DNA of 64,000 nucleotides from an uncultured Trueperaceae bacterium (GCA_963799485.1 CAWCXJ010000008.1:128001-192000), one strand, 5' to 3'; shown: positions 1 through 64,000, counted from the stretch's first letter. The notes: generated by a model from the letters alone, not told the origin. Program-made: numbers and translations.

Positions 1-75
1 GGCATGATGTCGGGCGGGATGATGTCGGGTGGCATGATGTCGGGCGGGATGATGTCGGGGGGCAGCATGATGGGT
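1..75 (+). repeat. 15-bp coding tandem repeat (GMMSG)n with 30-bp higher-order pattern
   Basis: ggcatgatgtcgggc/gggatgatgtcgggt alternate. Confidence 0.9.
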
Positions 76-453
76 CAGCCCTTCGAGGTTTCGCTCTCAG
101 GCGACAACGAAGTTCCACCTGTGACGACTAACGCAACCGGCAGCGCGACTGCGGCCCTGATGGGCGACACCATGACGTTAAATGGTGACTTTTCCGACCT
201 GAGCAGCCCGGTCGTTGAAATTGCCGGTACCCCCGCGCACATTCACTTGGGCGCAGCCGGCGAAAACGGCGACGTTATCTTCCCGCTGAACGTCAGCGTC
301 GACGAAGGGCAAACCAGCGGTATCTTCAGCCTCTCGACGACCCTGACCCAAGACCAGATCGACGCCTTTAACGCCGGTAACTTGTACATCAACATCCACA
401 CCGAGATGAACCAGGGTGGCGAGCTTCGCGGGCAGATTACGCCCGGAATGTAG
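1..453 (+). CDS. CHRD-domain protein with N-terminal MMSGG repeats (5'-partial)
   Basis: CHRD motifs LSGDNEVPPV, AHIH, LYINIHT..GGELRGQI; frame open at window edge. Confidence 0.85.
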   Translation, partial: GMMSGGMMSGGMMSGGMMSGGSMMGQPFEVSLSGDNEVPPVTTNATGSATAALMGDTMTLNGDFSDLSSPVVEIAGTPAHIHLGAAGENGDVIFPLNVSVDEGQTSGIFSLSTTLTQDQIDAFNAGNLYINIHTEMNQGGELRGQITPGM

Positions 454-473
454 TTTCGCTTCATCGTCAAGCG

Positions 474-497
474 GGCGGCCTGCGGGTCGCCTTTTTT
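474..497 (+). terminator. intrinsic terminator
   Basis: ggcggcc-tgcg-ggtcgcc followed by T6. Confidence 0.8.
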
Positions 498-553
498 ATT
501 GTCGCACCGCCCAGACCCAAATTGATGACACCTTTACGCCTATAGTCAAAGGT

Positions 554-1489
554 ATGACGACCCGGACTTTGGAACAAATCGAACTCGGCGGTGTTAAACA
601 GTGGCTTTTAATTAGAGGAGACGCGCAGCAGCCTATCTTGCTCGTGTTACACGGTGGCCCCGGCAGTGCTGAAATTGCTACCGCCAGCCGTTACCAGCGT
701 GAGCTAGAGAAACACTTTCTGGTCGTCAACTGGGATCAGCGCGGAGCCGGAAAGTCTTACGGCGGGGTTGCTCTGAGCATCGCGCAACTTGTCGCCGACG
801 CGACCGAACTCATCAAGCTCCTGCTGGCGCGCTTCGGCAGGCACAAGCTGTATCTGTTCGGTCACTCGTGGGGGAGTGTGCTCGGTCTTTTGGTGACGCA
901 CAGGGCTTCCGAACTCGTTTACGGCTATATCGGCGTCGGTCAGCTTGTAGACACCGCTGAAAACGAACGATTATCTTTTGAATATGTACAAAAACGCGCG
1001 CGGCAAACCGGAAACCGGCTGGCGCTGACGCAACTGCGCCGTAACGGTTCACCTCCTTACGGGAGTAATGTTCAGGCACTCCTTACGCAGCGTGCGTGGC
1101 TCTACGTGTACCGGGGCTTTTTCTACTCGCGGCGCAAAGCGCTACGTTACGCCCTGGCTTTCTTGCTGTCTGAGACCTACAGCTTGAGGGACAAACTGCA
1201 CTACTCTCAGCGGCTTCGAGCTTCGCTCAGGCAGCTTTGGCCCGGTTTGGAAGCCGTCAATCTCTCTGCTACCGTTCCCCGCGTAGAGGTTCCGATACTC
1301 TTTTGCCTGGGAAAATACGATATGACGACCCCCTCGGCTTTAGCAGCGCGGTATTTTGAGACGCTTGCTGCGCCCGGCAAACAGCTGACGTGGTTTAACG
1401 CCTCGGCGCACTGCCCGAACCTCGAAGAACCCCGAAAATTTGCGGCGGTAATTTTGGCCTGGACGAAACAATTAGAAACGAATTATTAG
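554..1489 (+). CDS. alpha/beta hydrolase (proline iminopeptidase-like)
   Basis: HGGPG, WDQRGAGKS, GHSWG nucleophile elbow, SAH; leaderless TATAGT at 541-546 supports ATG 554. Confidence 0.85.
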   Translation: MTTRTLEQIELGGVKQWLLIRGDAQQPILLVLHGGPGSAEIATASRYQRELEKHFLVVNWDQRGAGKSYGGVALSIAQLVADATELIKLLLARFGRHKLYLFGHSWGSVLGLLVTHRASELVYGYIGVGQLVDTAENERLSFEYVQKRARQTGNRLALTQLRRNGSPPYGSNVQALLTQRAWLYVYRGFFYSRRKALRYALAFLLSETYSLRDKLHYSQRLRASLRQLWPGLEAVNLSATVPRVEVPILFCLGKYDMTTPSALAARYFETLAAPGKQLTWFNASAHCPNLEEPRKFAAVILAWTKQLETNY

Positions 1490-1932
1490 TTCAAGTCACC
1501 CAACTGCTTAATCTCTTCAATAAACCGGTCGACCGAATCGAAGTCGCGGTAGACGCTTAAAAACCGGATATACGCCACATCGTCCAGACTTTTTAAGAAC
1601 CTGAGCGCCTTGACGCCGATGTCTTCGGCCTGCACTTCGGGGCTTTGTACGGCGTCTTCAAAGGTGTAGGCGAATTCGCGGAGCTGTTTTTCGGTGACGG
1701 GGCGCTTGTTGCACGCGATGCGGAGTTTCTGCAAAAGCTTATCGGGGTTAAACGCCTCGCGCCGCCCGGAACGTTTGACGACCATCAGCGCCTCGAACTG
1801 GGCGCGCTCGTAGGTAGTAAAACGGCGGCTGCAGACCGCACACTCGCGCCGCCGCCGAATCGAACTCCCCTCGTCGCTGGGACGCGAGTTGACGACGCGG
1901 GTATCATCCGAAGAGCAAAACGGGCAGTTCAT
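1486..1932 (-). CDS. nrdR: transcriptional repressor NrdR
   Basis: MNCPFC..IRRRRECxxCxxRFTTYE zinc ribbon, ATP-cone, VAYIRFxSVY. Confidence 0.97.
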   Translation of the reverse strand: MNCPFCSSDDTRVVNSRPSDEGSSIRRRRECAVCSRRFTTYERAQFEALMVVKRSGRREAFNPDKLLQKLRIACNKRPVTEKQLREFAYTFEDAVQSPEVQAEDIGVKALRFLKSLDDVAYIRFLSVYRDFDSVDRFIEEIKQLGDLN

Positions 1933-1973
1933 AGTGTGCAGTTCACAGTGTCGGATTCACAGGTGAAGTGTCG

Positions 1974-2807
1974 CTACCACGTGGTATCGATTACGTTGTT
2001 CAGGTCGCGTTCCGCCTCGTCTTCTGTCAGCTCGTCGTCAGCGTCGTTTTCGTCCAGCTCATCTTCTGCAAGCTCGTCTTCGTCGTAGAGGCTGGCCTCG
2101 AGGTCGTCCTGGCGCACATTGATGTCTAGCGCGGCCCTCACCTCAGGTAACAGCGACTCGATGTCTTTGGGCGGCGGCGGCAACGTCACGTAAAACCGCT
2201 GGCCCGAAAGCCCGGTCTCGCGCGCGCCCAGATACATCACATTTTCTACGAGCGCCGCGTCGTGTTTGGGGTCTGAGGCGCTCCGTGAAGGTACCGCGAC
2301 GTTGACGCTAAGGCTTTCGGCGCGTGACTCGAAGCCGGTCGCCATCCGGGTAATCGCCCCGCGCACCGCGACCATGTGCGGTTCGGCGGCAGACCTGGGC
2401 GGTGAGACGATGACTACCCAGGCGTCTTCTAACAAGCGGGCAGCGGATTTGAGTACCAGAAAGGTGCTTTTGAGGTTTTCGTCTAACAGCTCGCTAAATT
2501 CGCCCTCACCGAGTTCGTTGAAGTTCGTATTGCTTTCAAACGCCGCGACGTGAACGACGCCGGAAAGGTCGCCGAAGATTTCAAAAACCTTGTCGAAGGT
2601 ACCCCGCACCTCGCTCTGCACCGACATATCGGCCTGAATGGGGATCGCCTGACCCCCCAGTTCTTCGATTTCGGCTGCCGTCTTCGAGGCGAGGATCACG
2701 TCTTTGTCGGCGCACACGACATCAAAATCAGCCTGCCCATAGGCGAGCGCGATGGCCCGACCGAACCCTTGACCGACGTTGGTGATTAAAACGACACTTA
2801 CGCCCAC
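1974..2807 (-). CDS. SDR-fold protein, degenerate active site, acidic C-terminal tail
   Basis: VLITNVGQGFGRAIA Rossmann motif, IQADMS; YxxxK absent. Confidence 0.75.
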   Translation of the reverse strand: MGVSVVLITNVGQGFGRAIALAYGQADFDVVCADKDVILASKTAAEIEELGGQAIPIQADMSVQSEVRGTFDKVFEIFGDLSGVVHVAAFESNTNFNELGEGEFSELLDENLKSTFLVLKSAARLLEDAWVVIVSPPRSAAEPHMVAVRGAITRMATGFESRAESLSVNVAVPSRSASDPKHDAALVENVMYLGARETGLSGQRFYVTLPPPPKDIESLLPEVRAALDINVRQDDLEASLYDEDELAEDELDENDADDELTEDEAERDLNNVIDTTW

Positions 2808-2917
2808 GACGTTTAAGCATACAGGTTTTTGCGCCTTCGGGTAAGCTGTTCGTTTCCCACACGTCGGTTTGAAGGTGTCCCCTGTTAGAATAGGGCTATG
2901 ACCGTTAGGAACACCTC

Positions 2918-3808
2918 ATGGCGCTAGAGCGGTGGTTTCGCCGTAAACGTCCGACCAGGGCCGACGACGACCCCAGTCCCGCCGGGTTGTGGCTCAAATG
3001 CGAAGAGTGCAGCGCCCAAATCTACCGCAAAGATTTAGAGGCCAACCTCTATCTCTGCACCGAATGCGGGCACCACTACCGGATGCCCGCCGACGCGCGT
3101 GTGGCGATGCTCGCCGACGAGGGCACCTTCGAGCGTTGGTCGGGCGAGATTCGGGCTACCGACCCGTTGTCGTTCGAAGACACCGAGCCTTACCCGGAGC
3201 GGCTGATGCGGGCGTCCGACAAACAAAAACGCCCCGACGCCATCCTGACGGGCGCAGCGACAATTGACGGGCAGCCGGTTGCGCTCTCGGTCATGGACTT
3301 CTTTTTCGCCGGGGGTTCAATGGGGTCGGTCGTCGGCGAAGAGATTGCCAGGGCCGCCGAACGTGCTGCCGACGAAGGGCGGGCACTCGTTTCCGTGGCT
3401 GCGTCGGGGGGCGCGCGGATGCAGGAGGGTGCCCTGTCGCTGATGCAGATGGCGAAGACGACCGTGGCCTTAGAGACACTTTCGCGCGCCAAACTTCCCT
3501 ATATCAGCGTCTTGACCGACCCCACGACGGGCGGCGTTACGGCGAGTTTTGCGACGCTTGGGGACATCATCGTCTCCGAGCCGCAGGCGCTGATCTGTTT
3601 TGCGGGGCCGCGCGTGATTCAGCAGACCATCAAGCAAGACCTGCCGCCGGGGTTTCAGCGCGCCGAGTTTTTGCTGCAAAAAGGGATGCTCGACGATGTG
3701 GTAAAACGCTCCGAACTCAAGGTGCGGCTGGCGCTCTATTTGGGGCTTCTGCGCGACACCCTGAACTCGGATGTAGCGGGGGGTGAACCGCGTGGCGCTG
3801 CCGTTTGA
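2918..3808 (+). CDS. accD: acetyl-CoA carboxylase carboxyltransferase beta subunit
   Basis: LWLKC zinc finger, [30 protein letters not shown]. Confidence 0.97.
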
Positions 3809-4745
3809 AAAACCCATCGACGACCTCGCCGCCCGGATAGAGGACATGCGCGCCTACGCCGCCGAGCAGGAGATCGACCTGTCCGAAGAGATTGCGCTTT
3901 TGGAGGGGCGGTTGGGGGGCCTCCAGCGCGACATATTTGAAAACCTCACGCGCTGGCAACGGGTTCAGGTGGCGCGCGCGCCGGGTCGTCCGACGGCGCT
4001 CGACTATATCGGCAGCGTGTTTGAAAGCTTTACCGAACTTCACGGCGACCGCACCCTCGGTGACGATAGCGCGATGGTCACCGGACTCGGGCGTTTGGGG
4101 GAGCACAGCGTCGTCGTTATCGGGCAGCAAAAGGGCCGCGACACCAAAGAAAATATCGGGCGCAATTTCGGCATGGCGCACCCGTCGGGCTACCGCAAGG
4201 CGATGCGGATGTTCGAGCTGGCCGACAAGTTCAGCCTGCCGGTCGTCACGCTCATCGACACACCGGGCGCGTATCCGGGTGTTGCCGCCGAAGAGCAGGG
4301 GCAGGCGTGGGTCATTGCCGAGAGCATTCAGCGGATGAGTCGGCTCAAGGTTCCGGCAGTCGCCCTCGTGATCGGTGAGGGCGGGTCGGGCGGCGCGCTC
4401 GCGGTCGGTGTCGCCAACCGAGTTCTGATCTTGGAAAACGCCATCTATTCGGTGATCAGCCCCGAATCGTGCGCGGCAATCTTGTGGCGCGACGCGTCGC
4501 AAGCTCCTAAAGCCGCTGAAGCGCTTAAACTCACGGCTTACGATCTACTCGAGCTGAACATCGTCGACAGTGTAATTAAAGAACCCGTCGGCGGCGCGCA
4601 CCGCGACCCGGCGGCGACGATTCGGTGTGTGGCGGCGCGTTTGGCAGAAGAGCTCAGCGCGCTTGCCGATATGTCCGAAACGGAGCTTTTAGAACAGCGG
4701 TACGCGCGGTTTCGCAATCTGGGGCGGCTCGAGGCCATAACTTGA
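3783..4745 (+). CDS. accA: acetyl-CoA carboxylase carboxyltransferase alpha subunit
   Basis: [44 protein letters not shown]. Confidence 0.97.
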
Positions 4746-4919
4746 GTTCTTCTGCCTGCTGAAGTATCTGTATATTTTGCAAGTGAGATGTCAGAGTAAG
4801 AGACGTTTGCGAAACATGGGCAAAGATGCCCTGAGTGCTCGAGGTGCCTCCAGCCGGGTATAACGCCGGTACAGCTCAGCTGCTTGCAACCTCGTTTCTG
4901 CAATTTACAGGGCTTGAGT

Positions 4920-5900
4920 TCATAGGGCTGATTCGTCGCCGGACTCGAGCCAGCTACACTCTTCTTCACTGAGCTCGAGGTTGAGCGCCCCTATATTGGC
5001 CGCGAATTCCGCGCCGCTGTTACACCCGACCAGCGCGTAAATATCGAGCGGTTGACTCGTCACGTAGGCGAGCGCGAGTTGCGGCAGTGACACACCCTTG
5101 TCTTGCGCCAGCGTTTCGGCGCGCTCCAAGCGCCTGAAGTTCTCTTCGTAGCAGTACGAGCCGACGCAGAGCTTGTCCAGATAAGACGTAAACGTATCCA
5201 GATTATCGCGGCGAAACCGCCCGGAAAAAAAACCGCCCGCCAGACTCGACCAGGTTAAGAGCGGCGTTCCCTGCTCTTGATACCACGCCCGCGCCGCCTC
5301 TCCGGACGGCCCGCCGATACTCACACACCCCGGCCACGGCTCCTCTACCTGCTCAGCCAAACTGAAGTTCGGACTGCTTACGGCAAAAGGCGTCAGGCCG
5401 TGCTCGGCGGCGTAACGGTTCGCTTCTTCAAAACGCGCCTGCGACCAATTCGACGCGCCGAAGGCCCGCAGCTTGCCACTTTTTTTATGTTCATTTAAGA
5501 CCTCCACAATCGGCCCGACCGGAACTCCCGGGTCGTCGCGGTGCAGAACGTAGAGGTCGATGTGGTCGAAGCCGAAGCGAGAGAGCGAATCGTGCAGGTC
5601 GGCGGTGACGTCAAACGGCGTGACCCGTTTGCGGTCGGCGTTGTGATGTGCGCCCTTGGCAACGATGACCACCTCGTCGCGGAGCCCGCGCTCGCGCACC
5701 CAGCGCCCGACCGTGCGCTCGTTGTCGCCGTCGCCGTAAACGTGCGCGGTGTCGAACGTCGTACAACCGAGTGCGAACACCTCGTCGAGCAGCCTGAACG
5801 ACCGCGCTGCTTCGGCGGAACTCACCATCACCGTGCCCTGAACGAGCCTCGAGACCCGTTTGTCCAAACCGGGCAGTGTACCGTAAAGCATGTCCGTCAC
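4920..5900 (-). CDS. aldo/keto reductase
   Basis: FDTAHVYG, IDLYVLHRDD, FGASNW; AGGAG RBS. Confidence 0.92.
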   Translation of the reverse strand: MTDMLYGTLPGLDKRVSRLVQGTVMVSSAEAARSFRLLDEVFALGCTTFDTAHVYGDGDNERTVGRWVRERGLRDEVVIVAKGAHHNADRKRVTPFDVTADLHDSLSRFGFDHIDLYVLHRDDPGVPVGPIVEVLNEHKKSGKLRAFGASNWSQARFEEANRYAAEHGLTPFAVSSPNFSLAEQVEEPWPGCVSIGGPSGEAARAWYQEQGTPLLTWSSLAGGFFSGRFRRDNLDTFTSYLDKLCVGSYCYEENFRRLERAETLAQDKGVSLPQLALAYVTSQPLDIYALVGCNSGAEFAANIGALNLELSEEECSWLESGDESAL

Positions 5901-6311
5901 TATATTTCTCCTGTCGTGCAGCCGGGGTCGAGTTTCTCAAAGTAGCCCAAGCTCCATTTCCACACAGCCTACACCAGCGAAACGCCACCAAGACGGGCGC
6001 AGCCTAAAAACCGTTGCCAAGCGGCTCGTTTTGGTTGCGAGCGTCGGTTAGCTCCCCCGGCACCGGGGAGCGCTTTGTCTATACTGGATACTTGCAAGGG
6101 TGCGCGCTGCTTCGAGCCTGCGCTGCTTGCCCGAATGTTTAAGCCCGACTTGAATTTCAACGCGTAAACTCTTGGGTAAACCGTAAGCTGACCCCGGGGC
6201 TCGAGCCTACAACCGGTCTCGAGCCTGCAACCGGTGTCCGTTCGGTAACGCCTCAGCTTGAAGCAGTCGCGTAGATATGTAAACATCACCCTTGAAGATG
6301 GAGGTTTGACA

Positions 6312-7196
6312 GTGGCAGATACTGGTACGACAGACTACGCACACCCCGAAGTCTTGGTAACGACCGATTGGGTCGCCGAGCATCAAAACGACCCGGACGT
6401 TCGGATTATGGACGTCAGTGAAGACGTCCTTTTGTACGAGACCGGACACATCCCCGGCGCAGTTAAAATCGACTGGTTGGGCGACCTTTGGGACGACACC
6501 ATCCGCGAGTTTATTCAACCGGGCGAACTTGCCGAGCTGTTTGGGCGTCTGGGCGTTTCAAACGATACGACGATTGTGCTTTACGGCGATAAAAACAACT
6601 GGTGGGCGTCTTACGCGTTCTGGTTTTTTCGCTACAGCGGGCACGAAAACCTCAAACTGATGAACGGGGGCCGCGCCAAGTGGACGGCGGAAAACCGCCC
6701 CTTGACGACCGAAGCCCCGGACATCGAACCAGGCTCGTACACACCGGGCCAGCGCGACCCCGCGTTACGGGCTTTCAAAGACGATGTTTTGAAGCACCTC
6801 GAGAAAGTCGAAGCCGGAACCGGCGCGATGGTCGATGTGCGGAGCCCCGGCGAGTTTTCGGGCGAGGTCACGCACATGCCCGACTATCCGCAAGAAGGCG
6901 TTTTGCGTGGTGGTCATATCCCCGGCGCCCAGAGCATCCCCTGGGCGCAAGCGGTCGCCGCCGACGGAACTTTCAAAAGCGCCGATGAACTCCGCGAGCT
7001 GTACGAACCCAAAGGCGTGACCGGCGACAAAGAGATCATTGCCTACTGCCGCATCGCCGAACGCAGCTCGCACAGCTGGTTTGTGCTGAAGTACCTGCTC
7101 GGTTTTGAGAACGTAAAAAATTACGACGGCTCGTGGACGGAGTGGGGCAACAGCGTCGGGGTACCGATTGAAAAGGGCGAAGCGAAGCAGAGTTAA
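6312..7196 (+). CDS. thiosulfate sulfurtransferase (tandem rhodanese, CysA/SseA-like)
   Basis: GHIPGA x2, active-site [23 protein letters not shown]. Confidence 0.95.
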
Positions 7197-7210
7197 GCTT
7201 CAGACGATAG

Positions 7211-7237
7211 AGGCCGGGGGAGACTCCGGCTTTTGTT
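7211..7237 (+). terminator. intrinsic terminator
   Basis: gccgggg-aga-ctccggc + ttttgtt. Confidence 0.7.
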
Positions 7238-7248
7238 ATGCTCCTTAA

Positions 7249-7644
7249 ATGGCAATTCGTTATCGAGAACCGTGTGAAGGTGTTACCGATAAGCACTTGC
7301 AAGGCAGCTTTTTTGTCGGCTGGTGGAAACCACGCACTCCTGCCGAGCATCTGGCTATCTTGCAAAATAGCGATTACATCGTGCTGGCACTGGATGACGA
7401 TACCGGGCAAGTCGTAGGTTTCGTTACTGTGCTGACCGACGGTATACAAGCGGCTTTCGTCTCGTTGCTAGAGGTACTTCCTGATTTTCAGGAACGTGGA
7501 ATCGGCAGTGTACTTATGGGAAAGGTCATCGAAAGGTTTGGGCATCTGCCTGCCTTAGACCTGACTTGTGACCCTCAGCTACAAGCGTTTTACGCCCGCT
7601 TTGGGATGCAACCCTCAACAGGTGCTATCTTACGAAATTATTAG
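7249..7644 (+). CDS. GNAT N-acetyltransferase
   Basis: LEVLPDFQERGIGS motif A; leaderless TATGCT. Confidence 0.9.
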   Translation: MAIRYREPCEGVTDKHLQGSFFVGWWKPRTPAEHLAILQNSDYIVLALDDDTGQVVGFVTVLTDGIQAAFVSLLEVLPDFQERGIGSVLMGKVIERFGHLPALDLTCDPQLQAFYARFGMQPSTGAILRNY

Positions 7645-7652
7645 GAGACCCC

Positions 7653-8039
7653 ATGAACCTCGAGCACGTCGCCGTAAACCTCCCCGACCCGCAAGCCGCC
7701 GCTACCTGGTACGCCGAAAACCTGGGTCTAAAGATTGTCAAAGCTTCCGACACGGAACCTTTCGTGCACTTTTTAGCTGACGACTCCGGGAGTATGCTCG
7801 AGTTCTACAACAATCCGCTCGGCGCGGTTCCCGATTACGCCGGCATGAGCCCCTTTACGCTGCATCTGGCGTTCTCCGCCGAGGACATCGAAGCGGTGTG
7901 GGAACGGCTGCTCGCGGCCGGGGCCACCGCAGAAGGAGAGCTCGAGACGACCCCCGCAGGCGACCGCATCGTCTTTTTACGTGACCCGTGGGGCGTGAGC
8001 CTGCAACTCGTCAGCCGCCGTAAACCTCTCCAGCCGTAA
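7653..8039 (+). CDS. VOC/glyoxalase family protein
   Basis: LEHVAVN, HLAF, FLRDPWG. Confidence 0.9.
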   Translation: MNLEHVAVNLPDPQAAATWYAENLGLKIVKASDTEPFVHFLADDSGSMLEFYNNPLGAVPDYAGMSPFTLHLAFSAEDIEAVWERLLAAGATAEGELETTPAGDRIVFLRDPWGVSLQLVSRRKPLQP

Positions 8040-8053
8040 ACCTCTCTAGGAGT

Positions 8054-8083
8054 AAAAAACCTACCGTTTGGGGGAACGGTAGG
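8054..8083 (-). terminator. intrinsic terminator of candidate sRNA
   Basis: 9-bp stem cctaccgtt/aacggtagg; U6 tract on the minus strand only. Confidence 0.75.
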
Positions 8084-8125
8084 AAGCTCAGCGCTTAATC
8101 ATGACGTTTGGCCGGTCGCGCTTAC
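8054..8125 (-). ncRNA. candidate small RNA (~72 nt)
   Basis: minus-strand -10 TATTCT (8132-8137) with upstream direct-repeat box and minus-oriented terminator, between two plus-strand genes. Confidence 0.6.
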
Positions 8126-8131
8126 GGAGTG

Positions 8132-8164
8132 AGAATAACGCGGACGGTCTAACAAGATTCTTAC
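8132..8164 (-). promoter_or_regulatory. GTAAG-N6-GTTAG-N11-TATTCT promoter
   Basis: same geometry as sites at 33239, 33323, 41030. Confidence 0.7.
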
Positions 8165-8241
8165 AAAAGCTAAAACGGGCAGCTCTCTGCGCTGACCAAG
8201 TGGCGACTTAGCGGTCGCCCGGAAGCAGGTACAGTGACCTT

Positions 8242-9501
8242 ATGAGACCGCGTGTTCTAATCATCGGTGGGGGCGCTGCCGGGTTTTTTGCGGCGATTAC
8301 CTGCGCCGAGGCCCATCCCGAAGTGCGGGTTACGCTCCTCGAGCGGAGCGCGCAGCCGCTCGGCAAGGTTCGCATCTCCGGCGGCGGTCGTTGTAACGTC
8401 ACGCACGACCTGCCCGACCCGGCGCAGTTCGTAACGAACTATCCGAGAGGCGCTAAAGCGCTGCGCGGGCCGCTGAGCCGTTTTGGCGCCAGGGAGACGG
8501 CCCTGTGGTTTGCCGGAAGAGGCGTCGCCCTCAAAACCGAAGCCGACGGGCGGATGTTTCCCGAATCGAACACATCGGAGACTGTGGTGAACTGTCTTAT
8601 GGCGGCGGCAAGGGCCGCCGGGGTAGCGCTTCGTACCGGCGCGGCGGTGCGTTCACTTACGGTTTCCCAACGCACCCGGGCGCGTTTTACGGCGACGCTT
8701 AAAGACGGCGAGGCGTTTACGGCTGAACGGGTGCTGCTCGCCACCGGGAGCAATCCGCAAGTTTACGGCTGGCTGGCAGCGCTCGGTCACGAGATCGTCC
8801 CGCCCGTACCGTCGCTTTTTACTTTCAAGGTGGAAGACCCCAGATTGGCGGGACTTGCCGGGGTTTCAGTACCGGACGCCGAGGTGGTGTTGGAAGGGAC
8901 GGCGCTCAGGCAACGCGGCCCGCTGCTCGTTACCCATTGGGGACTTTCGGGTCCGGCGGTTCTGAAACTCTCCGCGTGGGGTGCGCGCGAACTGCACGGC
9001 TACGATTACCGCGCGCCTCTCCGGGTCAACTGGCTTCCCGAGCTGCGCCTAGAAGCGGTGCGCGAGGGGTTGCGCGACTGTAAAAACACCCAGCCGCGTA
9101 AAACGGTCGCCGGCACCCCGCTATTTGGTTTACCCGGACGGTTGTGGGCCTCGCTCGTCGGTGCGGCGGGCCTTTCCGAACGCTGGGCGGACGTTTCCAA
9201 GGCGCAGCTGGCGCGGCTGGGGGGCGAGCTTCAGCACGGGCGTTTCGAGGTTACGGGTAAAGGCGTGTTCAAAGAGGAGTTCGTCACCTGCGGCGGCGTA
9301 AGCCTCGACGAGGTGAACTTTCGGACGATGGAGAGCCGGGTTTGTCCGGGACTTTATCTTGCCGGTGAGCTTCTGGACGTTGACGGGGTGACGGGCGGGT
9401 TCAACTTTCAAAACGCCTGGGCGACGGGTTATCTGGCAGGTCGGGCGGTAGCCGAGTCGGTTTCGCGGCTCGAACCGGCGCTTGACGTAGCGCTGGCCTG
9501 A
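8242..9501 (+). CDS. HI0933/BaiN-family flavoprotein
   Basis: GGGAAG, KVRISGGGRCNVT, VTCGGV, GGFNFQNAW. Confidence 0.95.
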   Translation: MRPRVLIIGGGAAGFFAAITCAEAHPEVRVTLLERSAQPLGKVRISGGGRCNVTHDLPDPAQFVTNYPRGAKALRGPLSRFGARETALWFAGRGVALKTEADGRMFPESNTSETVVNCLMAAARAAGVALRTGAAVRSLTVSQRTRARFTATLKDGEAFTAERVLLATGSNPQVYGWLAALGHEIVPPVPSLFTFKVEDPRLAGLAGVSVPDAEVVLEGTALRQRGPLLVTHWGLSGPAVLKLSAWGARELHGYDYRAPLRVNWLPELRLEAVREGLRDCKNTQPRKTVAGTPLFGLPGRLWASLVGAAGLSERWADVSKAQLARLGGELQHGRFEVTGKGVFKEEFVTCGGVSLDEVNFRTMESRVCPGLYLAGELLDVDGVTGGFNFQNAWATGYLAGRAVAESVSRLEPALDVALA

Positions 9502-10775
9502 ACAGGCAGCCGCAGTGTGACCTTTAAGCCGGTGAGCTGATTGGGCGTGAGAATCAGCGTACCGCTGTGAACAGCAGCGACCTGTGCGGCGACGCTTAAG
9601 CCCAAGCCGCTGCCGGGGGCGGTAGTTCCGGGCGTGCGGTAAAAGGGCTGGATAGCCTTCGCCAGCGCCTCCGGGGGCATCCCCGGGCCATAGTCGGAGA
9701 CGCTCAACCCAACCTCTTGTAGTCTGGGCTCGAGCCTCACTGTAACCAGCGCACCGGGCGCGTGTTTGCGGGCGTTATCGAGCAAGTTGAGCAGCGCTTG
9801 TTGCAACAACACGGGGTCGCCGACAAACGTCAGCGCATTTGGCCCATTGTAGGTTGCGCCGCCTGCACCGGCAGCATCTTTAGCTAGAACAGCGAGGTCG
9901 AACGCGACAACCTGAGAGCGGTTTTCACGAGCGAGGGTCAAGAGCGACGCGCTCAGGCGCACCATCCGCTCGGTCTCCTCGTCAAGAACTAAAAGCGTCT
10001 CGTCGGCGTCCGCGTAGCCTTCTTTGTACGCGCTGAGCTGAAGCCGCACCGCAGTCAGCGGCGTCCGCAGCTCGTGTGAAGCGTTGCGGGTAAACTGCGT
10101 TTCGCGCTCCAGAAACCCTGAAAGCCGCGCCATCATCCGGTTAAAGGTCTCCCCGAGGTCGGCCAGCTCACCCTGACCGGCGACTTCGACCCGCAGCGAG
10201 AGGTCGCCCGAGTCGGCAATCCGGCGCACCGTCCCGAGTAGATGCCGGAGCGGGTGGAGTACGGGGCCGCTGACGAGCAGCGCTGCAAGTGCGCCCAACG
10301 CCGAAACGAGCAGCGTGGTAAGCAAGACGGTCTCGCGGTAACGACCTAGACTGTACGCCGGAGCAGGCGACGCTATGGCCCCTTGCAAAAAGAGGTCGGG
10401 GGTGAGCCGCCTGCTGGTCACGCGCCACGCGCCGAACGAACGCACCGCGCTGGGCGTCAAGGGTGCGCTCAGGGGCACATCTTCCGGAAACGTCCCGAAC
10501 GTCTCCGTCACTCGGCCTTCATGGACGATGCGGGCGCTTGTCAGGTAATCGTCGAAGCGGGGCTCGAGCGTGGCGAAAGAGAGCGTTTCGCCGCGCAGCG
10601 TACCCGGAAGCGCCTGCACCTGCGCGGTGAGCTGTGAGAGGTAGTCGCTGAGGTCGAGGTCCAGGTCGGCGTAGAGGAGCCGCTGAAAGTTGAGGTAGCC
10701 GAGGACGCCCTGAACGAGCAGCGCCGCCGCAACCGTCACGGTGATAAAAAGGACAAGTCGCCGCCGAAGCGTCAC
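9429..10775 (-). CDS. sensor histidine kinase (TM-HAMP-HisKA-HATPase)
   Basis: ASHELRTPL, NLLDNA, DYGPG, GSGLGL. Confidence 0.93.
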   Translation of the reverse strand: MTLRRRLVLFITVTVAAALLVQGVLGYLNFQRLLYADLDLDLSDYLSQLTAQVQALPGTLRGETLSFATLEPRFDDYLTSARIVHEGRVTETFGTFPEDVPLSAPLTPSAVRSFGAWRVTSRRLTPDLFLQGAIASPAPAYSLGRYRETVLLTTLLVSALGALAALLVSGPVLHPLRHLLGTVRRIADSGDLSLRVEVAGQGELADLGETFNRMMARLSGFLERETQFTRNASHELRTPLTAVRLQLSAYKEGYADADETLLVLDEETERMVRLSASLLTLARENRSQVVAFDLAVLAKDAAGAGGATYNGPNALTFVGDPVLLQQALLNLLDNARKHAPGALVTVRLEPRLQEVGLSVSDYGPGMPPEALAKAIQPFYRTPGTTAPGSGLGLSVAAQVAAVHSGTLILTPNQLTGLKVTLRLPVQASATSSAGSSRETDSATARPAR

Positions 10776-10813
10776 GCTAATCTCACCATTTAAGTCTCAC
10801 CGTTTTCGTCTCA

Positions 10814-11470
10814 TCAGCTTAGTCCCAGCCGGTAGCCGCCCGCAACGGTTTCTACGACTTCCGGCCCGAGTTTGCTCCGCAGGTGATGAACGTACACCTT
10901 GACGACGCCCGTCCCTGCGCCCTCACCCCAAAGCACGTCGGTCAACGCTTCAGGGCTGTAAACCCGGTTCGGCGAGAGGACGAAACGCTCCAGGAGGGCG
11001 TATTCACGGCTCGAGAGGTCGACGGGGGCACCCGCCCAAGTTACGGCGCGGTTTACCAGGTCAAGCTCGAGCGGCCCACGTTGTATCCGACTCGTTTTTG
11101 CCTCGTGAACACGCCGTAAAAGCGCCCGCACGCGGGCCAAAAGTTCAGGCAAGTCAAAAGGCTTGACCACGTAGTCGTCGCCGCCGTCGTCGAGCCCGGT
11201 CACCCGGTCGGCGAGCGCGTCTCTGGCCGTCATAAAAAGAATCAGCCCCGTATAGCCTGAAGCCCGCGCTTCACGTGCAAAGATAAAACCGCCGTCACCG
11301 TGCTCGGGCAGCCGTACATCGAGCAGCAGCAGTTCGGGTTCAGCCTCGAGGAACGCTGCCCTTGCGCCTTGCAGCGTAGCTGCGTGGGTCACTTTATGGC
11401 CTTGTGCGCTAAGCGCCTGCACGACGGGCCTGGCGATATGGGGTTCATCCTCGAGCAGCAAGATACGCAT
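10814..11470 (-). CDS. OmpR-family response regulator
   Basis: ILLLEDE, LLDVRLP, DDYVVKPF, winged helix VYVHHLRSKL..GYRL. Confidence 0.95.
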   Translation of the reverse strand: MRILLLEDEPHIARPVVQALSAQGHKVTHAATLQGARAAFLEAEPELLLLDVRLPEHGDGGFIFAREARASGYTGLILFMTARDALADRVTGLDDGGDDYVVKPFDLPELLARVRALLRRVHEAKTSRIQRGPLELDLVNRAVTWAGAPVDLSSREYALLERFVLSPNRVYSPEALTDVLWGEGAGTGVVKVYVHHLRSKLGPEVVETVAGGYRLGLS

Positions 11471-11615
11471 ACGTGTCTCCAAGGCCGTACATGAAACCGT
11501 ACATACAAAACGCTAGAGCGTAGCGGTTACACCGGGGTTAAGGTTGGCGAGCCTAGCAGCACAGCGCTGACAACGCCCAAAACCTAGTCGTAAGTAGCGA
11601 GGGTTCGGGAGCCTC

Positions 11616-11630
11616 TGTATCAAGGATACA
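11616..11630. promoter_or_regulatory. palindromic candidate operator TGTATC-N3-GATACA
   Basis: inverted repeat between divergent regulator genes. Confidence 0.3.
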
Positions 11631-11750
11631 AGTTCCAGACGATACCTGTAACGCCCCAAAGGGCAAAAAGGGTTGAAGGAGCTACATACATGTACCCTCC
11701 CGAACGCTCCGAAACGGTATAGCCGCTATAATTTTGGCTACAGAGGTGAC

Positions 11751-12425
11751 ATGACGAAACCCTGGTTTGTCCACGGAACCGAGTTTTCCGAACGTATCGA
11801 CAGGCGCGACTACGGCATTTTTATGCGCGTCTGTCCTGAAAAACGCTACGGACGTAGCGAGACGATTTTCCGTTTGGGCGACCCGGCGACGAACCTGCAC
11901 GTGATTGCCGAAGGTCAGGTCAAGCTGGTTACGGCGGCGGCGGGTGGCAACGAACGCATCCTGGCGATCTGCGGCCCCGACGATTTTATCGGCGAGGCAT
12001 TTTTGCAAGAAGCGCAGGTTTACCAGGTTGACGCGGTAGCCCTGACCGACGCCGTGACCTGCCCGATGAGCCGCGACCAGTTTCTCGAGCTGGCCCTGCG
12101 CGCTCCGACCTTTACCCTGAGCTTCGCTGAAATCCTGGCGAGCCAGCTGTTTGGCTGCCGTGAACAACTTTCCAACAGTTACGACGCTGTGCCGCAACGG
12201 TTGGCCAGGGTTCTTTTAGAGCAAGCCGAGCGCTTCGGCACGCCTTTGGAGGGCGGTTGGTGCGAACTGCTGACCGAACTCCGTCATGATGAACTCGCGT
12301 CGATGGTCAGCGCGACGCGGGTATCGGTCTCGACGGCGTTTGCCGAACTGCGGACACGGGGGTTTGTCAAGGGGAGTAGGGGGCACTACCAGCTACATAT
12401 GCCGAGCTTAAGCGACTCATTTTAG
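11751..12425 (+). CDS. Crp/Fnr-family transcriptional regulator
   Basis: cNMP-binding fold (GQVKL, FIGE), HTH ELASMVSATRVSVS; GAGG RBS before ATG 11751. Confidence 0.92.
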   Translation: MTKPWFVHGTEFSERIDRRDYGIFMRVCPEKRYGRSETIFRLGDPATNLHVIAEGQVKLVTAAAGGNERILAICGPDDFIGEAFLQEAQVYQVDAVALTDAVTCPMSRDQFLELALRAPTFTLSFAEILASQLFGCREQLSNSYDAVPQRLARVLLEQAERFGTPLEGGWCELLTELRHDELASMVSATRVSVSTAFAELRTRGFVKGSRGHYQLHMPSLSDSF

Positions 12426-12457
12426 CGCTGAATACCCAAACGAACGTCTAAAGCAGC

Positions 12458-12482
12458 AAAAAACCCGCCTCGGCGGGTTCTT
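12458..12482. terminator. bidirectional terminator
   Basis: A-run-aacccgcc-tc-ggcgggtt between convergent genes. Confidence 0.75.
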
Positions 12483-12491
12483 GAGTTTTAG

Positions 12492-13529
12492 TTAGGGCCG
12501 CCTGATACACGCCTTGAAGTGACCGGGCGAAATCTCCTCTAAGGGCGGGACGACCTCGGCACATTCTTTAATGGCAATCGGGCAGCGCGTCCTGAACACG
12601 CACCCTGACGGCGGGTTGATGGGGCTGGGAATATCGCCCTGCAAGATGGTGCGCTCGCGTTTGACGGTCGGGTCGGGGATCGGCACCGCCGAGAGGAGCG
12701 CTTCGGTATAGGGGTGGATTGGGTTGCGGTAGAGCTCTTTGGCAGGCGCGATTTCCATCACGCGGCCTAAGTACATCACCACCACGCGGTCGGAGATGTA
12801 TTCGACGACGCCCAAGTCGTGCGCGATAAAAAGAAGGGTCAGGCCGAGTTCTTCTTTGAGGTCTTGGAGCAAGTTGACGACCTGCGCCTGAATCGACACG
12901 TCCAAAGCCGAAACGGGTTCGTCGGCGACGATAAACTGCGGGTCAACCGCGAGCGCCCGCGCAATCCCGATACGCTGGCGTTGCCCACCGGAAAACTCGT
13001 GCGGGTAGCGCCGCATATGCTGCGCGGAGAGTCCGGTACGTTCCAAAAGCTGTACGATACGTTCTTCTCGAGCTTTGCCCCGGGCGAGTTTGTGAATATC
13101 TAACGCCTCACCGATAATGTCGCCGACGGTCATCCGGGGGTTTAAGCTGGCAAACGGGTCTTGAAAGATGATCTGCATCTCTTTACGGTACTCGCGCATC
13201 TGCGAACGCGACACCTTGGCGATGTCGGTGCCGTTGAAGATAATTTCACCTTCGGTCGGTTCGATCAGCCGCAAAATCGTGCGTCCGGCGGTCGTTTTAC
13301 CTGAGCCCGACTCACCGACGAGCCCGACGACCTCACCGGGTTTGATGTTGAGCGACACGTCTTCGACCGCTTTGACGTTGGCAACGGTGCGCGAGAAGAC
13401 GCCGCCCTTGATGGGAAAATACTTTTTGAGGTTTTTGATCTCCAAAAGGTATTCGCCCTGGGTCACGTCGCGTTTGTCTGCGCCGGAGGAGCGCTTTTCG
13501 GGTTCGTGTACTACACGTACCTCACTCAC
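12492..13529 (-). CDS. oppF: oligopeptide ABC transporter ATP-binding protein
   Basis: [20 protein letters not shown], oligo_HPY C-terminus. Confidence 0.93.
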
Positions 13530-14536
13530 GCGACCTTCTCCTCTTCGAGCTCGAGCTCGTTCCAGCGGATGCAGCGCACCATATGTCCGCCGCCGGTGTC
13601 TTCAAGGGGCGGGATCGCCTCTTTGCACTTTTCCCGGACGAACGCGCAGCGCGGGTGAAACGAGCAGCCTTGCGGCAGGTAGAGCGGGTTCGGGACGTTG
13701 CCGGGGATGGCTTGGAGCCTGTCCTGGTGTTCAGCGGCCTTGTCCACACGCGGAATCGAGTTCATGAGCCCGAGGGTGTAGGGCATCTGCGGGTTGGCAA
13801 AAATCTCGTTGACGCTGCCCTCTTCGACGGCGCGACCGGCGTACATCACCACCACGCGGTCGGCAATTTCCGCGACGACGCCTAAGTCGTGCGTGATAAA
13901 CAAGATGCTCATGCCGATTTCGCGTTGCAGCTGGCGCATCAGGTCCAGAATCTGCGCCTGGATGGTGACGTCGAGTGCGGTGGTCGGTTCGTCGGCGATC
14001 AAGAGTTTCGGGCCACACGACAGCGCCATCGCAATCATCACGCGCTGGCGCATTCCACCCGACATCTGGTGCGGGTAGTTGTGGACGCGTTTGCCCGGTT
14101 CGGGGATGCCGACCAAATCGAGCATTTCGGTTGCGAGCTTCATCGACTGTTTACGGTTTTTGTGCTGGTGGAGCTGAACCGCTTCGGCAATCTGGTCGCC
14201 GACGGTGTAGACCGGGTTCAAGCTGGTCATCGGCTCCTGAAAGATCATCGAGATGTCGTTGCCGCGAATTTTCCGCATCTCCGACTCGCTTTTTTTGACC
14301 AAATCCTGGCCTTCAAAGAGCATCTCGCCGCCTGCGATACGCCCCGGCGGTTGCGCGATCAGCCGCATGATAGATAAGCTCGTGACCGATTTGCCCGAAC
14401 CCGACTCGCCGACGACCGCTAAGGTTTCGCCCCGGTTGATGTGAAACGTTACGCCGTCGACGGCTTTGACCGTGCCTTCGTCGGTGCCGAAATAGGTTTT
14501 GAGGTCGTTGACCTCGAGGATACGTTTGTCAGCCAT
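13526..14536 (-). CDS. oppD: oligopeptide ABC transporter ATP-binding protein
   Basis: [30 protein letters not shown]. Confidence 0.93.
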
Positions 14537-14622
14537 AAAGTCTCCTGGGGACCGTGAAAGTTCGTGTCTCAACCGCGCTTTCAGCCACTTTGTACCTGCT
14601 CACCCTGTTAGTGTACCGCACG

Positions 14623-15822
14623 CTACTGCCGACTACGCGGGTCGAAAGCGTCGCGCAGTCCGTCGCCTAAGAGGTTCCAGGTCAAAACCGAAATAAAGAT
14701 AAACACACCGGGCAAAAAAACCCACCAGCGTTCGCCGAGTCCCGAAACACCCGCAAAGCCCTGCGCGGTCGCCAGCATGAGCCCCCAACTCGTCGAGGGT
14801 GGTTGAATGCCGAGGCCGAAAAAGCTCAGTACAGACTCGGTGATAATAAACGCAGGGATTACAAGACTCATGTAGACGATAACGTAACTTAGCGTGTGGG
14901 GCAGCATATGGCGAAAGATAATACGGGTATTGTTGGCACCCAAAGACCGCGCGGCGTAGGCAAAATCGCGTTCACGGAGCGACAACACCTGCCCCCGAAT
15001 CGTCCGCGCGACGCCGCCCCAACCGATGACCGAAAGTGCGATAACGACCAGTATAAAAACGGTCGAAGACGGGAGGTTCAGCGGATAAAAGACCGCCGAA
15101 AGGGTAATCAGCAAAAAAAGATCGGGAATAGCCGAGAGTGCCTCGATAAACCGCATAATCACCTCGTCGACCCAACCACCGAAAAACCCGGCAATTCCGC
15201 CCATGACCATCCCGATGATAATAGCGACAAGCGCTGCCATAATCCCGATAGTGAGACTTATACGTGCGCCGAAAAGGATTTTGCCGAACACGTCGCCGCC
15301 CAGGTCGTCCGAACCCCAGAGGTGAATGCGTGCGGGTTCATCGACGCCGAACAGGTGCAGCGTTGCCCAGGGGCGGATATTTAGGGTTTGGCGGAGGGGT
15401 TCGGGGATGAGGTTGACGGGAAACGGGACGTAGCGTTCACGGACACCTTCACGCCTCACCAGGAGCTTGAGTGGATAACGCACCGAGGTGTCCTCCGTCC
15501 AGGTCGTTTCGAACGTCTCCATATCGAGTGTTTGCGTCATCGCGTAGATAAACGGCCCGACAAACCGCCCTTCCTCCCAGAAGCGAACGCGGTTGGGCGG
15601 CTGAAAGGTGATATTGGGGTTGATATATCCTTCCGAGTAGGGTGCAAAAAAGTCTGCAAACGCTGCTAGAAAATACAAGATACCCAAGATAAGGAGCGCA
15701 ATACGCGCCAGCGGATGTTTGCGAAACTGCGCCCAGGCAATCGAGGTGAGGCTGGTACCACGTCCTTTTTTCGCTGCCGGAGCCTCCGGCGCGCCGGTCG
15801 GCACAAACGGTGCGTCGGCCAT
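14623..15822 (-). CDS. oppC: oligopeptide ABC transporter permease
   Basis: GSDDLGGD, AARSLGA loop, LGDGLRDAFDPR. Confidence 0.92.
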   Translation of the reverse strand: MADAPFVPTGAPEAPAAKKGRGTSLTSIAWAQFRKHPLARIALLILGILYFLAAFADFFAPYSEGYINPNITFQPPNRVRFWEEGRFVGPFIYAMTQTLDMETFETTWTEDTSVRYPLKLLVRREGVRERYVPFPVNLIPEPLRQTLNIRPWATLHLFGVDEPARIHLWGSDDLGGDVFGKILFGARISLTIGIMAALVAIIIGMVMGGIAGFFGGWVDEVIMRFIEALSAIPDLFLLITLSAVFYPLNLPSSTVFILVVIALSVIGWGGVARTIRGQVLSLRERDFAYAARSLGANNTRIIFRHMLPHTLSYVIVYMSLVIPAFIITESVLSFFGLGIQPPSTSWGLMLATAQGFAGVSGLGERWWVFLPGVFIFISVLTWNLLGDGLRDAFDPRSRQ

Positions 15823-16802
15823 CAGTAACGAATCCGCGGGTCAATGAGAGCGAGAGCGAGGTCGGACAAGAGGTTGCCGAGCATTAAAAGAATCGTCAGG
15901 ATAGTCAGCAGCGCCATGATGACGTAGGTGTCTTGGGCGTAGATCGAGCGGATGAAGAGCGGCGTGATACCGGGCCAGCGGAGTACGTACTCGACGGAAC
16001 CCGCGCCGCCGATCAAGCTGGGCAGCAGCCCACCGATTGTTGCTACGATCACAATCATTGCATTTCTAAGGGCGTGCTTGTAGTTGACTGCACGCTCGGA
16101 AAGCCCTTTGGCGCGCGCCGTGCGAACATAATCCTGACCGAGTACCTCGAGCATCTCCCCGCGCATAAACCGCGATACCGAGGCGAGGCTGGCCAGCATC
16201 ACGACAATCGTTGGTGCAATCAGGTGCCAGGCGATATCCCAAAACTGCCCCCACGCGCTCAGCTGCCCGAAGTTTTGACTGGTCATCCCCCCCACCGGAA
16301 TTAAAAAGCTGTCATACGCCTGAAACCACTGCACTGCGAACGCCACTACGAGGAGCGCCAGAAAAAAGTTGGGAATCGCCAGCCCGATAAGACTAAAAAT
16401 AGTTAAAAACCTGTCGCCGAGCGAATACTTACGAACCGCTGAAAAAACGCCGATAGGTACTGCAATGAGATAGGTCAAAATTGTCGCCGGCAAAAGCAGC
16501 CGCAGGCTGTTGATCATCCGGGGCCAGATGAGGTTCGTAACGTCTCCCTTGGAGGTCATGCTGGTACCGAAGTCAAAACCCGTCACGACGTTTCTAAGCC
16601 AGTAAAAATAGCGGATGAACCACGGCTGACCGAGCCCGAGCGCTTCACGAATCCGCTCTGCTTTATTTGGGTCAACCTGGTCGAAAGCAAATTTGCTGGC
16701 AAAATCTCCCGGTGCAATTTCGATAACGACCCAGGCTAAAAAGGTCGCCAGGATAAAGGTGGGAATAAGATTGATAAAACGTCTCAGGATATAAGCGGTC
16801 AA
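15822..16802 (-). CDS. oppB: oligopeptide ABC transporter permease
   Basis: AYILRR, QDYVRTARAKGL..HALRNA, DPRIRY; TTG start after GGGAG. Confidence 0.92.
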   Translation of the reverse strand: MTAYILRRFINLIPTFILATFLAWVVIEIAPGDFASKFAFDQVDPNKAERIREALGLGQPWFIRYFYWLRNVVTGFDFGTSMTSKGDVTNLIWPRMINSLRLLLPATILTYLIAVPIGVFSAVRKYSLGDRFLTIFSLIGLAIPNFFLALLVVAFAVQWFQAYDSFLIPVGGMTSQNFGQLSAWGQFWDIAWHLIAPTIVVMLASLASVSRFMRGEMLEVLGQDYVRTARAKGLSERAVNYKHALRNAMIVIVATIGGLLPSLIGGAGSVEYVLRWPGITPLFIRSIYAQDTYVIMALLTILTILLMLGNLLSDLALALIDPRIRY

Positions 16803-16859
16803 CGGTCTCTCCCAATATCTGCAAACTTGTACAGCCAAATGTTGCGACTAAATCTGTGA

Positions 16860-16892
16860 CAAGGAGCTTTTGGACAATCCAAAAGCTCCTTG
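16860..16892. other. 15-bp perfect hairpin downstream of the SBP gene (mRNA stabiliser/attenuator)
   Basis: caaggagcttttgga-caa-tccaaaagctccttg. Confidence 0.65.
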
Positions 16893-16909
16893 CAAATGCC
16901 GGGTTGACT

Positions 16910-18700
16910 TTACTGCGGCGCAGCCAGCGTGTCGCGGAAGCCGCCGGGACGGTAGGGGGACTCGATGCTGTTCGCGTCCAGCGCTTCTTCGGGCCAGAGG
17001 TTACTCATGTTGCCGTAAAAGCTGAACGCGGGGCTGATAAGCGGCGTCATCGGCAGATACTGACGCATCAGCTCGGCGCGCTGGTCGTAGATCGCTACGC
17101 GCTCGTCTAGGTCGAGCGTGCGGTCCATCCGGCGGCTGAGGCGGTCCATCGAAATCTCCCAGGGTTGGGCGTCGTCGGGGTTTTTGTTCCACGAATTGAG
17201 GTTTTCGCCTAACCCCAGCACGTTGACCGACGAGGGGTTGTCCACGTCACCACCGGCAAGTCCCCAAATCTGCGCGTCGTAGTCGACTTTGGTGCCTTCG
17301 GCTTCGGTACCGGTAATCGAATCCGACCAGATTTCTGTTGAAACTTCACGTGGGTTCGCGCGGACACCGTACTCTGCGAGGGTCTGCGAGATAACCTGCG
17401 CTTCTTGGGCGCGGCGGTCGTTGCCGGAGTTGAACTGCAAATCGAAAGCGACGCGGCAACCCGTATCCGGGTTCATCAGCACGCCGTCCTGGCCGGTTTC
17501 GGTAAAGCCGATAGAGTTGAGAAGCTCAATACCGCGCTGAGGATTAAACTCGAAGGGCTCCAAGTTCGGTGCGTCGAACGGCGCTGACGAATCGCTGTTG
17601 TAATCGCTGGCGGGAAAACCGAGGCCACCCAGCGCCGCCTGAATCAAAGCTTGCCGGTCGATCATAATCGAGACGGCCTGACGGAACTCGGGCGCACGGA
17701 ACAAGTTACGCTTACACTCGTTTTTCTTCTGAAAGTTATAGGTAATAAAGTCTACCAGCGTGTCGGGGCCGATGTTGGGAAAGAACGTCCCGTTGATCGT
17801 GCCGTTTTGTACCGCCTGCTGCACGGCGCGCACGTCGTCTACAGTTTGCGGCCAGTCGAAGCTGGCCTGACCTGTGGTTACGAGCGCAATCTGTGCGTTA
17901 CGGTCGGCGACGAAATCCACCGTCCAGGTGTCGGGGCCGGGGAGCGGCGAGCCGTCGGCAGCCTGGACATTCTTGCCGTACTCGGGGTTTTTAGAAAGCA
18001 CGATGCGCTCGCCGGGGCGGAACTCGGTGATCATGTAGGGGCCACCCGAAACGAGCTGGTCAACGGGGGTGTCGGTTCCCCACAAGGAGAGGATGCCCTC
18101 AGCCCCACTTTCTTCATAAACCGGCATGAAAACGTGGGCGGGAACAGCGCCGACGGAAGCGACGGCGAACATCAGGTTGACCTGCGGTTCGGGCGAGGTG
18201 ACGCGAAACTGATACTTGCCCATCTTCTCGTAAACGATGGGTTCTTCGTTATCACCGACCACAGTCGACGAGTAACCGTTCGACTGGACATCCGGGTCGC
18301 CGATGATGGTACGCGCGGCGATATAGTCGTCGGCGGTGATCTCGGTGCCGTCCGACCAGTTCCAGCCCTCTTTTAACGTGATGATAAATTCTTGCTCCGG
18401 GCGCACCTCTTCGATAGACGCGGCGTGAACCAAGTTAAACGAACCGTCCTCTTGCCTAAACGAACGGTTGCCGAGCCAGTCGCGGTAGATGAGGTCAGGG
18501 CCGCCGACCATACCGATGACGGCAGCTTCTTGAGCACTCGAGGTGAGCACCGGGTTGAGCGTTACGAAGTCGCCGTAAAGCGCCTCGTTGATGGTGCCGC
18601 CCTGCGGGGCGGTCGGCGCGTAGTTTTCAGGCCACTGAAACGTTTGCGCGTAGGCCAGCGAACCGGCTAGCGCTAGGGTCGCGAAAAGGGCTCTTTTCAT
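16910..18700 (-). CDS. oppA: ABC transporter substrate-binding protein, family 5
   Basis: signal peptide, WSDGTEITADD, SGGPY, FRQAVS. Confidence 0.88.
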   Translation of the reverse strand: MKRALFATLALAGSLAYAQTFQWPENYAPTAPQGGTINEALYGDFVTLNPVLTSSAQEAAVIGMVGGPDLIYRDWLGNRSFRQEDGSFNLVHAASIEEVRPEQEFIITLKEGWNWSDGTEITADDYIAARTIIGDPDVQSNGYSSTVVGDNEEPIVYEKMGKYQFRVTSPEPQVNLMFAVASVGAVPAHVFMPVYEESGAEGILSLWGTDTPVDQLVSGGPYMITEFRPGERIVLSKNPEYGKNVQAADGSPLPGPDTWTVDFVADRNAQIALVTTGQASFDWPQTVDDVRAVQQAVQNGTINGTFFPNIGPDTLVDFITYNFQKKNECKRNLFRAPEFRQAVSIMIDRQALIQAALGGLGFPASDYNSDSSAPFDAPNLEPFEFNPQRGIELLNSIGFTETGQDGVLMNPDTGCRVAFDLQFNSGNDRRAQEAQVISQTLAEYGVRANPREVSTEIWSDSITGTEAEGTKVDYDAQIWGLAGGDVDNPSSVNVLGLGENLNSWNKNPDDAQPWEISMDRLSRRMDRTLDLDERVAIYDQRAELMRQYLPMTPLISPAFSFYGNMSNLWPEEALDANSIESPYRPGGFRDTLAAPQ

Positions 18701-19036
18701 CGTTTCCTCCTACTAAGAATGATGTGCATACGCTATTAGCTTATGCCAAATGCTCCTTTAGTACATGAATACGCTGTTGCTCTAAAAGGCTAACCTCAGC
18801 GGGGGTAAAAATCAAGCTGTCCCGCTTCTTTTGGCTGTATGCGGCGTCGGCCCCTCCACCCTTGCAATCTAGCACCCCGAAGGGGACGCGTCAAACGCTG
18901 CGGGGTGACACGAAGCACGTTTGTAGGGCAATAAAGTACAGTTATCCTACAAACTTGGGTAGGCTGTCACAAAAAAATATACCGACTTGTACGTTCCGGC
19001 GTTACAGTCACAGTTCTCTCAGTGTTACCATCTGAC

Positions 19037-19067
19037 AAAAAAAGCCCCGTCACTTAGCGGACGGGGC
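19037..19067 (-). terminator. terminator of tRNA-Leu-secG
   Basis: gccccgtc..gacggggc + U7 on minus strand. Confidence 0.8.
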
Positions 19068-19102
19068 AGGTGTAATTTTACGGGTACCGCGACGTTTCCG
19101 GG

Positions 19103-19342
19103 TTACGCCCTCGGTACGATAGCGAGCGCCAGCGCCAGCAGACCCCAGGTTACGCCCAGATAGATGGTCAAACGCTGCAAACCGCCTGCGGTGCCGCCGG
19201 TCGACGCCGAGAAGTCTTGCCCGCCGCCGCCCAGACCTTCACCGAGACCGCCTTGTTTGGGTTCTTGCATGATGACGATGGCGGTAAGCGCAAACGACGT
19301 TAGGACAAACAGTAAAAAGATAAGCCAGAATACGATAAACAC
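19103..19342 (-). CDS. secG: preprotein translocase subunit SecG
   Basis: two TMs, IVIMQEPKQGGLG, LQRLT; adjacent to tRNA-Leu. Confidence 0.88.
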   Translation of the reverse strand: MFIVFWLIFLLFVLTSFALTAIVIMQEPKQGGLGEGLGGGGQDFSASTGGTAGGLQRLTIYLGVTWGLLALALAIVPRA

Positions 19343-19402
19343 TTCAGAAGCCTCCGTCAGAGAAACTGTGCGCTGCAGGGCTGCACAGTGGGGTTGATAA
19401 AG

Positions 19403-19487
19403 TGGTGCCGAGAGCGGGACTCGAACCCGCACAGCCGAAGCCGGTAGATTTTGAGTCTACTGCGTCTACCAATTCCGCCATCCCGGC
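19403..19487 (-). tRNA. tRNA-Leu(CAA)
   Basis: GCCGGGATGGCGGAATTGGTAGACGC..anticodon loop CT-CAA-AA, long variable arm, GTTCGAGTC, CCA end. Confidence 0.97.
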
Positions 19488-19549
19488 ACGGGTAAAGCGT
19501 AGCAGGGGCGGTTGCCCAACCTTAAAAGGTGCACTACGCAAAACAGGTT

Positions 19550-19578
19550 ATCTTATCGCGGTTTCTAGCTAAAAGCAA
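19550..19578 (-). promoter_or_regulatory. sigma70-type promoter for tRNA-Leu
   Basis: TTGCTT-N17-TAAGAT. Confidence 0.6.
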
Positions 19579-20548
19579 CCGAATATCGACCGGATGCTTG
19601 AAGCTGTGTGGGCTCGAGCCTCCCCGACAGCAGCGCCTCGAGTTCGGCGAGCGTGCTGACTTTTGCGAGCGCGGGACGCAGCTTCGCCGTGTCCGGCAAC
19701 GCTTCGGCGTAGCGCAAGAGTTGTCCGCGCAATTTGACGATGGCGTGTTCGCTGCCGTACCAGCTGCGGGCGTGGCGGGCGTGCCCCAGCATCACCGCAA
19801 CTTTTTGCTCTTGCGTAGGCTCCGGCTCGCCGCGAAAGGTCGAAAAAAGCCACGGGCGTCCGAGCGCTCCCCGCCCGATCATCACGCCGAGACCCAGCGC
19901 GCGGTAGCGTTCAAATTGTGCCCTGGTCGTTACGTCTCCTGAGCCGACGACGGGAATGTTGAGCTGCGCGGCAACATCTGCGACCGCGTTCCAGTCGGCC
20001 TCGCCACTGTACTTTTGCGCGGCGGTGCGCCCGTGAACCGTAAGGAGGGCTGCGCCCGCCTCTTGCAGGGCCAGGGCGACCTCGAGGGCGTTTACCGTAT
20101 CGAAACCAAGCCGCAGTTTGGCGCTGACGGGTACGGGTACCGCTTGGGCCAGTGCGTCAACGATAGCCGCCGCCCTTTCGGGGTCTTGCATCAAACGTGA
20201 ACCACAGCTTTTACCCGTCACCTTTTTGACCGGACAGCCCATGTTGAGGTCTAGCGCGGCAGGCCGGTAGGTGTCGTACAAAATGCGTCCGCCCGCGGCG
20301 ACGATTTCAGGTTCACCGCCGAAAACCTGAATCACCAGGTCGGGTTCACCGCTGTACGGCGCGCCGATCTCCAACCCGCGCCCGTTACCCTGCACGAGCG
20401 CCTTCGCGCTGACCATTTCAGTCACCGCCCAACCACTCCCGAAGCGGCGACAGAGCCGCCGAAACGGGGCGTCGGTAAAACCTGCCATCGGCGCGAGCAC
20501 GGCCCGGCCTGAAGCAAGTCTAGAAGCATAGAAGGCGACTTCGCTCAT
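19565..20548 (-). CDS. dus: tRNA-dihydrouridine synthase (DusB-like)
   Basis: LAPMAGFTD, DLNMGCP, TVHGRT, MIGRGALGRPW. Confidence 0.93.
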   Translation of the reverse strand: MSEVAFYASRLASGRAVLAPMAGFTDAPFRRLCRRFGSGWAVTEMVSAKALVQGNGRGLEIGAPYSGEPDLVIQVFGGEPEIVAAGGRILYDTYRPAALDLNMGCPVKKVTGKSCGSRLMQDPERAAAIVDALAQAVPVPVSAKLRLGFDTVNALEVALALQEAGAALLTVHGRTAAQKYSGEADWNAVADVAAQLNIPVVGSGDVTTRAQFERYRALGLGVMIGRGALGRPWLFSTFRGEPEPTQEQKVAVMLGHARHARSWYGSEHAIVKLRGQLLRYAEALPDTAKLRPALAKVSTLAELEALLSGRLEPTQLQASGRYSVAFS

Positions 20549-20839
20549 CTCCCTAGGTTACCTGAAAGTCGGGCGGCAACGCTTCACGTAACAGGTAGCC
20601 GCTAGCCGGAAACGCGCCCGGCACAGGGTTTGATACAGGGTTTGGCGACCCTTTGGCGACCTGCACGTCCATGTTGAGCTGAGTTTGTGTCTAATGAAAA
20701 TATGCCCCAAAAATAAAAAGGAGCACACCCGGGTTAAACCTTTTGGAAAGGCCAAACGAAACCATTTTTTAACCGTCTCGTTCTAGGCTCGAGCTGCCCC
20801 GGACATGCTGAAGTGCTGCCGGGTCAAAAGGAGACCATT

Positions 20840-21253
20840 ATGAACCGTCAACCCGTTACCGTCGCCGTTACCGAAACCGAATCGGCTTCAGCCCTGCCGA
20901 AAGTTTTGGGGGCGCTGCTGCTGCTGGGCATCACTGTGATTCACTACCTCGACCTGCCCAGTAAAATGGCTGAGACACCCTATCTTGGTTATATGTACAT
21001 CGCCCTGATGATCGGTTTGGTGTTTGCCGCAGGACTGCTCTTTTACAGGCCGCGTACAGGCTGGGCGTTAGGCGGTGCGCTGGCACTCTTGGCTTTTATC
21101 GGTTACTCCGTCAACCGCACGGTCGGCTTGCCTTACGCGATGGGTGACATCGGCAACTGGGCTGAGCCGATCGGGGTCGCGTCCTTACTCGCCGAGGGTT
21201 TGATGGTTGTCTTGAGCGCGGTAATGCTGGGGCGGCGTGCCGGGGCGGTATAG
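20840..21253 (+). CDS. hypothetical 4-TM membrane protein
   Basis: AAGGAG RBS; hydrophobic helices, RTVGLP..GNWAEP. Confidence 0.8.
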   Translation: MNRQPVTVAVTETESASALPKVLGALLLLGITVIHYLDLPSKMAETPYLGYMYIALMIGLVFAAGLLFYRPRTGWALGGALALLAFIGYSVNRTVGLPYAMGDIGNWAEPIGVASLLAEGLMVVLSAVMLGRRAGAV

Positions 21254-21287
21254 TACCTAAGAAAGTACAGGAAACGCAGGTACAAAC

Positions 21288-21455
21288 TCTGGAGTGCGCC
21301 GCCGGTATACACGGTAGGGCCTGACTGACTCGGCCCCGTTCGGGGTAGCTAAATAAAGGTCTGACCCGAAGCCACCTCGAAAACCCTTGTCGGGCTTAGC
21401 CCCAACAAGGGTTTGGGCAGGTGCAAAGCGCAAGCTTGGGCGCGCTCAGTCCGGA
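21288..21455 (+). ncRNA. candidate structured ncRNA or cis-regulatory leader
   Basis: closing stem 21292-21300/21439-21447 enclosing several hairpins, including a GCAA tetraloop. Confidence 0.5.
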
Positions 21456-21504
21456 AAGCCATTTTTGAGCTGAGTTCTAAAAGCTTGACGAAAGGTTTAT
21501 CCGC

Positions 21505-22116
21505 TTGTTCGACCTCGCTACGCTGTTACAAACCGTTCCTTACGTCGGTATCTTCGCTATCTTGTTTGCTGAGAGCGGGGGCTGCTTGTCGGTATCATGC
21601 TTCCGGGTGACAGTCTGCTGATTACGGCGGGGCTCCTCTGCGCTCAGGGGAGCCTGTCGCTCTGAGGTGTCGTCGCCGCCGCCGTTCTAGGTGCAGTTTT
21701 AGGTGATACGACGGGCTACTGGATCGGTCGGCGCTTTGGCCCTGCCGTCTTCAGGCGGCCTGACAGCCGCTTTTTCAAACCGCGCTACGTCGAGCGCGCG
21801 CGGCTACTTTGAACGTTACGCGATGACCACGCTGATTATCGCGCGCTTCGTGCCGATTGTCCGGACGCTCGCCGGGGTCGGTAGAATGCACTATCCGAAA
21901 TTTGTCCTCTACAACGTGGTCGGCGGCGTATTGTGGGGTGCCGGGATTGCCGTAGCCGGGTTTTATCGCGGGCGGCTGCTCCCTCATCTCGACCGCTGTA
22001 TCCTGCTTATCATCGGCGTGGTGTTGGTGGCGTCACTTATTCCGGTAGGGCTCTTCTGTTGTCAACGTGCCGACGCGCGCAGAGAAGTTGCAAAGACGCG
22101 CCGCGAAGCCGAATAA
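21505..22116 (+). pseudogene. dedA: DedA/VTT-family membrane protein pseudogene
   Basis: FAESG / [17 protein letters not shown] / ARFVPIVRT in shifting frames; frameshifts near 21578 and 21800, TGA at 21663. Confidence 0.88.
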
Positions 22117-22145
22117 ACCCTCGAGCTCGCGCAGTTTGTATCCCG

Positions 22146-25059
22146 CTATTCCGGTTCAGCGTAGAGGGCTGCTGCCATCAGTTCGATGAGGTGTTTGGCG
22201 CGTTTGCCGGTGCCGTCTTTAATCTGGTGCCGACACGAAAAGCCGCACGCGACCGTTTCGCCCTCGTGCGCCCTGACAGCCGGAAAAAGCCGCTGTTCGC
22301 CGATTTGCAGCGACAGCTCATGATGAGCATAACCGAAACTGCCGGCCATCCCGCAACACCCTGAATCGACCTCAAACACGTCTTCAGACACCCAACCCAA
22401 CACCGCCTTGGTGCTGCTCGTCCCCTGAATAGCGCGCTGCTGACAGTGCCCGTGAAGCATCACAGGTGTGCCGTTTTTGTAAAAAGCTTGTGCGGGCTCG
22501 AGCCTTCCCTGCGTCCACTCTTTCGCTAAAAACTGGTCGATCATCTTGACGTTTTGCGCCACGGCTTCGGTTTTTTCTCCCGGTACGAGGTCGCGGTAAT
22601 CGTCTTGAAACGACGCGACGCAACTGGGCTCGAGGCCCACCACCGGCACGCCGCGTTCGACATAGCGGTGCAGCGCCTCGACGTTTTTGACCGCCAGCTT
22701 CTTCGCGTCGCGCAGGAGTCCCTTGGAGAGTTGCGGGCGACCGCAGCAGCCGTAACTGACGTGTTCGACTTCGTAGCCCAAAGCTTCCAGCACACGCGTG
22801 GCGGCGGCCCCGACTTCGGGTTCGTTGTACATCGTCCAGGTATCGGCAAACAGGGCGACTTTAGGTTTCCCGGCGTCTTGCGCCCGCGTTTTTTCGTGTG
22901 CCCTGCGCCAGCCGTTAAACGACTGCGCGGCGTACCTGGGCATCACCCGGCGGCGATCGACGCCTGCGGTTTTTTCGACGAGCCAGCGCACCGGTTTAAG
23001 CGGTAAGAGCGCGTTGGCAACCGGCGCAAGGGCGCGGCCCAAAGGGGCAACGGTCGCCGCGTTCCCTAGTGCCCTGGCTGAGAGCGGCGTGCCGTGGTCG
23101 TCGTAGTAGTGCTGCAAAAACTCGTACTTGAGCTTCGCCATATCGACCTGGCTCGGACACTCGGCTTTACACGCTTTACACTCGAGACACAAATCCAAAG
23201 CGTCATAAACCGCCTTGCTGGTCAGGCCACCCTCGAGTCTCCCGTTCATCGCGTCACGCAGCAGGTTCGCCCGCCCGCGCGTCGAATGGTCTTCATCGCG
23301 GGTCGCCATAAACGACGGGCACATCGTCCCGGTGCCGGTTTTACGGCACGCCCCGACGCCGCTGCACATCTCGACCGCGCCCATAAAGCCGTCGTCTTTG
23401 GAAAAATCGAAGTGGGTTTTGAGGGGTTGTACGGTGTAGTCTTCGCCGTAACGCAAAGCTTCGGTTATCGGCGGCGCTTCAACGATTTTGCCGGGGTTCA
23501 TCAGATTGTCGGGGTCGAAGGCGCGTTTAACCTCTCGGAACGCGCCGTAAAGCGTATCGCCAAAGAGCTCGCGGTTTTTGTACGAGCGAATCAGCCCGTC
23601 GCCGTGTTCGCCCGACCACGAACCGCCGTATTTCTGTACCAGGGCGAACGTCTCTTCGCTGATTTTACGGTACGCTTCTAGGCCCTCTTTGGTCTTGAGG
23701 TCTAAGATGGGCCGCACGTGAATCACCCCGACCGACGCGTGCCCGTAAGAGACCATCTTGACGCCGTGCTTGGCGCACACCGCCGCGACTTCAGGGATGT
23801 AGTCGGCCAAATGTTCGGGCGGAATCGCGGCGTCTTCGATAAAGGCGGTGGGTTTGGCTGCCCCCTTGATGGTATTGAATACCCCCAGACCGGCCTTACG
23901 GACGTTCCACACGTCGGCTTGCTCGGCGGCGCTGTCCGCGACGTGCAGATAGTACGTCCGGTTCATCACCTCGGGGTCGGCTTTCATACTCTCGAGCCCG
24001 GCCCGCATCTCGGTTTCGGTCTCGCCGTCGAACTCTACGATTAACACGGCTTCCGGTGAGCCCTGAAGCCAACCCAACAGCGGCGCGAGGTTGGGGTTCT
24101 CGAGCCCCAGCTTCAGCAGATTATCGTCGAGTGTTTCAACGGCTGACGGCCCGTGCCGGTTGATGTACTGAACAGCCTGAAGTGAGCTTTTGAGCGTATC
24201 AAAGTGCAACAGTGCCAAAAGTCTATGCGCCGGAACGGGGGAGAGCTTGACGGTGACGTCCAGAATAAATGCCAGCGTACCTTCGGAACCTGACACCAGT
24301 TTGGCGAGGTTGAAAGGGTGGCCTTCGGTCAGTTCGTCTAGATTATACCCGCCGACGCGCCGCATGACTTTGGGAAAGCGCGCTTTAATCTCCGCTTCGT
24401 GCGCTGTAACCACGCCGTAAACGGTGCGGTATAGCTCGCCCTCGAGTCCCGTCAGCTTCAGCTTCTCTGCAAGCTCAGCCGCAGAAAGTTCCCGAAACTC
24501 GGTGACGGTGCCGTCGATGAGCATCACTGTCATCGACACCACTTGGTCAACGGTTTTACCGTATTTGATGCTCCGCGTTCCGGCGGAATTGTTCGCTACC
24601 ATCCCGCCGAGGTTGGCGCGGTTCGTCGTCGATACGTCCGGGGTAAACTGCAACTTGTAGGGCTTCAAAAACGTATTGAGCTGGTCGCGGACGACGCCGG
24701 GTTGCACCTTTACGGTGCGGGCGGTTTCGCCAAAGTCCAAAATCTCGTCCAAGTATTTCGATACGTCGATGACAATCGCCGCGCCGACCGTCTGACCCGC
24801 CAAACTCGTGCCGCCGCCACGGGGCAGCACCGCAAGCCCGTGCCGCCGCGCCACCACAAGCGTGTGCGCGACGTCGTCCGTACTTTTGGGCAGCACCACG
24901 CCGTAAGGTTTGATTTCGTAGGGGCTGGCGTCGGTGGCGTAAAGCGTGCGGGCGGTGTTGTCGAACCGCACTTCGCCCTGAAGGGCAGCCCGAAGCTCTT
25001 TTGCGACTTGGGCGAGCAGTGTTCATCGGGTGATAGGCGGGAGCCTCGGCGGACATCAT
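22146..25059 (-). CDS. FAD-binding and Fe-S oxidoreductase (YdiJ/D-2-hydroxyacid dehydrogenase-like); apparent frameshift near 25023
   Basis: PRGGGTSLAGQ, SGEHGDG, CxGxGxC, CLECKAC, CCG domains; uninterrupted ORF 22146-24971. Confidence 0.88.
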
Positions 25060-25103
25060 AAAACCAGTATCGCACGGGAGTCTCGGGGCGGGGCGGCCCT
25101 AAC

Positions 25104-25481
25104 TTACCTAAGGCGCAACCTAGCCACCAGCAGATAAAAAGTCAAGCCGAGCAAAATCAGCCAGACGAACACGACAAAAGCTGCGCCCCACCGTGAAGGT
25201 GAGGGAGCTTCAGAGGCGCGGGCTCTCACCTCCGCCATCACGTGTTCCGGCACGAGTTTGAGCGTTAGATAAATCCCCAGCGGCAACAGAATCAGGTCGT
25301 CTAAAAGCCCTAGCACCGGGATAAAATCGGGAATCAGGTCGATGGGCGAAAGCGCGTAGGCGACGACGCAGAGCGCGGCGACGCGGGCGTACCACGGCGT
25401 GTCGGGGTGCCGCTGCGCGTAGGCGAGCGCCGTCACCTCCTGTTTAAGGCGTTTTGCCTGCTGTTTTAGTGAGCTCACCAT
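25104..25481 (-). CDS. YkvA/DUF1232 membrane protein
   Basis: YALSPIDLIPDFIPVLGLLDD. Confidence 0.93.
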   Translation of the reverse strand: MVSSLKQQAKRLKQEVTALAYAQRHPDTPWYARVAALCVVAYALSPIDLIPDFIPVLGLLDDLILLPLGIYLTLKLVPEHVMAEVRARASEAPSPSRWGAAFVVFVWLILLGLTFYLLVARLRLR

Positions 25482-25487
25482 CCAGGC

Positions 25488-27668
25488 TCAGCTCAGTTCC
25501 TCGAGCGGTCGTTCCGAAAGACCGAAAAGCGTCCAGACGGTCTCGGCAAAGGCGGCGTCACTGAGCGCCCGGTACGCCTTGAGAAAGGTGCTGAAGGTGT
25601 AGCGCTCGGTCAACCCGCGCACCAACGTCCTCGAGCTGTACGGATCGCGTTTTTGTCCCCGTAAAACCCGTCCTTGGGTATCTAAGAGTTCAAGTTCTTC
25701 CAACACTTTACGGCACAGGGCGGCTTTGGCGTCGCTGCACCCGAGCGGCGACCCGCGTTGTAAACGGACGAAGGCGGCTCTCGCCTCGGTCAAGGTGGGC
25801 GGCAGCTCGAGCCCGTCCAGCCGCCTCAATTCCCCGTCCGAAAGCTTGAAAAGCACTCCCCTGTGCTCTCTGACAAGTGCGCCCAGCGGTTCGGTGAGGG
25901 TGAGCAGGTCGGCGCTGAGGGGCAGCTCAAGAACTTCTCTCCCGGAAAAATCTGCGGGTGCTCTACTTCTATAAATCGGGTGTAAAGTTTCTGCGGGCGT
26001 GTCCAGCTCGAGCGGTCTTGCGGCCCGCACGCCGTCGGCCAGAAACTCCAGAGTCGTTTTGTTCTGCCAGGTGTTCTCTTTCAGGCTCACTGCTGCGTTG
26101 ATGTGTCCGGCACTCCGAAGTGCGTCGGCAGCCTCCCCCTGGTTCCACGCCACGCCCCTGACCCCGCCGAGCTGCAAGCTGAGGTGCTTGCCGCCGCTAC
26201 CCATACCCCGGACGGTCTCGAGCGCCCCCGAAAGCGCAAACAGCGGAGCCGGGTGCCCGGTACCGTAGGGCTCGAGCTGTCCGACCGCTTTATAAAGGTC
26301 GGCTTCGATTTCGTCGGCGGCGAGCAGCGCGTCGGCGAGCAGTTGGGGTTGCGGCGTCGGGTGTTCCGCCGCGTATTCGCAGATACGTTCCCGAAATGCA
26401 CGGAGTTGTCCGTCACGGAGCGTAAAGCCGGCGGCTTGTGAATGCCCGCCGAACCGCTCCAACAGGTCGCGGGCGCGCTCGAGGCCGCCGACCGCCGAAA
26501 TTCCCGGCGTCGAACGCACCGAACCTTTGCCACCAGCGACGATGTAGACGGGTTTGTAAAAGCGTTCTAAAAGCTTGCTGGCGACGATGCCCATGACGCC
26601 GGGATGCCAGCCCGTGGCTTCCAAGACGAGTGCGGGCGCGGTCGGGTCAACGAGCTCGAGGGCTTCGGCGAGCATCTTGTCTTGCTCCTTGCGCCGGTCG
26701 GCGTTGCGAACGTCCAGGTAGCTTGCGAGTTCCAGCGCGCGCCGCTCCGAGGCGGTAGTAAGCAGCTCGAGGCCCAATTCGGCTTCACCCAACCGCCCGG
26801 CGGCGTTGAGGCGCGGCGCAAGAACAAAAGCGACGTCTCTTGCGGTCACCTCTTTGCCGTGCGTAAGCGTGCGTTTGATCATCGTCCGGAGTCCGGGCCA
26901 GCGCGACTGTGCGAGCTGTTTTAAGCCCGCATTGACCAAAGCGCGGTTTTCACCCAGCAGAGGTGCAACGTCGGCAACCGTGCCGAGCGCCGCCAGGTCG
27001 CTGTAGTCGGTCGGCGGCCCCAGCCCCAGCCGTTCGTGCAGCGCCCATAAGAGGTGATACGCGACGCCCGCGCCGGTCAGTTCCGGCAGCCCTTTTTGGG
27101 CGTAGGGCGACAACGAGGGGTGTACCGTCAAACAGTCCGGCAGCACTTGACCGGGGTGGTGGTGGTCGGTGACGATAACTTCAACGCCGCGCGCCTGCAG
27201 CGCGTGAATCTCGGCGCGGTTGCTGATGCCGCAGTCCACCGTGACGAACAGGTCGGCGTTGGTCGCGTGTTCGGTAACTTTGTCCGGATGAACGCCGTAA
27301 CCCTCACCCAGACGGTTGGGGATAAACGGCGTGACGTTGCCGCCGAGTGCCCGCAAGCCGAGCGTCAGCACCGCCGTGCCACTGATTCCGTCGGCGTCGT
27401 AATCGCCGTGGATGAGGATGCGTTTTTTGTTTGTCAAAGCTTCATGCAAACGTTCGGCAGCCTGCCAGAGTTCGGGGATGCGGGTCAGCTCGAGGGGTGG
27501 TTCAAGCGCCTCTACGTCTATGCCCCTAGCCCACAATATGCTTGCTAGCAGCGGCGGCAAAGACAGCTCGCACACGAGCGTTTCGACCGCGTAGGGCGGC
27601 GCAGCGAGGCGCACGGCCCAACGCGTTTCCGGTAAGGCGGGTTTTGCGGGGATGTCGGTGAGGCTCAT
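25488..27668 (-). CDS. recJ: single-stranded DNA exonuclease RecJ
   Basis: HGDYDADG, TVDCG, TDHH, GTVADV, PRLNAAGR, GGH. Confidence 0.97.
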   Translation of the reverse strand: MSLTDIPAKPALPETRWAVRLAAPPYAVETLVCELSLPPLLASILWARGIDVEALEPPLELTRIPELWQAAERLHEALTNKKRILIHGDYDADGISGTAVLTLGLRALGGNVTPFIPNRLGEGYGVHPDKVTEHATNADLFVTVDCGISNRAEIHALQARGVEVIVTDHHHPGQVLPDCLTVHPSLSPYAQKGLPELTGAGVAYHLLWALHERLGLGPPTDYSDLAALGTVADVAPLLGENRALVNAGLKQLAQSRWPGLRTMIKRTLTHGKEVTARDVAFVLAPRLNAAGRLGEAELGLELLTTASERRALELASYLDVRNADRRKEQDKMLAEALELVDPTAPALVLEATGWHPGVMGIVASKLLERFYKPVYIVAGGKGSVRSTPGISAVGGLERARDLLERFGGHSQAAGFTLRDGQLRAFRERICEYAAEHPTPQPQLLADALLAADEIEADLYKAVGQLEPYGTGHPAPLFALSGALETVRGMGSGGKHLSLQLGGVRGVAWNQGEAADALRSAGHINAAVSLKENTWQNKTTLEFLADGVRAARPLELDTPAETLHPIYRSRAPADFSGREVLELPLSADLLTLTEPLGALVREHRGVLFKLSDGELRRLDGLELPPTLTEARAAFVRLQRGSPLGCSDAKAALCRKVLEELELLDTQGRVLRGQKRDPYSSRTLVRGLTERYTFSTFLKAYRALSDAAFAETVWTLFGLSERPLEELS

Positions 27669-27967
27669 CGGGTAGGGGGCAAGGGCTCTCTGCGCGAAGG
27701 TTCGGGCGTGGGTTCAGCCTCGAGCCCCGCTTTAATCAGCCGCTGGTGGAGCGCCTTGTTTTGCCGGTTGAGCCGTAACACGCGCCCGATAAGGAGCGCC
27801 CAGCCGACGAGAAACCCCAGTAGCAGCGCTGCGGTTACCACCCATACAGTCGGCAACCAGAGAAGAAAGGGCAAACGAATCGTTTGCGGGTTGGCGTAGC
27901 CGAGCAGCACCAGATAAACGCTAAGCAGCAGCAGCAAAACAAGCTGTATTATGCGGACGACCTTCAT
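27665..27967 (-). CDS. LapA-domain-like small membrane protein
   Basis: TM-N-x-Q-x-I-x-L-P-F-TM plus basic helix; leaderless TAGACT. Confidence 0.65.
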   Translation of the reverse strand: MKVVRIIQLVLLLLLSVYLVLLGYANPQTIRLPFLLWLPTVWVVTAALLLGFLVGWALLIGRVLRLNRQNKALHQRLIKAGLEAEPTPEPSRREPLPPTR

Positions 27968-28045
27968 CTTGTTAGTCTACTTCACCCCACTGACGAAATT
28001 CTGAAGTGGCACGTTTAGCTCGCGCCGTTCCCGGTGAGGTGAGCG

Positions 28046-28675
28046 TTAAAGGTCTAGCGGTTCGGGTTGCGCCCCACCTCCGGCGACGAACTCCCGAATC
28101 TGTTTGAGGCGTGCTACAACCTCGCGGCGGGCCGGTTCGATCAGGTCGGCTGCGATCAGGAGCGCGTTGTTGTCTCTGCCGTAAGCGTCGAAACCCGCAG
28201 CGGCCAGCGGCGTGCCGCGCTCGAAAAGTGCTATCGCCCCTGCGAGCGGCAACTCGTAGAGCACCTCGACTTCGCTGCGGTTGAGGCGATAACTCGCCAG
28301 CGGCGCGTCGCGCACGAGCAGGTACGTCTCCTGCAGCTCGTTGTCGATAACGTTCGGGTAGTGACGGCGCGCACGTGTGGTCCCTAGATAGATGAGTTCG
28401 TGAGGTGCCGCGCCAAAGCCCAGCTCTTCGCGGGTCTCGCGGAGAACGTCCGGGAGCGTCTCCCCGGCGCTGAAATGCCCACCGACGGCAACGTCGAGTT
28501 TACCGGGCTCGAGTTTGCCGAGCGCGCGCCGCTGCAGCAAGACGTTGCGCCCGTCTTTTAGCAGCCATACATGCAGGGTACGGTGCAGGTCGCCGGCTCG
28601 GTGAACGGCGTCACGCGTCTTCGTCTCGCCGGTCGGGAAGCCGGCGGCATTTAGTACATCTAAACGCTCACTCAC
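28046..28675 (-). CDS. NUDIX hydrolase (IDI-like)
   Basis: HRxGDLHRTLHVWL, LLQRR, GGH..RETREELG; GTG 28675 preceded by TATAGT. Confidence 0.88.
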   Translation of the reverse strand: MSERLDVLNAAGFPTGETKTRDAVHRAGDLHRTLHVWLLKDGRNVLLQRRALGKLEPGKLDVAVGGHFSAGETLPDVLRETREELGFGAAPHELIYLGTTRARRHYPNVIDNELQETYLLVRDAPLASYRLNRSEVEVLYELPLAGAIALFERGTPLAAAGFDAYGRDNNALLIAADLIEPARREVVARLKQIREFVAGGGAQPEPLDL

Positions 28676-28691
28676 GAGGGTACTATACCGT

Positions 28692-29567
28692 GTGACGCTC
28701 CGTTCAATGACCCGCAGGCGAAGCTGGCGTTTCGGCGTGTATCGGCTTGGACTTTTACTCGTCGGATTGCTTTTGGGAGGTTGCCGTATCGCCGAACCCG
28801 CGTCCGAGCGGAGCTTTGGGTTGGTCATCCCGGTTTACAACGAAGCAGGGCTCGAGGCGGCTTTAACAACCCTAAAACCACATCTGCGCCCCGCCGACCG
28901 TTTTATGCTCGTCTCGGGCAACACCACGGGCCAGGTCGACGTTTCCTGGCTTAACCGGGCGGCGCTCGAGCTGCGCGCCGTCTATCCGGCAACGCCTATC
29001 TACGCGGCGACGAGCGGCCTCGACAACGTAGCGGTAGCGGCGCGCGAAGCTGCCACGCTCATCGAAGCCATCGTCTACATCTACGAACCAAACTTTCCCA
29101 ACCAGCCGGAGTTTAGCTGGGATTTTGAAACGACTTTGACGCACTTTGGCGAGGCCGGGGCGCTCATTCAAAAAAACGGCTTCCGGGCGATTGGCAAACC
29201 GACGGGCAGACCGCTGCTACAGGTTGATTTGCAGTCTTACGCCTGGGATTACGGCAGGCTCGCCGAGACCGTCGACGAGCTGTTTATCCAAACGCAAACC
29301 TATTGTAAGGAGAGCCCACGAGTCTTTGCGTCGGCCCTCGACGCACTTAACGAACAGTACAGGGGCCGCGCCGGGCAGCGTCCGTGGATTCCGCAAGTTA
29401 CCGTCGACCCGGCTGCGCCCAACGGCACGACGGTGGTGCAGGCCCGGGCGTGCCTGGAGGAGGCGAAACAGCGCGGGCGTTCGGGGGCGGTACTCTGGTG
29501 GTCGCCCTCTTTCGTCGAACGGGCGGTCGCGTTTATCGCGGCGCTGAACGCCGACGCCGAGCTTTAG
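28692..29567 (+). CDS. hypothetical lipoprotein, possible TIM-barrel glycoside hydrolase
   Basis: lipobox LLGGC; YIYEP, WDYGRLAETVDELFIQ, GAVLWW. Confidence 0.7.
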   Translation: MTLRSMTRRRSWRFGVYRLGLLLVGLLLGGCRIAEPASERSFGLVIPVYNEAGLEAALTTLKPHLRPADRFMLVSGNTTGQVDVSWLNRAALELRAVYPATPIYAATSGLDNVAVAAREAATLIEAIVYIYEPNFPNQPEFSWDFETTLTHFGEAGALIQKNGFRAIGKPTGRPLLQVDLQSYAWDYGRLAETVDELFIQTQTYCKESPRVFASALDALNEQYRGRAGQRPWIPQVTVDPAAPNGTTVVQARACLEEAKQRGRSGAVLWWSPSFVERAVAFIAALNADAEL

Positions 29568-31365
29568 GCGCGCCAAACGGCAGCGTAAAGAGCATCTCGA
29601 GGCTGTAGTAACTCCGCAACAACCGAAAGAGAACGTAAAACGGCAGATAGGGCAATAGACCGAACTGACGGTACGCGGCAATGACAATCACACTGACCAG
29701 AAACGGCAAACCTACAACAACCGCGACGAGCGCCGCGCCGTGCCGTAAAAAGAGCGCGTCGGGGGTAAAGAAGAGCGTGACGGTGCCGAAGAGCAGAAGC
29801 GGCACCGTAACCGAACGCCGGGCGACCTGAAGCAGGGCCCACGGCAAACTGAAGGTGCCGCGAATCCCTTGCCTTAGCCGCATCGCCGAGCGGTTGCGCG
29901 CCGCCACGTGAAAGGTACTCCGAAACCACCTGAGCCGCTGCTCACGCAGGCCCGCCAGCGTGCGCGGTACCTCCGAATAGACGTGCAGTCCGGGGTCGTT
30001 GATAAGCCGGTAGCCGAGCCGCCCGATCCGCAGCACGATGTCGGTATCTTCGCCGTTGATCTCTTCGGCAAACCCGCCGAGCGTAACCAGGCAGCTGCGG
30101 CGGTAGGCCGAAAAAACCCCGGACAGGCTCAGCACCCCGTCAACAGCGCTCATACCCAGGCGGACAAACCCCTGATTGAGATAAACTTCGGTCGCGCGCA
30201 TTTTGGCGAGCAGCGGGCGCGACTCGAGCGGTAGCGGCAACCCGCTCACCGCGCCCACGCCGTCGTCGGCAAAGTGCGGGATCGTTTTGGCGAGCAGGTT
30301 GGGCGAGACCTGGGTGTCGGCGTCTACCCGGACGACGATATCTTCTTTGATATGACGGAGGCCCATATTCAGCGCTTTCGACTTGCCGGGTTGGGGGCAC
30401 GCCAACACCACCCCGTCGAGCGCCGCGCAGCGCCTGAGCTCAACCTCGGCGAGCGCGCGGGTCAGGTCTTGCGAACCGTTGTCGACTAGATAGAGTTTAC
30501 AGACGCGCCCGTAACGCTGCGCCGCCAGGTCAAGGCTCCGGATACAGTCGACGATATTTTCCGCTTCGTTAAGAGCAGGTACCAAAAACGCGACCGTAAA
30601 ACGAATATCGCCGGTTTTCGCACGCAGTGCCAGCACCTCGACCCCAACCAGAACGGCGGTAAAAATCGGGAAGAAAAGCAGAATTCCGGGGCCGAGCCCG
30701 CCGAGCAGGGCGGCACTCTTGAGAAACGCCAGGGGCACCCCTAGAAGCCCGTTGGCGGCAAACGCAGTGAGTCCGGCAACCACCACAGCAAAGGCGAAGC
30801 GCGCAGGGTAACGCCGCGAACGTCGCCTTTCACGCCCGACCAGCTCGTCAGCCGGAAGTGTCCCCCACCGCAGCAGCAGCCACGAAAACGACCCGAGTAC
30901 GGCAAACCCCAACACGAGGTTGGTCAGAGTGGGCGTAAACGGCGCGCCCAGCAAAGCGTGCAGATTTGCAAAAATGAGGTCGAGCACAAGCGTAAACAGC
31001 GTAAACATCAGGGTCAAACTCGTCAGCAACTTGAGTCGCCACCCCCAGGTTCCGGCCGCAAACAGGCTGAAAGTTAGAAAGAACGCCAGAAAAAAGGGGC
31101 GCAGCCGGAGCGAAAAGGCTGCTTCCGGGATCGTTCCGGTTACGTTCAGGCGGCTCAGCAAGCTCGTGTAGAAGGGTTCGACAACCGGCGACGCCGCGGC
31201 AAAGACAACAAACACCGAGGTCACCACCACGAGAAACGCAGGCAGCAACCAAGGTGAGCGGGATACCGCGAAGTGCGGCGGCGCGCTGTCTATACTATCT
31301 ATAGGTTGCAGCTCAAAATCTTCAAACGCGGTCGGTGCCTGCGTTGGTTTTGGTTCTACGTTCAT
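29533..31365 (-). CDS. processive GT2 glycosyltransferase (PgaC/IcaA-like) with extra N-terminal TM domain
   Basis: VPALNE, VDNGS, GKSKALN, VDAD, GEDTD, QRLRW. Confidence 0.88.
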   Translation of the reverse strand: MNVEPKPTQAPTAFEDFELQPIDSIDSAPPHFAVSRSPWLLPAFLVVVTSVFVVFAAASPVVEPFYTSLLSRLNVTGTIPEAAFSLRLRPFFLAFFLTFSLFAAGTWGWRLKLLTSLTLMFTLFTLVLDLIFANLHALLGAPFTPTLTNLVLGFAVLGSFSWLLLRWGTLPADELVGRERRRSRRYPARFAFAVVVAGLTAFAANGLLGVPLAFLKSAALLGGLGPGILLFFPIFTAVLVGVEVLALRAKTGDIRFTVAFLVPALNEAENIVDCIRSLDLAAQRYGRVCKLYLVDNGSQDLTRALAEVELRRCAALDGVVLACPQPGKSKALNMGLRHIKEDIVVRVDADTQVSPNLLAKTIPHFADDGVGAVSGLPLPLESRPLLAKMRATEVYLNQGFVRLGMSAVDGVLSLSGVFSAYRRSCLVTLGGFAEEINGEDTDIVLRIGRLGYRLINDPGLHVYSEVPRTLAGLREQRLRWFRSTFHVAARNRSAMRLRQGIRGTFSLPWALLQVARRSVTVPLLLFGTVTLFFTPDALFLRHGAALVAVVVGLPFLVSVIVIAAYRQFGLLPYLPFYVLFRLLRSYYSLEMLFTLPFGAPKARRRRSAPR

Positions 31366-31467
31366 GGTGTCTCCTACTTCGGCCTGTCAACGCTGACCAA
31401 CCCGAGTCTACCGTTGGGTCTCTGATCTGGAATAACCGGCCGAACGCGCGCACAAAACGCTCGAGCC

Positions 31468-31496
31468 TTGAAGCGTCCGGACAGATTGTATAGACT
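31468..31496 (+). promoter_or_regulatory. sigma70-type promoter for tRNA-Arg
   Basis: TTGAAG-N17-TAGACT. Confidence 0.65.
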
Positions 31497-31505
31497 AAAC
31501 CGTAT

Positions 31506-31582
31506 GCGCCCGTAGCTCAGTAGGATAGAGCAGGGGACTCCTAAGCCCAAGGTCATCCGTTCGATTCGGATCGGGCGCACCA
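31506..31582 (+). tRNA. tRNA-Arg(CCT)
   Basis: GCGCCCGTAGCTCAGTAGGATAGAGC..CT-CCT-AA..GTTCGATTC..CGGGCGCACCA. Confidence 0.96.
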
Positions 31583-31745
31583 TAAGAGCTACGTTATAGA
31601 CGCAAGCTTAAGCCCTGCTGAAGAGCGGGGTGGTTGCCTTGGGCAATTTAAGACTATCTCATAACTACTTGCCGCTTTACGGTTTCTTCTGTCGCTGACG
31701 ATAAAAAGCCCGGCAGCGAGACAGCCCTGTTTGCTCTTGACTCTT

Positions 31746-31795
31746 CAAAAAGCGAGGGTACACGCCTAGAAGGAAGCTATGGCGTGTACACCTCA
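31746..31795 (-). terminator. terminator of subtilase gene
   Basis: gtacacgcc..ggcgtgtac stem, then T5 on minus strand. Confidence 0.55.
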
Positions 31796-31835
31796 AACGT
31801 TCAGCTGATGCTATCTGTGCCAAACACCCTTACTA

Positions 31836-33182
31836 CTACTGAACAACATTTTCGAGAAACGTTTCGATATCGAGCCCACCCTTACCGATACCATCTTTGT
31901 ATGCTTTGTTCCGACCGTTATGGTAAAGATCGTCCGTTTGGTTCATGAGCTCGTCGGCAAGCTTTTTGCGGTCCACTTTGAGCGGCTCTCCCAGCGCGAG
32001 CGCCAGCGCACCCGAGGCCATCGGTGCCGCCTGTGAAGTGCCCGTCCAGGCAGCTAAACTCAGCTCTGGCGCTGGACCGAACACGCGCTCACCCGGCGCA
32101 GCCAGTTCGACTTCTTTACCGTAGGTGGCAAAACCGGACTTGACGCCGGTCAGGTCAATACTCGTAACGCTCGTTCGTAAACGTCCAGGTCCACCGTTTG
32201 CTCTGGAGGCAGGGAAAGTAACCTTTTTGTCACCCGTGTTGCCGCTCGAGGCTACGACGAATACACCTTGTTTATTAGCCCATTTGATGGCTTCCTCGAC
32301 CGCTTTAATCTTCGCGTCGCTGCCGAGCGAGAGGTTGATCACGTCGGCGCCCTTGTCGGTAGCCCACTGAATAGCAGCTGTAAGGTCGTCTACGTCTCCT
32401 TCACCGTCAGGGTCAAGCACCCGAATAGGCAAGATCGTAGCGCGCGGCGCGACCTGGCGGATGATGCCCGCTACGTTAGTGCCGTGTCCATAACCGTCCG
32501 CGTTTAAGCTCCCCTCTTCTTGGGGAAGGTTGTCGTTGTCTACAAAGTCTTTCCATTCCGAAGCCGGTGCAAGGGCCTCTGCCAGTGCTGGGTGAGAAAG
32601 GTCGATGCCGGTGTCGATCACCGCCACCTTGACGTTGTAGCCCAAGTTCTTGGCTAAAGCCTGGCCTTGCTCGAGGTGAACCTGTTTCCAGATCGCCGTA
32701 TTTTCGGGCATCCAGAGGTACTGACCGTCCGACCAGAGTTCAGCCCCGCCCCCCGCCCAAGTACGTGACCTGCCGCCGGCCCAGGTACGCGACCTGCCAC
32801 CGGCCCAAGTGCGCGAACGCCCGTTCATCCAGGCGACTTCCCCACCCGCCAAGAAGGCGTCCCGGCTCTCCTCGACGGTAAGGTCTGCCCACACGTCATC
32901 ACCTGCGGCGTCCGCTTGAACGCTTAAAGTGCTCTCGAGTCCTACAACGGCGTATACCCCCGGCTGCCAAACGACGACCTCACCGCCATAACGCTGTGCG
33001 ATGTTCGCGCGTGTGTCGCCCGGTTCTAGCATTACAGTCAGCACGTAGTCGGGCCGCGACGTACTTGTGCGCGGGCCGACAGGTGCCGAAATCTGACAGC
33101 CGGTCATAAACAGTAAGAGTGTAGCCGCAAGAAGATAATAGTTCCTCCGACCGTAACGAAGACGTAAAAGATGAAGATCCAC
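31836..33182 (-). CDS. S8 subtilase lipoprotein with (RSRTWAGG)3 in the pro-region
   Basis: lipobox MTGC; triad VIDTG, GHGT, GTSQAAP; AAGGAG RBS. Confidence 0.92.
   Translation of the reverse strand: MDLHLLRLRYGRRNYYLLAATLLLFMTGCQISAPVGPRTSTSRPDYVLTVMLEPGDTRANIAQRYGGEVVVWQPGVYAVVGLESTLSVQADAAGDDVWADLTVEESRDAFLAGGEVAWMNGRSRTWAGGRSRTWAGGRSRTWAGGGAELWSDGQYLWMPENTAIWKQVHLEQGQALAKNLGYNVKVAVIDTGIDLSHPALAEALAPASEWKDFVDNDNLPQEEGSLNADGYGHGTNVAGIIRQVAPRATILPIRVLDPDGEGDVDDLTAAIQWATDKGADVINLSLGSDAKIKAVEEAIKWANKQGVFVVASSGNTGDKKVTFPASRANGGPGRLRTSVTSIDLTGVKSGFATYGKEVELAAPGERVFGPAPELSLAAWTGTSQAAPMASGALALALGEPLKVDRKKLADELMNQTDDLYHNGRNKAYKDGIGKGGLDIETFLENVVQ
32748..32819 (-). repeat. 3 x 24-bp coding repeat (RSRTWAGG)
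   Basis: identical peptides, synonymously diverged codons. Confidence 0.9.
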
Positions 33183-33238
33183 TCACTACTCCTTTGGTGG
33201 TTGCCAACGGGTGATATTCTGCTCCGCTGCCCAAAAAG

Positions 33239-33271
33239 AGTCTAGAACGCAGAATCTGACAAAATTCTTAC
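33239..33271 (-). promoter_or_regulatory. GTAAG-N6-GTCAG-N11-TAGACT promoter of subtilase
   Basis: 15/16 inverted copy of 33323-33338. Confidence 0.75.
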
Positions 33272-33322
33272 GCTTCAGCACTACTTCTGCGACCGTGCTA
33301 TGAGAACCGGTTTTACCGTTCT

Positions 33323-33355
33323 GTAAGAGTTTTGTCAGCGTGTCTCAGATAGTGT
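33323..33355 (+). promoter_or_regulatory. GTAAG-N6-GTCAG-N11-TAGTGT promoter of TPR/HD-GYP/GGDEF gene
   Basis: same geometry as three other sites. Confidence 0.75.
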
Positions 33356-33357
33356 GC

Positions 33358-33386
33358 TGGTGCGGCTCACGTCTTGAGCCGCACCA
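33358..33386 (+). other. 12-bp perfect hairpin at the start of the leader
   Basis: tggtgcggctca-cgtct-tgagccgcacca. Confidence 0.6.
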
Positions 33387-33476
33387 TTCCAAGTACCCAG
33401 GGGATTTCAATGCGGAGGTACAACATTTTTAGGCGCAAGCGCAGGTTGTTTCAACACGCCACTACGGGTCGCAATC

Positions 33477-35939
33477 ATGTTGGATAGTTTGTCAGATCTG
33501 GTGGCAGCGGAGACAGCCAGTGTAGCTATCTCGGATCTAACACTGAAACATCTGTTCGAGGCTGCTTTAGCGGCAGGTCGTACTTACCGTAAACTGGGTG
33601 ACTTCGAAGGAGCAGCTGAACAGTTTTCTGTCGCCCTTGCGTTGGCTAAACAGTTAAAGGATGCTGGAGCCGAGGCCGATACACTAAATCTACAAGCCGG
33701 TCTGTGGAGTACAACCGGAGACACACCACGGGCATTAGCAGCTTTGGAACGTGCGCTCGAACTGGTACAAGATTCCAGATTCGGGGACCGTCAAGCCAAT
33801 ATCTTGAACAATATGGGCACGTTACATACCGTACTAGGCAACTATCCACAAGCTCTAGAATATCTTAAAAGCGCACACGACCTCTTACGAACCGTCGCCC
33901 CACGGTCCCGGAGTTCGGCGAGCAATCTGACTAATCTGGGCAGCCTCTACCAGGAATTGGGTGACTCTTCCGAAGCAAAAAATTTTTTTACCCAGGCTGT
34001 CGAGGTTGCCCAAACTGCGGGTGAACCTTTGATGGCTGCAGCTGCCCTCAACAACCTCGCTTACACCCATGCTGATGCCGGGGAGTGGCTGTTAGCGAAA
34101 GGCTACTTTCAAAAGGCGCTGACGATCAGCCAAGATGTGGGGGCTAAAGAGTACGAAATTGATAATCTCGACGGCTTAGGACGGGTCTACGCCGCTTTGA
34201 AAGATGTCGACCACGCCAGAAGAATCCATGAGGCTGTTTTAGGTAAAGCTCGAGAGATTGGCTACCTAGAAGGTGAGGGTGACGCACTACTAAACTTAGG
34301 ACGAAACTATTTAGCTCAATGTCAACCCGTACAGGCGCTTGAGTTCTTGCGTCAGGGTCTCAAGATTGCCGAGCAGCTCGAACGCCCGGTTTCGGTGTAC
34401 GAAGCGCATGAGCTGCTCGCTCAGGCATATGAGGAAACTGGCGATTTTGCCAGGGCGCTTCACCATCAGCGGGCTTATCAAGAGACGGAAAAGGCGGTTT
34501 ACAACGAGGAGAACGAGCGCCAAGCCCGTAGACTGACCTTGCAGTTTGACCTCGAGCGGGCGCGCCGTGAAGCCGAAGATTACCGCCTCCGTAACGAAAT
34601 CACCCAACAAGCTCGGGAAGATGCCGAAGCGACGGTTCGTGAGCGCACCCGCGAACTTGAAGAGGCGCAGCTCGAGATCGTCACGCGTTTAGCGGTTGCC
34701 GCTGAGTACCGTGACGACAACACAGGCGAGCATACGAGGCGCGTCGGACGTAACGCTGCTGCGATTGCCCACGCCTTGGGTTGGCCCGAAGACAAGGTGC
34801 AGCTCTTGTTTACGGCTGCCAGGCTTCACGATGTCGGCAAAATCGCGATAAGCGACCTTATCCTGCACAAACCGGGGAAGCTGGAGCCCGAAGAAATTAC
34901 CCTGATGAAGACCCACGCCGTGATCGGCGCACGCATCTTGTCCGGGGGTCACTCGCCGCTTTTACAGATGGCTGAAGAAATCGCCCTTGCCCATCATGAA
35001 CGCTGGGACGGTAAGGGCTACCCTTTAGGACTTTCGGGCGACGCGATTCCGCTATCTGCTCGTATCGTGGCTGTAGCTGACGTCCTCGACGCCCTGACGC
35101 ACGAGCGTCCTTACAAAAGGCCGTGGCCGGTAGCGGAGGCGTTAGCTGAGATAGGTCGGCAGAGCGGACATCACTTCGACCCACGCGTCGTAAAGGCTTG
35201 CTTTATGACCTTCGGCCCGGGTCAGGCGCTTTCTCCTACCGATGATCCGGCAGACTGGCCGGATACAGCTCGGCGTCTAGCCAGAGTTCCGTCGTTCCTG
35301 TCTTTACCGTATCAAGCAGAGTTGGAAGCTGCAAACTCGGTAGAGCGGCTTAAAAAGCTTTTAGCAAAAGCGGTTCAAGAACTCGAGACAAGCCGGCGTG
35401 AAGCGAAAGCGGCGTCTTTGCAGATGCATGAAATGGCGTTCACTGACCCTTTGACCGGACTCTATAATCGCCGGGCTTTTGAAGCAGACCTCGAGACCGA
35501 GGCGGCGCGTGTGCTGCATTACGGCGACCGTCTAAGTGTTCTCAACCTCGACCTAGATATGCTCAAACAGGTCAACGACGCTGAAGGCCACAAGCGCGGC
35601 GACGCGCTGTTATGCAGCTTCGCCAAGGCTGCTAGTGAACATTTGCGGGAGTGGGGCAGGCTTTACCGGGTCGGCGGTGATGAGTTTGCAGCTATCCTTG
35701 TACACACGGGAATACCACATTTTGAGGTAGTTCGTACCCGACTAGATCAGGCGGTAGCTGAGCTTAGAAAAACAGACTTTCCACAAGCGAGTGTCAGCAT
35801 GGGTATCGTCGCATTTCCCGAAGAGGTCTCTACAACTGGAGACCTGATACGTCTCGGTGACCAACGTATGTACAACGACAAGCTAAAAAGGCGCGAGTTA
35901 CGGTCTCGGTTGCACCCTTCTAAGCAAGGTGCTGAGTAG
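33477..35939 (+). CDS. TPR-repeat / HD-GYP phosphodiesterase / GGDEF diguanylate cyclase protein
   Basis: TPR helices (LNNMG, LTNLG, LNNLA, LLNLG); [34 protein letters not shown]. Confidence 0.93.
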
Positions 35940-36427
35940 TGCTCATGCTTACAAGAGCGTTATGGAACAGCATTTCCAAGAGGGGTTGCACCAAATATTG
36001 TCGTAGAATGTACGTGCTGGTCAGTGAAATCTAAACGGAGAGCGTTGCTGACCAGATGATACCTGGCTAGAATATGCAACCTGACAAGCGTGAAGACCCT
36101 CTAGCGAAAGATTTTCAAAGATGCAAAGAGCAGCCCCGCTACCGGGTGGTGTGATTTACTGCTTGGCTACTGCTAAAAGGCTCTAATCTACTGTTCTTGC
36201 GTCGCATTGCGGTGGAAAAGCAAGAAGGCGCTGTTCGCCCGCTGCTCTTCAAACGTATACACGTCCAGAGTGAATGAGGCTCGAGCGTGCGCTAAGCGGT
36301 CGGCTGACACCTTGGAGCCTGATCGCCTTAACGTAGTAGATAGGGTGCCGGAAGCCGTGAAGGCAAGTCCATATCATCAGGCCGCTCGAGCCGTTTTTAG
36401 CAGCGCCCGTGCTAGACTGGCCTGCTT

Positions 36428-37267
36428 ATGAGAGTCGGCTTTATTACCCAACTACTGTGGTCTCGCTACGGCAATTTTTGGACAAAACTCGTTTCGGGCA
36501 CCGGTCTGGAACCCGTATACGCCGACGACGACGCGGTGCGGCGCGCACTTGCCGATACGCGCCTCGAGGCCGTCCCCGGTAGCGCCTTCCGACTTGCGGC
36601 GGCGCAGGCGCTTGCCCTAAACGCCGAGGTGATCTTGGCCCCTGAACTAAACCCCGGCGAGAGCGCGACCCGTGGCGGCGGGCAAGACGCCTTTATCGCC
36701 GACTTTCCGGACGCGCTGCGGGCGACGCTGGGCGGCCTGCCGCCGGTTATCGGGGTTCCGGCGTCGCTGGCAGGCGAAGGGCTGGAATCTCTGGTTGTCA
36801 GTACGCTCCTCAAGCTGACCCACGATCCCGGTCTGGTACGGCGCGTGTGGGAGCGTCACCGCACGCAGGTGAAAACGCCCCGCCTCCCGGAACCCCGCTG
36901 GCGGGTGCGCCCCTCAGAAGGTGGTACTGTCGGCGTGATCGGTCAGCCGTGGCTGCTGAGTGACGCTCTGGTAAAGCGCGTCGCCGGGGAGAGTCACTTC
37001 GTGTCACAACATCAGCTCGAGCCCACGCCCCTGCGTGCAGAGGGCCGCCGCGTCGCTGAACGGCTGGTGAGTACCGACCTCGAGGTGCTGGGTGCGGCGC
37101 GCTTTTTGGGGCGTAAAGGCAGTGTCGAACGCCTCGTAGTGGTCGCCGACGAAACGGTCGCCGCAGACGCGTTTCTCGTCGCGCAGGTGCAGAAAATCGT
37201 TTACAAACCGCTCTCGGTCGCCTATGTGCAGCGCCTCGGTGCGCCCGAAGTCCTCAGGCGGCCCTAG
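36428..37267 (+). CDS. hypothetical protein (DUF2229/CoA-activase-related fold possible)
   Basis: MRVGFITQLLWSRYGNFW and VGVIGQPWLL resemble dehydratase-associated modules. Confidence 0.6.
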   Translation: MRVGFITQLLWSRYGNFWTKLVSGTGLEPVYADDDAVRRALADTRLEAVPGSAFRLAAAQALALNAEVILAPELNPGESATRGGGQDAFIADFPDALRATLGGLPPVIGVPASLAGEGLESLVVSTLLKLTHDPGLVRRVWERHRTQVKTPRLPEPRWRVRPSEGGTVGVIGQPWLLSDALVKRVAGESHFVSQHQLEPTPLRAEGRRVAERLVSTDLEVLGAARFLGRKGSVERLVVVADETVAADAFLVAQVQKIVYKPLSVAYVQRLGAPEVLRRP

Positions 37268-37593
37268 TGCCGTTGCTGGCGTTTCTGGCAACTTTTGCCT
37301 ACGCGCTGATCAACGCCTTTGGGGCGTGGCTGGTGAGCCGCCGGAAACCGTGGCTTGCGGGTCTATTTATGCTCTCTGCCGTCATTTTAGTCATCGCTGC
37401 CGCCGCGTTTATCGCGAGCATCCCCTATACCCGCGTCATTCTGGTGGTCGGGCTGGTAGCGGCGTCGGTGTCGTCTTATCTAAACGCAGAGATTGTCATC
37501 GGGCGGGTTGTCTGGCGTAATCACGTGCTCCGCGCACTTGCCGCGTTCGGGATTTACCTGCTCGGTGAGCTGGCGGTGCGCTATCCGTTTTAA
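37267..37593 (+). CDS. hypothetical membrane protein
   Basis: four hydrophobic segments; start overlaps the upstream stop. Confidence 0.75.
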   Translation: MPLLAFLATFAYALINAFGAWLVSRRKPWLAGLFMLSAVILVIAAAAFIASIPYTRVILVVGLVAASVSSYLNAEIVIGRVVWRNHVLRALAAFGIYLLGELAVRYPF

Positions 37594-37609
37594 CGCCTTG
37601 CGTTAGCCT

Positions 37610-37846
37610 CTACTCACCGAAAAGTTTTTTGAGCGCGTCCTCTTTGTTGGTTTTCGTTACGGCGAAATAGCGTTCGTTATCGACCTCGAGCTGTCCACGC
37701 GCTACGAGTTTATCGAGCGCGTCGCCGATAACCTTGACCGACAGCTCCTCAAAGTGGTGCTCATCTATGTAGCGCTGCACTTCACGCAAGGACGAGCCGT
37801 GCGGGGTGGCGCGGACTGCCTCTAGAACCCAGTCATTGACGTTCAT
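37610..37846 (-). CDS. small hypothetical protein, winged-helix-like
   Basis: leaderless TATACT-N6-ATG; helix-turn-helix-wing-like pattern. Confidence 0.7.
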   Translation of the reverse strand: MNVNDWVLEAVRATPHGSSLREVQRYIDEHHFEELSVKVIGDALDKLVARGQLEVDNERYFAVTKTNKEDALKKLFGE

Positions 37847-38115
37847 GGGGTTAGTATATGACTCGCTAGTAGATAGCTTTCAATCATGTGTACTCCCAGA
37901 CTGTCGGTTTAACGTGCCTTCAGAAATGTTTACTAATGTGACTAACATGAGTAAAAAGAGAAAAAAGATTAAGAACCAATTAAAAACATTAGTTGCATAA
38001 TAGGATTAAAATCCTTTATACTTACAGAGCATTAAAATTCCCTTCGATTAAGGAGTACAATTCGCAATTCGGCATACACCTTTAGTTATAAGGCTATAGG
38101 CGAGGGGAGTTAAAT

Positions 38116-38232
38116 GTCAAGAAACACGCTGGGTCAAGAAACACGCTGGGTCAAGAAACACGCTGGGTCAAGAAACACGCTGGGTCAAGAAACACGCTGG
38201 GTCAAGAAACACGCTGGGTCAAGAAACACGCT
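38116..38232 (+). repeat. 17-bp perfect tandem repeat GTCAAGAAACACGCTGG x6 plus 15-nt partial
   Basis: contiguous identical units with no spacers, starting within ATG 38114. Confidence 0.97.
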
Positions 38233-38250
38233 AAGACTGTTCTAATCGGA

Positions 38251-39285
38251 ATGCTCTTAGCTATAACGTTGGCTGCTTGCGGAAAAGTAGCGAGTCCAAA
38301 CGAAGCTGTCTCTGCCTCTCCAACAACCAGTGCCGGTTTTATCCCGCAGTACATGCCGGATGCAGAGTTTGCTGTCGCCTCAGAGCTTTCTTCCCAGAGC
38401 TTAGATGCAGCAGAAACACGCATAGACCTCATGGTTGCGCGCAAACACACCTTCAGTAACGGTCAAACCTTTGAATACACTACAATTGGAAATTCGGTTG
38501 TGGACGCCGACGTGATATTCGGTACGACAGAGGAACTCGAAGGAGCTTTCCAGAAGTACGAAGCTTATCTTGCAGAGGGGAACCCCCCGTTGACGCCGCA
38601 AGGTGCCATGTACGACCCCTACTGTGATGTTAGAGTTGTCTTTTGTTTTGTCACGGCTGGGAAAAAATGGGCAACAAACGGGACAACAAATGTTGTCTAC
38701 TTTGACCCACGAACACTCGACCAGTTCACTACAGCGCAGCGGACTCTTATAAGAGATGCCATGCAGCACATAACAGATAAAACGAACGTCGGGTTTCAAG
38801 CTTCTTACGGTGTGGGCAACAGGATTGAGTTTAAGAAAGCAGATGAAGGATGCCACAGCCGCGCAGGGATGGTTGGCGGAGCCCAAACATTAAATCTACA
38901 AGTTCCGAAAGCAAGTAATAATTATGGTTCCTGTTTTGTTAATTCTGACCGCTCGGCAGGTTTCGGCACAATTGCCCACGAACTCGGGCACGCTATGGGA
39001 CTGATGCACGAACACTCACGTACCGACCGTGACAGCAAGATTGATGTTTTGGTCAACAACCTTACGCCAAAAGGCTTAGACATCATGTCTCAGAAGTACG
39101 CACACCAGACGAGAACAGTCTACGACTACGCCTCAATTATGCACTATGAGAGAATTACATCTGACCCATCGTTTGTCAAATGGTCGGGGCTTACCATTTT
39201 TACTACGAAAGGCTACGGTGGGCGTGTCGGTAACAACAGGCTAACTTCTCTTGATGTTCAGGCCATCAATCAACGTTACCCATAA
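38251..39285 (+). CDS. M12A astacin-like zinc metallopeptidase lipoprotein (SD-led start 38114 out of frame)
   Basis: LAAC lipobox, HELGHAMGLMHEHSRTDRD, Met-turn SIMHY. Confidence 0.9.
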   Translation: MLLAITLAACGKVASPNEAVSASPTTSAGFIPQYMPDAEFAVASELSSQSLDAAETRIDLMVARKHTFSNGQTFEYTTIGNSVVDADVIFGTTEELEGAFQKYEAYLAEGNPPLTPQGAMYDPYCDVRVVFCFVTAGKKWATNGTTNVVYFDPRTLDQFTTAQRTLIRDAMQHITDKTNVGFQASYGVGNRIEFKKADEGCHSRAGMVGGAQTLNLQVPKASNNYGSCFVNSDRSAGFGTIAHELGHAMGLMHEHSRTDRDSKIDVLVNNLTPKGLDIMSQKYAHQTRTVYDYASIMHYERITSDPSFVKWSGLTIFTTKGYGGRVGNNRLTSLDVQAINQRYP

Positions 39286-39295
39286 GGGAGCTTTT

Positions 39296-39866
39296 ATGTA
39301 CAGAACTCTGCTTTTACTCATCCTGGTTACGGTAAGCATCTCCGGTTGCAGAAATGCCTCAAGGCGCGACGAAGTAGATTTCCCAAGGACTCACCCTGCA
39401 GCAATTTATGAAAAACGCAGCTTCCAAAGACTATCTTTACGCGCAAGCTGTTATAGCTTCCGGTCTGATTGACGACTTGGGAGAAAAAGACTTTCCTCTT
39501 ACGCTGATAGATGTTTACGAAGAAAAGGCACTCAAGACCTACATTGCGGAACAGGGGTTGACCGAAGAGGAATTTCTAGCCCACCCGAAGCTGCGCGGCT
39601 TCCTGGAGCAGCACCTCATTCCAGGCTATGTTGACCTCATCAAGATTCGTAGTACGCCAAATGGTCGTTTTGTCTACACCTCGGCTGCCGGTTCCGAAAT
39701 CGTCTTTACCACCGGAGAAGACCTTACACAAACGCCTGATAATCTCAACGTTGCCGAAGCTAATGGTGTTCCCTTCAATCCATACTGTTCTGGAGAAGGT
39801 GAAGAGGGTGGACAGCTTTGCTACGCTGTCGCGCCCATTGTTCAGGATTTCGACTGGTCACGATAG
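39296..39866 (+). pseudogene. fasciclin (FAS1)-like lipoprotein split by a frameshift near 39411-39415
   Basis: signal peptide/lipobox ISGC in 39296-39472 frame; SGLIDDL..FLEQHLIPG domain in 39408-39866 frame. Confidence 0.65.
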
Positions 39867-39889
39867 TTTTCTAACGTGAGTTTTAGGGA

Positions 39890-39924
39890 AGGCTCGAGGC
39901 TCCGGCGGTCTCGAGCCTCTTTTT
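39890..39924 (+). terminator. terminator built from two CTCGAG palindromes
   Basis: aggctcgaggc..gtctcgagcct + T-run. Confidence 0.75.
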
Positions 39925-40919
39925 TACCTCGAGACCGACCCCGGGCCCCCCTTGCCCGATTTGTGGTAGACCTCTTGCGTCCCGCCTGAGAGTTCCCCCC
40001 ACGTCACCTGTTCGTCCAGGGTTATCACCTTCACCGGGCATGAGGCCACGCACGCGTTACAACCGTTGCAGCGGTCAGGATGAAGCTTCAAGACGCCGCC
40101 GCCGCCGTCTTTGACGGGCGTTAGTTCACGCTCAAAGGCGTCGGTCGGGCAGACATTGGTGCAAACCGGGCACATGATGCAGCCCTCGTGAACGCGCGGC
40201 AAAATCCACGGCACCTGCGTTTCGGGTTCCGGTTTTGCGGCGCGGATGGTTAACAGCCGACGCTCGAGTTCTATCGGCACGCCTTTGGCCTCGGCTTCGG
40301 TCTCACCGAAAATCTCTAGCGGCGCGAGCAGGTCGGCAGAAAACCGCTGTGTGCCGCGCACCCCGCCGCGTAAGAGCTCGCGGCGGCTGAGCGTGTCGGG
40401 GTTGTCGGTGGTGTCATAACGCGTTTCTTGCAGCACTTCGGTCAAAAGGGTGCGCCCGCGTACTTGGGCGAGGGCTCGAGCCTTCCCCAGCAGCGCGTCG
40501 ACCCGTTCCGGAACCTCGGCGCTACCGATTTTGCAGTCCTTACAGTCGTTTCTGACCATCGTCACCTTGTCTTTACGGCTCGCCAAACGCAGTACGTCGG
40601 TGGCTTGCAGCCGGGTTAGGCACTGCACACTCTGCGCCGAACCGCGCACCTGCGAACACTTGACCGGTGCGCCGGGTTGAAAAACCGGACTGCTCCTAAG
40701 TGCCTGCGACGGGCACGCCTGCACGCAGAGCCCGCAACCGGTACAGTCGATCTCGTCGATTTCGACCTGCCGGGTGATGGTGATAGCCTGATGCGGGCAG
40801 ACGTCTTTACAGACCGAGCAGCCGCCGACCGTGCGGGTGACGACCAAACAGTGTTCCGGCGTATAGGTAGGCTGGATATTGGTCGCCTTGACGATGAAGT
40901 TGAGCAGTTTATCGAACAC
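39924..40919 (-). CDS. 4Fe-4S polyferredoxin-like protein
   Basis: several CxxCxxCxxxCP motifs. Confidence 0.88.
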   Translation of the reverse strand: MFDKLLNFIVKATNIQPTYTPEHCLVVTRTVGGCSVCKDVCPHQAITITRQVEIDEIDCTGCGLCVQACPSQALRSSPVFQPGAPVKCSQVRGSAQSVQCLTRLQATDVLRLASRKDKVTMVRNDCKDCKIGSAEVPERVDALLGKARALAQVRGRTLLTEVLQETRYDTTDNPDTLSRRELLRGGVRGTQRFSADLLAPLEIFGETEAEAKGVPIELERRLLTIRAAKPEPETQVPWILPRVHEGCIMCPVCTNVCPTDAFERELTPVKDGGGGVLKLHPDRCNGCNACVASCPVKVITLDEQVTWGELSGGTQEVYHKSGKGGPGSVSR

Positions 40920-41029
40920 TCTCTACAGTTTAGCTGAGTTGTGCCCCGCGGTTGTGTTTAGCTGAAACCTGTGCGTAACGACGCGTGAAATCATGGCAGA
41001 TCATCGGCGTATTCTTTCAGCCAAGGGTT

Positions 41030-41062
41030 GTTAGCTTTTTGTAAGACTTCATCTTCTATACT
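41030..41062 (+). promoter_or_regulatory. GTTAG-N6-GTAAG-N11-TATACT leaderless promoter of diguanylate cyclase
   Basis: same geometry; GTG start 7 nt after the -10. Confidence 0.75.
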
Positions 41063-41069
41063 GTGAGCT

Positions 41070-42071
41070 GTGCAGTTCGGGTCGTCTCACCGCAGCATCT
41101 GGCGGCAACGTGTGGTCGGCAGTTTAGTCGCGTTGCCGGTCAATGTGACGCTCTACCTCGTCGGCCTACTTCCCTTGCAGGGGCCGCAGCTGCTCATCTT
41201 TCTTGCACTTTTGGTCGTCTACGTCGGGGCGCTTTTTGCCAGAGACGGACGCAGCCCTATCGCCTGGCCGCTCTACCTTTGTGAAGCTGCCGCTTTAGCG
41301 CTGTTTATCCGTGAGACGGGCGGGACGACGAGCCCTTTTCAGGTGCTCGCCTACCCGCTCATGTTCGGTTCGGCGCTGACGCTGCTGCTTGGCGGCTTGC
41401 GCCCTGTTGTCGTACCCTGTCTCGCGCTGCTTACCGGCGCAGCTCTTGCGCTTGGTGGCTGGGGTACGGGTGGGTTTACGCTTTTCGCCCTCGTCAATAC
41501 CGTTGCCCTTACCAGCATGATCGCCGCCTTGCTGACGCTTAACCTCGAGCGCCGCACGGCGCGAACCGATCCGCTCCTGCCGATGGTGCTTAACCGCAGC
41601 GCCGGGCTCGAGCGGCTGACGGACTTGGCCGGCGGCAGAGGCGCGTTCTACCTGTCGTTTATCGATTTGGGCGGATTCAAGGAGATTAACGACACTTACG
41701 GTCATCACGTCGGCGACGAGGTGTTGTGGGCCGTGGCTGAACGTTTGCGTGCTTCGGTACGGGCGCCGGACATCGTGATGCGTTACGGGGGCGACGAGTT
41801 CGTCGTCGCGACAAAAGCTGCCATGCCGGGGGTTCGGCTTGCGAAACTTTTTGCCGTACCCGTAAAAACTTCAGCCGGGCCTATTCCGGTGCAGGTAGAT
41901 ATAGGCGACGTGCCGTATTCGCCCGGCGACGCGCTGCCTGAACTGTTGCGCCGCGCCGACCTGCTGATGTACGAGAGAAAGCGCTCACGACGCGCCGCGC
42001 CTCGTAACGTCCCGTTCGTAGTTTTGCCGAGGCCCGAAAAAGACGAGGTTAAGGCTCGCTCGCGCGTCTAA
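41070..42071 (+). CDS. membrane diguanylate cyclase
   Basis: N-terminal TMs; FKEINDTYGHHVGD, RYGGDEF. Confidence 0.9.
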   Translation: MQFGSSHRSIWRQRVVGSLVALPVNVTLYLVGLLPLQGPQLLIFLALLVVYVGALFARDGRSPIAWPLYLCEAAALALFIRETGGTTSPFQVLAYPLMFGSALTLLLGGLRPVVVPCLALLTGAALALGGWGTGGFTLFALVNTVALTSMIAALLTLNLERRTARTDPLLPMVLNRSAGLERLTDLAGGRGAFYLSFIDLGGFKEINDTYGHHVGDEVLWAVAERLRASVRAPDIVMRYGGDEFVVATKAAMPGVRLAKLFAVPVKTSAGPIPVQVDIGDVPYSPGDALPELLRRADLLMYERKRSRRAAPRNVPFVVLPRPEKDEVKARSRV

Positions 42072-42180
42072 AACCGTGCTGTACGGGGCGCAGCTGTCGG
42101 GGTCGGCGCTAAACCGTCGTCTCTCTTACACGTGCCGGTAAAAAGGGCAGCGTAGAGTTTGAGAGAAAGCGAGGCTGATT

Positions 42181-43077
42181 ATGACACAAAACCCGAATGC
42201 AGGCGCGAGCGGTACCTTTAAGCTGGGCGGCGACATAGAGGTCAACCGGCTCGGCTTTGGCGCGATGCGGCTTACCGGTGAGGGAATCTGGGGCGAACCC
42301 GACGACCGCGATGAGGCGATTCGTGTTCTTAAGCGTTTGCCCGAACTAAACGTCAACTTTATCGACACTGCCGACTCTTACGGCCCTTTCGTCAGCGAAG
42401 ACCTTATTCAAGAAGCGCTCCACCCTTACGACGGGCTCGTCGTTGCTACCAAAGGCGGCCTGACCCGGCACGGCCCTAACGTGTGGCCGCCTCTGGGTCG
42501 CCCCGAATATTTGCGGCAGTGCGTACTGATGAGCCTCCGCCGCCTGGGGCTAGAGACCATCGACCTCTGGCAACTTCACCGTATCGACGCTAAAACCGAC
42601 CGCGATGAGCAGTTTGCGGTAATTGCCGAGATGCAAGAAGAAGGGCTTATCCGCCACGTCGGACTGAGCGAAGTCAGCGTCGAAGAGATTCAGGCGGCGC
42701 AAAAACACTTTACGGTAGCGAGCGTACAAAACCTCTACAACCTCGTAACGCGTCAGAGCGAAGACGTTCTGGACTTCTGTGAAACGGAAAACATCGGCTT
42801 TATCCCGTGGTTCCCGCTCGCTTCGGGCAGCCTGGCGCAAGAGGGCAGCGTGCTCGACGACGTAGCGAAAAAACTAAACGCCTCGCCTTCGCAAGTGGCG
42901 CTTGCCTGGGTTTTGAAACGGAGTCCGGTGATGCTGCCGATCCCCGGCACCAGCAAGGTTTCACACCTGGAGGAAAACGTCGCCGCTGCGTCTTTAGAGC
43001 TGGGCGACGAAGACTTTAGCGCGCTTGATAAAGTAGGTAAGCAAGAGTCCGAACGGCAACAGCAAGACGCTGCTTAA
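42181..43077 (+). CDS. aldo/keto reductase
   Basis: [34 protein letters not shown]. Confidence 0.95.
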
Positions 43078-43105
43078 GCTGGTTGGCTGGTTTTACCGCT
43101 ATTTT

Positions 43106-43140
43106 GGATGTGGTCCGCGCAGCGGACTACATCTTGTTTT
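43106..43140 (+). terminator. intrinsic terminator
   Basis: gatgtggtccgc-gca-gcggactacatc + ttgtttt. Confidence 0.7.
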
Positions 43141-43322
43141 ATTTAGTTGTTTTATTCAGCGTCCTAAAATCTGCACCCGACGTACAGCAGTTGAGGCACG
43201 CTTGGTCTAGCGCTACATTATGTATTGTACTATACCTAGCTATGCAGTAAGCCCGACATAAGCTCATAGAGGTTGTTACCCGGTTGGCAAAGTGGGTAAC
43301 TTAAAAACCTTTAAGGAGCCTT

Positions 43323-43916
43323 ATGCCTAAAATCGGAATCATCATCAGCACCGACCGCGATACCCGTTTCGGTGACAAACCCGCCCAATGGCTTTACGAC
43401 GCGGCGCGTAAACGGAGCGACCTCGAGTTTGAAATCGTCGACCTCCGCGACTTCCCGCTGCCTTTTTTTAACGAGGTCGCCTCGAATCTCTGGGCCCCGA
43501 CCCAAAACGAAGTCGGTATTCGCTGGCAAAACAAGCTTGCCGAGTTCGACGGGTATATCTTTGTTACCGCCGAGTACAACCACAGCGTTCCGGCGGTGCT
43601 TAAAAATGCGCTCGATTACGCCTACAACGAGTGGAACAAAAAGCCTGCAGCTTACGTCGGCTACGGTTCGGTAGGTGCAGCGCGAGCTATCGAACAGCTG
43701 CGCCTGATTCAGGTTGAGTTGCAGATGGCCCCCTTGCATAAAGGCGTTCACATTCAGGGCGGCGACTTTATGGCGGTGTGGCAGGGCGGACAGAGCCTCG
43801 AGTCCCTCACCCACCTGCAACCTGGGGTTGAAGCGATGCTCGACGAGCTGGCGTGGTGGACGAACACGCTCAAAACGGCGCGTGAGCAGCCGACGCCGGA
43901 ACTCGTCGCCAAGTAG
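43323..43916 (+). CDS. NADPH-dependent FMN reductase
   Basis: FVTAEYNHSVPAVLKNALD, EWNKKPA. Confidence 0.93.
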   Translation: MPKIGIIISTDRDTRFGDKPAQWLYDAARKRSDLEFEIVDLRDFPLPFFNEVASNLWAPTQNEVGIRWQNKLAEFDGYIFVTAEYNHSVPAVLKNALDYAYNEWNKKPAAYVGYGSVGAARAIEQLRLIQVELQMAPLHKGVHIQGGDFMAVWQGGQSLESLTHLQPGVEAMLDELAWWTNTLKTAREQPTPELVAK

Positions 43917-43941
43917 CAGCACCGAGAAAAGCAGTACTGAG

Positions 43942-43978
43942 AAAAAACGCCGAACGGCAGCTCGACCGTTCGGCGTTT
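43942..43978. terminator. bidirectional terminator
   Basis: aaacgccgaacgg..ccgttcggcgttt. Confidence 0.75.
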
Positions 43979-44019
43979 CGAGTTCTTTCTAAACAAGGTC
44001 GTATACAGCAACCGGCTAG

Positions 44020-45120
44020 CTAGAAGCCGTACACCTCATGGCGTTTTTCAGAAAGCTTGTTGTGATAGCCGGTTTCTGCCAGATATTTGTCGAACGTTTC
44101 AAAGTCAACTTGCTGCTTGTTGTCTGAAAGGGCAACCGCCGGGTTCGGATGCACCTCGATCATGATGCCGTCCGCGCCGACAGCTAACCCGGCTTTAGTC
44201 AGCGGCACGAGCAGGTCGCGGCGTCCGCCGGAGTGCGTCACATCGACCAACACGGGGAGGTGGGTCTCGAGCTTGGCTAAAGCCACCGCCGACACGTCGA
44301 GCGTGTTGCGGGTGTACTTCTCAAAGGTGCGGATACCGCGTTCGCAAAGGACGACGTTGCTGTTGCCTTCGTAAAGCAGATACTCCGCCGCCATCACCCA
44401 TTCTTCGATGGTTGCCGACAGGCCCCGTTTGAGCAGAACGGGTTTTTTGGAGCGCCCGACCGCCTTCAGGAGCGTAAAGTTTTGCATGTTGCGCGCGCCG
44501 ATCTGGAGCATGTCGGCGTATTCTATAAACGCGTCCAAGTCTTTCGCGTCCATAATTTCAGAGATAAACTCGAGGCCGTAGCGGTCGCAAACGTCGCGGC
44601 CTAATTTAAGCCCTTCGGCACCCAAACCTTGAAAACTGTAGGGGTCGGTACGCGGCTTGAACGCGCCGCCCCGTAAAAGTTTAACCCCGCGTTCAGCAAC
44701 GAACTTGGCAACTGTGTCCAGCTGCTCGGCGGATTCGATGGAACAAGGCCCGGCGACCAAAACGGGCGAATGGTGGCTGCCGATAGCTACGTCGCCCAGG
44801 TAAACCACGGTGTCGTCGGTGTGGGTTTGCCGCGAGGTCAAATACTTGACCTTATCCGAGGCATCTTCTAGCTGCATACTCGCCTGAAAAATGCTTTTGA
44901 ACAAGCTTTTGACCACGCCGTCGCTAAAAGGGCCACGGTTCGCGGCTGTCAGCGCGTCCAGCATCTCACTCTCACGTACCGGGTCGTAATGCGAGGTGCC
45001 CAGCTGAGTCTGAAGCTCACCGATCTCTTCGGCTAGGCCGGCACGTTCGGAAAGCAGCTCGAGCAGTTGCAGGTTGAGCGCGTCAATGCGGGTTCGTAAA
45101 GCTTGAATCGTCGTTTGCAA
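44020..45120 (-). CDS. bifunctional chorismate mutase / DAHP synthase (type I-beta)
   Basis: AroQ-like N-terminus LRTRID..DPVRE; AGPCSIES, GGAFKPRT, CERGIRTFE. Confidence 0.95.
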   Translation of the reverse strand: MQTTIQALRTRIDALNLQLLELLSERAGLAEEIGELQTQLGTSHYDPVRESEMLDALTAANRGPFSDGVVKSLFKSIFQASMQLEDASDKVKYLTSRQTHTDDTVVYLGDVAIGSHHSPVLVAGPCSIESAEQLDTVAKFVAERGVKLLRGGAFKPRTDPYSFQGLGAEGLKLGRDVCDRYGLEFISEIMDAKDLDAFIEYADMLQIGARNMQNFTLLKAVGRSKKPVLLKRGLSATIEEWVMAAEYLLYEGNSNVVLCERGIRTFEKYTRNTLDVSAVALAKLETHLPVLVDVTHSGGRRDLLVPLTKAGLAVGADGIMIEVHPNPAVALSDNKQQVDFETFDKYLAETGYHNKLSEKRHEVYGF

Positions 45121-45817
45121 GGGGCACCTTCTGCTGAGACACGCGCACGACGACGATGCTCAGCTCATAGAGTAAAACCAGCGGAATGGCAACGAGTGCA
45201 AAGTTCAGCGGGTCGGCTGTCGGTGTAATCACCGCCGCCAAAATGCAGCTTACAACGATTTCGTAACGCCGCACCCCGACAAGCATAGGCGCGTAGATAA
45301 GACCCAAACGCGCCAGCAAAAAGCTGATGATGGGCATCTCAAAGATAAGCCCGAAGACGCCCATGTAGAGCAAGACTTTTGAAATATAGTCACCGATGCG
45401 GGGCAGGAGTTCGACTTGACTCCCCAAAAATCCAACGATTATAGGTAACGCCAAAGGTAAAATAACGTAATAAGCAAACACAATGCCGGAACCAAAGGCC
45501 AGTACGGTGAGAAAAACGAAAGGCACAGCCCAGCGCCTTTCTTCGGGTAACAAACCCGGCGCGATAAAGCCCCAGATTTGTCCAAGGATAATAGGAGAAG
45601 CGAGTGCTAAACCGAAGAAGGCCGTGACCTGCATAGAAACGTTAAAGGGCTCGAGAATCCCCGTAGCAATCAGATTGATATTATCGGGCAGCGGTGCCCT
45701 TAACCATGCAATCAGTGGAGTACGAAAATAAAAAGCTGCCACCGCTCCTACCAACCAGCCCCCCAGGGCGATAAACAGGCGCGTTCGCAGCTCGGCGAAG
45801 TGGTCGATTAGGGTCAA
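45083..45817 (-). CDS. tatC: twin-arginine translocase TatC
   Basis: MTLIDHFAELRTRL, FIAPGL, FEMP, ITPTADP, LYE. Confidence 0.95.
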   Translation of the reverse strand: MTLIDHFAELRTRLFIALGGWLVGAVAAFYFRTPLIAWLRAPLPDNINLIATGILEPFNVSMQVTAFFGLALASPIILGQIWGFIAPGLLPEERRWAVPFVFLTVLAFGSGIVFAYYVILPLALPIIVGFLGSQVELLPRIGDYISKVLLYMGVFGLIFEMPIISFLLARLGLIYAPMLVGVRRYEIVVSCILAAVITPTADPLNFALVAIPLVLLYELSIVVVRVSQQKVPLANDDSSFTNPH

Positions 45818-45886
45818 GCGCAGTTCCTCGAGTCTAGCAAGCGGTCAACGTAACAGTTCAACACAGTAACAGACGCCGTACCGGAT

Positions 45887-46219
45887 TTAGGCTTTGACTT
45901 CTTCTTTGGCCTCATCGTGAACAGGTGAGACTTTGACCTCGGCGGACTTTACTTCAGCAGGTTGTGCTTCAGCGGCTGAAACGGTCGCTACGGACGGCGA
46001 GGTGGGCGATTCGACGATTTTCGCTTGCTTGGGCGCGGTTTGTGCGGGTTCGTCGTCGCGGTCGATGTCGTCTTTCATGTCGCGGATACCTTTGCGGAAC
46101 TCGCGCACCGACTGACCGATGCCTTTGGCCATCTCCGGCAAACGCTTGGGGCCAAACACCAACAGCACGACAACTAAGATAATAAGCAGTTCGGGTACAC
46201 CTAATGGGCCAAGTCTCAT
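45887..46219 (-). CDS. tatA: twin-arginine translocase TatA
   Basis: ELLIIL..FGPKRLPE..GQSVREFRKG. Confidence 0.93.
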   Translation of the reverse strand: MRLGPLGVPELLIILVVVLLVFGPKRLPEMAKGIGQSVREFRKGIRDMKDDIDRDDEPAQTAPKQAKIVESPTSPSVATVSAAEAQPAEVKSAEVKVSPVHDEAKEEVKA

Positions 46220-46277
46220 AACAGCCTCCTCCTATCAATTTAGCACCTCTCGGATGAGGCGCACGTTATGGAACGTT

Positions 46278-46315
46278 AAAAAAGGGGGTGTGAAGAAGCG
46301 AACCACCTCACACCC
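46278..46315 (-). terminator. terminator of ferritin-like gene
   Basis: gggtgtga..tcacaccc + T-run on minus strand. Confidence 0.65.
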
Positions 46316-46321
46316 AAAAAA

Positions 46322-47299
46322 CTAGAGCGCGAGCAGCTGACCGAAGGCGTCCTCGAGTCCTGCCGGAACCGTGATGCCGTTGGGGAAAAAACCGCCTTGA
46401 GCAGTACCATCTGCCAAGTAAACGATGTTGGCAACCTGACGAAAAGTACGTGCGAAGGCAACCGAGTTTTCGTCGGTCGGGTTGATGTTGGCTTCACCGT
46501 CAAGCACGATGCCCTGGTCTTTACCGCCGCCGACACTGCCACGCAAGTCGGAGATACCTTGCACGACGTCGGCGACCGGTAAGCCGAAGGGTGTTTGGGT
46601 CTCGCGTAAGCCGTAAAGGAGCGTGCGAATCTGACCGGCGTGGTACGCCTCGACTGCGAGGATACCGGCAGCGTTTTGCAAGACGATGGGTTTGTTCGTC
46701 ACGTAAGGAGCCGCACCGTTGTAGGCGGTTACGCCGACATCTTCAAAGATGAACGCACCGTGAAGGAAGAACAGTTCATTGGCAAAGGGATTAAAAGCAG
46801 CGGCAGTTTCGGCGTCTAGGCCGAAGGCGGCAGCAGCGGCGGCGGCGAAGGCGGGGCCGAGGTCTAGAACCGGACGGTCGGCAACGGGGGCGTTCAAAAC
46901 GTCGCCGAGCGCGGCACGTAGGAAAAGCACGTGAGCCAGCTCATCGTTGGCAATCTCGTTGGCGTAAGACGCGATTTCGGGGGTGTCGAAGGCAATTGAA
47001 GTCATCCCGTCGAAGCCGTCAGGCAAGATGATCTCGGCGTCACCACCAACGGTGTTGATTTCGTCGATGCGGCCTACAGCAGCGAGGTAGAAGGCGGCCT
47101 CGAGGTACTCCAAGTTCAGCGCGAAGTTGAGGATAGCGGGGTCGAGGTTGGTGGTGGGAGTAGGCGTGGGGTTAGGGCTGGGTTGACCGATAACGCTGCC
47201 GCCACAGGCGGTTATTACGGCTCCGGTTCCCAGCAGTCCTAAATTGGCTAACAGACGGCGACGGTCGACTTTACCCTTAAACAGCTTCTGATAATCCAT
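46322..47299 (-). CDS. ferritin-like desiccation-related protein (PCC13-62-like), Tat lipoprotein
   Basis: DRRRLL..ITAC; ILNFALNLEYLEA, FEDVGVTAY, ILAVEAYHA, GGFFPNG. Confidence 0.9.
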   Translation of the reverse strand: MDYQKLFKGKVDRRRLLANLGLLGTGAVITACGGSVIGQPSPNPTPTPTTNLDPAILNFALNLEYLEAAFYLAAVGRIDEINTVGGDAEIILPDGFDGMTSIAFDTPEIASYANEIANDELAHVLFLRAALGDVLNAPVADRPVLDLGPAFAAAAAAAFGLDAETAAAFNPFANELFFLHGAFIFEDVGVTAYNGAAPYVTNKPIVLQNAAGILAVEAYHAGQIRTLLYGLRETQTPFGLPVADVVQGISDLRGSVGGGKDQGIVLDGEANINPTDENSVAFARTFRQVANIVYLADGTAQGGFFPNGITVPAGLEDAFGQLLAL

Positions 47300-47610
47300 A
47301 ACTATCCTTGTCCTTTCAAATCTCGGTTCACACTTAAAACGCTGGAAGCTCTATAAGTGCGACCCACGCCGAGGGGTTCGTGGGATAATGTGGGCTTCCT
47401 GTTACTTATACACCCCGTAAACAAAATTGGATGAGGTATTCGGTCGCAATTGTGATAGAGAGTGTAGTTTTTTACGGGCACGCGCTTTATGTGGAATTTT
47501 ACACGCGCCCGAACACTCGTGATGGTGCCAGGGCCTTGATTGCCAAGACGGGCTGTAGCTTCGTATACTGCTAGGGCAAGACAAACTTAAAGCAAAGTGG
47601 AGGTTGACGG

Positions 47611-48699
47611 ATGAAGCGTCGGGATTTTCTCAAAAAGTCCGGAGTTATAGCGGCGAGTAGCGCCTTTTCGCCTTTGATGTTTGCGAGCGCGCAGGGGAGT
47701 ATTCGCCTCGAGATGGTCAGCTCGTTCCCGTCGTCGCTGGATATTATTTACGGCGGCGGCGAGTCGGTCGCGCAAAACTTAAAGGATTTGACCAACGGTG
47801 AGGTCGAGGTGACGGTCTACCCGGCAGGCGCGCAGATAGGCGGTTTGGAGGTCTACGACGCCGTGTCTTCGGGGGCGTTCGCCCTCGGACACAGCGCCTC
47901 GTACTACTACACGGGCCGCGACCTCGCACACGCGTTTTTTGCCGCCGTACCTTTTGGTTTGACGGCGCAGCAGCACGACGCCTGGATTATCGCCGGGGGC
48001 GGGCAAGAGCTGTGGGACGAGATCAACGCGCGCGACAACCTCATCGCCTTTGCTGCGGGCAATACCGGCACCCAGATGGGCGGCTGGTTTCGCCGCGAAA
48101 TCAACACGCCCGAAGACCTGCGCGGCCTGACCATGCGGATTCCGGGTTTCGGCGGTGAGGTCATGTCCCGCGCCGGGGTCAACGTGCAAAACCTGCCGGG
48201 CGGTGAAATCTTCCTGGCCCTCGACACCGGCGTCATCGACGCGACCGAGTGGGTCGGCCCCTACGACGACGAAATCCTGGGCTTAAATCAGGCTGCACCC
48301 TACTATTACAGCCCGGGTTGGCACGAACCCGGCGCGACGCTCTGCTTATACGTCAACCTGGATACCTTTAACGGGTTCCCGCCGGAAATTCAGGCCGCTG
48401 TGCGGCTCGCGGCGAGCGCTGCCAACAAAACGATGCTCGCACGTTACGACGCCGCCAACGGCCCGGCCCTGCAACGTTTGCTAGATTCCGGCACCGAACT
48501 CCGGAGCTTTTCGCCGGAAATTTTGAGTGTGCTCGAGGGTCACATGGCGGACGTTCACACGGCAAATACCGAGGGTAACGAGTTTTACGCGCGGACTTTA
48601 GAGAGCTTCAGCACCTTCCGCGACAGTGTAAGGGCGTGGCACAAGCAGGCGGAGTACGCCTTTCAAAACTTTATCTATACCCAAGAAGAGCAGAGTTAA
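47611..48699 (+). CDS. dctP: TRAP transporter substrate-binding protein (DctP/TakP family)
   Basis: Tat signal KRRDFL; GNTGTQMGGWF, MRIPG, DATEWVGP, YYSPGWHEP. Confidence 0.93.
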   Translation: MKRRDFLKKSGVIAASSAFSPLMFASAQGSIRLEMVSSFPSSLDIIYGGGESVAQNLKDLTNGEVEVTVYPAGAQIGGLEVYDAVSSGAFALGHSASYYYTGRDLAHAFFAAVPFGLTAQQHDAWIIAGGGQELWDEINARDNLIAFAAGNTGTQMGGWFRREINTPEDLRGLTMRIPGFGGEVMSRAGVNVQNLPGGEIFLALDTGVIDATEWVGPYDDEILGLNQAAPYYYSPGWHEPGATLCLYVNLDTFNGFPPEIQAAVRLAASAANKTMLARYDAANGPALQRLLDSGTELRSFSPEILSVLEGHMADVHTANTEGNEFYARTLESFSTFRDSVRAWHKQAEYAFQNFIYTQEEQS

Positions 48700-48715
48700 A
48701 CCGGGTTCAAGTTGT

Positions 48716-48743
48716 AAAAAGGCTCTCTTTCGGGAGCCTTTTT
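48716..48743. terminator. bidirectional terminator
   Basis: aaaaaggctctc-tttc-gggagccttttt. Confidence 0.8.
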
Positions 48744-50118
48744 AGCCTCGAGGATTCGCCAGAGACGGCAACCAGTTGACCAACCCTGGAAACAGCACCA
48801 AGAGCAGCAGCGCGACGAGTTGCAGCAAGATAAAGGGGATGATGCCCCGGTAAATGTGGTGCGACTTGATACTAGGCGGCGCGACCCCTTTGAGGTAAAA
48901 GAGGGCAAACCCGAAAGGCGGCGTTAAAAACGACGATTGCAGGTTCATCGCTACCAAAATACCAAACCAGGTCATCATGTCTTGCCCGAAATACTGCACC
49001 GCAATCGGCACCACAAACGGCACCACGATAAACGAGATTTCGATAAAGTCGATGAAAAACCCGAGCAGGAAGATCACCAGCATCGTAAAGAACAAAAAGC
49101 CCCACTGACCGCCGGGTAGGTTGAGCAAAAAGTTATCGACCACGCGGTCGCCGCCGAGCGCCGTAAACACCATGCTGAAGGCCGTCGCCCCGACCAGGAT
49201 GATAAACACCATGCTGGTCAGGATGACCGTCTGACGCATCGCTTCGACGAGGTTTTTGAGCGTGAGGCGGCGGTTTAACGCAGCAAGCAGCGCCGCGCCG
49301 AGTGCGCCCATCGCGCCGGCTTCGGTCGGGGTAGCGAAACCGAAAAAGATGCTGCCGAGCACGAGCAAGATAAGAAACAGCGGCGGCACGAGGCTTTTGA
49401 GTACTTTGAAAACGAGTGCGCCGCCGCGTAAGGTACGCGCTTCAGGCGGCAGCGCAGGCGCGTCTTGCGGGCGCGTGACGGCGACGAAAATCACCCACAG
49501 GATAAAGAGTCCGGAGAGCATCAAGCCCGGAATCAGCGCGCCCAAAAAGAGTTCGCCGACCGGAACACCGATCTGATCGCCTAAAATAACCAGCACGATA
49601 GACGGCGGAATAATCTGCCCGAGCGTTCCCGACGAGGCGATGACGCCCGTCGAGAGGGTTTTGCTGTAGTTGTACTTGAGCATCACCGGGAGCGCCAAGA
49701 CGCCGATGGTCACGACCGACGCCCCGACGACGCCGGTCGAGGCGGCGAGCAGTGCGCCGACCGCGACGACGGAAATAGCGAGCCCGCCGCGCAAGGAGCC
49801 GAACAGCGCCCCCATGGTCTCGAGCAGCTCTTCAGCCAGGCCGGACTTTTCCAACATCACCCCCATAAAGACGAAAAAGGGCACCGCGACCAGCGTGTAG
49901 TTGTCCATGATGTTGCCGTAAATCCGGTTCGGCAAGATGTTCAGCCGCGCCAATGGGAACACCGAATCCCAGGGCAGCGTCAGCCCCCATGAGGGTAACA
50001 GGTCGCTGGCGATGAGCGTAAATAAAACAGCCGTCCCACCCAGACTAAACGCGACCGGATAGCCGATTAAGAGGAGCAAAATTGCGACGCCGAACATCCA
50101 CAAGCTCAGGTATTCCAC
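48742..50118 (-). CDS. dctM: TRAP transporter large permease
   Basis: AVPFFVFMG, SGTLGQIIPPS, TPTEA, LTPPFG. Confidence 0.95.
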   Translation of the reverse strand: MEYLSLWMFGVAILLLLIGYPVAFSLGGTAVLFTLIASDLLPSWGLTLPWDSVFPLARLNILPNRIYGNIMDNYTLVAVPFFVFMGVMLEKSGLAEELLETMGALFGSLRGGLAISVVAVGALLAASTGVVGASVVTIGVLALPVMLKYNYSKTLSTGVIASSGTLGQIIPPSIVLVILGDQIGVPVGELFLGALIPGLMLSGLFILWVIFVAVTRPQDAPALPPEARTLRGGALVFKVLKSLVPPLFLILLVLGSIFFGFATPTEAGAMGALGAALLAALNRRLTLKNLVEAMRQTVILTSMVFIILVGATAFSMVFTALGGDRVVDNFLLNLPGGQWGFLFFTMLVIFLLGFFIDFIEISFIVVPFVVPIAVQYFGQDMMTWFGILVAMNLQSSFLTPPFGFALFYLKGVAPPSIKSHHIYRGIIPFILLQLVALLLLVLFPGLVNWLPSLANPRG

Positions 50119-50708
50119 TAGCGGCCCGCCTCGGTCGGCGTTTGGACGGTCTCGGCTGAGGTTTGAGGCGTCTCATTGCCGATCACGACCGGATACCCGC
50201 GTAGCAGTGCAATACGTTTAATCAGCTCGCTGACGCCCTGCAAGATGAGCAGCCCAAAAGCGATAAGAATCACCGTTTTAATCGGGTAAACGGGCAAGCC
50301 CCCGGCGTTGGTGTTGACCTCGCCCTGCTGCCACGAACGCCCGACGTAGCCCCAGCTCAGGTAGAGCGAGAGCGCACAAAAAGGAAACAAAAAAAACAGC
50401 GTCCCGAAGATGTCGATCCACGCCCTGACACGCGCGCTGGTGCTGGCGTAGATGATATCGACCCGGACATGACCGTCTTTGTTCAGCACATAGGCTGCGC
50501 CGAGTAAAAAGATGAGGTTAAAGAGCTGCGTCTGCAGCGCAATGTAGAGCGTGCCGCCGAGCGACACCCCGAGTGAGCGCCCGGCGTAACGCGTCACGAC
50601 GTTAAACGCGCCGATAAAGACCATCACCAGCGTCAGCCAAAACATCACCCGACCGACCACCGTGGTTACTGCGTCGATTCCCTTTGAGATACCCAGCCAA
50701 GCTTTCAC
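50118..50708 (-). CDS. dctQ: TRAP transporter small permease
   Basis: GAAY..GHVRVDI, four TMs. Confidence 0.9.
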   Translation of the reverse strand: MKAWLGISKGIDAVTTVVGRVMFWLTLVMVFIGAFNVVTRYAGRSLGVSLGGTLYIALQTQLFNLIFLLGAAYVLNKDGHVRVDIIYASTSARVRAWIDIFGTLFFLFPFCALSLYLSWGYVGRSWQQGEVNTNAGGLPVYPIKTVILIAFGLLILQGVSELIKRIALLRGYPVVIGNETPQTSAETVQTPTEAGR

Positions 50709-50854
50709 AGACCCGCCTCCACCTTTGGCAAATTGTTTTTGCAATAATCTGCACAAGTATAACTTGAGCGGTCGGTAGGCTCGAGCCTGGCTCCGCTGTA
50801 GGGGCGTCCGGTGTGGGTTCGGCTCGAGCGAAGCTGTGGTTTTTTGTGCCCGGA

Positions 50855-51118
50855 TCAGCCGGTAAACTCAAACGACCCGGCAAACGTCCACAGGCCGCCC
50901 GCGTAACGCCACAAACTCAGGCCGAGCGCGTCGCCCGCAAGCGGCTGCCATTCAGGAGCGAGAGCGCCGTAAAGAACCCCGACCTCGGCTTTGGGAACCT
51001 TGTTCTGAACCGTTACATGCGCTCTGTAATGCGGTCTGTAACCCTGTCGGTCTTGCGGCGTCAGTTGGTCTCGCCAGCGCTCTGCCAACTTTTTGAGGTC
51101 TGGCAGGTCGGGGCTCAC
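50855..51118 (-). pseudogene. C-terminal fragment of a 2'-5' RNA ligase (2H phosphoesterase) family protein
   Basis: LTPQDRQG..HVTVQNKV..LWRYAGG; only one HxT motif, N-terminal half absent. Confidence 0.65.
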
Positions 51119-51127
51119 GAGCCTTAA

Positions 51128-53413
51128 CTAATCAGCCGCCGCCGCAGGCTCGAGTTCCGCCGCTTCCGGTACGGGAACGTGCGCGGCGTCTAGGCGCAGC
51201 TCGAGCAGTGACAGCAAAAAGGCCAGCGTCGATTCGGCTCCCTGATTCTGGTTTACGCGGTCGGGGTGAAGGCCGTCGCGGCAACCGCCCGTGCGCGGGT
51301 CGTAAAGCGGTAAACCGAGGTCGTTTTCGCCTAAAAACCACTCGAACGCGCGGGTCGCTTCGTCCAGGTAGCGCGCCCTGCCCGTAACCCGGTACGCTGC
51401 CAGGCACGCCGAAACGTGTGCGTGCGCCTCGACGGGTTGCTGGTCGAACCTTGCCCGGACGCCGCCCTGTGGGTAAAAGCCGTTACTACCGATGAACGTC
51501 AGGTGGTCGCCGCAGGTTTGTTCCTGAATAAGCCACTCGAGCGCACAAAGCCCTATTTCAATCAAGTCGGGTCGGCCCAGGCTGTTGCCGGTGGCAATCA
51601 GGGCGTGTGGCAGTTTGGCGTTGCAGTAGCTTAAAACCGGCTCGAACCAGGGCCAATCCGGGGAGCTGTGGGTCTGGTAAAGTCCGGCGAGTTTGTCAGC
51701 TAGTACACGCTGCACGCTTCCCGCCGAACGGTCGCCGCCGAAACGCCCCAGGTAATCGTTTAGGCCGAGCAGCGTAAACGCCCACGCTCTGGGGCTGGTA
51801 AAGCTCAGCGTTTCAGGGAGTGCTGCCTCGAACAGGTAGCCCGCCAGCCCCCGCAGGTTTTCGTCTTGTGAACGCCCCAAAACCGTCCCGAGCGCCCAAA
51901 GCGCGCGCCCGTGGGCATCTTCGGAACCGACGTCTTCGAGCCAGCGGCGCTCGAAGGTTAGAAAGTTGCGAAAGCGCCCCCGTTCGGAATTAAACGCGTA
52001 GTTGAGAAACGCCAGGTAACGCGCCGAAAACCCCTTGGCTTCGGCCACGTTGCCGTAAGCCTCGAGCCTTACCCCCGCGATCAGCGCCCGCGCGTTGTCG
52101 TCGGTGGTGTAGCCCTCGTGGTAGTTGGGAACACTGTAAAGCGCGTGCTGCACGACGCCGGTGTCGTCGCTAAGGGCTCTGAGGTGCCGCAGCTCGAGCG
52201 GCGGAAACTCGGTCGGCCTGGCACCTAACGGTTTGGGCAGCGCGGCCCGCGCCGAGTTGGCGTGCGCGCGAGCCTGTCCGAACGCTCCTTCGTAACGTGC
52301 GGCGACGGCGCTCCAGGTCATCGCGCGCCCACGCAAATAGGCGCGTTTTCGCATGGCGTTGCGCCCGGCGGCGTCCCCGAGAACTTGCCGGACGTTTTCT
52401 GCCAGCGCCGCAGGGTCGGCAAATGGCGTCAAGACCCCGCAACCGTCGGCGAGCAGCTCTTCGGCGTACCAGTACGGCGTCGAGACGATGGCCTTACCTG
52501 CGCCGAGGGCGTAGGCGAGCGTACCCGAGGTAATCTGTTCACGGTTCGTGTAGGGCGTCAGGTAGATGTCGGCGGCGCTGATAAAGGTCAAAAGCTCGCC
52601 GAGTTCGACAAAGCGGTCGTAAAAGACGACGTTTTGTTCGACGCCCAAAGACCGGGCGAGGCGCTGGAGCGACAACCGGTAGCTTTCGCCTTCGGTACGC
52701 AGGAGGTGCGGGTGCGTCGCGCCGAGGATGATGTAGACGAGTTCCGGGTACCTAGCCGTAATCTCAGGAAGCGCGCGGATGGCGTGCTCGAGACCCTTGT
52801 TCGGCGAGAGTAGCCCGAAGGTCAGTAAAACCGTTTTACCCTCGACCCCGAAGGTGTCTTTGTAAAAGCTGGGGTCGGAAAACGGTACGTCGGGAATCCC
52901 GTGCGGAATCAGCTCGATCTGTTCGCGGGCTACGCCGTAAACCGTTTCTAGAAACCGCTGCCCGAGCGCGCTCATCACGACCAAACGCTCGGAATGCCTG
53001 ATGAGGCCGTCCATCACGGCGCGTTGGGCTTCGTTGGGATGCTGCAGAACCGTGTGCAGCGTCGTCACGACGGGCGCTTTAAGCTCACGTAAAAGGGCCA
53101 GCAAGTGACCTCCGGCAGGCCCGCCGAAGATACCGAACTCGTGTTGCACGCTTACCACATCGACGTTTTGCAAGTTCAAAAAGTCGGCGGTGCGAGCGTA
53201 GTCGGCGAGGTCGGTTTGCGCCAGCTCGAAACGCACCTGTTCAGGGTAGCTGTAGCCCTCGGCGGTGTCGTTCATGGCGACGGCAAAAACCGCACCGTCC
53301 GGGTCGCGAGCCGAGAGCGCGTTGACGAGGTCGGCGGTGAACGTGGCAATACCGCACCGCCGTGGTGGAAAGTTACCGATGACAGCAACCTTACCGGGTT
53401 GGCTATAGTTCAT
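51128..53413 (-). CDS. GT4 glycosyltransferase fused to a C-terminal helical (six-hairpin-like) domain
   Basis: PPRRCGIATF, QHEFGIFGG, NKGLE, QITSGTL; C-terminal DDNARAL, FDQQP, NQGAES. Confidence 0.9.
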   Translation of the reverse strand: MNYSQPGKVAVIGNFPPRRCGIATFTADLVNALSARDPDGAVFAVAMNDTAEGYSYPEQVRFELAQTDLADYARTADFLNLQNVDVVSVQHEFGIFGGPAGGHLLALLRELKAPVVTTLHTVLQHPNEAQRAVMDGLIRHSERLVVMSALGQRFLETVYGVAREQIELIPHGIPDVPFSDPSFYKDTFGVEGKTVLLTFGLLSPNKGLEHAIRALPEITARYPELVYIILGATHPHLLRTEGESYRLSLQRLARSLGVEQNVVFYDRFVELGELLTFISAADIYLTPYTNREQITSGTLAYALGAGKAIVSTPYWYAEELLADGCGVLTPFADPAALAENVRQVLGDAAGRNAMRKRAYLRGRAMTWSAVAARYEGAFGQARAHANSARAALPKPLGARPTEFPPLELRHLRALSDDTGVVQHALYSVPNYHEGYTTDDNARALIAGVRLEAYGNVAEAKGFSARYLAFLNYAFNSERGRFRNFLTFERRWLEDVGSEDAHGRALWALGTVLGRSQDENLRGLAGYLFEAALPETLSFTSPRAWAFTLLGLNDYLGRFGGDRSAGSVQRVLADKLAGLYQTHSSPDWPWFEPVLSYCNAKLPHALIATGNSLGRPDLIEIGLCALEWLIQEQTCGDHLTFIGSNGFYPQGGVRARFDQQPVEAHAHVSACLAAYRVTGRARYLDEATRAFEWFLGENDLGLPLYDPRTGGCRDGLHPDRVNQNQGAESTLAFLLSLLELRLDAAHVPVPEAAELEPAAAAD

Positions 53414-53617
53414 GATGTCCCCCTGGCCGTGCGCTGCAGCAGTTTGGTTTTCAAATCGAGTGGACGTGTCCCTAAACGGTCTAGCCTAGACGCTTCCCGC
53501 CGCAAGCGACTACCCCTACAAGTCTACAAAACTTCAACCTGAGAAATAAGTTACGCCGCTACGGTCGGCTACCCGGTACCTGTCCTGTCGAACTGTGCCC
53601 CGCTAACGCAGCTGCAG

Positions 53618-54574
53618 CTAAGGACCCGTCTCGTCGAGTTCGCTGGGCCAGCTGCCGCCGAGCGCGAGCCACGCAGCTACCATGTCGGCGGGAACTTGCG
53701 CGGTAAAGGTGATGGCTTCGTGGTCTCCGGGGTGCGGCAAGCTCAGGCGCAGGGCGTGCAGGGCTTGGCGGGAGATGAGGCTCGAGCCCTTGCCGTAAAG
53801 TTTATCGCCTAAAACCGGCGCGCCCAGATGCGCTAAATGAACCCGTATCTGGTGCGTCCGGCCCGTGTGCGGTTTGGCGCGAACAAGCAGGTGCTGTACA
53901 CCGTTGGGTTGCCTTGTACGAGCCAAAACGCGAAAATACGTCGAGGCGCTCCTCGGATTGCCGCCGCCGACGGTCATCTTGCGCCCGTGCTGGGGGTGCC
54001 GCCCGACGGGGCCGTCCATATAGAGATCATCGTCTAGGTTGCCGACCGCAATCGCGATGTATTCTTTTTCGGTCAGGCGCTTTTTGAACGCCGCCGAAAG
54101 TTCGCGGTGCGCCCCCAAGGTCTTGGCAATGACCATCACGCCCGAGGTGTCTTTATCCAGCCGGTGGACGATACCGGGGCGGTAGTCGCCTTCTTCGGGA
54201 TCGAACGATTTTTCTTTGGCGAGCGTCATCTTGGCGAGGAGCGCGTTCACGACCGTACCGCTCCTGACCGACGCGGTAGGGTGCGCGGTCATCCCGGGAG
54301 GTTTGTTGACCGCCGCGAGCTCGTCGTCTTCGTAAATCAGGTCGAGCGCCAGGTCTTCAGGTTCGACGCGCCCCGGTTTGGGTAGCGGGAGCTGCACCGA
54401 CACGAGTTCGGTGCCGGAAAGCTTCAAGGACGCTTTGGCGACCGGGCGACCGTCGAGCTGTACAAAACCGCCTACGACCAGCTCTTTGGCGTAGGTACGT
54501 GATAAACCGACCGCCACCGACACCGCGACGTCGAGGCGTTCGCCCGCCGGTGCCTCGAAAACCTTGATATCCAC
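53618..54574 (-). CDS. rluD: RluA/RluD-family pseudouridine synthase
   Basis: S4 domain, NKPPG, VHRLDKDTSG, TGRTHQIRVH, LHA. Confidence 0.9.
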   Translation of the reverse strand: MDIKVFEAPAGERLDVAVSVAVGLSRTYAKELVVGGFVQLDGRPVAKASLKLSGTELVSVQLPLPKPGRVEPEDLALDLIYEDDELAAVNKPPGMTAHPTASVRSGTVVNALLAKMTLAKEKSFDPEEGDYRPGIVHRLDKDTSGVMVIAKTLGAHRELSAAFKKRLTEKEYIAIAVGNLDDDLYMDGPVGRHPQHGRKMTVGGGNPRSASTYFRVLARTRQPNGVQHLLVRAKPHTGRTHQIRVHLAHLGAPVLGDKLYGKGSSLISRQALHALRLSLPHPGDHEAITFTAQVPADMVAAWLALGGSWPSELDETGP

Positions 54575-54715
54575 ACATCAGCTTACCGTAGCTTACCGCG
54601 CCTGCTCAGTGGTGCGCCGCAGCTGTAATCCGTCATAAGGGCGATTTATACTGGCTGCTATGTCCAGTTCAGGTTTGGCTTTGATAAGTTCGATTACTCT
54701 AGGGAATACACAGCG

Positions 54716-55747
54716 ATGAAAGCGGAAATCAAACCCATCGCCCTCGACGCAGCGGGCGGCGACGCCATGCCGCAAGCCGCTGTCGGCGGGGCCAAGGCTG
54801 CCGCTGCTGCCGGTATCCCGGTTGTTTTGGTCGGTGACGAGACCGTGCTCCGCGCTGAACTTGAAAAACAAGGAGCCGATTTGCCTGTCCATCACGCTTC
54901 GGATGTGATCCGCATGGAAGACCACGCCGCCGATGTGCGCCGCCGCAGGGACTCGTCGGTGATGCAGGCGGTGCGGCTCGTCAAAGAAGGTCACGCGTCG
55001 GCGTGCGTGTCGGTCGGGCATTCAGGCGCGACGATGGCGGCGGCGCTCTTTGTGTTGGGGCGGCTCAGGGGGCTCGAGCGCCCGGCCATTTTAGCCAACA
55101 TCCCGACCGACCGGGGTTTTACGGCGCTCTTAGACGCCGGGGCCAACGCCGACTGCCGCCCGGCGCATCTGCAGCAGTTTGCGGTGATGGGCAGCGTGTA
55201 CGCGCGGGCGTTTTACGGGCTCGAGTCCCCCAGCGTCGGCCTGATTTCTCTGGGCGAAGAACCCGAAAAAGGCAACGAACTGACCCGCGAGGCGCACGGG
55301 CTCCTCCGCAATACTCCCGGCGTCAACTTTTACGGCAACGTCGAAGGGCGCGACCTCTTGAAAGGCACGACCGATGTGGTGGTCGCCGACGGCTTTACCG
55401 GCAACGTGATGCTCAAGCTCGCCGAGGGGGAGGCGAAAGTCATCTTCGGCTGGGTACGTGAGGCACTTTCCGGTGGCGGACTCCTGACCAAACTCGGGGC
55501 GGCCTTGGTGCGTCCGGCGCTGCGCGGCATCGCAGCGCGGCTCGACCCGAGCGAGTACGGCGCGCAGCCCCTTCTGGGCGTGAACGGTTACGCCTTTATC
55601 GGTCACGGTTCGTCGGACGCTCGAGCGGTTGAAAACGCGCTCCGCACGGCGCAGCGCGCCGTGGACGCCGAACTCGTCGCCAAACTCGTTGCGGGGATGG
55701 CGGCGCTTACGTCTGAATCTGCACCGCTTCCTACTGCCAAGGTTTGA
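54716..55747 (+). CDS. plsX: phosphate acyltransferase PlsX
   Basis: IALDAAGGD, LDAGAN, GEEPEKG, DGFTGNV, GHGSS. Confidence 0.96.
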   Translation: MKAEIKPIALDAAGGDAMPQAAVGGAKAAAAAGIPVVLVGDETVLRAELEKQGADLPVHHASDVIRMEDHAADVRRRRDSSVMQAVRLVKEGHASACVSVGHSGATMAAALFVLGRLRGLERPAILANIPTDRGFTALLDAGANADCRPAHLQQFAVMGSVYARAFYGLESPSVGLISLGEEPEKGNELTREAHGLLRNTPGVNFYGNVEGRDLLKGTTDVVVADGFTGNVMLKLAEGEAKVIFGWVREALSGGGLLTKLGAALVRPALRGIAARLDPSEYGAQPLLGVNGYAFIGHGSSDARAVENALRTAQRAVDAELVAKLVAGMAALTSESAPLPTAKV

Positions 55748-57066
55748 ACGTGACCAATCTGCTTAGTCCGCTCGAGTCCGCGCAAAACGCTCAGACGGCA
55801 AGTGGTGGAGCCGCTACCACCGAAGTCCCGGAAATCCCCCTTTTAGACGGGCAGTGGATCGCCGAATTTGAAGACACGAGCTGGCTTGCTGAAATCGGCA
55901 GGGCGGCGCAGAATACCCCTTTCGACTTTTTCGGCGGTGTGTTTCTCGATGCGGCGTTGGGGTTTTTGCTCTTCGGGGTGTTGTGGTTTTTAGTCGAGCG
56001 CTGGGCGCAAGATACCAAAGCGGGAATTGCCCGGCGCGAACTCTGGGAAGACGAGCAAAAAAAGGGAGAACTCAAGCGTACCACCCTCTTGCGGCGCTAC
56101 TTCATCTCGTTTTCGGTCTTTTTCGGACTTGCCCTGACACTCGGACTTTTTTCGCTGCGCTACCGCGTCCCGGTACTTCAGTCTTTGGCCCTGAGCGTGC
56201 AGGGGTGGTTGCTAAACGGCGGCCTGAGCCGCATCATCGCGGTCGGCGTGGTCGGCCTGGTCGTCTACTTGCTGCTCCGCGTGGTACGCAAAACCGCGCG
56301 CGCGCTTACGCCGGTTTCCGGTCAGCGCTTTGAACGCCAGGTCGCCCGCGCCGCTACCATCCGCAACGTCATCGAATCGACGGCGCGGCTTGTGCTCATC
56401 ACCTTTCTCGTGTTGTTCGTCCTTGCCCAAATCGGCCTTAACGTCTCGACGCTCTTGGCCGGGGTCGGGATTTTGGGTCTGGCCATTTCGTTCGGCGCGC
56501 AGTCCTTGGTCAAGGACGTCATTACCGGGTTTTTTATCCTGGCTGAAGACCAGTTCGGCGTCGGCGATGTGGTGACGATTGCCGGGTTGTCCGGCGCGGT
56601 CGAAAGCCTGAACCTGCGGATTACCACCCTGCGCGCCCTCGACGGCTCGGTTCATGTGATTCCCAACGGACAGATCGACAAGGTAACGGTCGCCTCGAAA
56701 GAGTGGTCGCGGAGCATCGTCGATCTGGAGGTCTCGTACCGCGCCGACCTCGACGTTGCCCTCTCTGTTATCAGCGACGAGGCCGTAAAATTTGCCGCTG
56801 CGCTCGGCTGGAGCTGGCGGATTACCGCGCCGCCGGAGGTCACGGGCGTCGAGGCGTTCGGGCCGTCGGGTATTCTTATCCGCGTGATGTTCAAGACGCT
56901 GCCCAAAGAGCAGTGGGGTGTCGGACGCGAGTTCCGCCGCCGCATTAAACTCCGGCTCGACGCCGAAGGGATCGATATTCCTTTTCCGCATACGACGCTC
57001 TATTGGGGTGAGCAGCAAAATCCGGCGCTCGGCGGGCTGCCCGAAGCCGACGAAGATACGCGTTAG
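55744..57066 (+). CDS. MscS-family mechanosensitive channel
   Basis: GLAISFGAQSLVKDVITG, GDVV, IPNG, IPFP. Confidence 0.92.
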   Translation: MNVTNLLSPLESAQNAQTASGGAATTEVPEIPLLDGQWIAEFEDTSWLAEIGRAAQNTPFDFFGGVFLDAALGFLLFGVLWFLVERWAQDTKAGIARRELWEDEQKKGELKRTTLLRRYFISFSVFFGLALTLGLFSLRYRVPVLQSLALSVQGWLLNGGLSRIIAVGVVGLVVYLLLRVVRKTARALTPVSGQRFERQVARAATIRNVIESTARLVLITFLVLFVLAQIGLNVSTLLAGVGILGLAISFGAQSLVKDVITGFFILAEDQFGVGDVVTIAGLSGAVESLNLRITTLRALDGSVHVIPNGQIDKVTVASKEWSRSIVDLEVSYRADLDVALSVISDEAVKFAAALGWSWRITAPPEVTGVEAFGPSGILIRVMFKTLPKEQWGVGREFRRRIKLRLDAEGIDIPFPHTTLYWGEQQNPALGGLPEADEDTR

Positions 57067-58304
57067 GGCGTCGCTGCTTGTGGTGCCGACTGCGCCCAGG
57101 TGATAAAACTCGGGGCGGTCAGTTGTGACACGGTTATCGGGATCGGATCGGGCAAAGGGTCGCCCATGTCGTAAGCGCTGAGGTCGAAAAGGGCCACCTG
57201 CTGATTTGCAACGAAGTAGATGAAATTTCGCGTAGCTTGGATGACGGCGTTTACGGCAACGACGCGGGCGCTCTCCTGGTCGAAAGTGTCGCTTTCGGAA
57301 GGGGGCGGCACGTAGGTCACCACGCCCGCCCTGGGCACGCTGAGGACAAAGGTGGCTTCGGTACTGCGCGCGTCGTTGGGGATGACGCTGGCGTTGTCCC
57401 CGGCGGTATCTACGAGCGGGCCGACTTGCGCGGTGCCGCCGACGCCGAAGCCCAAAACGTTGCGGAGGCTGTTACGAAACAAAAACACGAGCCGCTCTTC
57501 GGTAGCGGCCCCGGCGCGCCCGAGGTCAACGGCGTCGTTTTGCCCCGCCGGAACCGGAACGGCGACGACCGGCACGCTGTCAACGATATCGTCCGGGCCG
57601 AACAGCTGACCGGGCTGGGGGAGGGTGGCCCGCTGCAGTTGCAAACTCCCGGCTTCGGGGGTGGCGTAGTAGAGCAGGTCTTGGACGACGTTTTGGCTTA
57701 GGTAAAGGCCGCCCCCGGACACCCCGCCAAGCCGCGCCAAGAGCCGTTCACCCTGCAAATCCAGAATGTCGATAAAAGGCGGCAGCGGCAGCCCGCAAAG
57801 GCTCGGTACGTTCAAGACGGCGGCGTAATCGCCCCCTTGCGTGACCTGAAGGCGGTTGGGGCAAAAGATGAGTGTCTGGTTTTGCAGCGAAGTCGGTACC
57901 GGTATAAAGTCGCTAATCGTCTGTACGTCGCCCTGCTGCGCGAAGGCTACCGGGTTTGCCGGGTCGATGCCCGTCAGCGAAAAGGTCGTCAGGTAGCCCG
58001 GCGCGCCGGTTACCCCGTTCGTCAGACTCCGCGACAATACGACGAGAGAACCCCGCGCGCGTTCGCGGTCTACCACGTCGTAGTCTACGCTGGGAGCCGG
58101 CAAAGGCCGGACGCTGGCGGGCAAAAAAGCCAGCCGCTCAAGGCTGAGTGTGAGATTATCCCGAATCAGCGCGACCCTGGGCCCGGCTGCGGTTTGGTAG
58201 CCGGTGACGAGCAAGACAGGGTCTGGGGACTCGAACGTGCCGGTGCAGGCGGTAAGTAGTAGGAGCGTAGCAATCCCCGTAAAGCCTAATTTTTTGAAAT
58301 TCAT
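57063..58304 (-). CDS. hypothetical beta-rich lipoprotein
   Basis: MNFKK..LTAC lipobox; coupled to lptD-like gene. Confidence 0.8.
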   Translation of the reverse strand: MNFKKLGFTGIATLLLLTACTGTFESPDPVLLVTGYQTAAGPRVALIRDNLTLSLERLAFLPASVRPLPAPSVDYDVVDRERARGSLVVLSRSLTNGVTGAPGYLTTFSLTGIDPANPVAFAQQGDVQTISDFIPVPTSLQNQTLIFCPNRLQVTQGGDYAAVLNVPSLCGLPLPPFIDILDLQGERLLARLGGVSGGGLYLSQNVVQDLLYYATPEAGSLQLQRATLPQPGQLFGPDDIVDSVPVVAVPVPAGQNDAVDLGRAGAATEERLVFLFRNSLRNVLGFGVGGTAQVGPLVDTAGDNASVIPNDARSTEATFVLSVPRAGVVTYVPPPSESDTFDQESARVVAVNAVIQATRNFIYFVANQQVALFDLSAYDMGDPLPDPIPITVSQLTAPSFITWAQSAPQAATP

Positions 58305-61300
58305 GGTTCCTCCCGGCGTGGCAGGATAAAGGGTGTGTTTAGCGGTGCGGTCAGTCCCTGGTTGCTGCCGGGATAGCCGAGTGTCAGACTGATAACGCCG
58401 TTTGCGGTGTTGTAGGCCCCGTAAAGCGCCCAGCAGCAGCGGTCGAGGGTAAGGTAGATGATAGGTTGAAAGTTGTACGGTGTGGTGAAACTTCCTGGAC
58501 TGATGAAGTCCCAGGTATCGTTGAAAATGACCGAGGCGTAAAGGTCGTTCAAGACGCGCACGGTCGGGCCGAAGTCGGTAAACTGCAGCCTTTGGGTGGT
58601 GAGTGCGAATGCGCCGGCCTGCGCGGTATATTCGAGTGTCCCCTGAAGCCCCACCCGTGAAAAGAAATCGGTGGTGAGCTGCGCCGAGGCGTTACTCAGG
58701 TAGGTCAAGGGCTGCGCGCCGTCGGCAATTTCGAGCGTCGCATTGGCGTTTATACCGAAGCCGAGCGGCCCCAGCGGGGTACCGAAAAAGGTCGGCTCGA
58801 GGTTGACACGTCCGGTCAGGCTGGTATCGCTAAACCCCGGATTAGCGACCTCGCCGAAGCCCAGCGGCCCGTAGGTCGTCACGTAGATTAGCTCGTAGAG
58901 TTTGGTATTGCCCTCGCGAGTTTGGTCGAGCAGGCTGAGTTGGTACGTCACCGGGTCTTCCGGGTCTAGCTCGAGGCCGATAACTTCAGGCGGGAGCGGC
59001 GTAAAGCCCGAGGCGCTCAGCTGCACGACGTTAGGATACGTAACCGAGAAAAGCGTGTCGCTGGCGTCCCGGATGTCGAAGTCGAAACTCTGCGCGGCGC
59101 TCAGCTCGAGCGGCCCGAGCCGCCCCCTCAGGTCGTAACTTACCGCGTTCATCCGGTTGATGTTCAGGTCGCGGTCGAAACTCAGGGTCAGGCTGGGCAC
59201 GGTGTCTGCTTGGCTTTCGGTCCCGGCGGTGAGGCTCACAGTAAGCGGTTTGTACAGCGCTACCCCTTTGGTTTCGGTGCCGGGTAGGAGCGTGCTGCCG
59301 TCGTAGTAGCCGCCGTTGAAATTGCCGCCGTAAAAGTCGCTGTAGTCGCCGCCGAAGGTAGCGCTGTAGGGACGACCGTTAAAATCGTACCCGACGTTTA
59401 CGCCCAGCGTCGCGTAGGCTGTGTAGCCAAAACGCGCCTCGAGGTCGATTTCGGATTCGTTGATGGTTGCGCCCGTGCCGGTAATCGGGTTGGTCGTTTG
59501 GTTGAGGTCGTACACCCCGCTCAGCTGCAGGCTACTCGTCCAGACCGGGTTCGGTGAGGTAAAACCGACGGTCGCGCCGAGGAGCCCGAGGTCGTTTTTT
59601 TCGATATTGTAGGCCTCCTCGAGCGTGACGCTCAGCCAGTCGAGGTTGTTAAACAGCTCGGCGCGGGTCTCGAGCGGCCCGGCCTCCTGTCCATTTGACC
59701 CCACCGTGCCGAAGTCATAGTTGCGGTCGTCTTGAAACACATAGGTCTCGCTGACGCTGAGGTCGAGCCAGGGCGCGGGGGAGAGCGCCAGCTCGCCGCT
59801 CAGCGCGGTGCGGCTGTTCGGCGTGGTGCGGGCGTCGAAGGCGAAGGGCGACTCGCCCTCCAAAATGACGCGGCTGAAATCGAGCCCGAAACTGCCGCCC
59901 GTAAACGTCTGGTCGGCGCTCAGGGTGGTCGTCCAGTCCACCAGGCGCTCGAATTCACCGTTTGGATTCGTGGTGGTGTAAAGCTGCCCGGTGTAGGAGG
60001 TGCTGCCGGCGATGCTCGAGCCCGGAAACGGTGAGAGGGTCTCGAGGGTGATGGTATGCCGCTCCAGGAGCCGCCCACCCCGGATGATGAGGTTGCCGTT
60101 GCCCAGGGTCAAGGTGGACTTCTGCGCGCTGGGGTTGCTGGGGTTCGTGTAATCTTCGTATACGCCCGCTGTGACCAAAAAGTTCGAGAGCGTAAACGGC
60201 CCGACGCTAAAACTCAGGTCGTCTTGCGGGCTGAGCGTAACTTGTGCGTAGGTGCGGAGCGCCCCTTCGGGGTCATCGTAACTCGGTGAAAACGAGGCGT
60301 CGCCCAGGTCGAGGTCGAAATACGTCTGTGTGACGTAGCCGAAATCGAACCCGCCGTAAGAATCGCTTACCCGCGCTGTGAGGTTGATGATACGCGGGTT
60401 GGCCCCGTCGTCGCGCGCTAGCAGCAGGTTGGTCTGCAGCCCGGCGAGCGCCTCCTCGGTCGCGTAGCCAAAGCTGTAGGTATACTCTGCCGGCGTCCTT
60501 TCGGATCCGGCGTAGGCGGAACCCGGTAAGAAGGGCGGCGTGTAAAAGAACTGCGCCGTGCCGCGCCCCCGCTCGGTGTAAAAGCGGTGGTCGAAGCCGC
60601 CGCCGAAATAGCTTTCGGTGACCGCACCGCCCAAAATCGTTTCCGCCGGGCCGCTACTCAGCCCCGGGGTCACGTCGGCGTAGTAGCGTAGCGAGGTCAT
60701 TCCAAAGGCGCTTGCACCGAAGACGTAAGGCCAGTCGAGGGCGACCTCGGCGCGCTCCGCCAGACTGCCCCGCGTCAGATTAAAACGCGGACGGCGGTCT
60801 TCCGGGCCGAGCGGGACGACCAGTAGCGGCAGAAAAAAGCTCGGTAAATCGCGCAAATACACCGTTACGTTGAACGCGACCAAACGGTCGCCGGGATAAA
60901 AGTTCATCCGTTCGGCGCTGAAGCGGTAATCTTGCACCTTGCTCTGGCAGCGGTTACAGGGGCCGAACTGCGCTGAACTGATATCGATCTGTCCGGGTTG
61001 CCGGGTTGCCGAAACGCCTTCGATGTCGAGCGGTTCAGTAAAGATGAACACGTCTTGAAACCCGAGTTCGCCGCTGCCCAGGTCGAGGATATAGTCCTCG
61101 CCTGTAGTCGTTACGTTGTCGTAGGAGACGTTGCCCGGCCCGACGATCCGTAAAATCCGGCTTTTACGGTCGAATTCGACGTATTCGGCGATGATAGTGT
61201 CGCCGTCGACCGTAAGCCTGACTGGAGAACCCGTAATCACGATTAGTTCGGTGGTGTCGCCGCCGGGTAGGGTGATGGGGCGGCGCTCGAGGCGGTCGGC

Positions 61301-61393
61301 AGACAGGACTTTAACTTCAACCGCTTGTGACACGCCGATCAGGGCCAGCAGCAGGGCGAACAGTAGCGTGCGCCCGCTCATCAGCGCCGCCAC
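58301..61393 (-). CDS. LptD-like outer-membrane beta-barrel protein
   Basis: signal peptide, OstA-like N-domain with CxxC, beta-strand-rich body, in operon with lptF/lptG. Confidence 0.7.
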   Translation of the reverse strand: MAALMSGRTLLFALLLALIGVSQAVEVKVLSADRLERRPITLPGGDTTELIVITGSPVRLTVDGDTIIAEYVEFDRKSRILRIVGPGNVSYDNVTTTGEDYILDLGSGELGFQDVFIFTEPLDIEGVSATRQPGQIDISSAQFGPCNRCQSKVQDYRFSAERMNFYPGDRLVAFNVTVYLRDLPSFFLPLLVVPLGPEDRRPRFNLTRGSLAERAEVALDWPYVFGASAFGMTSLRYYADVTPGLSSGPAETILGGAVTESYFGGGFDHRFYTERGRGTAQFFYTPPFLPGSAYAGSERTPAEYTYSFGYATEEALAGLQTNLLLARDDGANPRIINLTARVSDSYGGFDFGYVTQTYFDLDLGDASFSPSYDDPEGALRTYAQVTLSPQDDLSFSVGPFTLSNFLVTAGVYEDYTNPSNPSAQKSTLTLGNGNLIIRGGRLLERHTITLETLSPFPGSSIAGSTSYTGQLYTTTNPNGEFERLVDWTTTLSADQTFTGGSFGLDFSRVILEGESPFAFDARTTPNSRTALSGELALSPAPWLDLSVSETYVFQDDRNYDFGTVGSNGQEAGPLETRAELFNNLDWLSVTLEEAYNIEKNDLGLLGATVGFTSPNPVWTSSLQLSGVYDLNQTTNPITGTGATINESEIDLEARFGYTAYATLGVNVGYDFNGRPYSATFGGDYSDFYGGNFNGGYYDGSTLLPGTETKGVALYKPLTVSLTAGTESQADTVPSLTLSFDRDLNINRMNAVSYDLRGRLGPLELSAAQSFDFDIRDASDTLFSVTYPNVVQLSASGFTPLPPEVIGLELDPEDPVTYQLSLLDQTREGNTKLYELIYVTTYGPLGFGEVANPGFSDTSLTGRVNLEPTFFGTPLGPLGFGINANATLEIADGAQPLTYLSNASAQLTTDFFSRVGLQGTLEYTAQAGAFALTTQRLQFTDFGPTVRVLNDLYASVIFNDTWDFISPGSFTTPYNFQPIIYLTLDRCCWALYGAYNTANGVISLTLGYPGSNQGLTAPLNTPFILPRREEP

Positions 61394-62463
61394 GACAACC
61401 CGAACAAGACGAGCCCGGCCACCAGATAGAGCGCCACGGGTGCCCAGCCGCCGACGACCGCCGGAACCGCCCCCTGCGCGCCCAACAGGTTCGAGACGCT
61501 CGAGGTCGCGTAGTAGATGAAGGTCAAAAACAACACCGACACCAGCCCCAAACCGAAATTACGCCGGAAACTGTAAAGCCCGATGGCGAGCGCAAAGAGT
61601 GCAAAGGCGACCGCCGCGGCAGGTTCGGCAAATTTGCGGTGCAGCGCTGTCCACTCGGCGGGTGCGTCGGTGGGGTTGGTGCCGCGCAACCGGCTTAAGA
61701 GGTCGCTGAGGCGGAGCCTGGTGAGTTCGGGCGGCGTCCCGGAACTCGCCGACAGGCCGCGAAACGGTACGGTGGCACTTTCGGCGGGTGCGTCCAGCAC
61801 GACCCGCCCGTCGCGGTAACGGAGCAGCCGGATATTTTGCAACCGCCACACCCCCGCTTGCTGGTCTAAAACGCCGCGCCGGGCGCGGATGACCTCGCTC
61901 ACGCCCTGCGACCCGCTCGGCTGAATGACGGTGACGTCCTCGACTGCGCCGCCCGCACTGAGGCCGCCGACGTAGACGCTGCGCCCGAGCGCGTCGGTAA
62001 AAAAGCTGCCCTCTTCGACGATGACTTCGGGGCTCTGCACCAGGATGTCTGAGAGCGCCTCCTGCGCGCGGTCGTAACTCCACGGCGCGACGAGTTCGTT
62101 GTTGATAAAACTTACGGCGGCGACGCCTAGACCCAGCATCAGCATCGGCAGCAGGAATTGGCGGGGTGATACGCCCAAGAGGAGCGCCGCTTTAAGCTCG
62201 CTGTCTTGACTGAGCCGGGTGACGCCTAACAGGGCTGCGAAGAGGAGCGCGAGGGGCAAACCTACCGCCGCCGCCGACGGGATGCTGTAGAGCAGAAACT
62301 CGGCGACCAGACCCGGCCCGACGCCTCTGGAAATCGCCTGGGCCAGGACGCTGTTGCTGCCCACGACCAAAAAACTGCCGAGCAGCAAGATCAGGAGCGC
62401 CGTCAGACCCGCCGCGTAGAGCGGCAGGATTTCCCGGATGAGGTAGCGCGAAAACCGCCGCAC
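61381..62463 (-). CDS. LptF/LptG-family permease
   Basis: RYLIREIL, RLSQDSELKAA, HRKFAEP, GWAP. Confidence 0.9.
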   Translation of the reverse strand: MRRFSRYLIREILPLYAAGLTALLILLLGSFLVVGSNSVLAQAISRGVGPGLVAEFLLYSIPSAAAVGLPLALLFAALLGVTRLSQDSELKAALLLGVSPRQFLLPMLMLGLGVAAVSFINNELVAPWSYDRAQEALSDILVQSPEVIVEEGSFFTDALGRSVYVGGLSAGGAVEDVTVIQPSGSQGVSEVIRARRGVLDQQAGVWRLQNIRLLRYRDGRVVLDAPAESATVPFRGLSASSGTPPELTRLRLSDLLSRLRGTNPTDAPAEWTALHRKFAEPAAAVAFALFALAIGLYSFRRNFGLGLVSVLFLTFIYYATSSVSNLLGAQGAVPAVVGGWAPVALYLVAGLVLFGLSWRR

Positions 62464-63524
62464 TAGCGCAACCTCACGAACGCGAGCACTGCCCCGACCG
62501 CGCCGACGACCGCGCTCGTAAACCACGCCGCGACGACCGGCGACAACACGCCCTGTTCGAAAAAACTCTCAGACAGCGTCCAGAGGGCAAAAAAACATAC
62601 CAGCAGGACGATTGTCCAACCGAACCCGGCGGCGCGTCCGCGCAGCGTCAGGCCCAATGCTCCGGCGATGAGGACGAAGATCAGGGCGCTCGAGGCGTCT
62701 GCCAGTCGCCGGTGAAAATCGAACACGTCTCCTGCGATATTCTGTCCGGCCCCCCGCGCCCTGCCGATCCGGGCGTACAGCTCACCCAGGGTGAGGTTGT
62801 CGGCGGCCCGGAGCGACTCGCCCGCGTCGGCCTCGAGATCAAAAGGCAGCGTCACCGACGCGCGTTGCCGGGGCGCAGCACCCCCCGGCGGCAAGACCTC
62901 GACCTCTTCGAGTCGCCAGGTCTTGGCTACACTGTCCCAAAGGCCGTAACGGGCGCTCCAGACCGTCCCGTCGTCGCCGTAAACCAGTGCCCCCGTTAGT
63001 TCGGCTCGAGTCCGGTCGAACGCGTCGGCGCGAATCCGGGCCGCGTGAAAAATCCCGCTGGCCTGCCTAAACGACACGTCGCGCTGCGTTTCGGCGGACG
63101 GGCGCGCGTTGTAAAAAGACGCCTCGAGTACCCCTTGCGCGATTTCCCCACGGGGCTCTAAGTAGCCGTTATTCAAGACCGCCACAGCGCTTACGAGCAG
63201 CCCGAACAGGAGGAGCGGCCCGAGCAGCGAAAGCGGTGAAATGCCCGAGGCGTAGGCGGCTTTAAGTTCGGAGTCTTTGGCGAGCCTGCCGGTTGCCAGC
63301 AGCACCGCAAAGACGGCGGCAATCGGCAGCGAGAGGTGCAGGAAAAAGGGCAGCCGGTAGAGCATGAGTTTAAGAATTGTAAAAACCGACGCGTTCTGCT
63401 CGATTAAAAAGCTCGCCCAGACGGTCAGCGTATCGACCGACAAGAGCAGGCAAAAAGCCGCGACTCCCAACAGGTAGAGCCCGCTCGTTTCACGTAAGAG
63501 GTAGGTTGAAAAGCGTTTCGGCAC
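62463..63524 (-). CDS. LptF/LptG-family permease
   Basis: RLAKDSELKAAYASGIS, HRRLA, PVVAAW. Confidence 0.9.
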   Translation of the reverse strand: MPKRFSTYLLRETSGLYLLGVAAFCLLLSVDTLTVWASFLIEQNASVFTILKLMLYRLPFFLHLSLPIAAVFAVLLATGRLAKDSELKAAYASGISPLSLLGPLLLFGLLVSAVAVLNNGYLEPRGEIAQGVLEASFYNARPSAETQRDVSFRQASGIFHAARIRADAFDRTRAELTGALVYGDDGTVWSARYGLWDSVAKTWRLEEVEVLPPGGAAPRQRASVTLPFDLEADAGESLRAADNLTLGELYARIGRARGAGQNIAGDVFDFHRRLADASSALIFVLIAGALGLTLRGRAAGFGWTIVLLVCFFALWTLSESFFEQGVLSPVVAAWFTSAVVGAVGAVLAFVRLR

Positions 63525-63757
63525 CGCCCGAGTCTACCAAAGGGAGCGTGAGAATCAGGGTGCAGCTGAGGTCTGGTCGGTTTCAAGCTGCTCTGGTTCG
63601 TTTTAGCGTGCCGGTTGCGTGCAACTCTTGTTTTGCCTGTTTTGCCGGGTTTCTGGCTGACCGTACCGCCTTTTAGCGTGAGCCGCAAAGTTCGGCGCTA
63701 AAAATCTTGGGCCTACCGACTGCTCGAGTAAACCAAGGTGATGAGTAAACTAAGGTG

Positions 63758-64000
63758 ATGAACGTTCACCTCATCGCGGTTCAGGCCCAGCTGCGGCTAT
63801 CCAACTACCGGAGCCCGGAGGCGTTTGCGGCGTGGGTCTTAGAGCTTTCAGAGCGGGCAGTCGCCGGTCTGGACGACGCGCCCAAACTGCTGGCGTTTCC
63901 CGAAACGGTCGGGTTGCCGCTTTTGTTGACGCTGGGGCGTTACGCCGACGTGTCGCGCCGTACACAGCTTACAGGCGCGGCGCTGAGCGGTTTACGGCAG
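63758..64000 (+). CDS. carbon-nitrogen hydrolase/nitrilase family protein (3'-partial)
   Basis: MNVHLIAVQ..KLLAFPE; leaderless TAAACT-N6-ATG; open to window end. Confidence 0.75.
   Translation, partial: MNVHLIAVQAQLRLSNYRSPEAFAAWVLELSERAVAGLDDAPKLLAFPETVGLPLLLTLGRYADVSRRTQLTGAALSGLRQ

Follow-up and report, generated by a model that had tools for sequence, protein, structure and literature searches.

Tandem identical short peptides released by an S8-family protease are known from the yeast alpha-factor/Kex2 system and from fungal Kex2-processed repeat proteins, and kinesin light chain, a tetratricopeptide repeat (TPR) protein, binds tryptophan-acidic motifs. Among bacteria, the closest described systems are those of the RRNPP(A) type in Bacillota, for which tandem-duplicated Phr propeptides are described that extracellular proteases, among them subtilisin, Epr, and Vpr, process to maturity and that return to the cell through Opp (PMC11343458). 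A TPR domain joined to a c-di-GMP enzyme is represented by Vibrio vulnificus RcbB, whose TPR domain is reported to repress its own GGDEF domain, with relief by a product of the same operon (PMC12282931). Here we analyzed a 64,000-nucleotide stretch of DNA from an uncultured Trueperaceae bacterium (hereafter the window), in which a sequence-only reading had proposed that an exported S8 protease carries copies of a signaling peptide sensed by the TPR-bearing c-di-GMP enzyme encoded next to it. The features of the two genes and of the region between them are as follows.

31836..33182, minus strand: S8 lipoprotein open reading frame (448 aa)
33096..33182, minus strand: lipoprotein signal peptide, S8 residues 1-29, with the lipobox LLLFMTGC at its end (Cys29)
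32832..33050, minus strand: propeptide, S8 residues 45-117, with a subtilisin pro-domain fold (AF2 model and structure alignment)
32712..32831, minus strand: tryptophan-unit array, S8 residues 118-157, with the core RSRTWAGG x3 at 32748-32819
31836..32711, minus strand: catalytic domain, S8 residues 158-448 plus stop codon (Pfam Peptidase_S8)
33256-33271, minus strand, and 33323-33338, plus strand: 16-nt element present as an inverted pair between the two divergent genes, putative promoters
33358..33386: intergenic perfect hairpin with a 12-bp stem
33477..35939, plus strand: TPR + HD-GYP + GGDEF sensor gene (820 aa), divergent from the S8 gene
33549..34496, plus strand: eight tetratricopeptide repeats, sensor residues about 25-340 (Pfam TPR_12 and related; AF2)
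34446..34658, plus strand: long helix that connects the TPR and enzyme domains, sensor residues 324-394 (AF2 H324-394)
34704..35189, plus strand: HD-GYP domain, sensor residues 410-571 (Pfam HD_5, E 6.5e-36)
35436..35894, plus strand: GGDEF domain, sensor residues 654-806 (Pfam GGDEF, E 1.4e-32)

The S8 gene starts at a GTG with GGAG upstream and encodes, as had been read from the sequence, an exported protease with an intact Asp/His/Ser triad: Pfam Peptidase_S8 matches residues 182-427 (E 9.6e-41), and D190, H233, and S383, in subtilisin order, are invariant in all 32 aligned relatives. Cys29 is likewise invariant in 32/32, and the N-terminal region is kept in the alignment; the lipobox was called without a dedicated predictor, Pfam LPAM_1 giving a weak match, in 4 of the 32 relatives. 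In the AF2 model, pLDDT exceeds 90 in most blocks of the catalytic domain and averages 85-93 in the propeptide blocks of residues 41-80, drops to 71 and 49 in the blocks of residues 81-100 (below 50 at residues 90-99), and is 89 and 66 in those of residues 101-120. Structure alignment matches residues 44-444 with residues 8-365 of the chain of unautoprocessed pro-subtilisin E (3WHI; Z 41.8, rmsd 2.3, 332 aligned residues), and the model also matches pro-Tk-subtilisin (2E1P; Z 40.8) and thermitase (1THM; Z 39.4, rmsd 2.0); by sequence, Pfam I9 was found in none of the 32 relatives. Residue 1 of mature thermitase aligns with model residue 150 and that of subtilisin BPN' with 156-157; overall, the mature N termini of thermitase and the subtilisins fall at model residues 150-158, where the array ends. 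Judged from this alignment, the array would sit at the predicted self-cleavage position of a subtilisin zymogen.

The array itself reads W-MNG-RSRTW-AGG-RSRTW-AGG-RSRTW-AGG-GAELW-SDG-QYLW-MPENT, with a tryptophan each eight residues and a final step of seven, and residues 127-154 have pLDDT below 50 and are predicted to be disordered. The three RSRTWAGG copies are identical in protein and, as noted earlier from the DNA, differ at synonymous sites: of 21 comparisons between degenerate codons, only 8 show the same codon, where 5.9 would be expected if codons were drawn independently from the usage of the gene. Tandem Repeats Finder reports a 24-bp unit in 2.9 copies at 32748-32816 with matches of only 84%.

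To characterize the units across relatives, we compared them within and between genes. Relatives throughout the Deinococcota carry two to seven tryptophan units each. Among the 54 octamer arrays, W5 and G8 are invariant, positions 1-4 vary, and 51 distinct modal units occur; heptad-form arrays are present in L049, L056, L061, and L069. Within genes, pairs of units differing by at most one residue (69 of 80 genes with parsed arrays) yield pS = 0.554 (926.6 of 1672.5 sites) and pN = 0.033, the latter biased downward because only such pairs were compared. Codons match in 804 of 1520 comparisons among identical units (52.9%; 66 genes with at least two identical units), against 36.7% expected under independence. 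Close orthologues change all units in concert: L003 and L009, whose catalytic domains differ by pS 0.33 and pN 0.04, have RSSAWAGG in all four units of one and RSNVWAGG in all four of the other, at intragenic unit pS of 0.50 and 0.74, and the pair L040 and L068 behaves likewise (RINM versus RISM). In Deinococcus A-B-A arrays, two A units, spaced 16 residues apart, stay identical across a differing middle unit. Some arrays are homogenized at the DNA level (35/42 codons identical in L012 and in L038, 16/18 in L039), and that of L003 contains a duplicated block of two units; duplication or conversion therefore contributes to the identity of units within genes. The final junction, which adjoins the mature domain, shows a conserved pattern of its own, with F or Y occupying P3 in 118/118 cases; cutting alone would therefore not require the core units to be identical. 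Where a genome has at least two of the cassettes, their units all differ in 10 of 11 cases; three of the cassettes lie on Deinococcus plasmids. In the eight Chloroflexota relatives, the corresponding propeptide/catalytic junction contains just one xxxAWGG. The earlier suggestion that the repeat is under selection is thus borne out by units that agree within a gene, although their synonymous sites are near saturation, and that differ from gene to gene, a sequence pattern that supports the view that they behave as a selected peptide.

Homologous TPR sensor genes adjoin the S8 gene in 61 of 72 Deinococcota cassettes, so that the pairing first seen in one window proves strongly conserved. The sensor gene lies downstream on the same strand in 58 cassettes, mostly after a gap of 7-40 bp (by the longest ORF), and the two genes are divergent in the window and in L001, an orthologous locus of 86% identity. 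No third gene is conserved, the next most common neighbor being common to at most five loci. Among the 11 cassettes without a partner, five lie on contigs that end within about 540 bp past the S8 stop codon, and six (L042, L046, L049, L055, L058, and L069) have enough flanking DNA and no adjacent sensor; the Chloroflexota relatives are also without the sensor gene. The TPR domain is constant across cassettes while the output varies: HD-GYP alone in 24 loci, plus three with weak or no GGDEF; HD-GYP with GGDEF in 22 loci plus the window; GGDEF in four, a HisKA_3 kinase in four, and a hybrid kinase in two. The proposed switch between synthesis and breakdown of c-di-GMP fits the two-domain form found here; HD-GYP alone is the usual output in relatives, and such switching is therefore applicable only to the two-domain form.

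The two promoters had also been described as mirror images, and the divergent intergenic region does contain an inverted pair of the 16-nt element GTAAGARTTTTGTCAG, which has three matches in the window at up to two mismatches against 0.05 expected. Both arms are kept in L001, with a different spacer, and the hairpin is largely kept there; besides L001, the element matches only in L080, the window's own locus, and is absent from the remaining 77 related loci (L002-L079).

The sensor agrees with its initial description as a divergently encoded multi-TPR protein with intact-looking HD-GYP and GGDEF domains. Pfam TPR_12 matches five stretches, and AF2 models the TPR domain with mean pLDDT 94.7 and 16 helices (H20-H321). 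In 46 sensor relatives the linker-helix consensus (residues 324-394) is strongly conserved, and H451, D452, H506, H507, E508, G512, G514, Y515, and P516 (the HD and HHExxDGxGYP motifs) are invariant in 46/46. The GGDEF domain scores 112.8 bits with TIGR00254 (NCBIfam) against a cut-off of 37.4 bits and retains the active-site letters RVGGDEF. By sequence, the protein has the characteristics of both an HD-GYP phosphodiesterase and a GGDEF diguanylate cyclase, and both activities are predicted. Among the Foldseek matches listed, the TPR domain resembles LGN/Pins (4WND, TMt 0.83, rmsd 3.1; 3RO2, TMt 0.81), and a profile search of the PDB matches LGN (E 1.7e-48) and kinesin light chain; judging by their titles, most of the LGN/Pins TPR entries matched are structures that include a partner protein or peptide. 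No RRNPP receptor (Rap, NprR, PlcR, PrgX, or AimR) occurs in the 60 top-ranking profile matches in the PDB or in the Foldseek matches listed. In these searches, in which LGN and kinesin light chain rank first, the sensor shows no demonstrable homology to RRNPP receptors, though a distant relationship among TPR proteins may exist.

Co-variation of repeat and TPR domain, which the sequence-only reading had named as a check, was found in part. Across all 41 octamer cassettes the partial Mantel correlation between peptide and TPR reaches 0.34 (p 0.0005) and in the 22 cassettes outside Deinococcaceae 0.325 (p 0.015), whereas the 19 cassettes of Deinococcaceae give 0.04 (p 0.37), and there the peptide instead tracks the protease domain (0.29, p 0.019). 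Shared ancestry inflates tests of this kind. Peptide and TPR charges show no opposition (rho -0.20, p 0.17). As for import, the Opp importer noted in the window is indeed there, as an OppABCDF-type operon at 12492-18700, 13 kb from the cassette, but its presence is not significant: with 16 family-5 binding-protein matches in the genome, a 64-kb stretch that includes one is nothing unusual. Opp-type permeases adjoin only 3 of the 79 loci searched, and no importer is conserved with the cassette; in L008, two tandem cassettes follow immediately after a family-5 binding protein, a pair of permeases, and a pair of peptidases.

We propose that the protease and sensor genes form a self-contained signaling cassette, in which autoprocessing would free the array peptides and the LGN-like TPR domain would sense them and gate c-di-GMP turnover; we put this at somewhat less than an even chance. 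The protease would be made as a lipid-anchored zymogen with lipobox, pro-domain, disordered tryptophan array, and catalytic domain in that order, and would cut itself after the tryptophans, which would free the catalytic domain from the anchored pro-domain and at the same time release several copies of a single short peptide (from the window's product, three peptides with a common ...GRSRTW). The peptide may then reenter the cell and dock in the channel that the eight TPRs of the cytoplasmic sensor enclose, and binding, relayed by the long helix, could shift the balance between HD-GYP (breakdown of c-di-GMP) and GGDEF (its synthesis). What we infer is that the array is cleaved at its units, that the peptide is released, imported, and bound, and in which direction c-di-GMP then changes. 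Read more broadly, and with slightly less confidence, the Deinococcota may possess an undescribed phylum-wide cell-cell signaling cassette in which a lipid-anchored zymogen carries its own pheromone, repeated without change, at the point where it cuts itself, the TPR neighbor is the receptor, and the output is c-di-GMP or, in certain lineages, a phosphorelay.

The array could instead be only a device of the zymogen, a flexible tether with equivalent self-cleavage sites that time or grade release of the catalytic domain from the inhibitory pro-domain on its lipid anchor, with a separately acting, coexpressed sensor that, for example, lowers c-di-GMP during production of a protease that degrades the matrix, and with peptides that go unread. 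The position of the array at the autoprocessing junction, its predicted disorder, the invariant tryptophan at the presumed P1, the Chloroflexota relatives with one site and without a sensor gene, and the Deinococcaceae units that follow the protease rather than the TPR domain all fit this account. Nevertheless, it gives no reason why positions 1-4 should be the same in all units despite near-saturated synonymous sites or should change jointly between close orthologues; the conserved sequence at the junction beside the mature domain is not that of the units, and coexpression for biofilm dispersal leaves a constant TPR domain with cyclase or kinase output unexplained. We consider it unlikely, while giving it real weight.

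The sensor might also read imported products of the digestion of environmental or matrix proteins, as a nutrient or proteolysis sensor to which the array is unrelated; the conserved linkage between an exported protease and a cytoplasmic TPR sensor of peptide-binding type, the peptidases and peptide importer adjoining the cassettes in L008, and the many peptide importers in the genome would suit such a role. It leaves unexplained why units agree within a gene and diverge between genes, and why multi-cassette genomes have differing units and TPR sensors, and it would make the overall correlation of peptide with TPR a coincidence; we consider it improbable. Finally, the TPR domain could bind the array on the cytoplasmic protease precursor, identical units gathering sensors and switching dimeric enzymes so as to report a backlog of unexported precursor. 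Such binding would need no importer, in keeping with the absence of a conserved one; repeated identical units suit multivalency, A-B-A arrays hold identical units at double spacing, and the genes are adjacent, with short gaps or overlaps in most loci and often translationally coupled. Against this, the genes of the window and L001 are divergent and uncoupled, a spacing of eight residues would be too tight for two TPR superhelices of roughly 320 residues each, lipoprotein precursors are normally exported quickly, and we know of no precedent for a cytoplasmic sensor that binds an unexported protease precursor; we regard this as the most doubtful account.

Should the proposed peptide signaling hold, it would place cytoplasmic TPR-type peptide sensing outside Bacillota and a c-di-GMP enzyme under peptide gating, and the rapid lineage-specific change of units would represent pherotypes. 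Like RRNPP(A) systems (Rap/Phr, NprR, PlcR/PapR, AimR/AimP), the cassette encodes an exported putative precursor beside a cytoplasmic TPR-type protein, occurs in multiple copies per genome and also on plasmids, and has its short peptide in tandem copies, as is described for some RRNPP(A) systems (PMC11343458). It differs in that a linker within a protease zymogen of 448 residues, rather than the product of a small propeptide gene, serves as the putative precursor; the only conserved neighbor of the sensor is a protease of 430-600 residues, and gaps of 7-40 bp are too short for a small gene. On the output side it has c-di-GMP enzyme or histidine kinase domains instead of HTH or Rap-type domains, and its phylum is Deinococcota, of which the RRNPP_detector paper makes no mention (0 matches for 'Deinococ').

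With pro-subtilisin E, pro-Tk-subtilisin, and thermitase, the protease shares the whole-chain fold, the catalytic triad, and the order of pro-domain and cleavage junction; unlike these S8A zymogens, it has about 40 extra junction residues made of identical tryptophan units, a lipid anchor on the pro-domain side, and a pro-domain without a Pfam I9 sequence match. The sensor has the eight-repeat TPR_12-type superhelix with inner channel of LGN/GPSM2/Pins and kinesin light chain, and LGN/Pins structures hold extended partner-protein peptides in that channel, by entry titles; these are eukaryotic scaffolds without enzyme domains, and the likeness concerns fold and repeat type only and is silent on the ligand here. 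In the RcbA/RcbB system, RcbB likewise has an N-terminal TPR domain on a GGDEF protein, whereas its partner is reported to be another cytoplasmic TPR protein rather than an exported protease, and neither an HD-GYP domain nor a repeated peptide appears. In alpha-factor/Kex2-type systems, unlike the cassette, precursor and protease are separate, the receptors lie in the membrane, and cleavage sites are dibasic. The comparative evidence, namely the conserved pairing and the pattern of the units, is new, and from it the protease and its sensor look like an undescribed peptide signaling system.

The two genes of the cassette had been taken, in the sequence-only reading, for a peptide-signalling system in which the protease serves as both precursor and processing enzyme and the TPR protein as a c-di-GMP receptor for the re-imported peptide:

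31836..33182, minus strand: subtilase gene, an ORF of 448 residues
33477..35939, plus strand (divergent): sensor gene, 820 residues, with TPRs, HD-GYP (residues 410-571) and GGDEF (residues 654-806), by Pfam

The protease carries an N-terminal lipoprotein signal peptide ending in LLLFMTGC, and Peptidase_S8 spans residues 182-427 (Pfam). All 32 aligned relatives retain Asp190, His233 and Ser383, and all 32 retain the lipobox Cys, which bears out the claim of an exported S8 protease with an intact triad. Across residues 118-157, Trp recurs every eight residues, with a last step of seven, in the layout W-MNG-RSRTW-AGG-RSRTW-AGG-RSRTW-AGG-GAELW-SDG-QYLW-MPENT. The three core units have the same protein sequence, and at the DNA level the 24-bp repeat shows just 84% matches; of 21 degenerate-codon comparisons only 8 are identical, where independent codons would give 5.9, so the description of identical peptides with synonymous divergence was accurate.

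To place this array in the zymogen, we used AlphaFold2 with the 32-sequence alignment as input (mean pLDDT 80.9). Confidence is high over nearly the whole catalytic domain and over most of the pro-domain (residues 45-125), in which residues 90-99 (pLDDT <50) and positions near its end score lower; the array residues 127-154 are also below 50. Model residues 44-444 align with unautoprocessed pro-subtilisin E (3WHI; Z 41.8, rmsd 2.3, 332 residues aligned), and pro-Tk-subtilisin likewise aligns to the whole chain. Residue 1 of mature thermitase corresponds to model residue 150, and that of subtilisin BPN' to 156-157. Because the protease aligns to pro-subtilisin E and these mature starts fall at 150-157, the array is, as modeled, an insertion of ~40 residues exactly at the site where such zymogens remove their pro-domain. 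With the lipid anchor attached at the pro-domain side, a cut within the array would release the catalytic domain from the membrane. The Pfam I9 propeptide model matches the sequence of 0/32 protease relatives, and no NCBIfam model reaches its cut-off for the protease or the sensor, the GGDEF domain excepted.

A protein search yielded 2795 matches at E <= 0.001 among 8000 scored candidates. Among the best 120 of these matches, tandem tryptophan units were seen by eye in all 116 relatives whose junction, the segment ahead of the first D[TS]G, was displayed; the remaining four had been anchored at a motif that comes earlier in the sequence. The closest relatives carry RSRI x3 (P0003) and RTRI x3 (P0005). 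From a species-genome scan that gave 405 stretches encoding protease relatives, the best 79 loci (L-numbered below) were analyzed; they come from Truepera, other Trueperaceae, Calidithermus, Meiothermus, Deinococcus and other Deinococcales, plus eight Chloroflexota. Together with the window these make 80 genes, and the array could be parsed in 69. At least two protein-identical units are present in 66 of the 69 (54 octamer and 12 heptamer arrays); in place of an array, each of the eight Chloroflexota genes has one xxxAWGG at the junction. At E <= 1e-60 the protease family occurs in 156/364 genomes of the phylum (32/127, 88/125, 19/19, 0/23, 16/68 and 0/1 by taxonomic family), with one copy in the window's own genome. 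Such an array is a hallmark of this large protease family.

The octamer units of the 54 arrays are fixed at position 5 (always W) and position 8 (always G), mostly A at position 6 (42/54) and mostly G at position 7 (41/54), and variable at positions 1-4, which yield 51 distinct modal units. Pairs of units within a gene give pS 0.554 and pN 0.033, counted only over pairs differing by at most one residue, a filter that lowers pN; the nonsynonymous change counted is partly Ser or Arg codon-family switching. With pS high and pN low, the near-identity of units within a gene is not due to young DNA. Protein-identical units agree in 804 of 1520 codon comparisons (52.9%) versus 36.7% expected for independent codons, and agreement is slightly lower for adjacent (50.6%) than for non-adjacent (55.2%) identical units over 66 genes. 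Codon choice in the L003 and L009 arrays shows a two-unit periodicity; this and the lower sharing between neighbors could stem from block duplication or from selection disfavoring neighboring DNA repeats. Duplication or conversion does take place, since the arrays of L012, L038 and L039 are nearly homogeneous in DNA and that of L003 contains a two-unit block duplication.

Close orthologues differ in every unit at once. The catalytic domains of L003 and L009 differ at pS 0.33 and pN 0.04, and their arrays read RSSAWAGG x4 in one and RSNVWAGG x4 in the other, with intragenic copies differing at pS 0.50 and 0.74; L040 and L068 (catalytic pS 0.40) have RINM x3 and RISM x3, respectively. The copies in the window and in L001 are orthologous position by position (the first Arg is CGY in copy 1 and AGG in copies 2 and 3), and many Deinococcus arrays have an A-B-A form, in which both A units are identical across a differing middle unit. 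At the final junction, adjoining the mature domain, 118/118 sequences have F or Y three residues ahead of the cut and 94/118 have W at the cut itself; because this junction has a conserved pattern of its own, the core-unit sequence is probably not needed for protease maturation. Taken together, intragenic identity, codon drift, concerted change and the separate junction pattern indicate that the peptide sequence itself is selected for uniformity among the units of one gene and can diverge freely from lineage to lineage, which extends across the family the selection proposed from three copies.

We assessed the gene pairing in three ways: tblastn of the window sensor against the loci, a Pfam scan of 63 neighboring ORFs, and de novo ORF clustering over 72 Deinococcota cassettes. 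The three agree that a homologous TPR gene adjoins the protease in 61/72, so the predicted pairing is conserved. The TPR gene is downstream on the same strand in 58, with a gap, measured from the longest ORF, that is mostly 7-40 bp or an overlap; the exceptions are the window and L001, which are divergent, and L022, where the TPR gene lies upstream. Five partnerless loci (L020, L029, L037, L071, L066) have contig ends within ~540 bp past the S8 stop, and six (L042, L046, L049, L055, L058, L069) lack a TPR gene although their flanks are long enough. The eight Chloroflexota loci have no TPR partner alongside. De novo clustering gave no third conserved family (modifying enzyme, transporter or regulator) in more than five loci; clusters of 41, 26, 25 and 9 loci were discarded as antisense shadow ORFs inside the two genes. 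The window's neighbors (a GT2 glycosyltransferase, two hypothetical genes, an astacin and others) were likewise rejected as system parts, having 0 matches beside the protease in the 79 loci. Two of the loci without a TPR gene have other arrangements: in L042 (8252-11524) an orphan array protease (SVTAWSGG x5) is followed by a 1091-aa eCIS_core-domain protein instead of a TPR sensor, and L069 (6093-9448, a Meiothermus genome) has two tandem array-type S8 genes.

Within the partner, the TPR domain is constant, and the output domain changes.

Output domains of the TPR partner (Pfam)
HD-GYP only: 24 loci; a further three in which GGDEF is weak or absent
HD-GYP and GGDEF: the window and 22 loci
GGDEF only: 4 loci, every one with a heptad array
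HisKA_3 histidine kinase: 4 loci
Hybrid kinase with receiver domain: 2 loci

Among these loci, at least two cassettes come from each of eleven genomes. The units all differ in ten of them; in the eleventh, two proteases share the same unit, and one of these lacks its own sensor. Two tandem cassettes with different units occur in L008. The cassettes of L019, L053 and L054 are on Deinococcus plasmids (pDYP1 of D. yunweiensis and unnamed plasmids of D. radiomollis and D. altitudinis), a location that fits a mobile two-gene unit.

The window's own sensor has intact HD, HHE...GYP and GGDEF motifs, in agreement with the original annotation of the divergent gene; no signal peptide or membrane segment is visible by eye. 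It has no close paralogue in the genome, where the next best match is at E 2.4e-6. A model of residues 1-395 (pLDDT 94.7) contains eight TPRs (helices 20-321), followed by a highly conserved, single 71-residue helix (324-394) that is predicted to run from the TPRs into the HD-GYP domain. The closest solved folds are the LGN/GPSM2/Pins TPR domains (4WND; TMt 0.83, rmsd 3.1), with kinesin light chain (KLC) next; the sensor sequence profile likewise matches LGN at E 1.7e-48 and KLC at 1e-27 to 1e-32. By their titles, most LGN-type entries are complexes with partner-protein peptides (Frmpd4, NuMA, Inscuteable, Afadin, Whirlin). Because its nearest solved folds are TPR domains of this type, the modeled sensor fold is of the peptide-holding kind. 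No RRNPP receptor is among the matches listed from either the profile or the fold search with the TPR domain; membership in that family is not supported, and any homology to its receptors would be distant.

The divergent intergenic region is 294 bp long and contains a perfect 12-bp-stem hairpin as well as two oppositely oriented copies of a 16-nt element:

74-89 nt upstream of the protease start: one copy of the 16-nt element
139-154 nt upstream of the sensor start: the other copy, in the opposite orientation

The elements and hairpin, and with them the mirror-image arrangement noticed earlier, are kept in L001 despite ~76 nt of inserted spacer and are absent from the remaining related loci; they would fit co-regulation of both genes in Truepera. 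A scan for sigma-70-like promoters found 4 sites versus 1.9 expected, none coincident with the element, and Rfam at E <= 1 yielded no riboswitch or other known RNA at the locus except a tRNA gene (31506-31579, plus strand, 58.7 bits), which is flanked by the glycosyltransferase gene and by the protease gene's 3' end. Well away from the cassette, at 8149-8164 (minus strand), the 16-nt element recurs a third time with 2 mismatches and may mark another gene under the same control. Elsewhere in the window, the astacin-family (M12A) metalloprotease gene (38251-39285, plus strand) falls in the stretch of lowest G+C (38001-40000, 48.8% versus 55-63% elsewhere) and may be horizontally acquired. A second, stand-alone GGDEF protein (333 aa) is the product of 41070-42071 (plus strand), at a distance of 5 kb from the sensor gene. 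The family-2 glycosyltransferase (29533-31365, minus strand, 610 aa) has a long N-terminal stretch that is hydrophobic by eye, with the Pfam match starting at residue 258; it adjoins a 291-aa ORF of no known family (28692-29567, plus strand), lipoprotein-like by eye, and the two may represent an exopolysaccharide function beside a c-di-GMP gene.

The link between peptide and sensor was examined by complex prediction and covariation. Prediction with TPR residues 1-395 and protease residues 112-160, run with no controls, scored 0.15 and 0.17 versus a mark of 0.32 and carries no weight here either way. A partial Mantel test on 41 octamer cassettes, a kind of test inflated by shared ancestry, finds peptide distance correlated with that of the TPR domain (partial r 0.34, p 0.0005, with HD-GYP and protease-domain distances allowed for); peptide distance is uncorrelated with HD-GYP (-0.14) and with the protease domain (0.08, p 0.18). 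The covariation that the sequence-only reading suggested looking for gives a mixed result: it is seen over all 41 and in the 22 cassettes outside Deinococcaceae (0.325, p 0.015), but not within Deinococcaceae (N = 19; 0.04, p 0.37), where peptide distance instead follows the protease domain (0.29, p 0.019). Unit charge and TPR charge show no complementarity (rho -0.20, p 0.17), and per-column correlations are weak. As for import, the Opp operon noted in the window is real (12492-18700), but it does not serve as support, given that the genome has 16 family-5 binding-protein matches and that Opp-type permeases adjoin the cassette in only 3/79 loci (L008, L017, L035). In L008 (1-14511), an S58 peptidase, an M20 peptidase, a family-5 binding protein and two permeases directly precede, on one strand, protease a (KSMIWSGG x4), a TPR-HD-GYP-GGDEF gene, protease b (ASTVWAGG x4) and a TPR-HD-GYP gene; this arrangement is rare and suggestive.

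The account we favor, though we hold it with a little less than even confidence, is a two-gene signalling cassette in which the zymogen linker acts as precursor of a peptide in multiple copies, with the TPR protein as its cytoplasmic receptor. Its main competitor, to which we give appreciably less credence, is that the array is a multi-site activation tether only, with the sensor co-expressed for another reason; this accounts for the position of the array at the pro-domain junction, but leaves unexplained both the uniformity of the variable unit positions and the pattern of constant TPR and variable output. It is improbable that the sensor detects bulk proteolysis products, and more improbable that it binds the unexported protease precursor; we reserve very little weight for anything else. 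The original proposal survives in part, in its anatomy, its selected repeats and its conserved pairing, and gains no support from RRNPP receptor homology or from the nearby Opp genes.

Two findings hold even without the signalling reading: the two-gene module, and an array whose units stay identical in protein as their codons drift. If the signalling reading is true, one gene, a protease, can serve as precursor, processing enzyme and signal source; a self-made peptide can directly set c-di-GMP turnover; and a phylum-wide communication system has been invisible to gene-pair detectors built on small propeptide genes. The case is readily testable, since carriers named in the record titles are cultivable, including Calidithermus chliarophilus DSM 9957, Meiothermus rufus DSM 22234 and Deinococcus aquatilis DSM 23025. 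In the literature covered, which excludes subscription-only papers, we found no description of a protease/TPR-sensor module, nor of any peptide-based signalling in Deinococcota; published abstracts ascribe peptide signalling by way of cytoplasmic TPR receptors to Bacillota and the mobile elements they carry. Control of a GGDEF domain by a TPR domain has a parallel in Vibrio RcbB, where the TPR domain is reported to repress the GGDEF domain of the same protein (PMC12282931). Work on RRNPP systems of Bacillota documents tandem pheromone copies, maturation by extracellular proteases including subtilisins, and Opp import (PMC11343458). The cassette, as we propose it, would work like RRNPP signalling; the likeness is one of operation, and the cassette departs from the features that define RRNPP systems in its precursor gene and its output domain.
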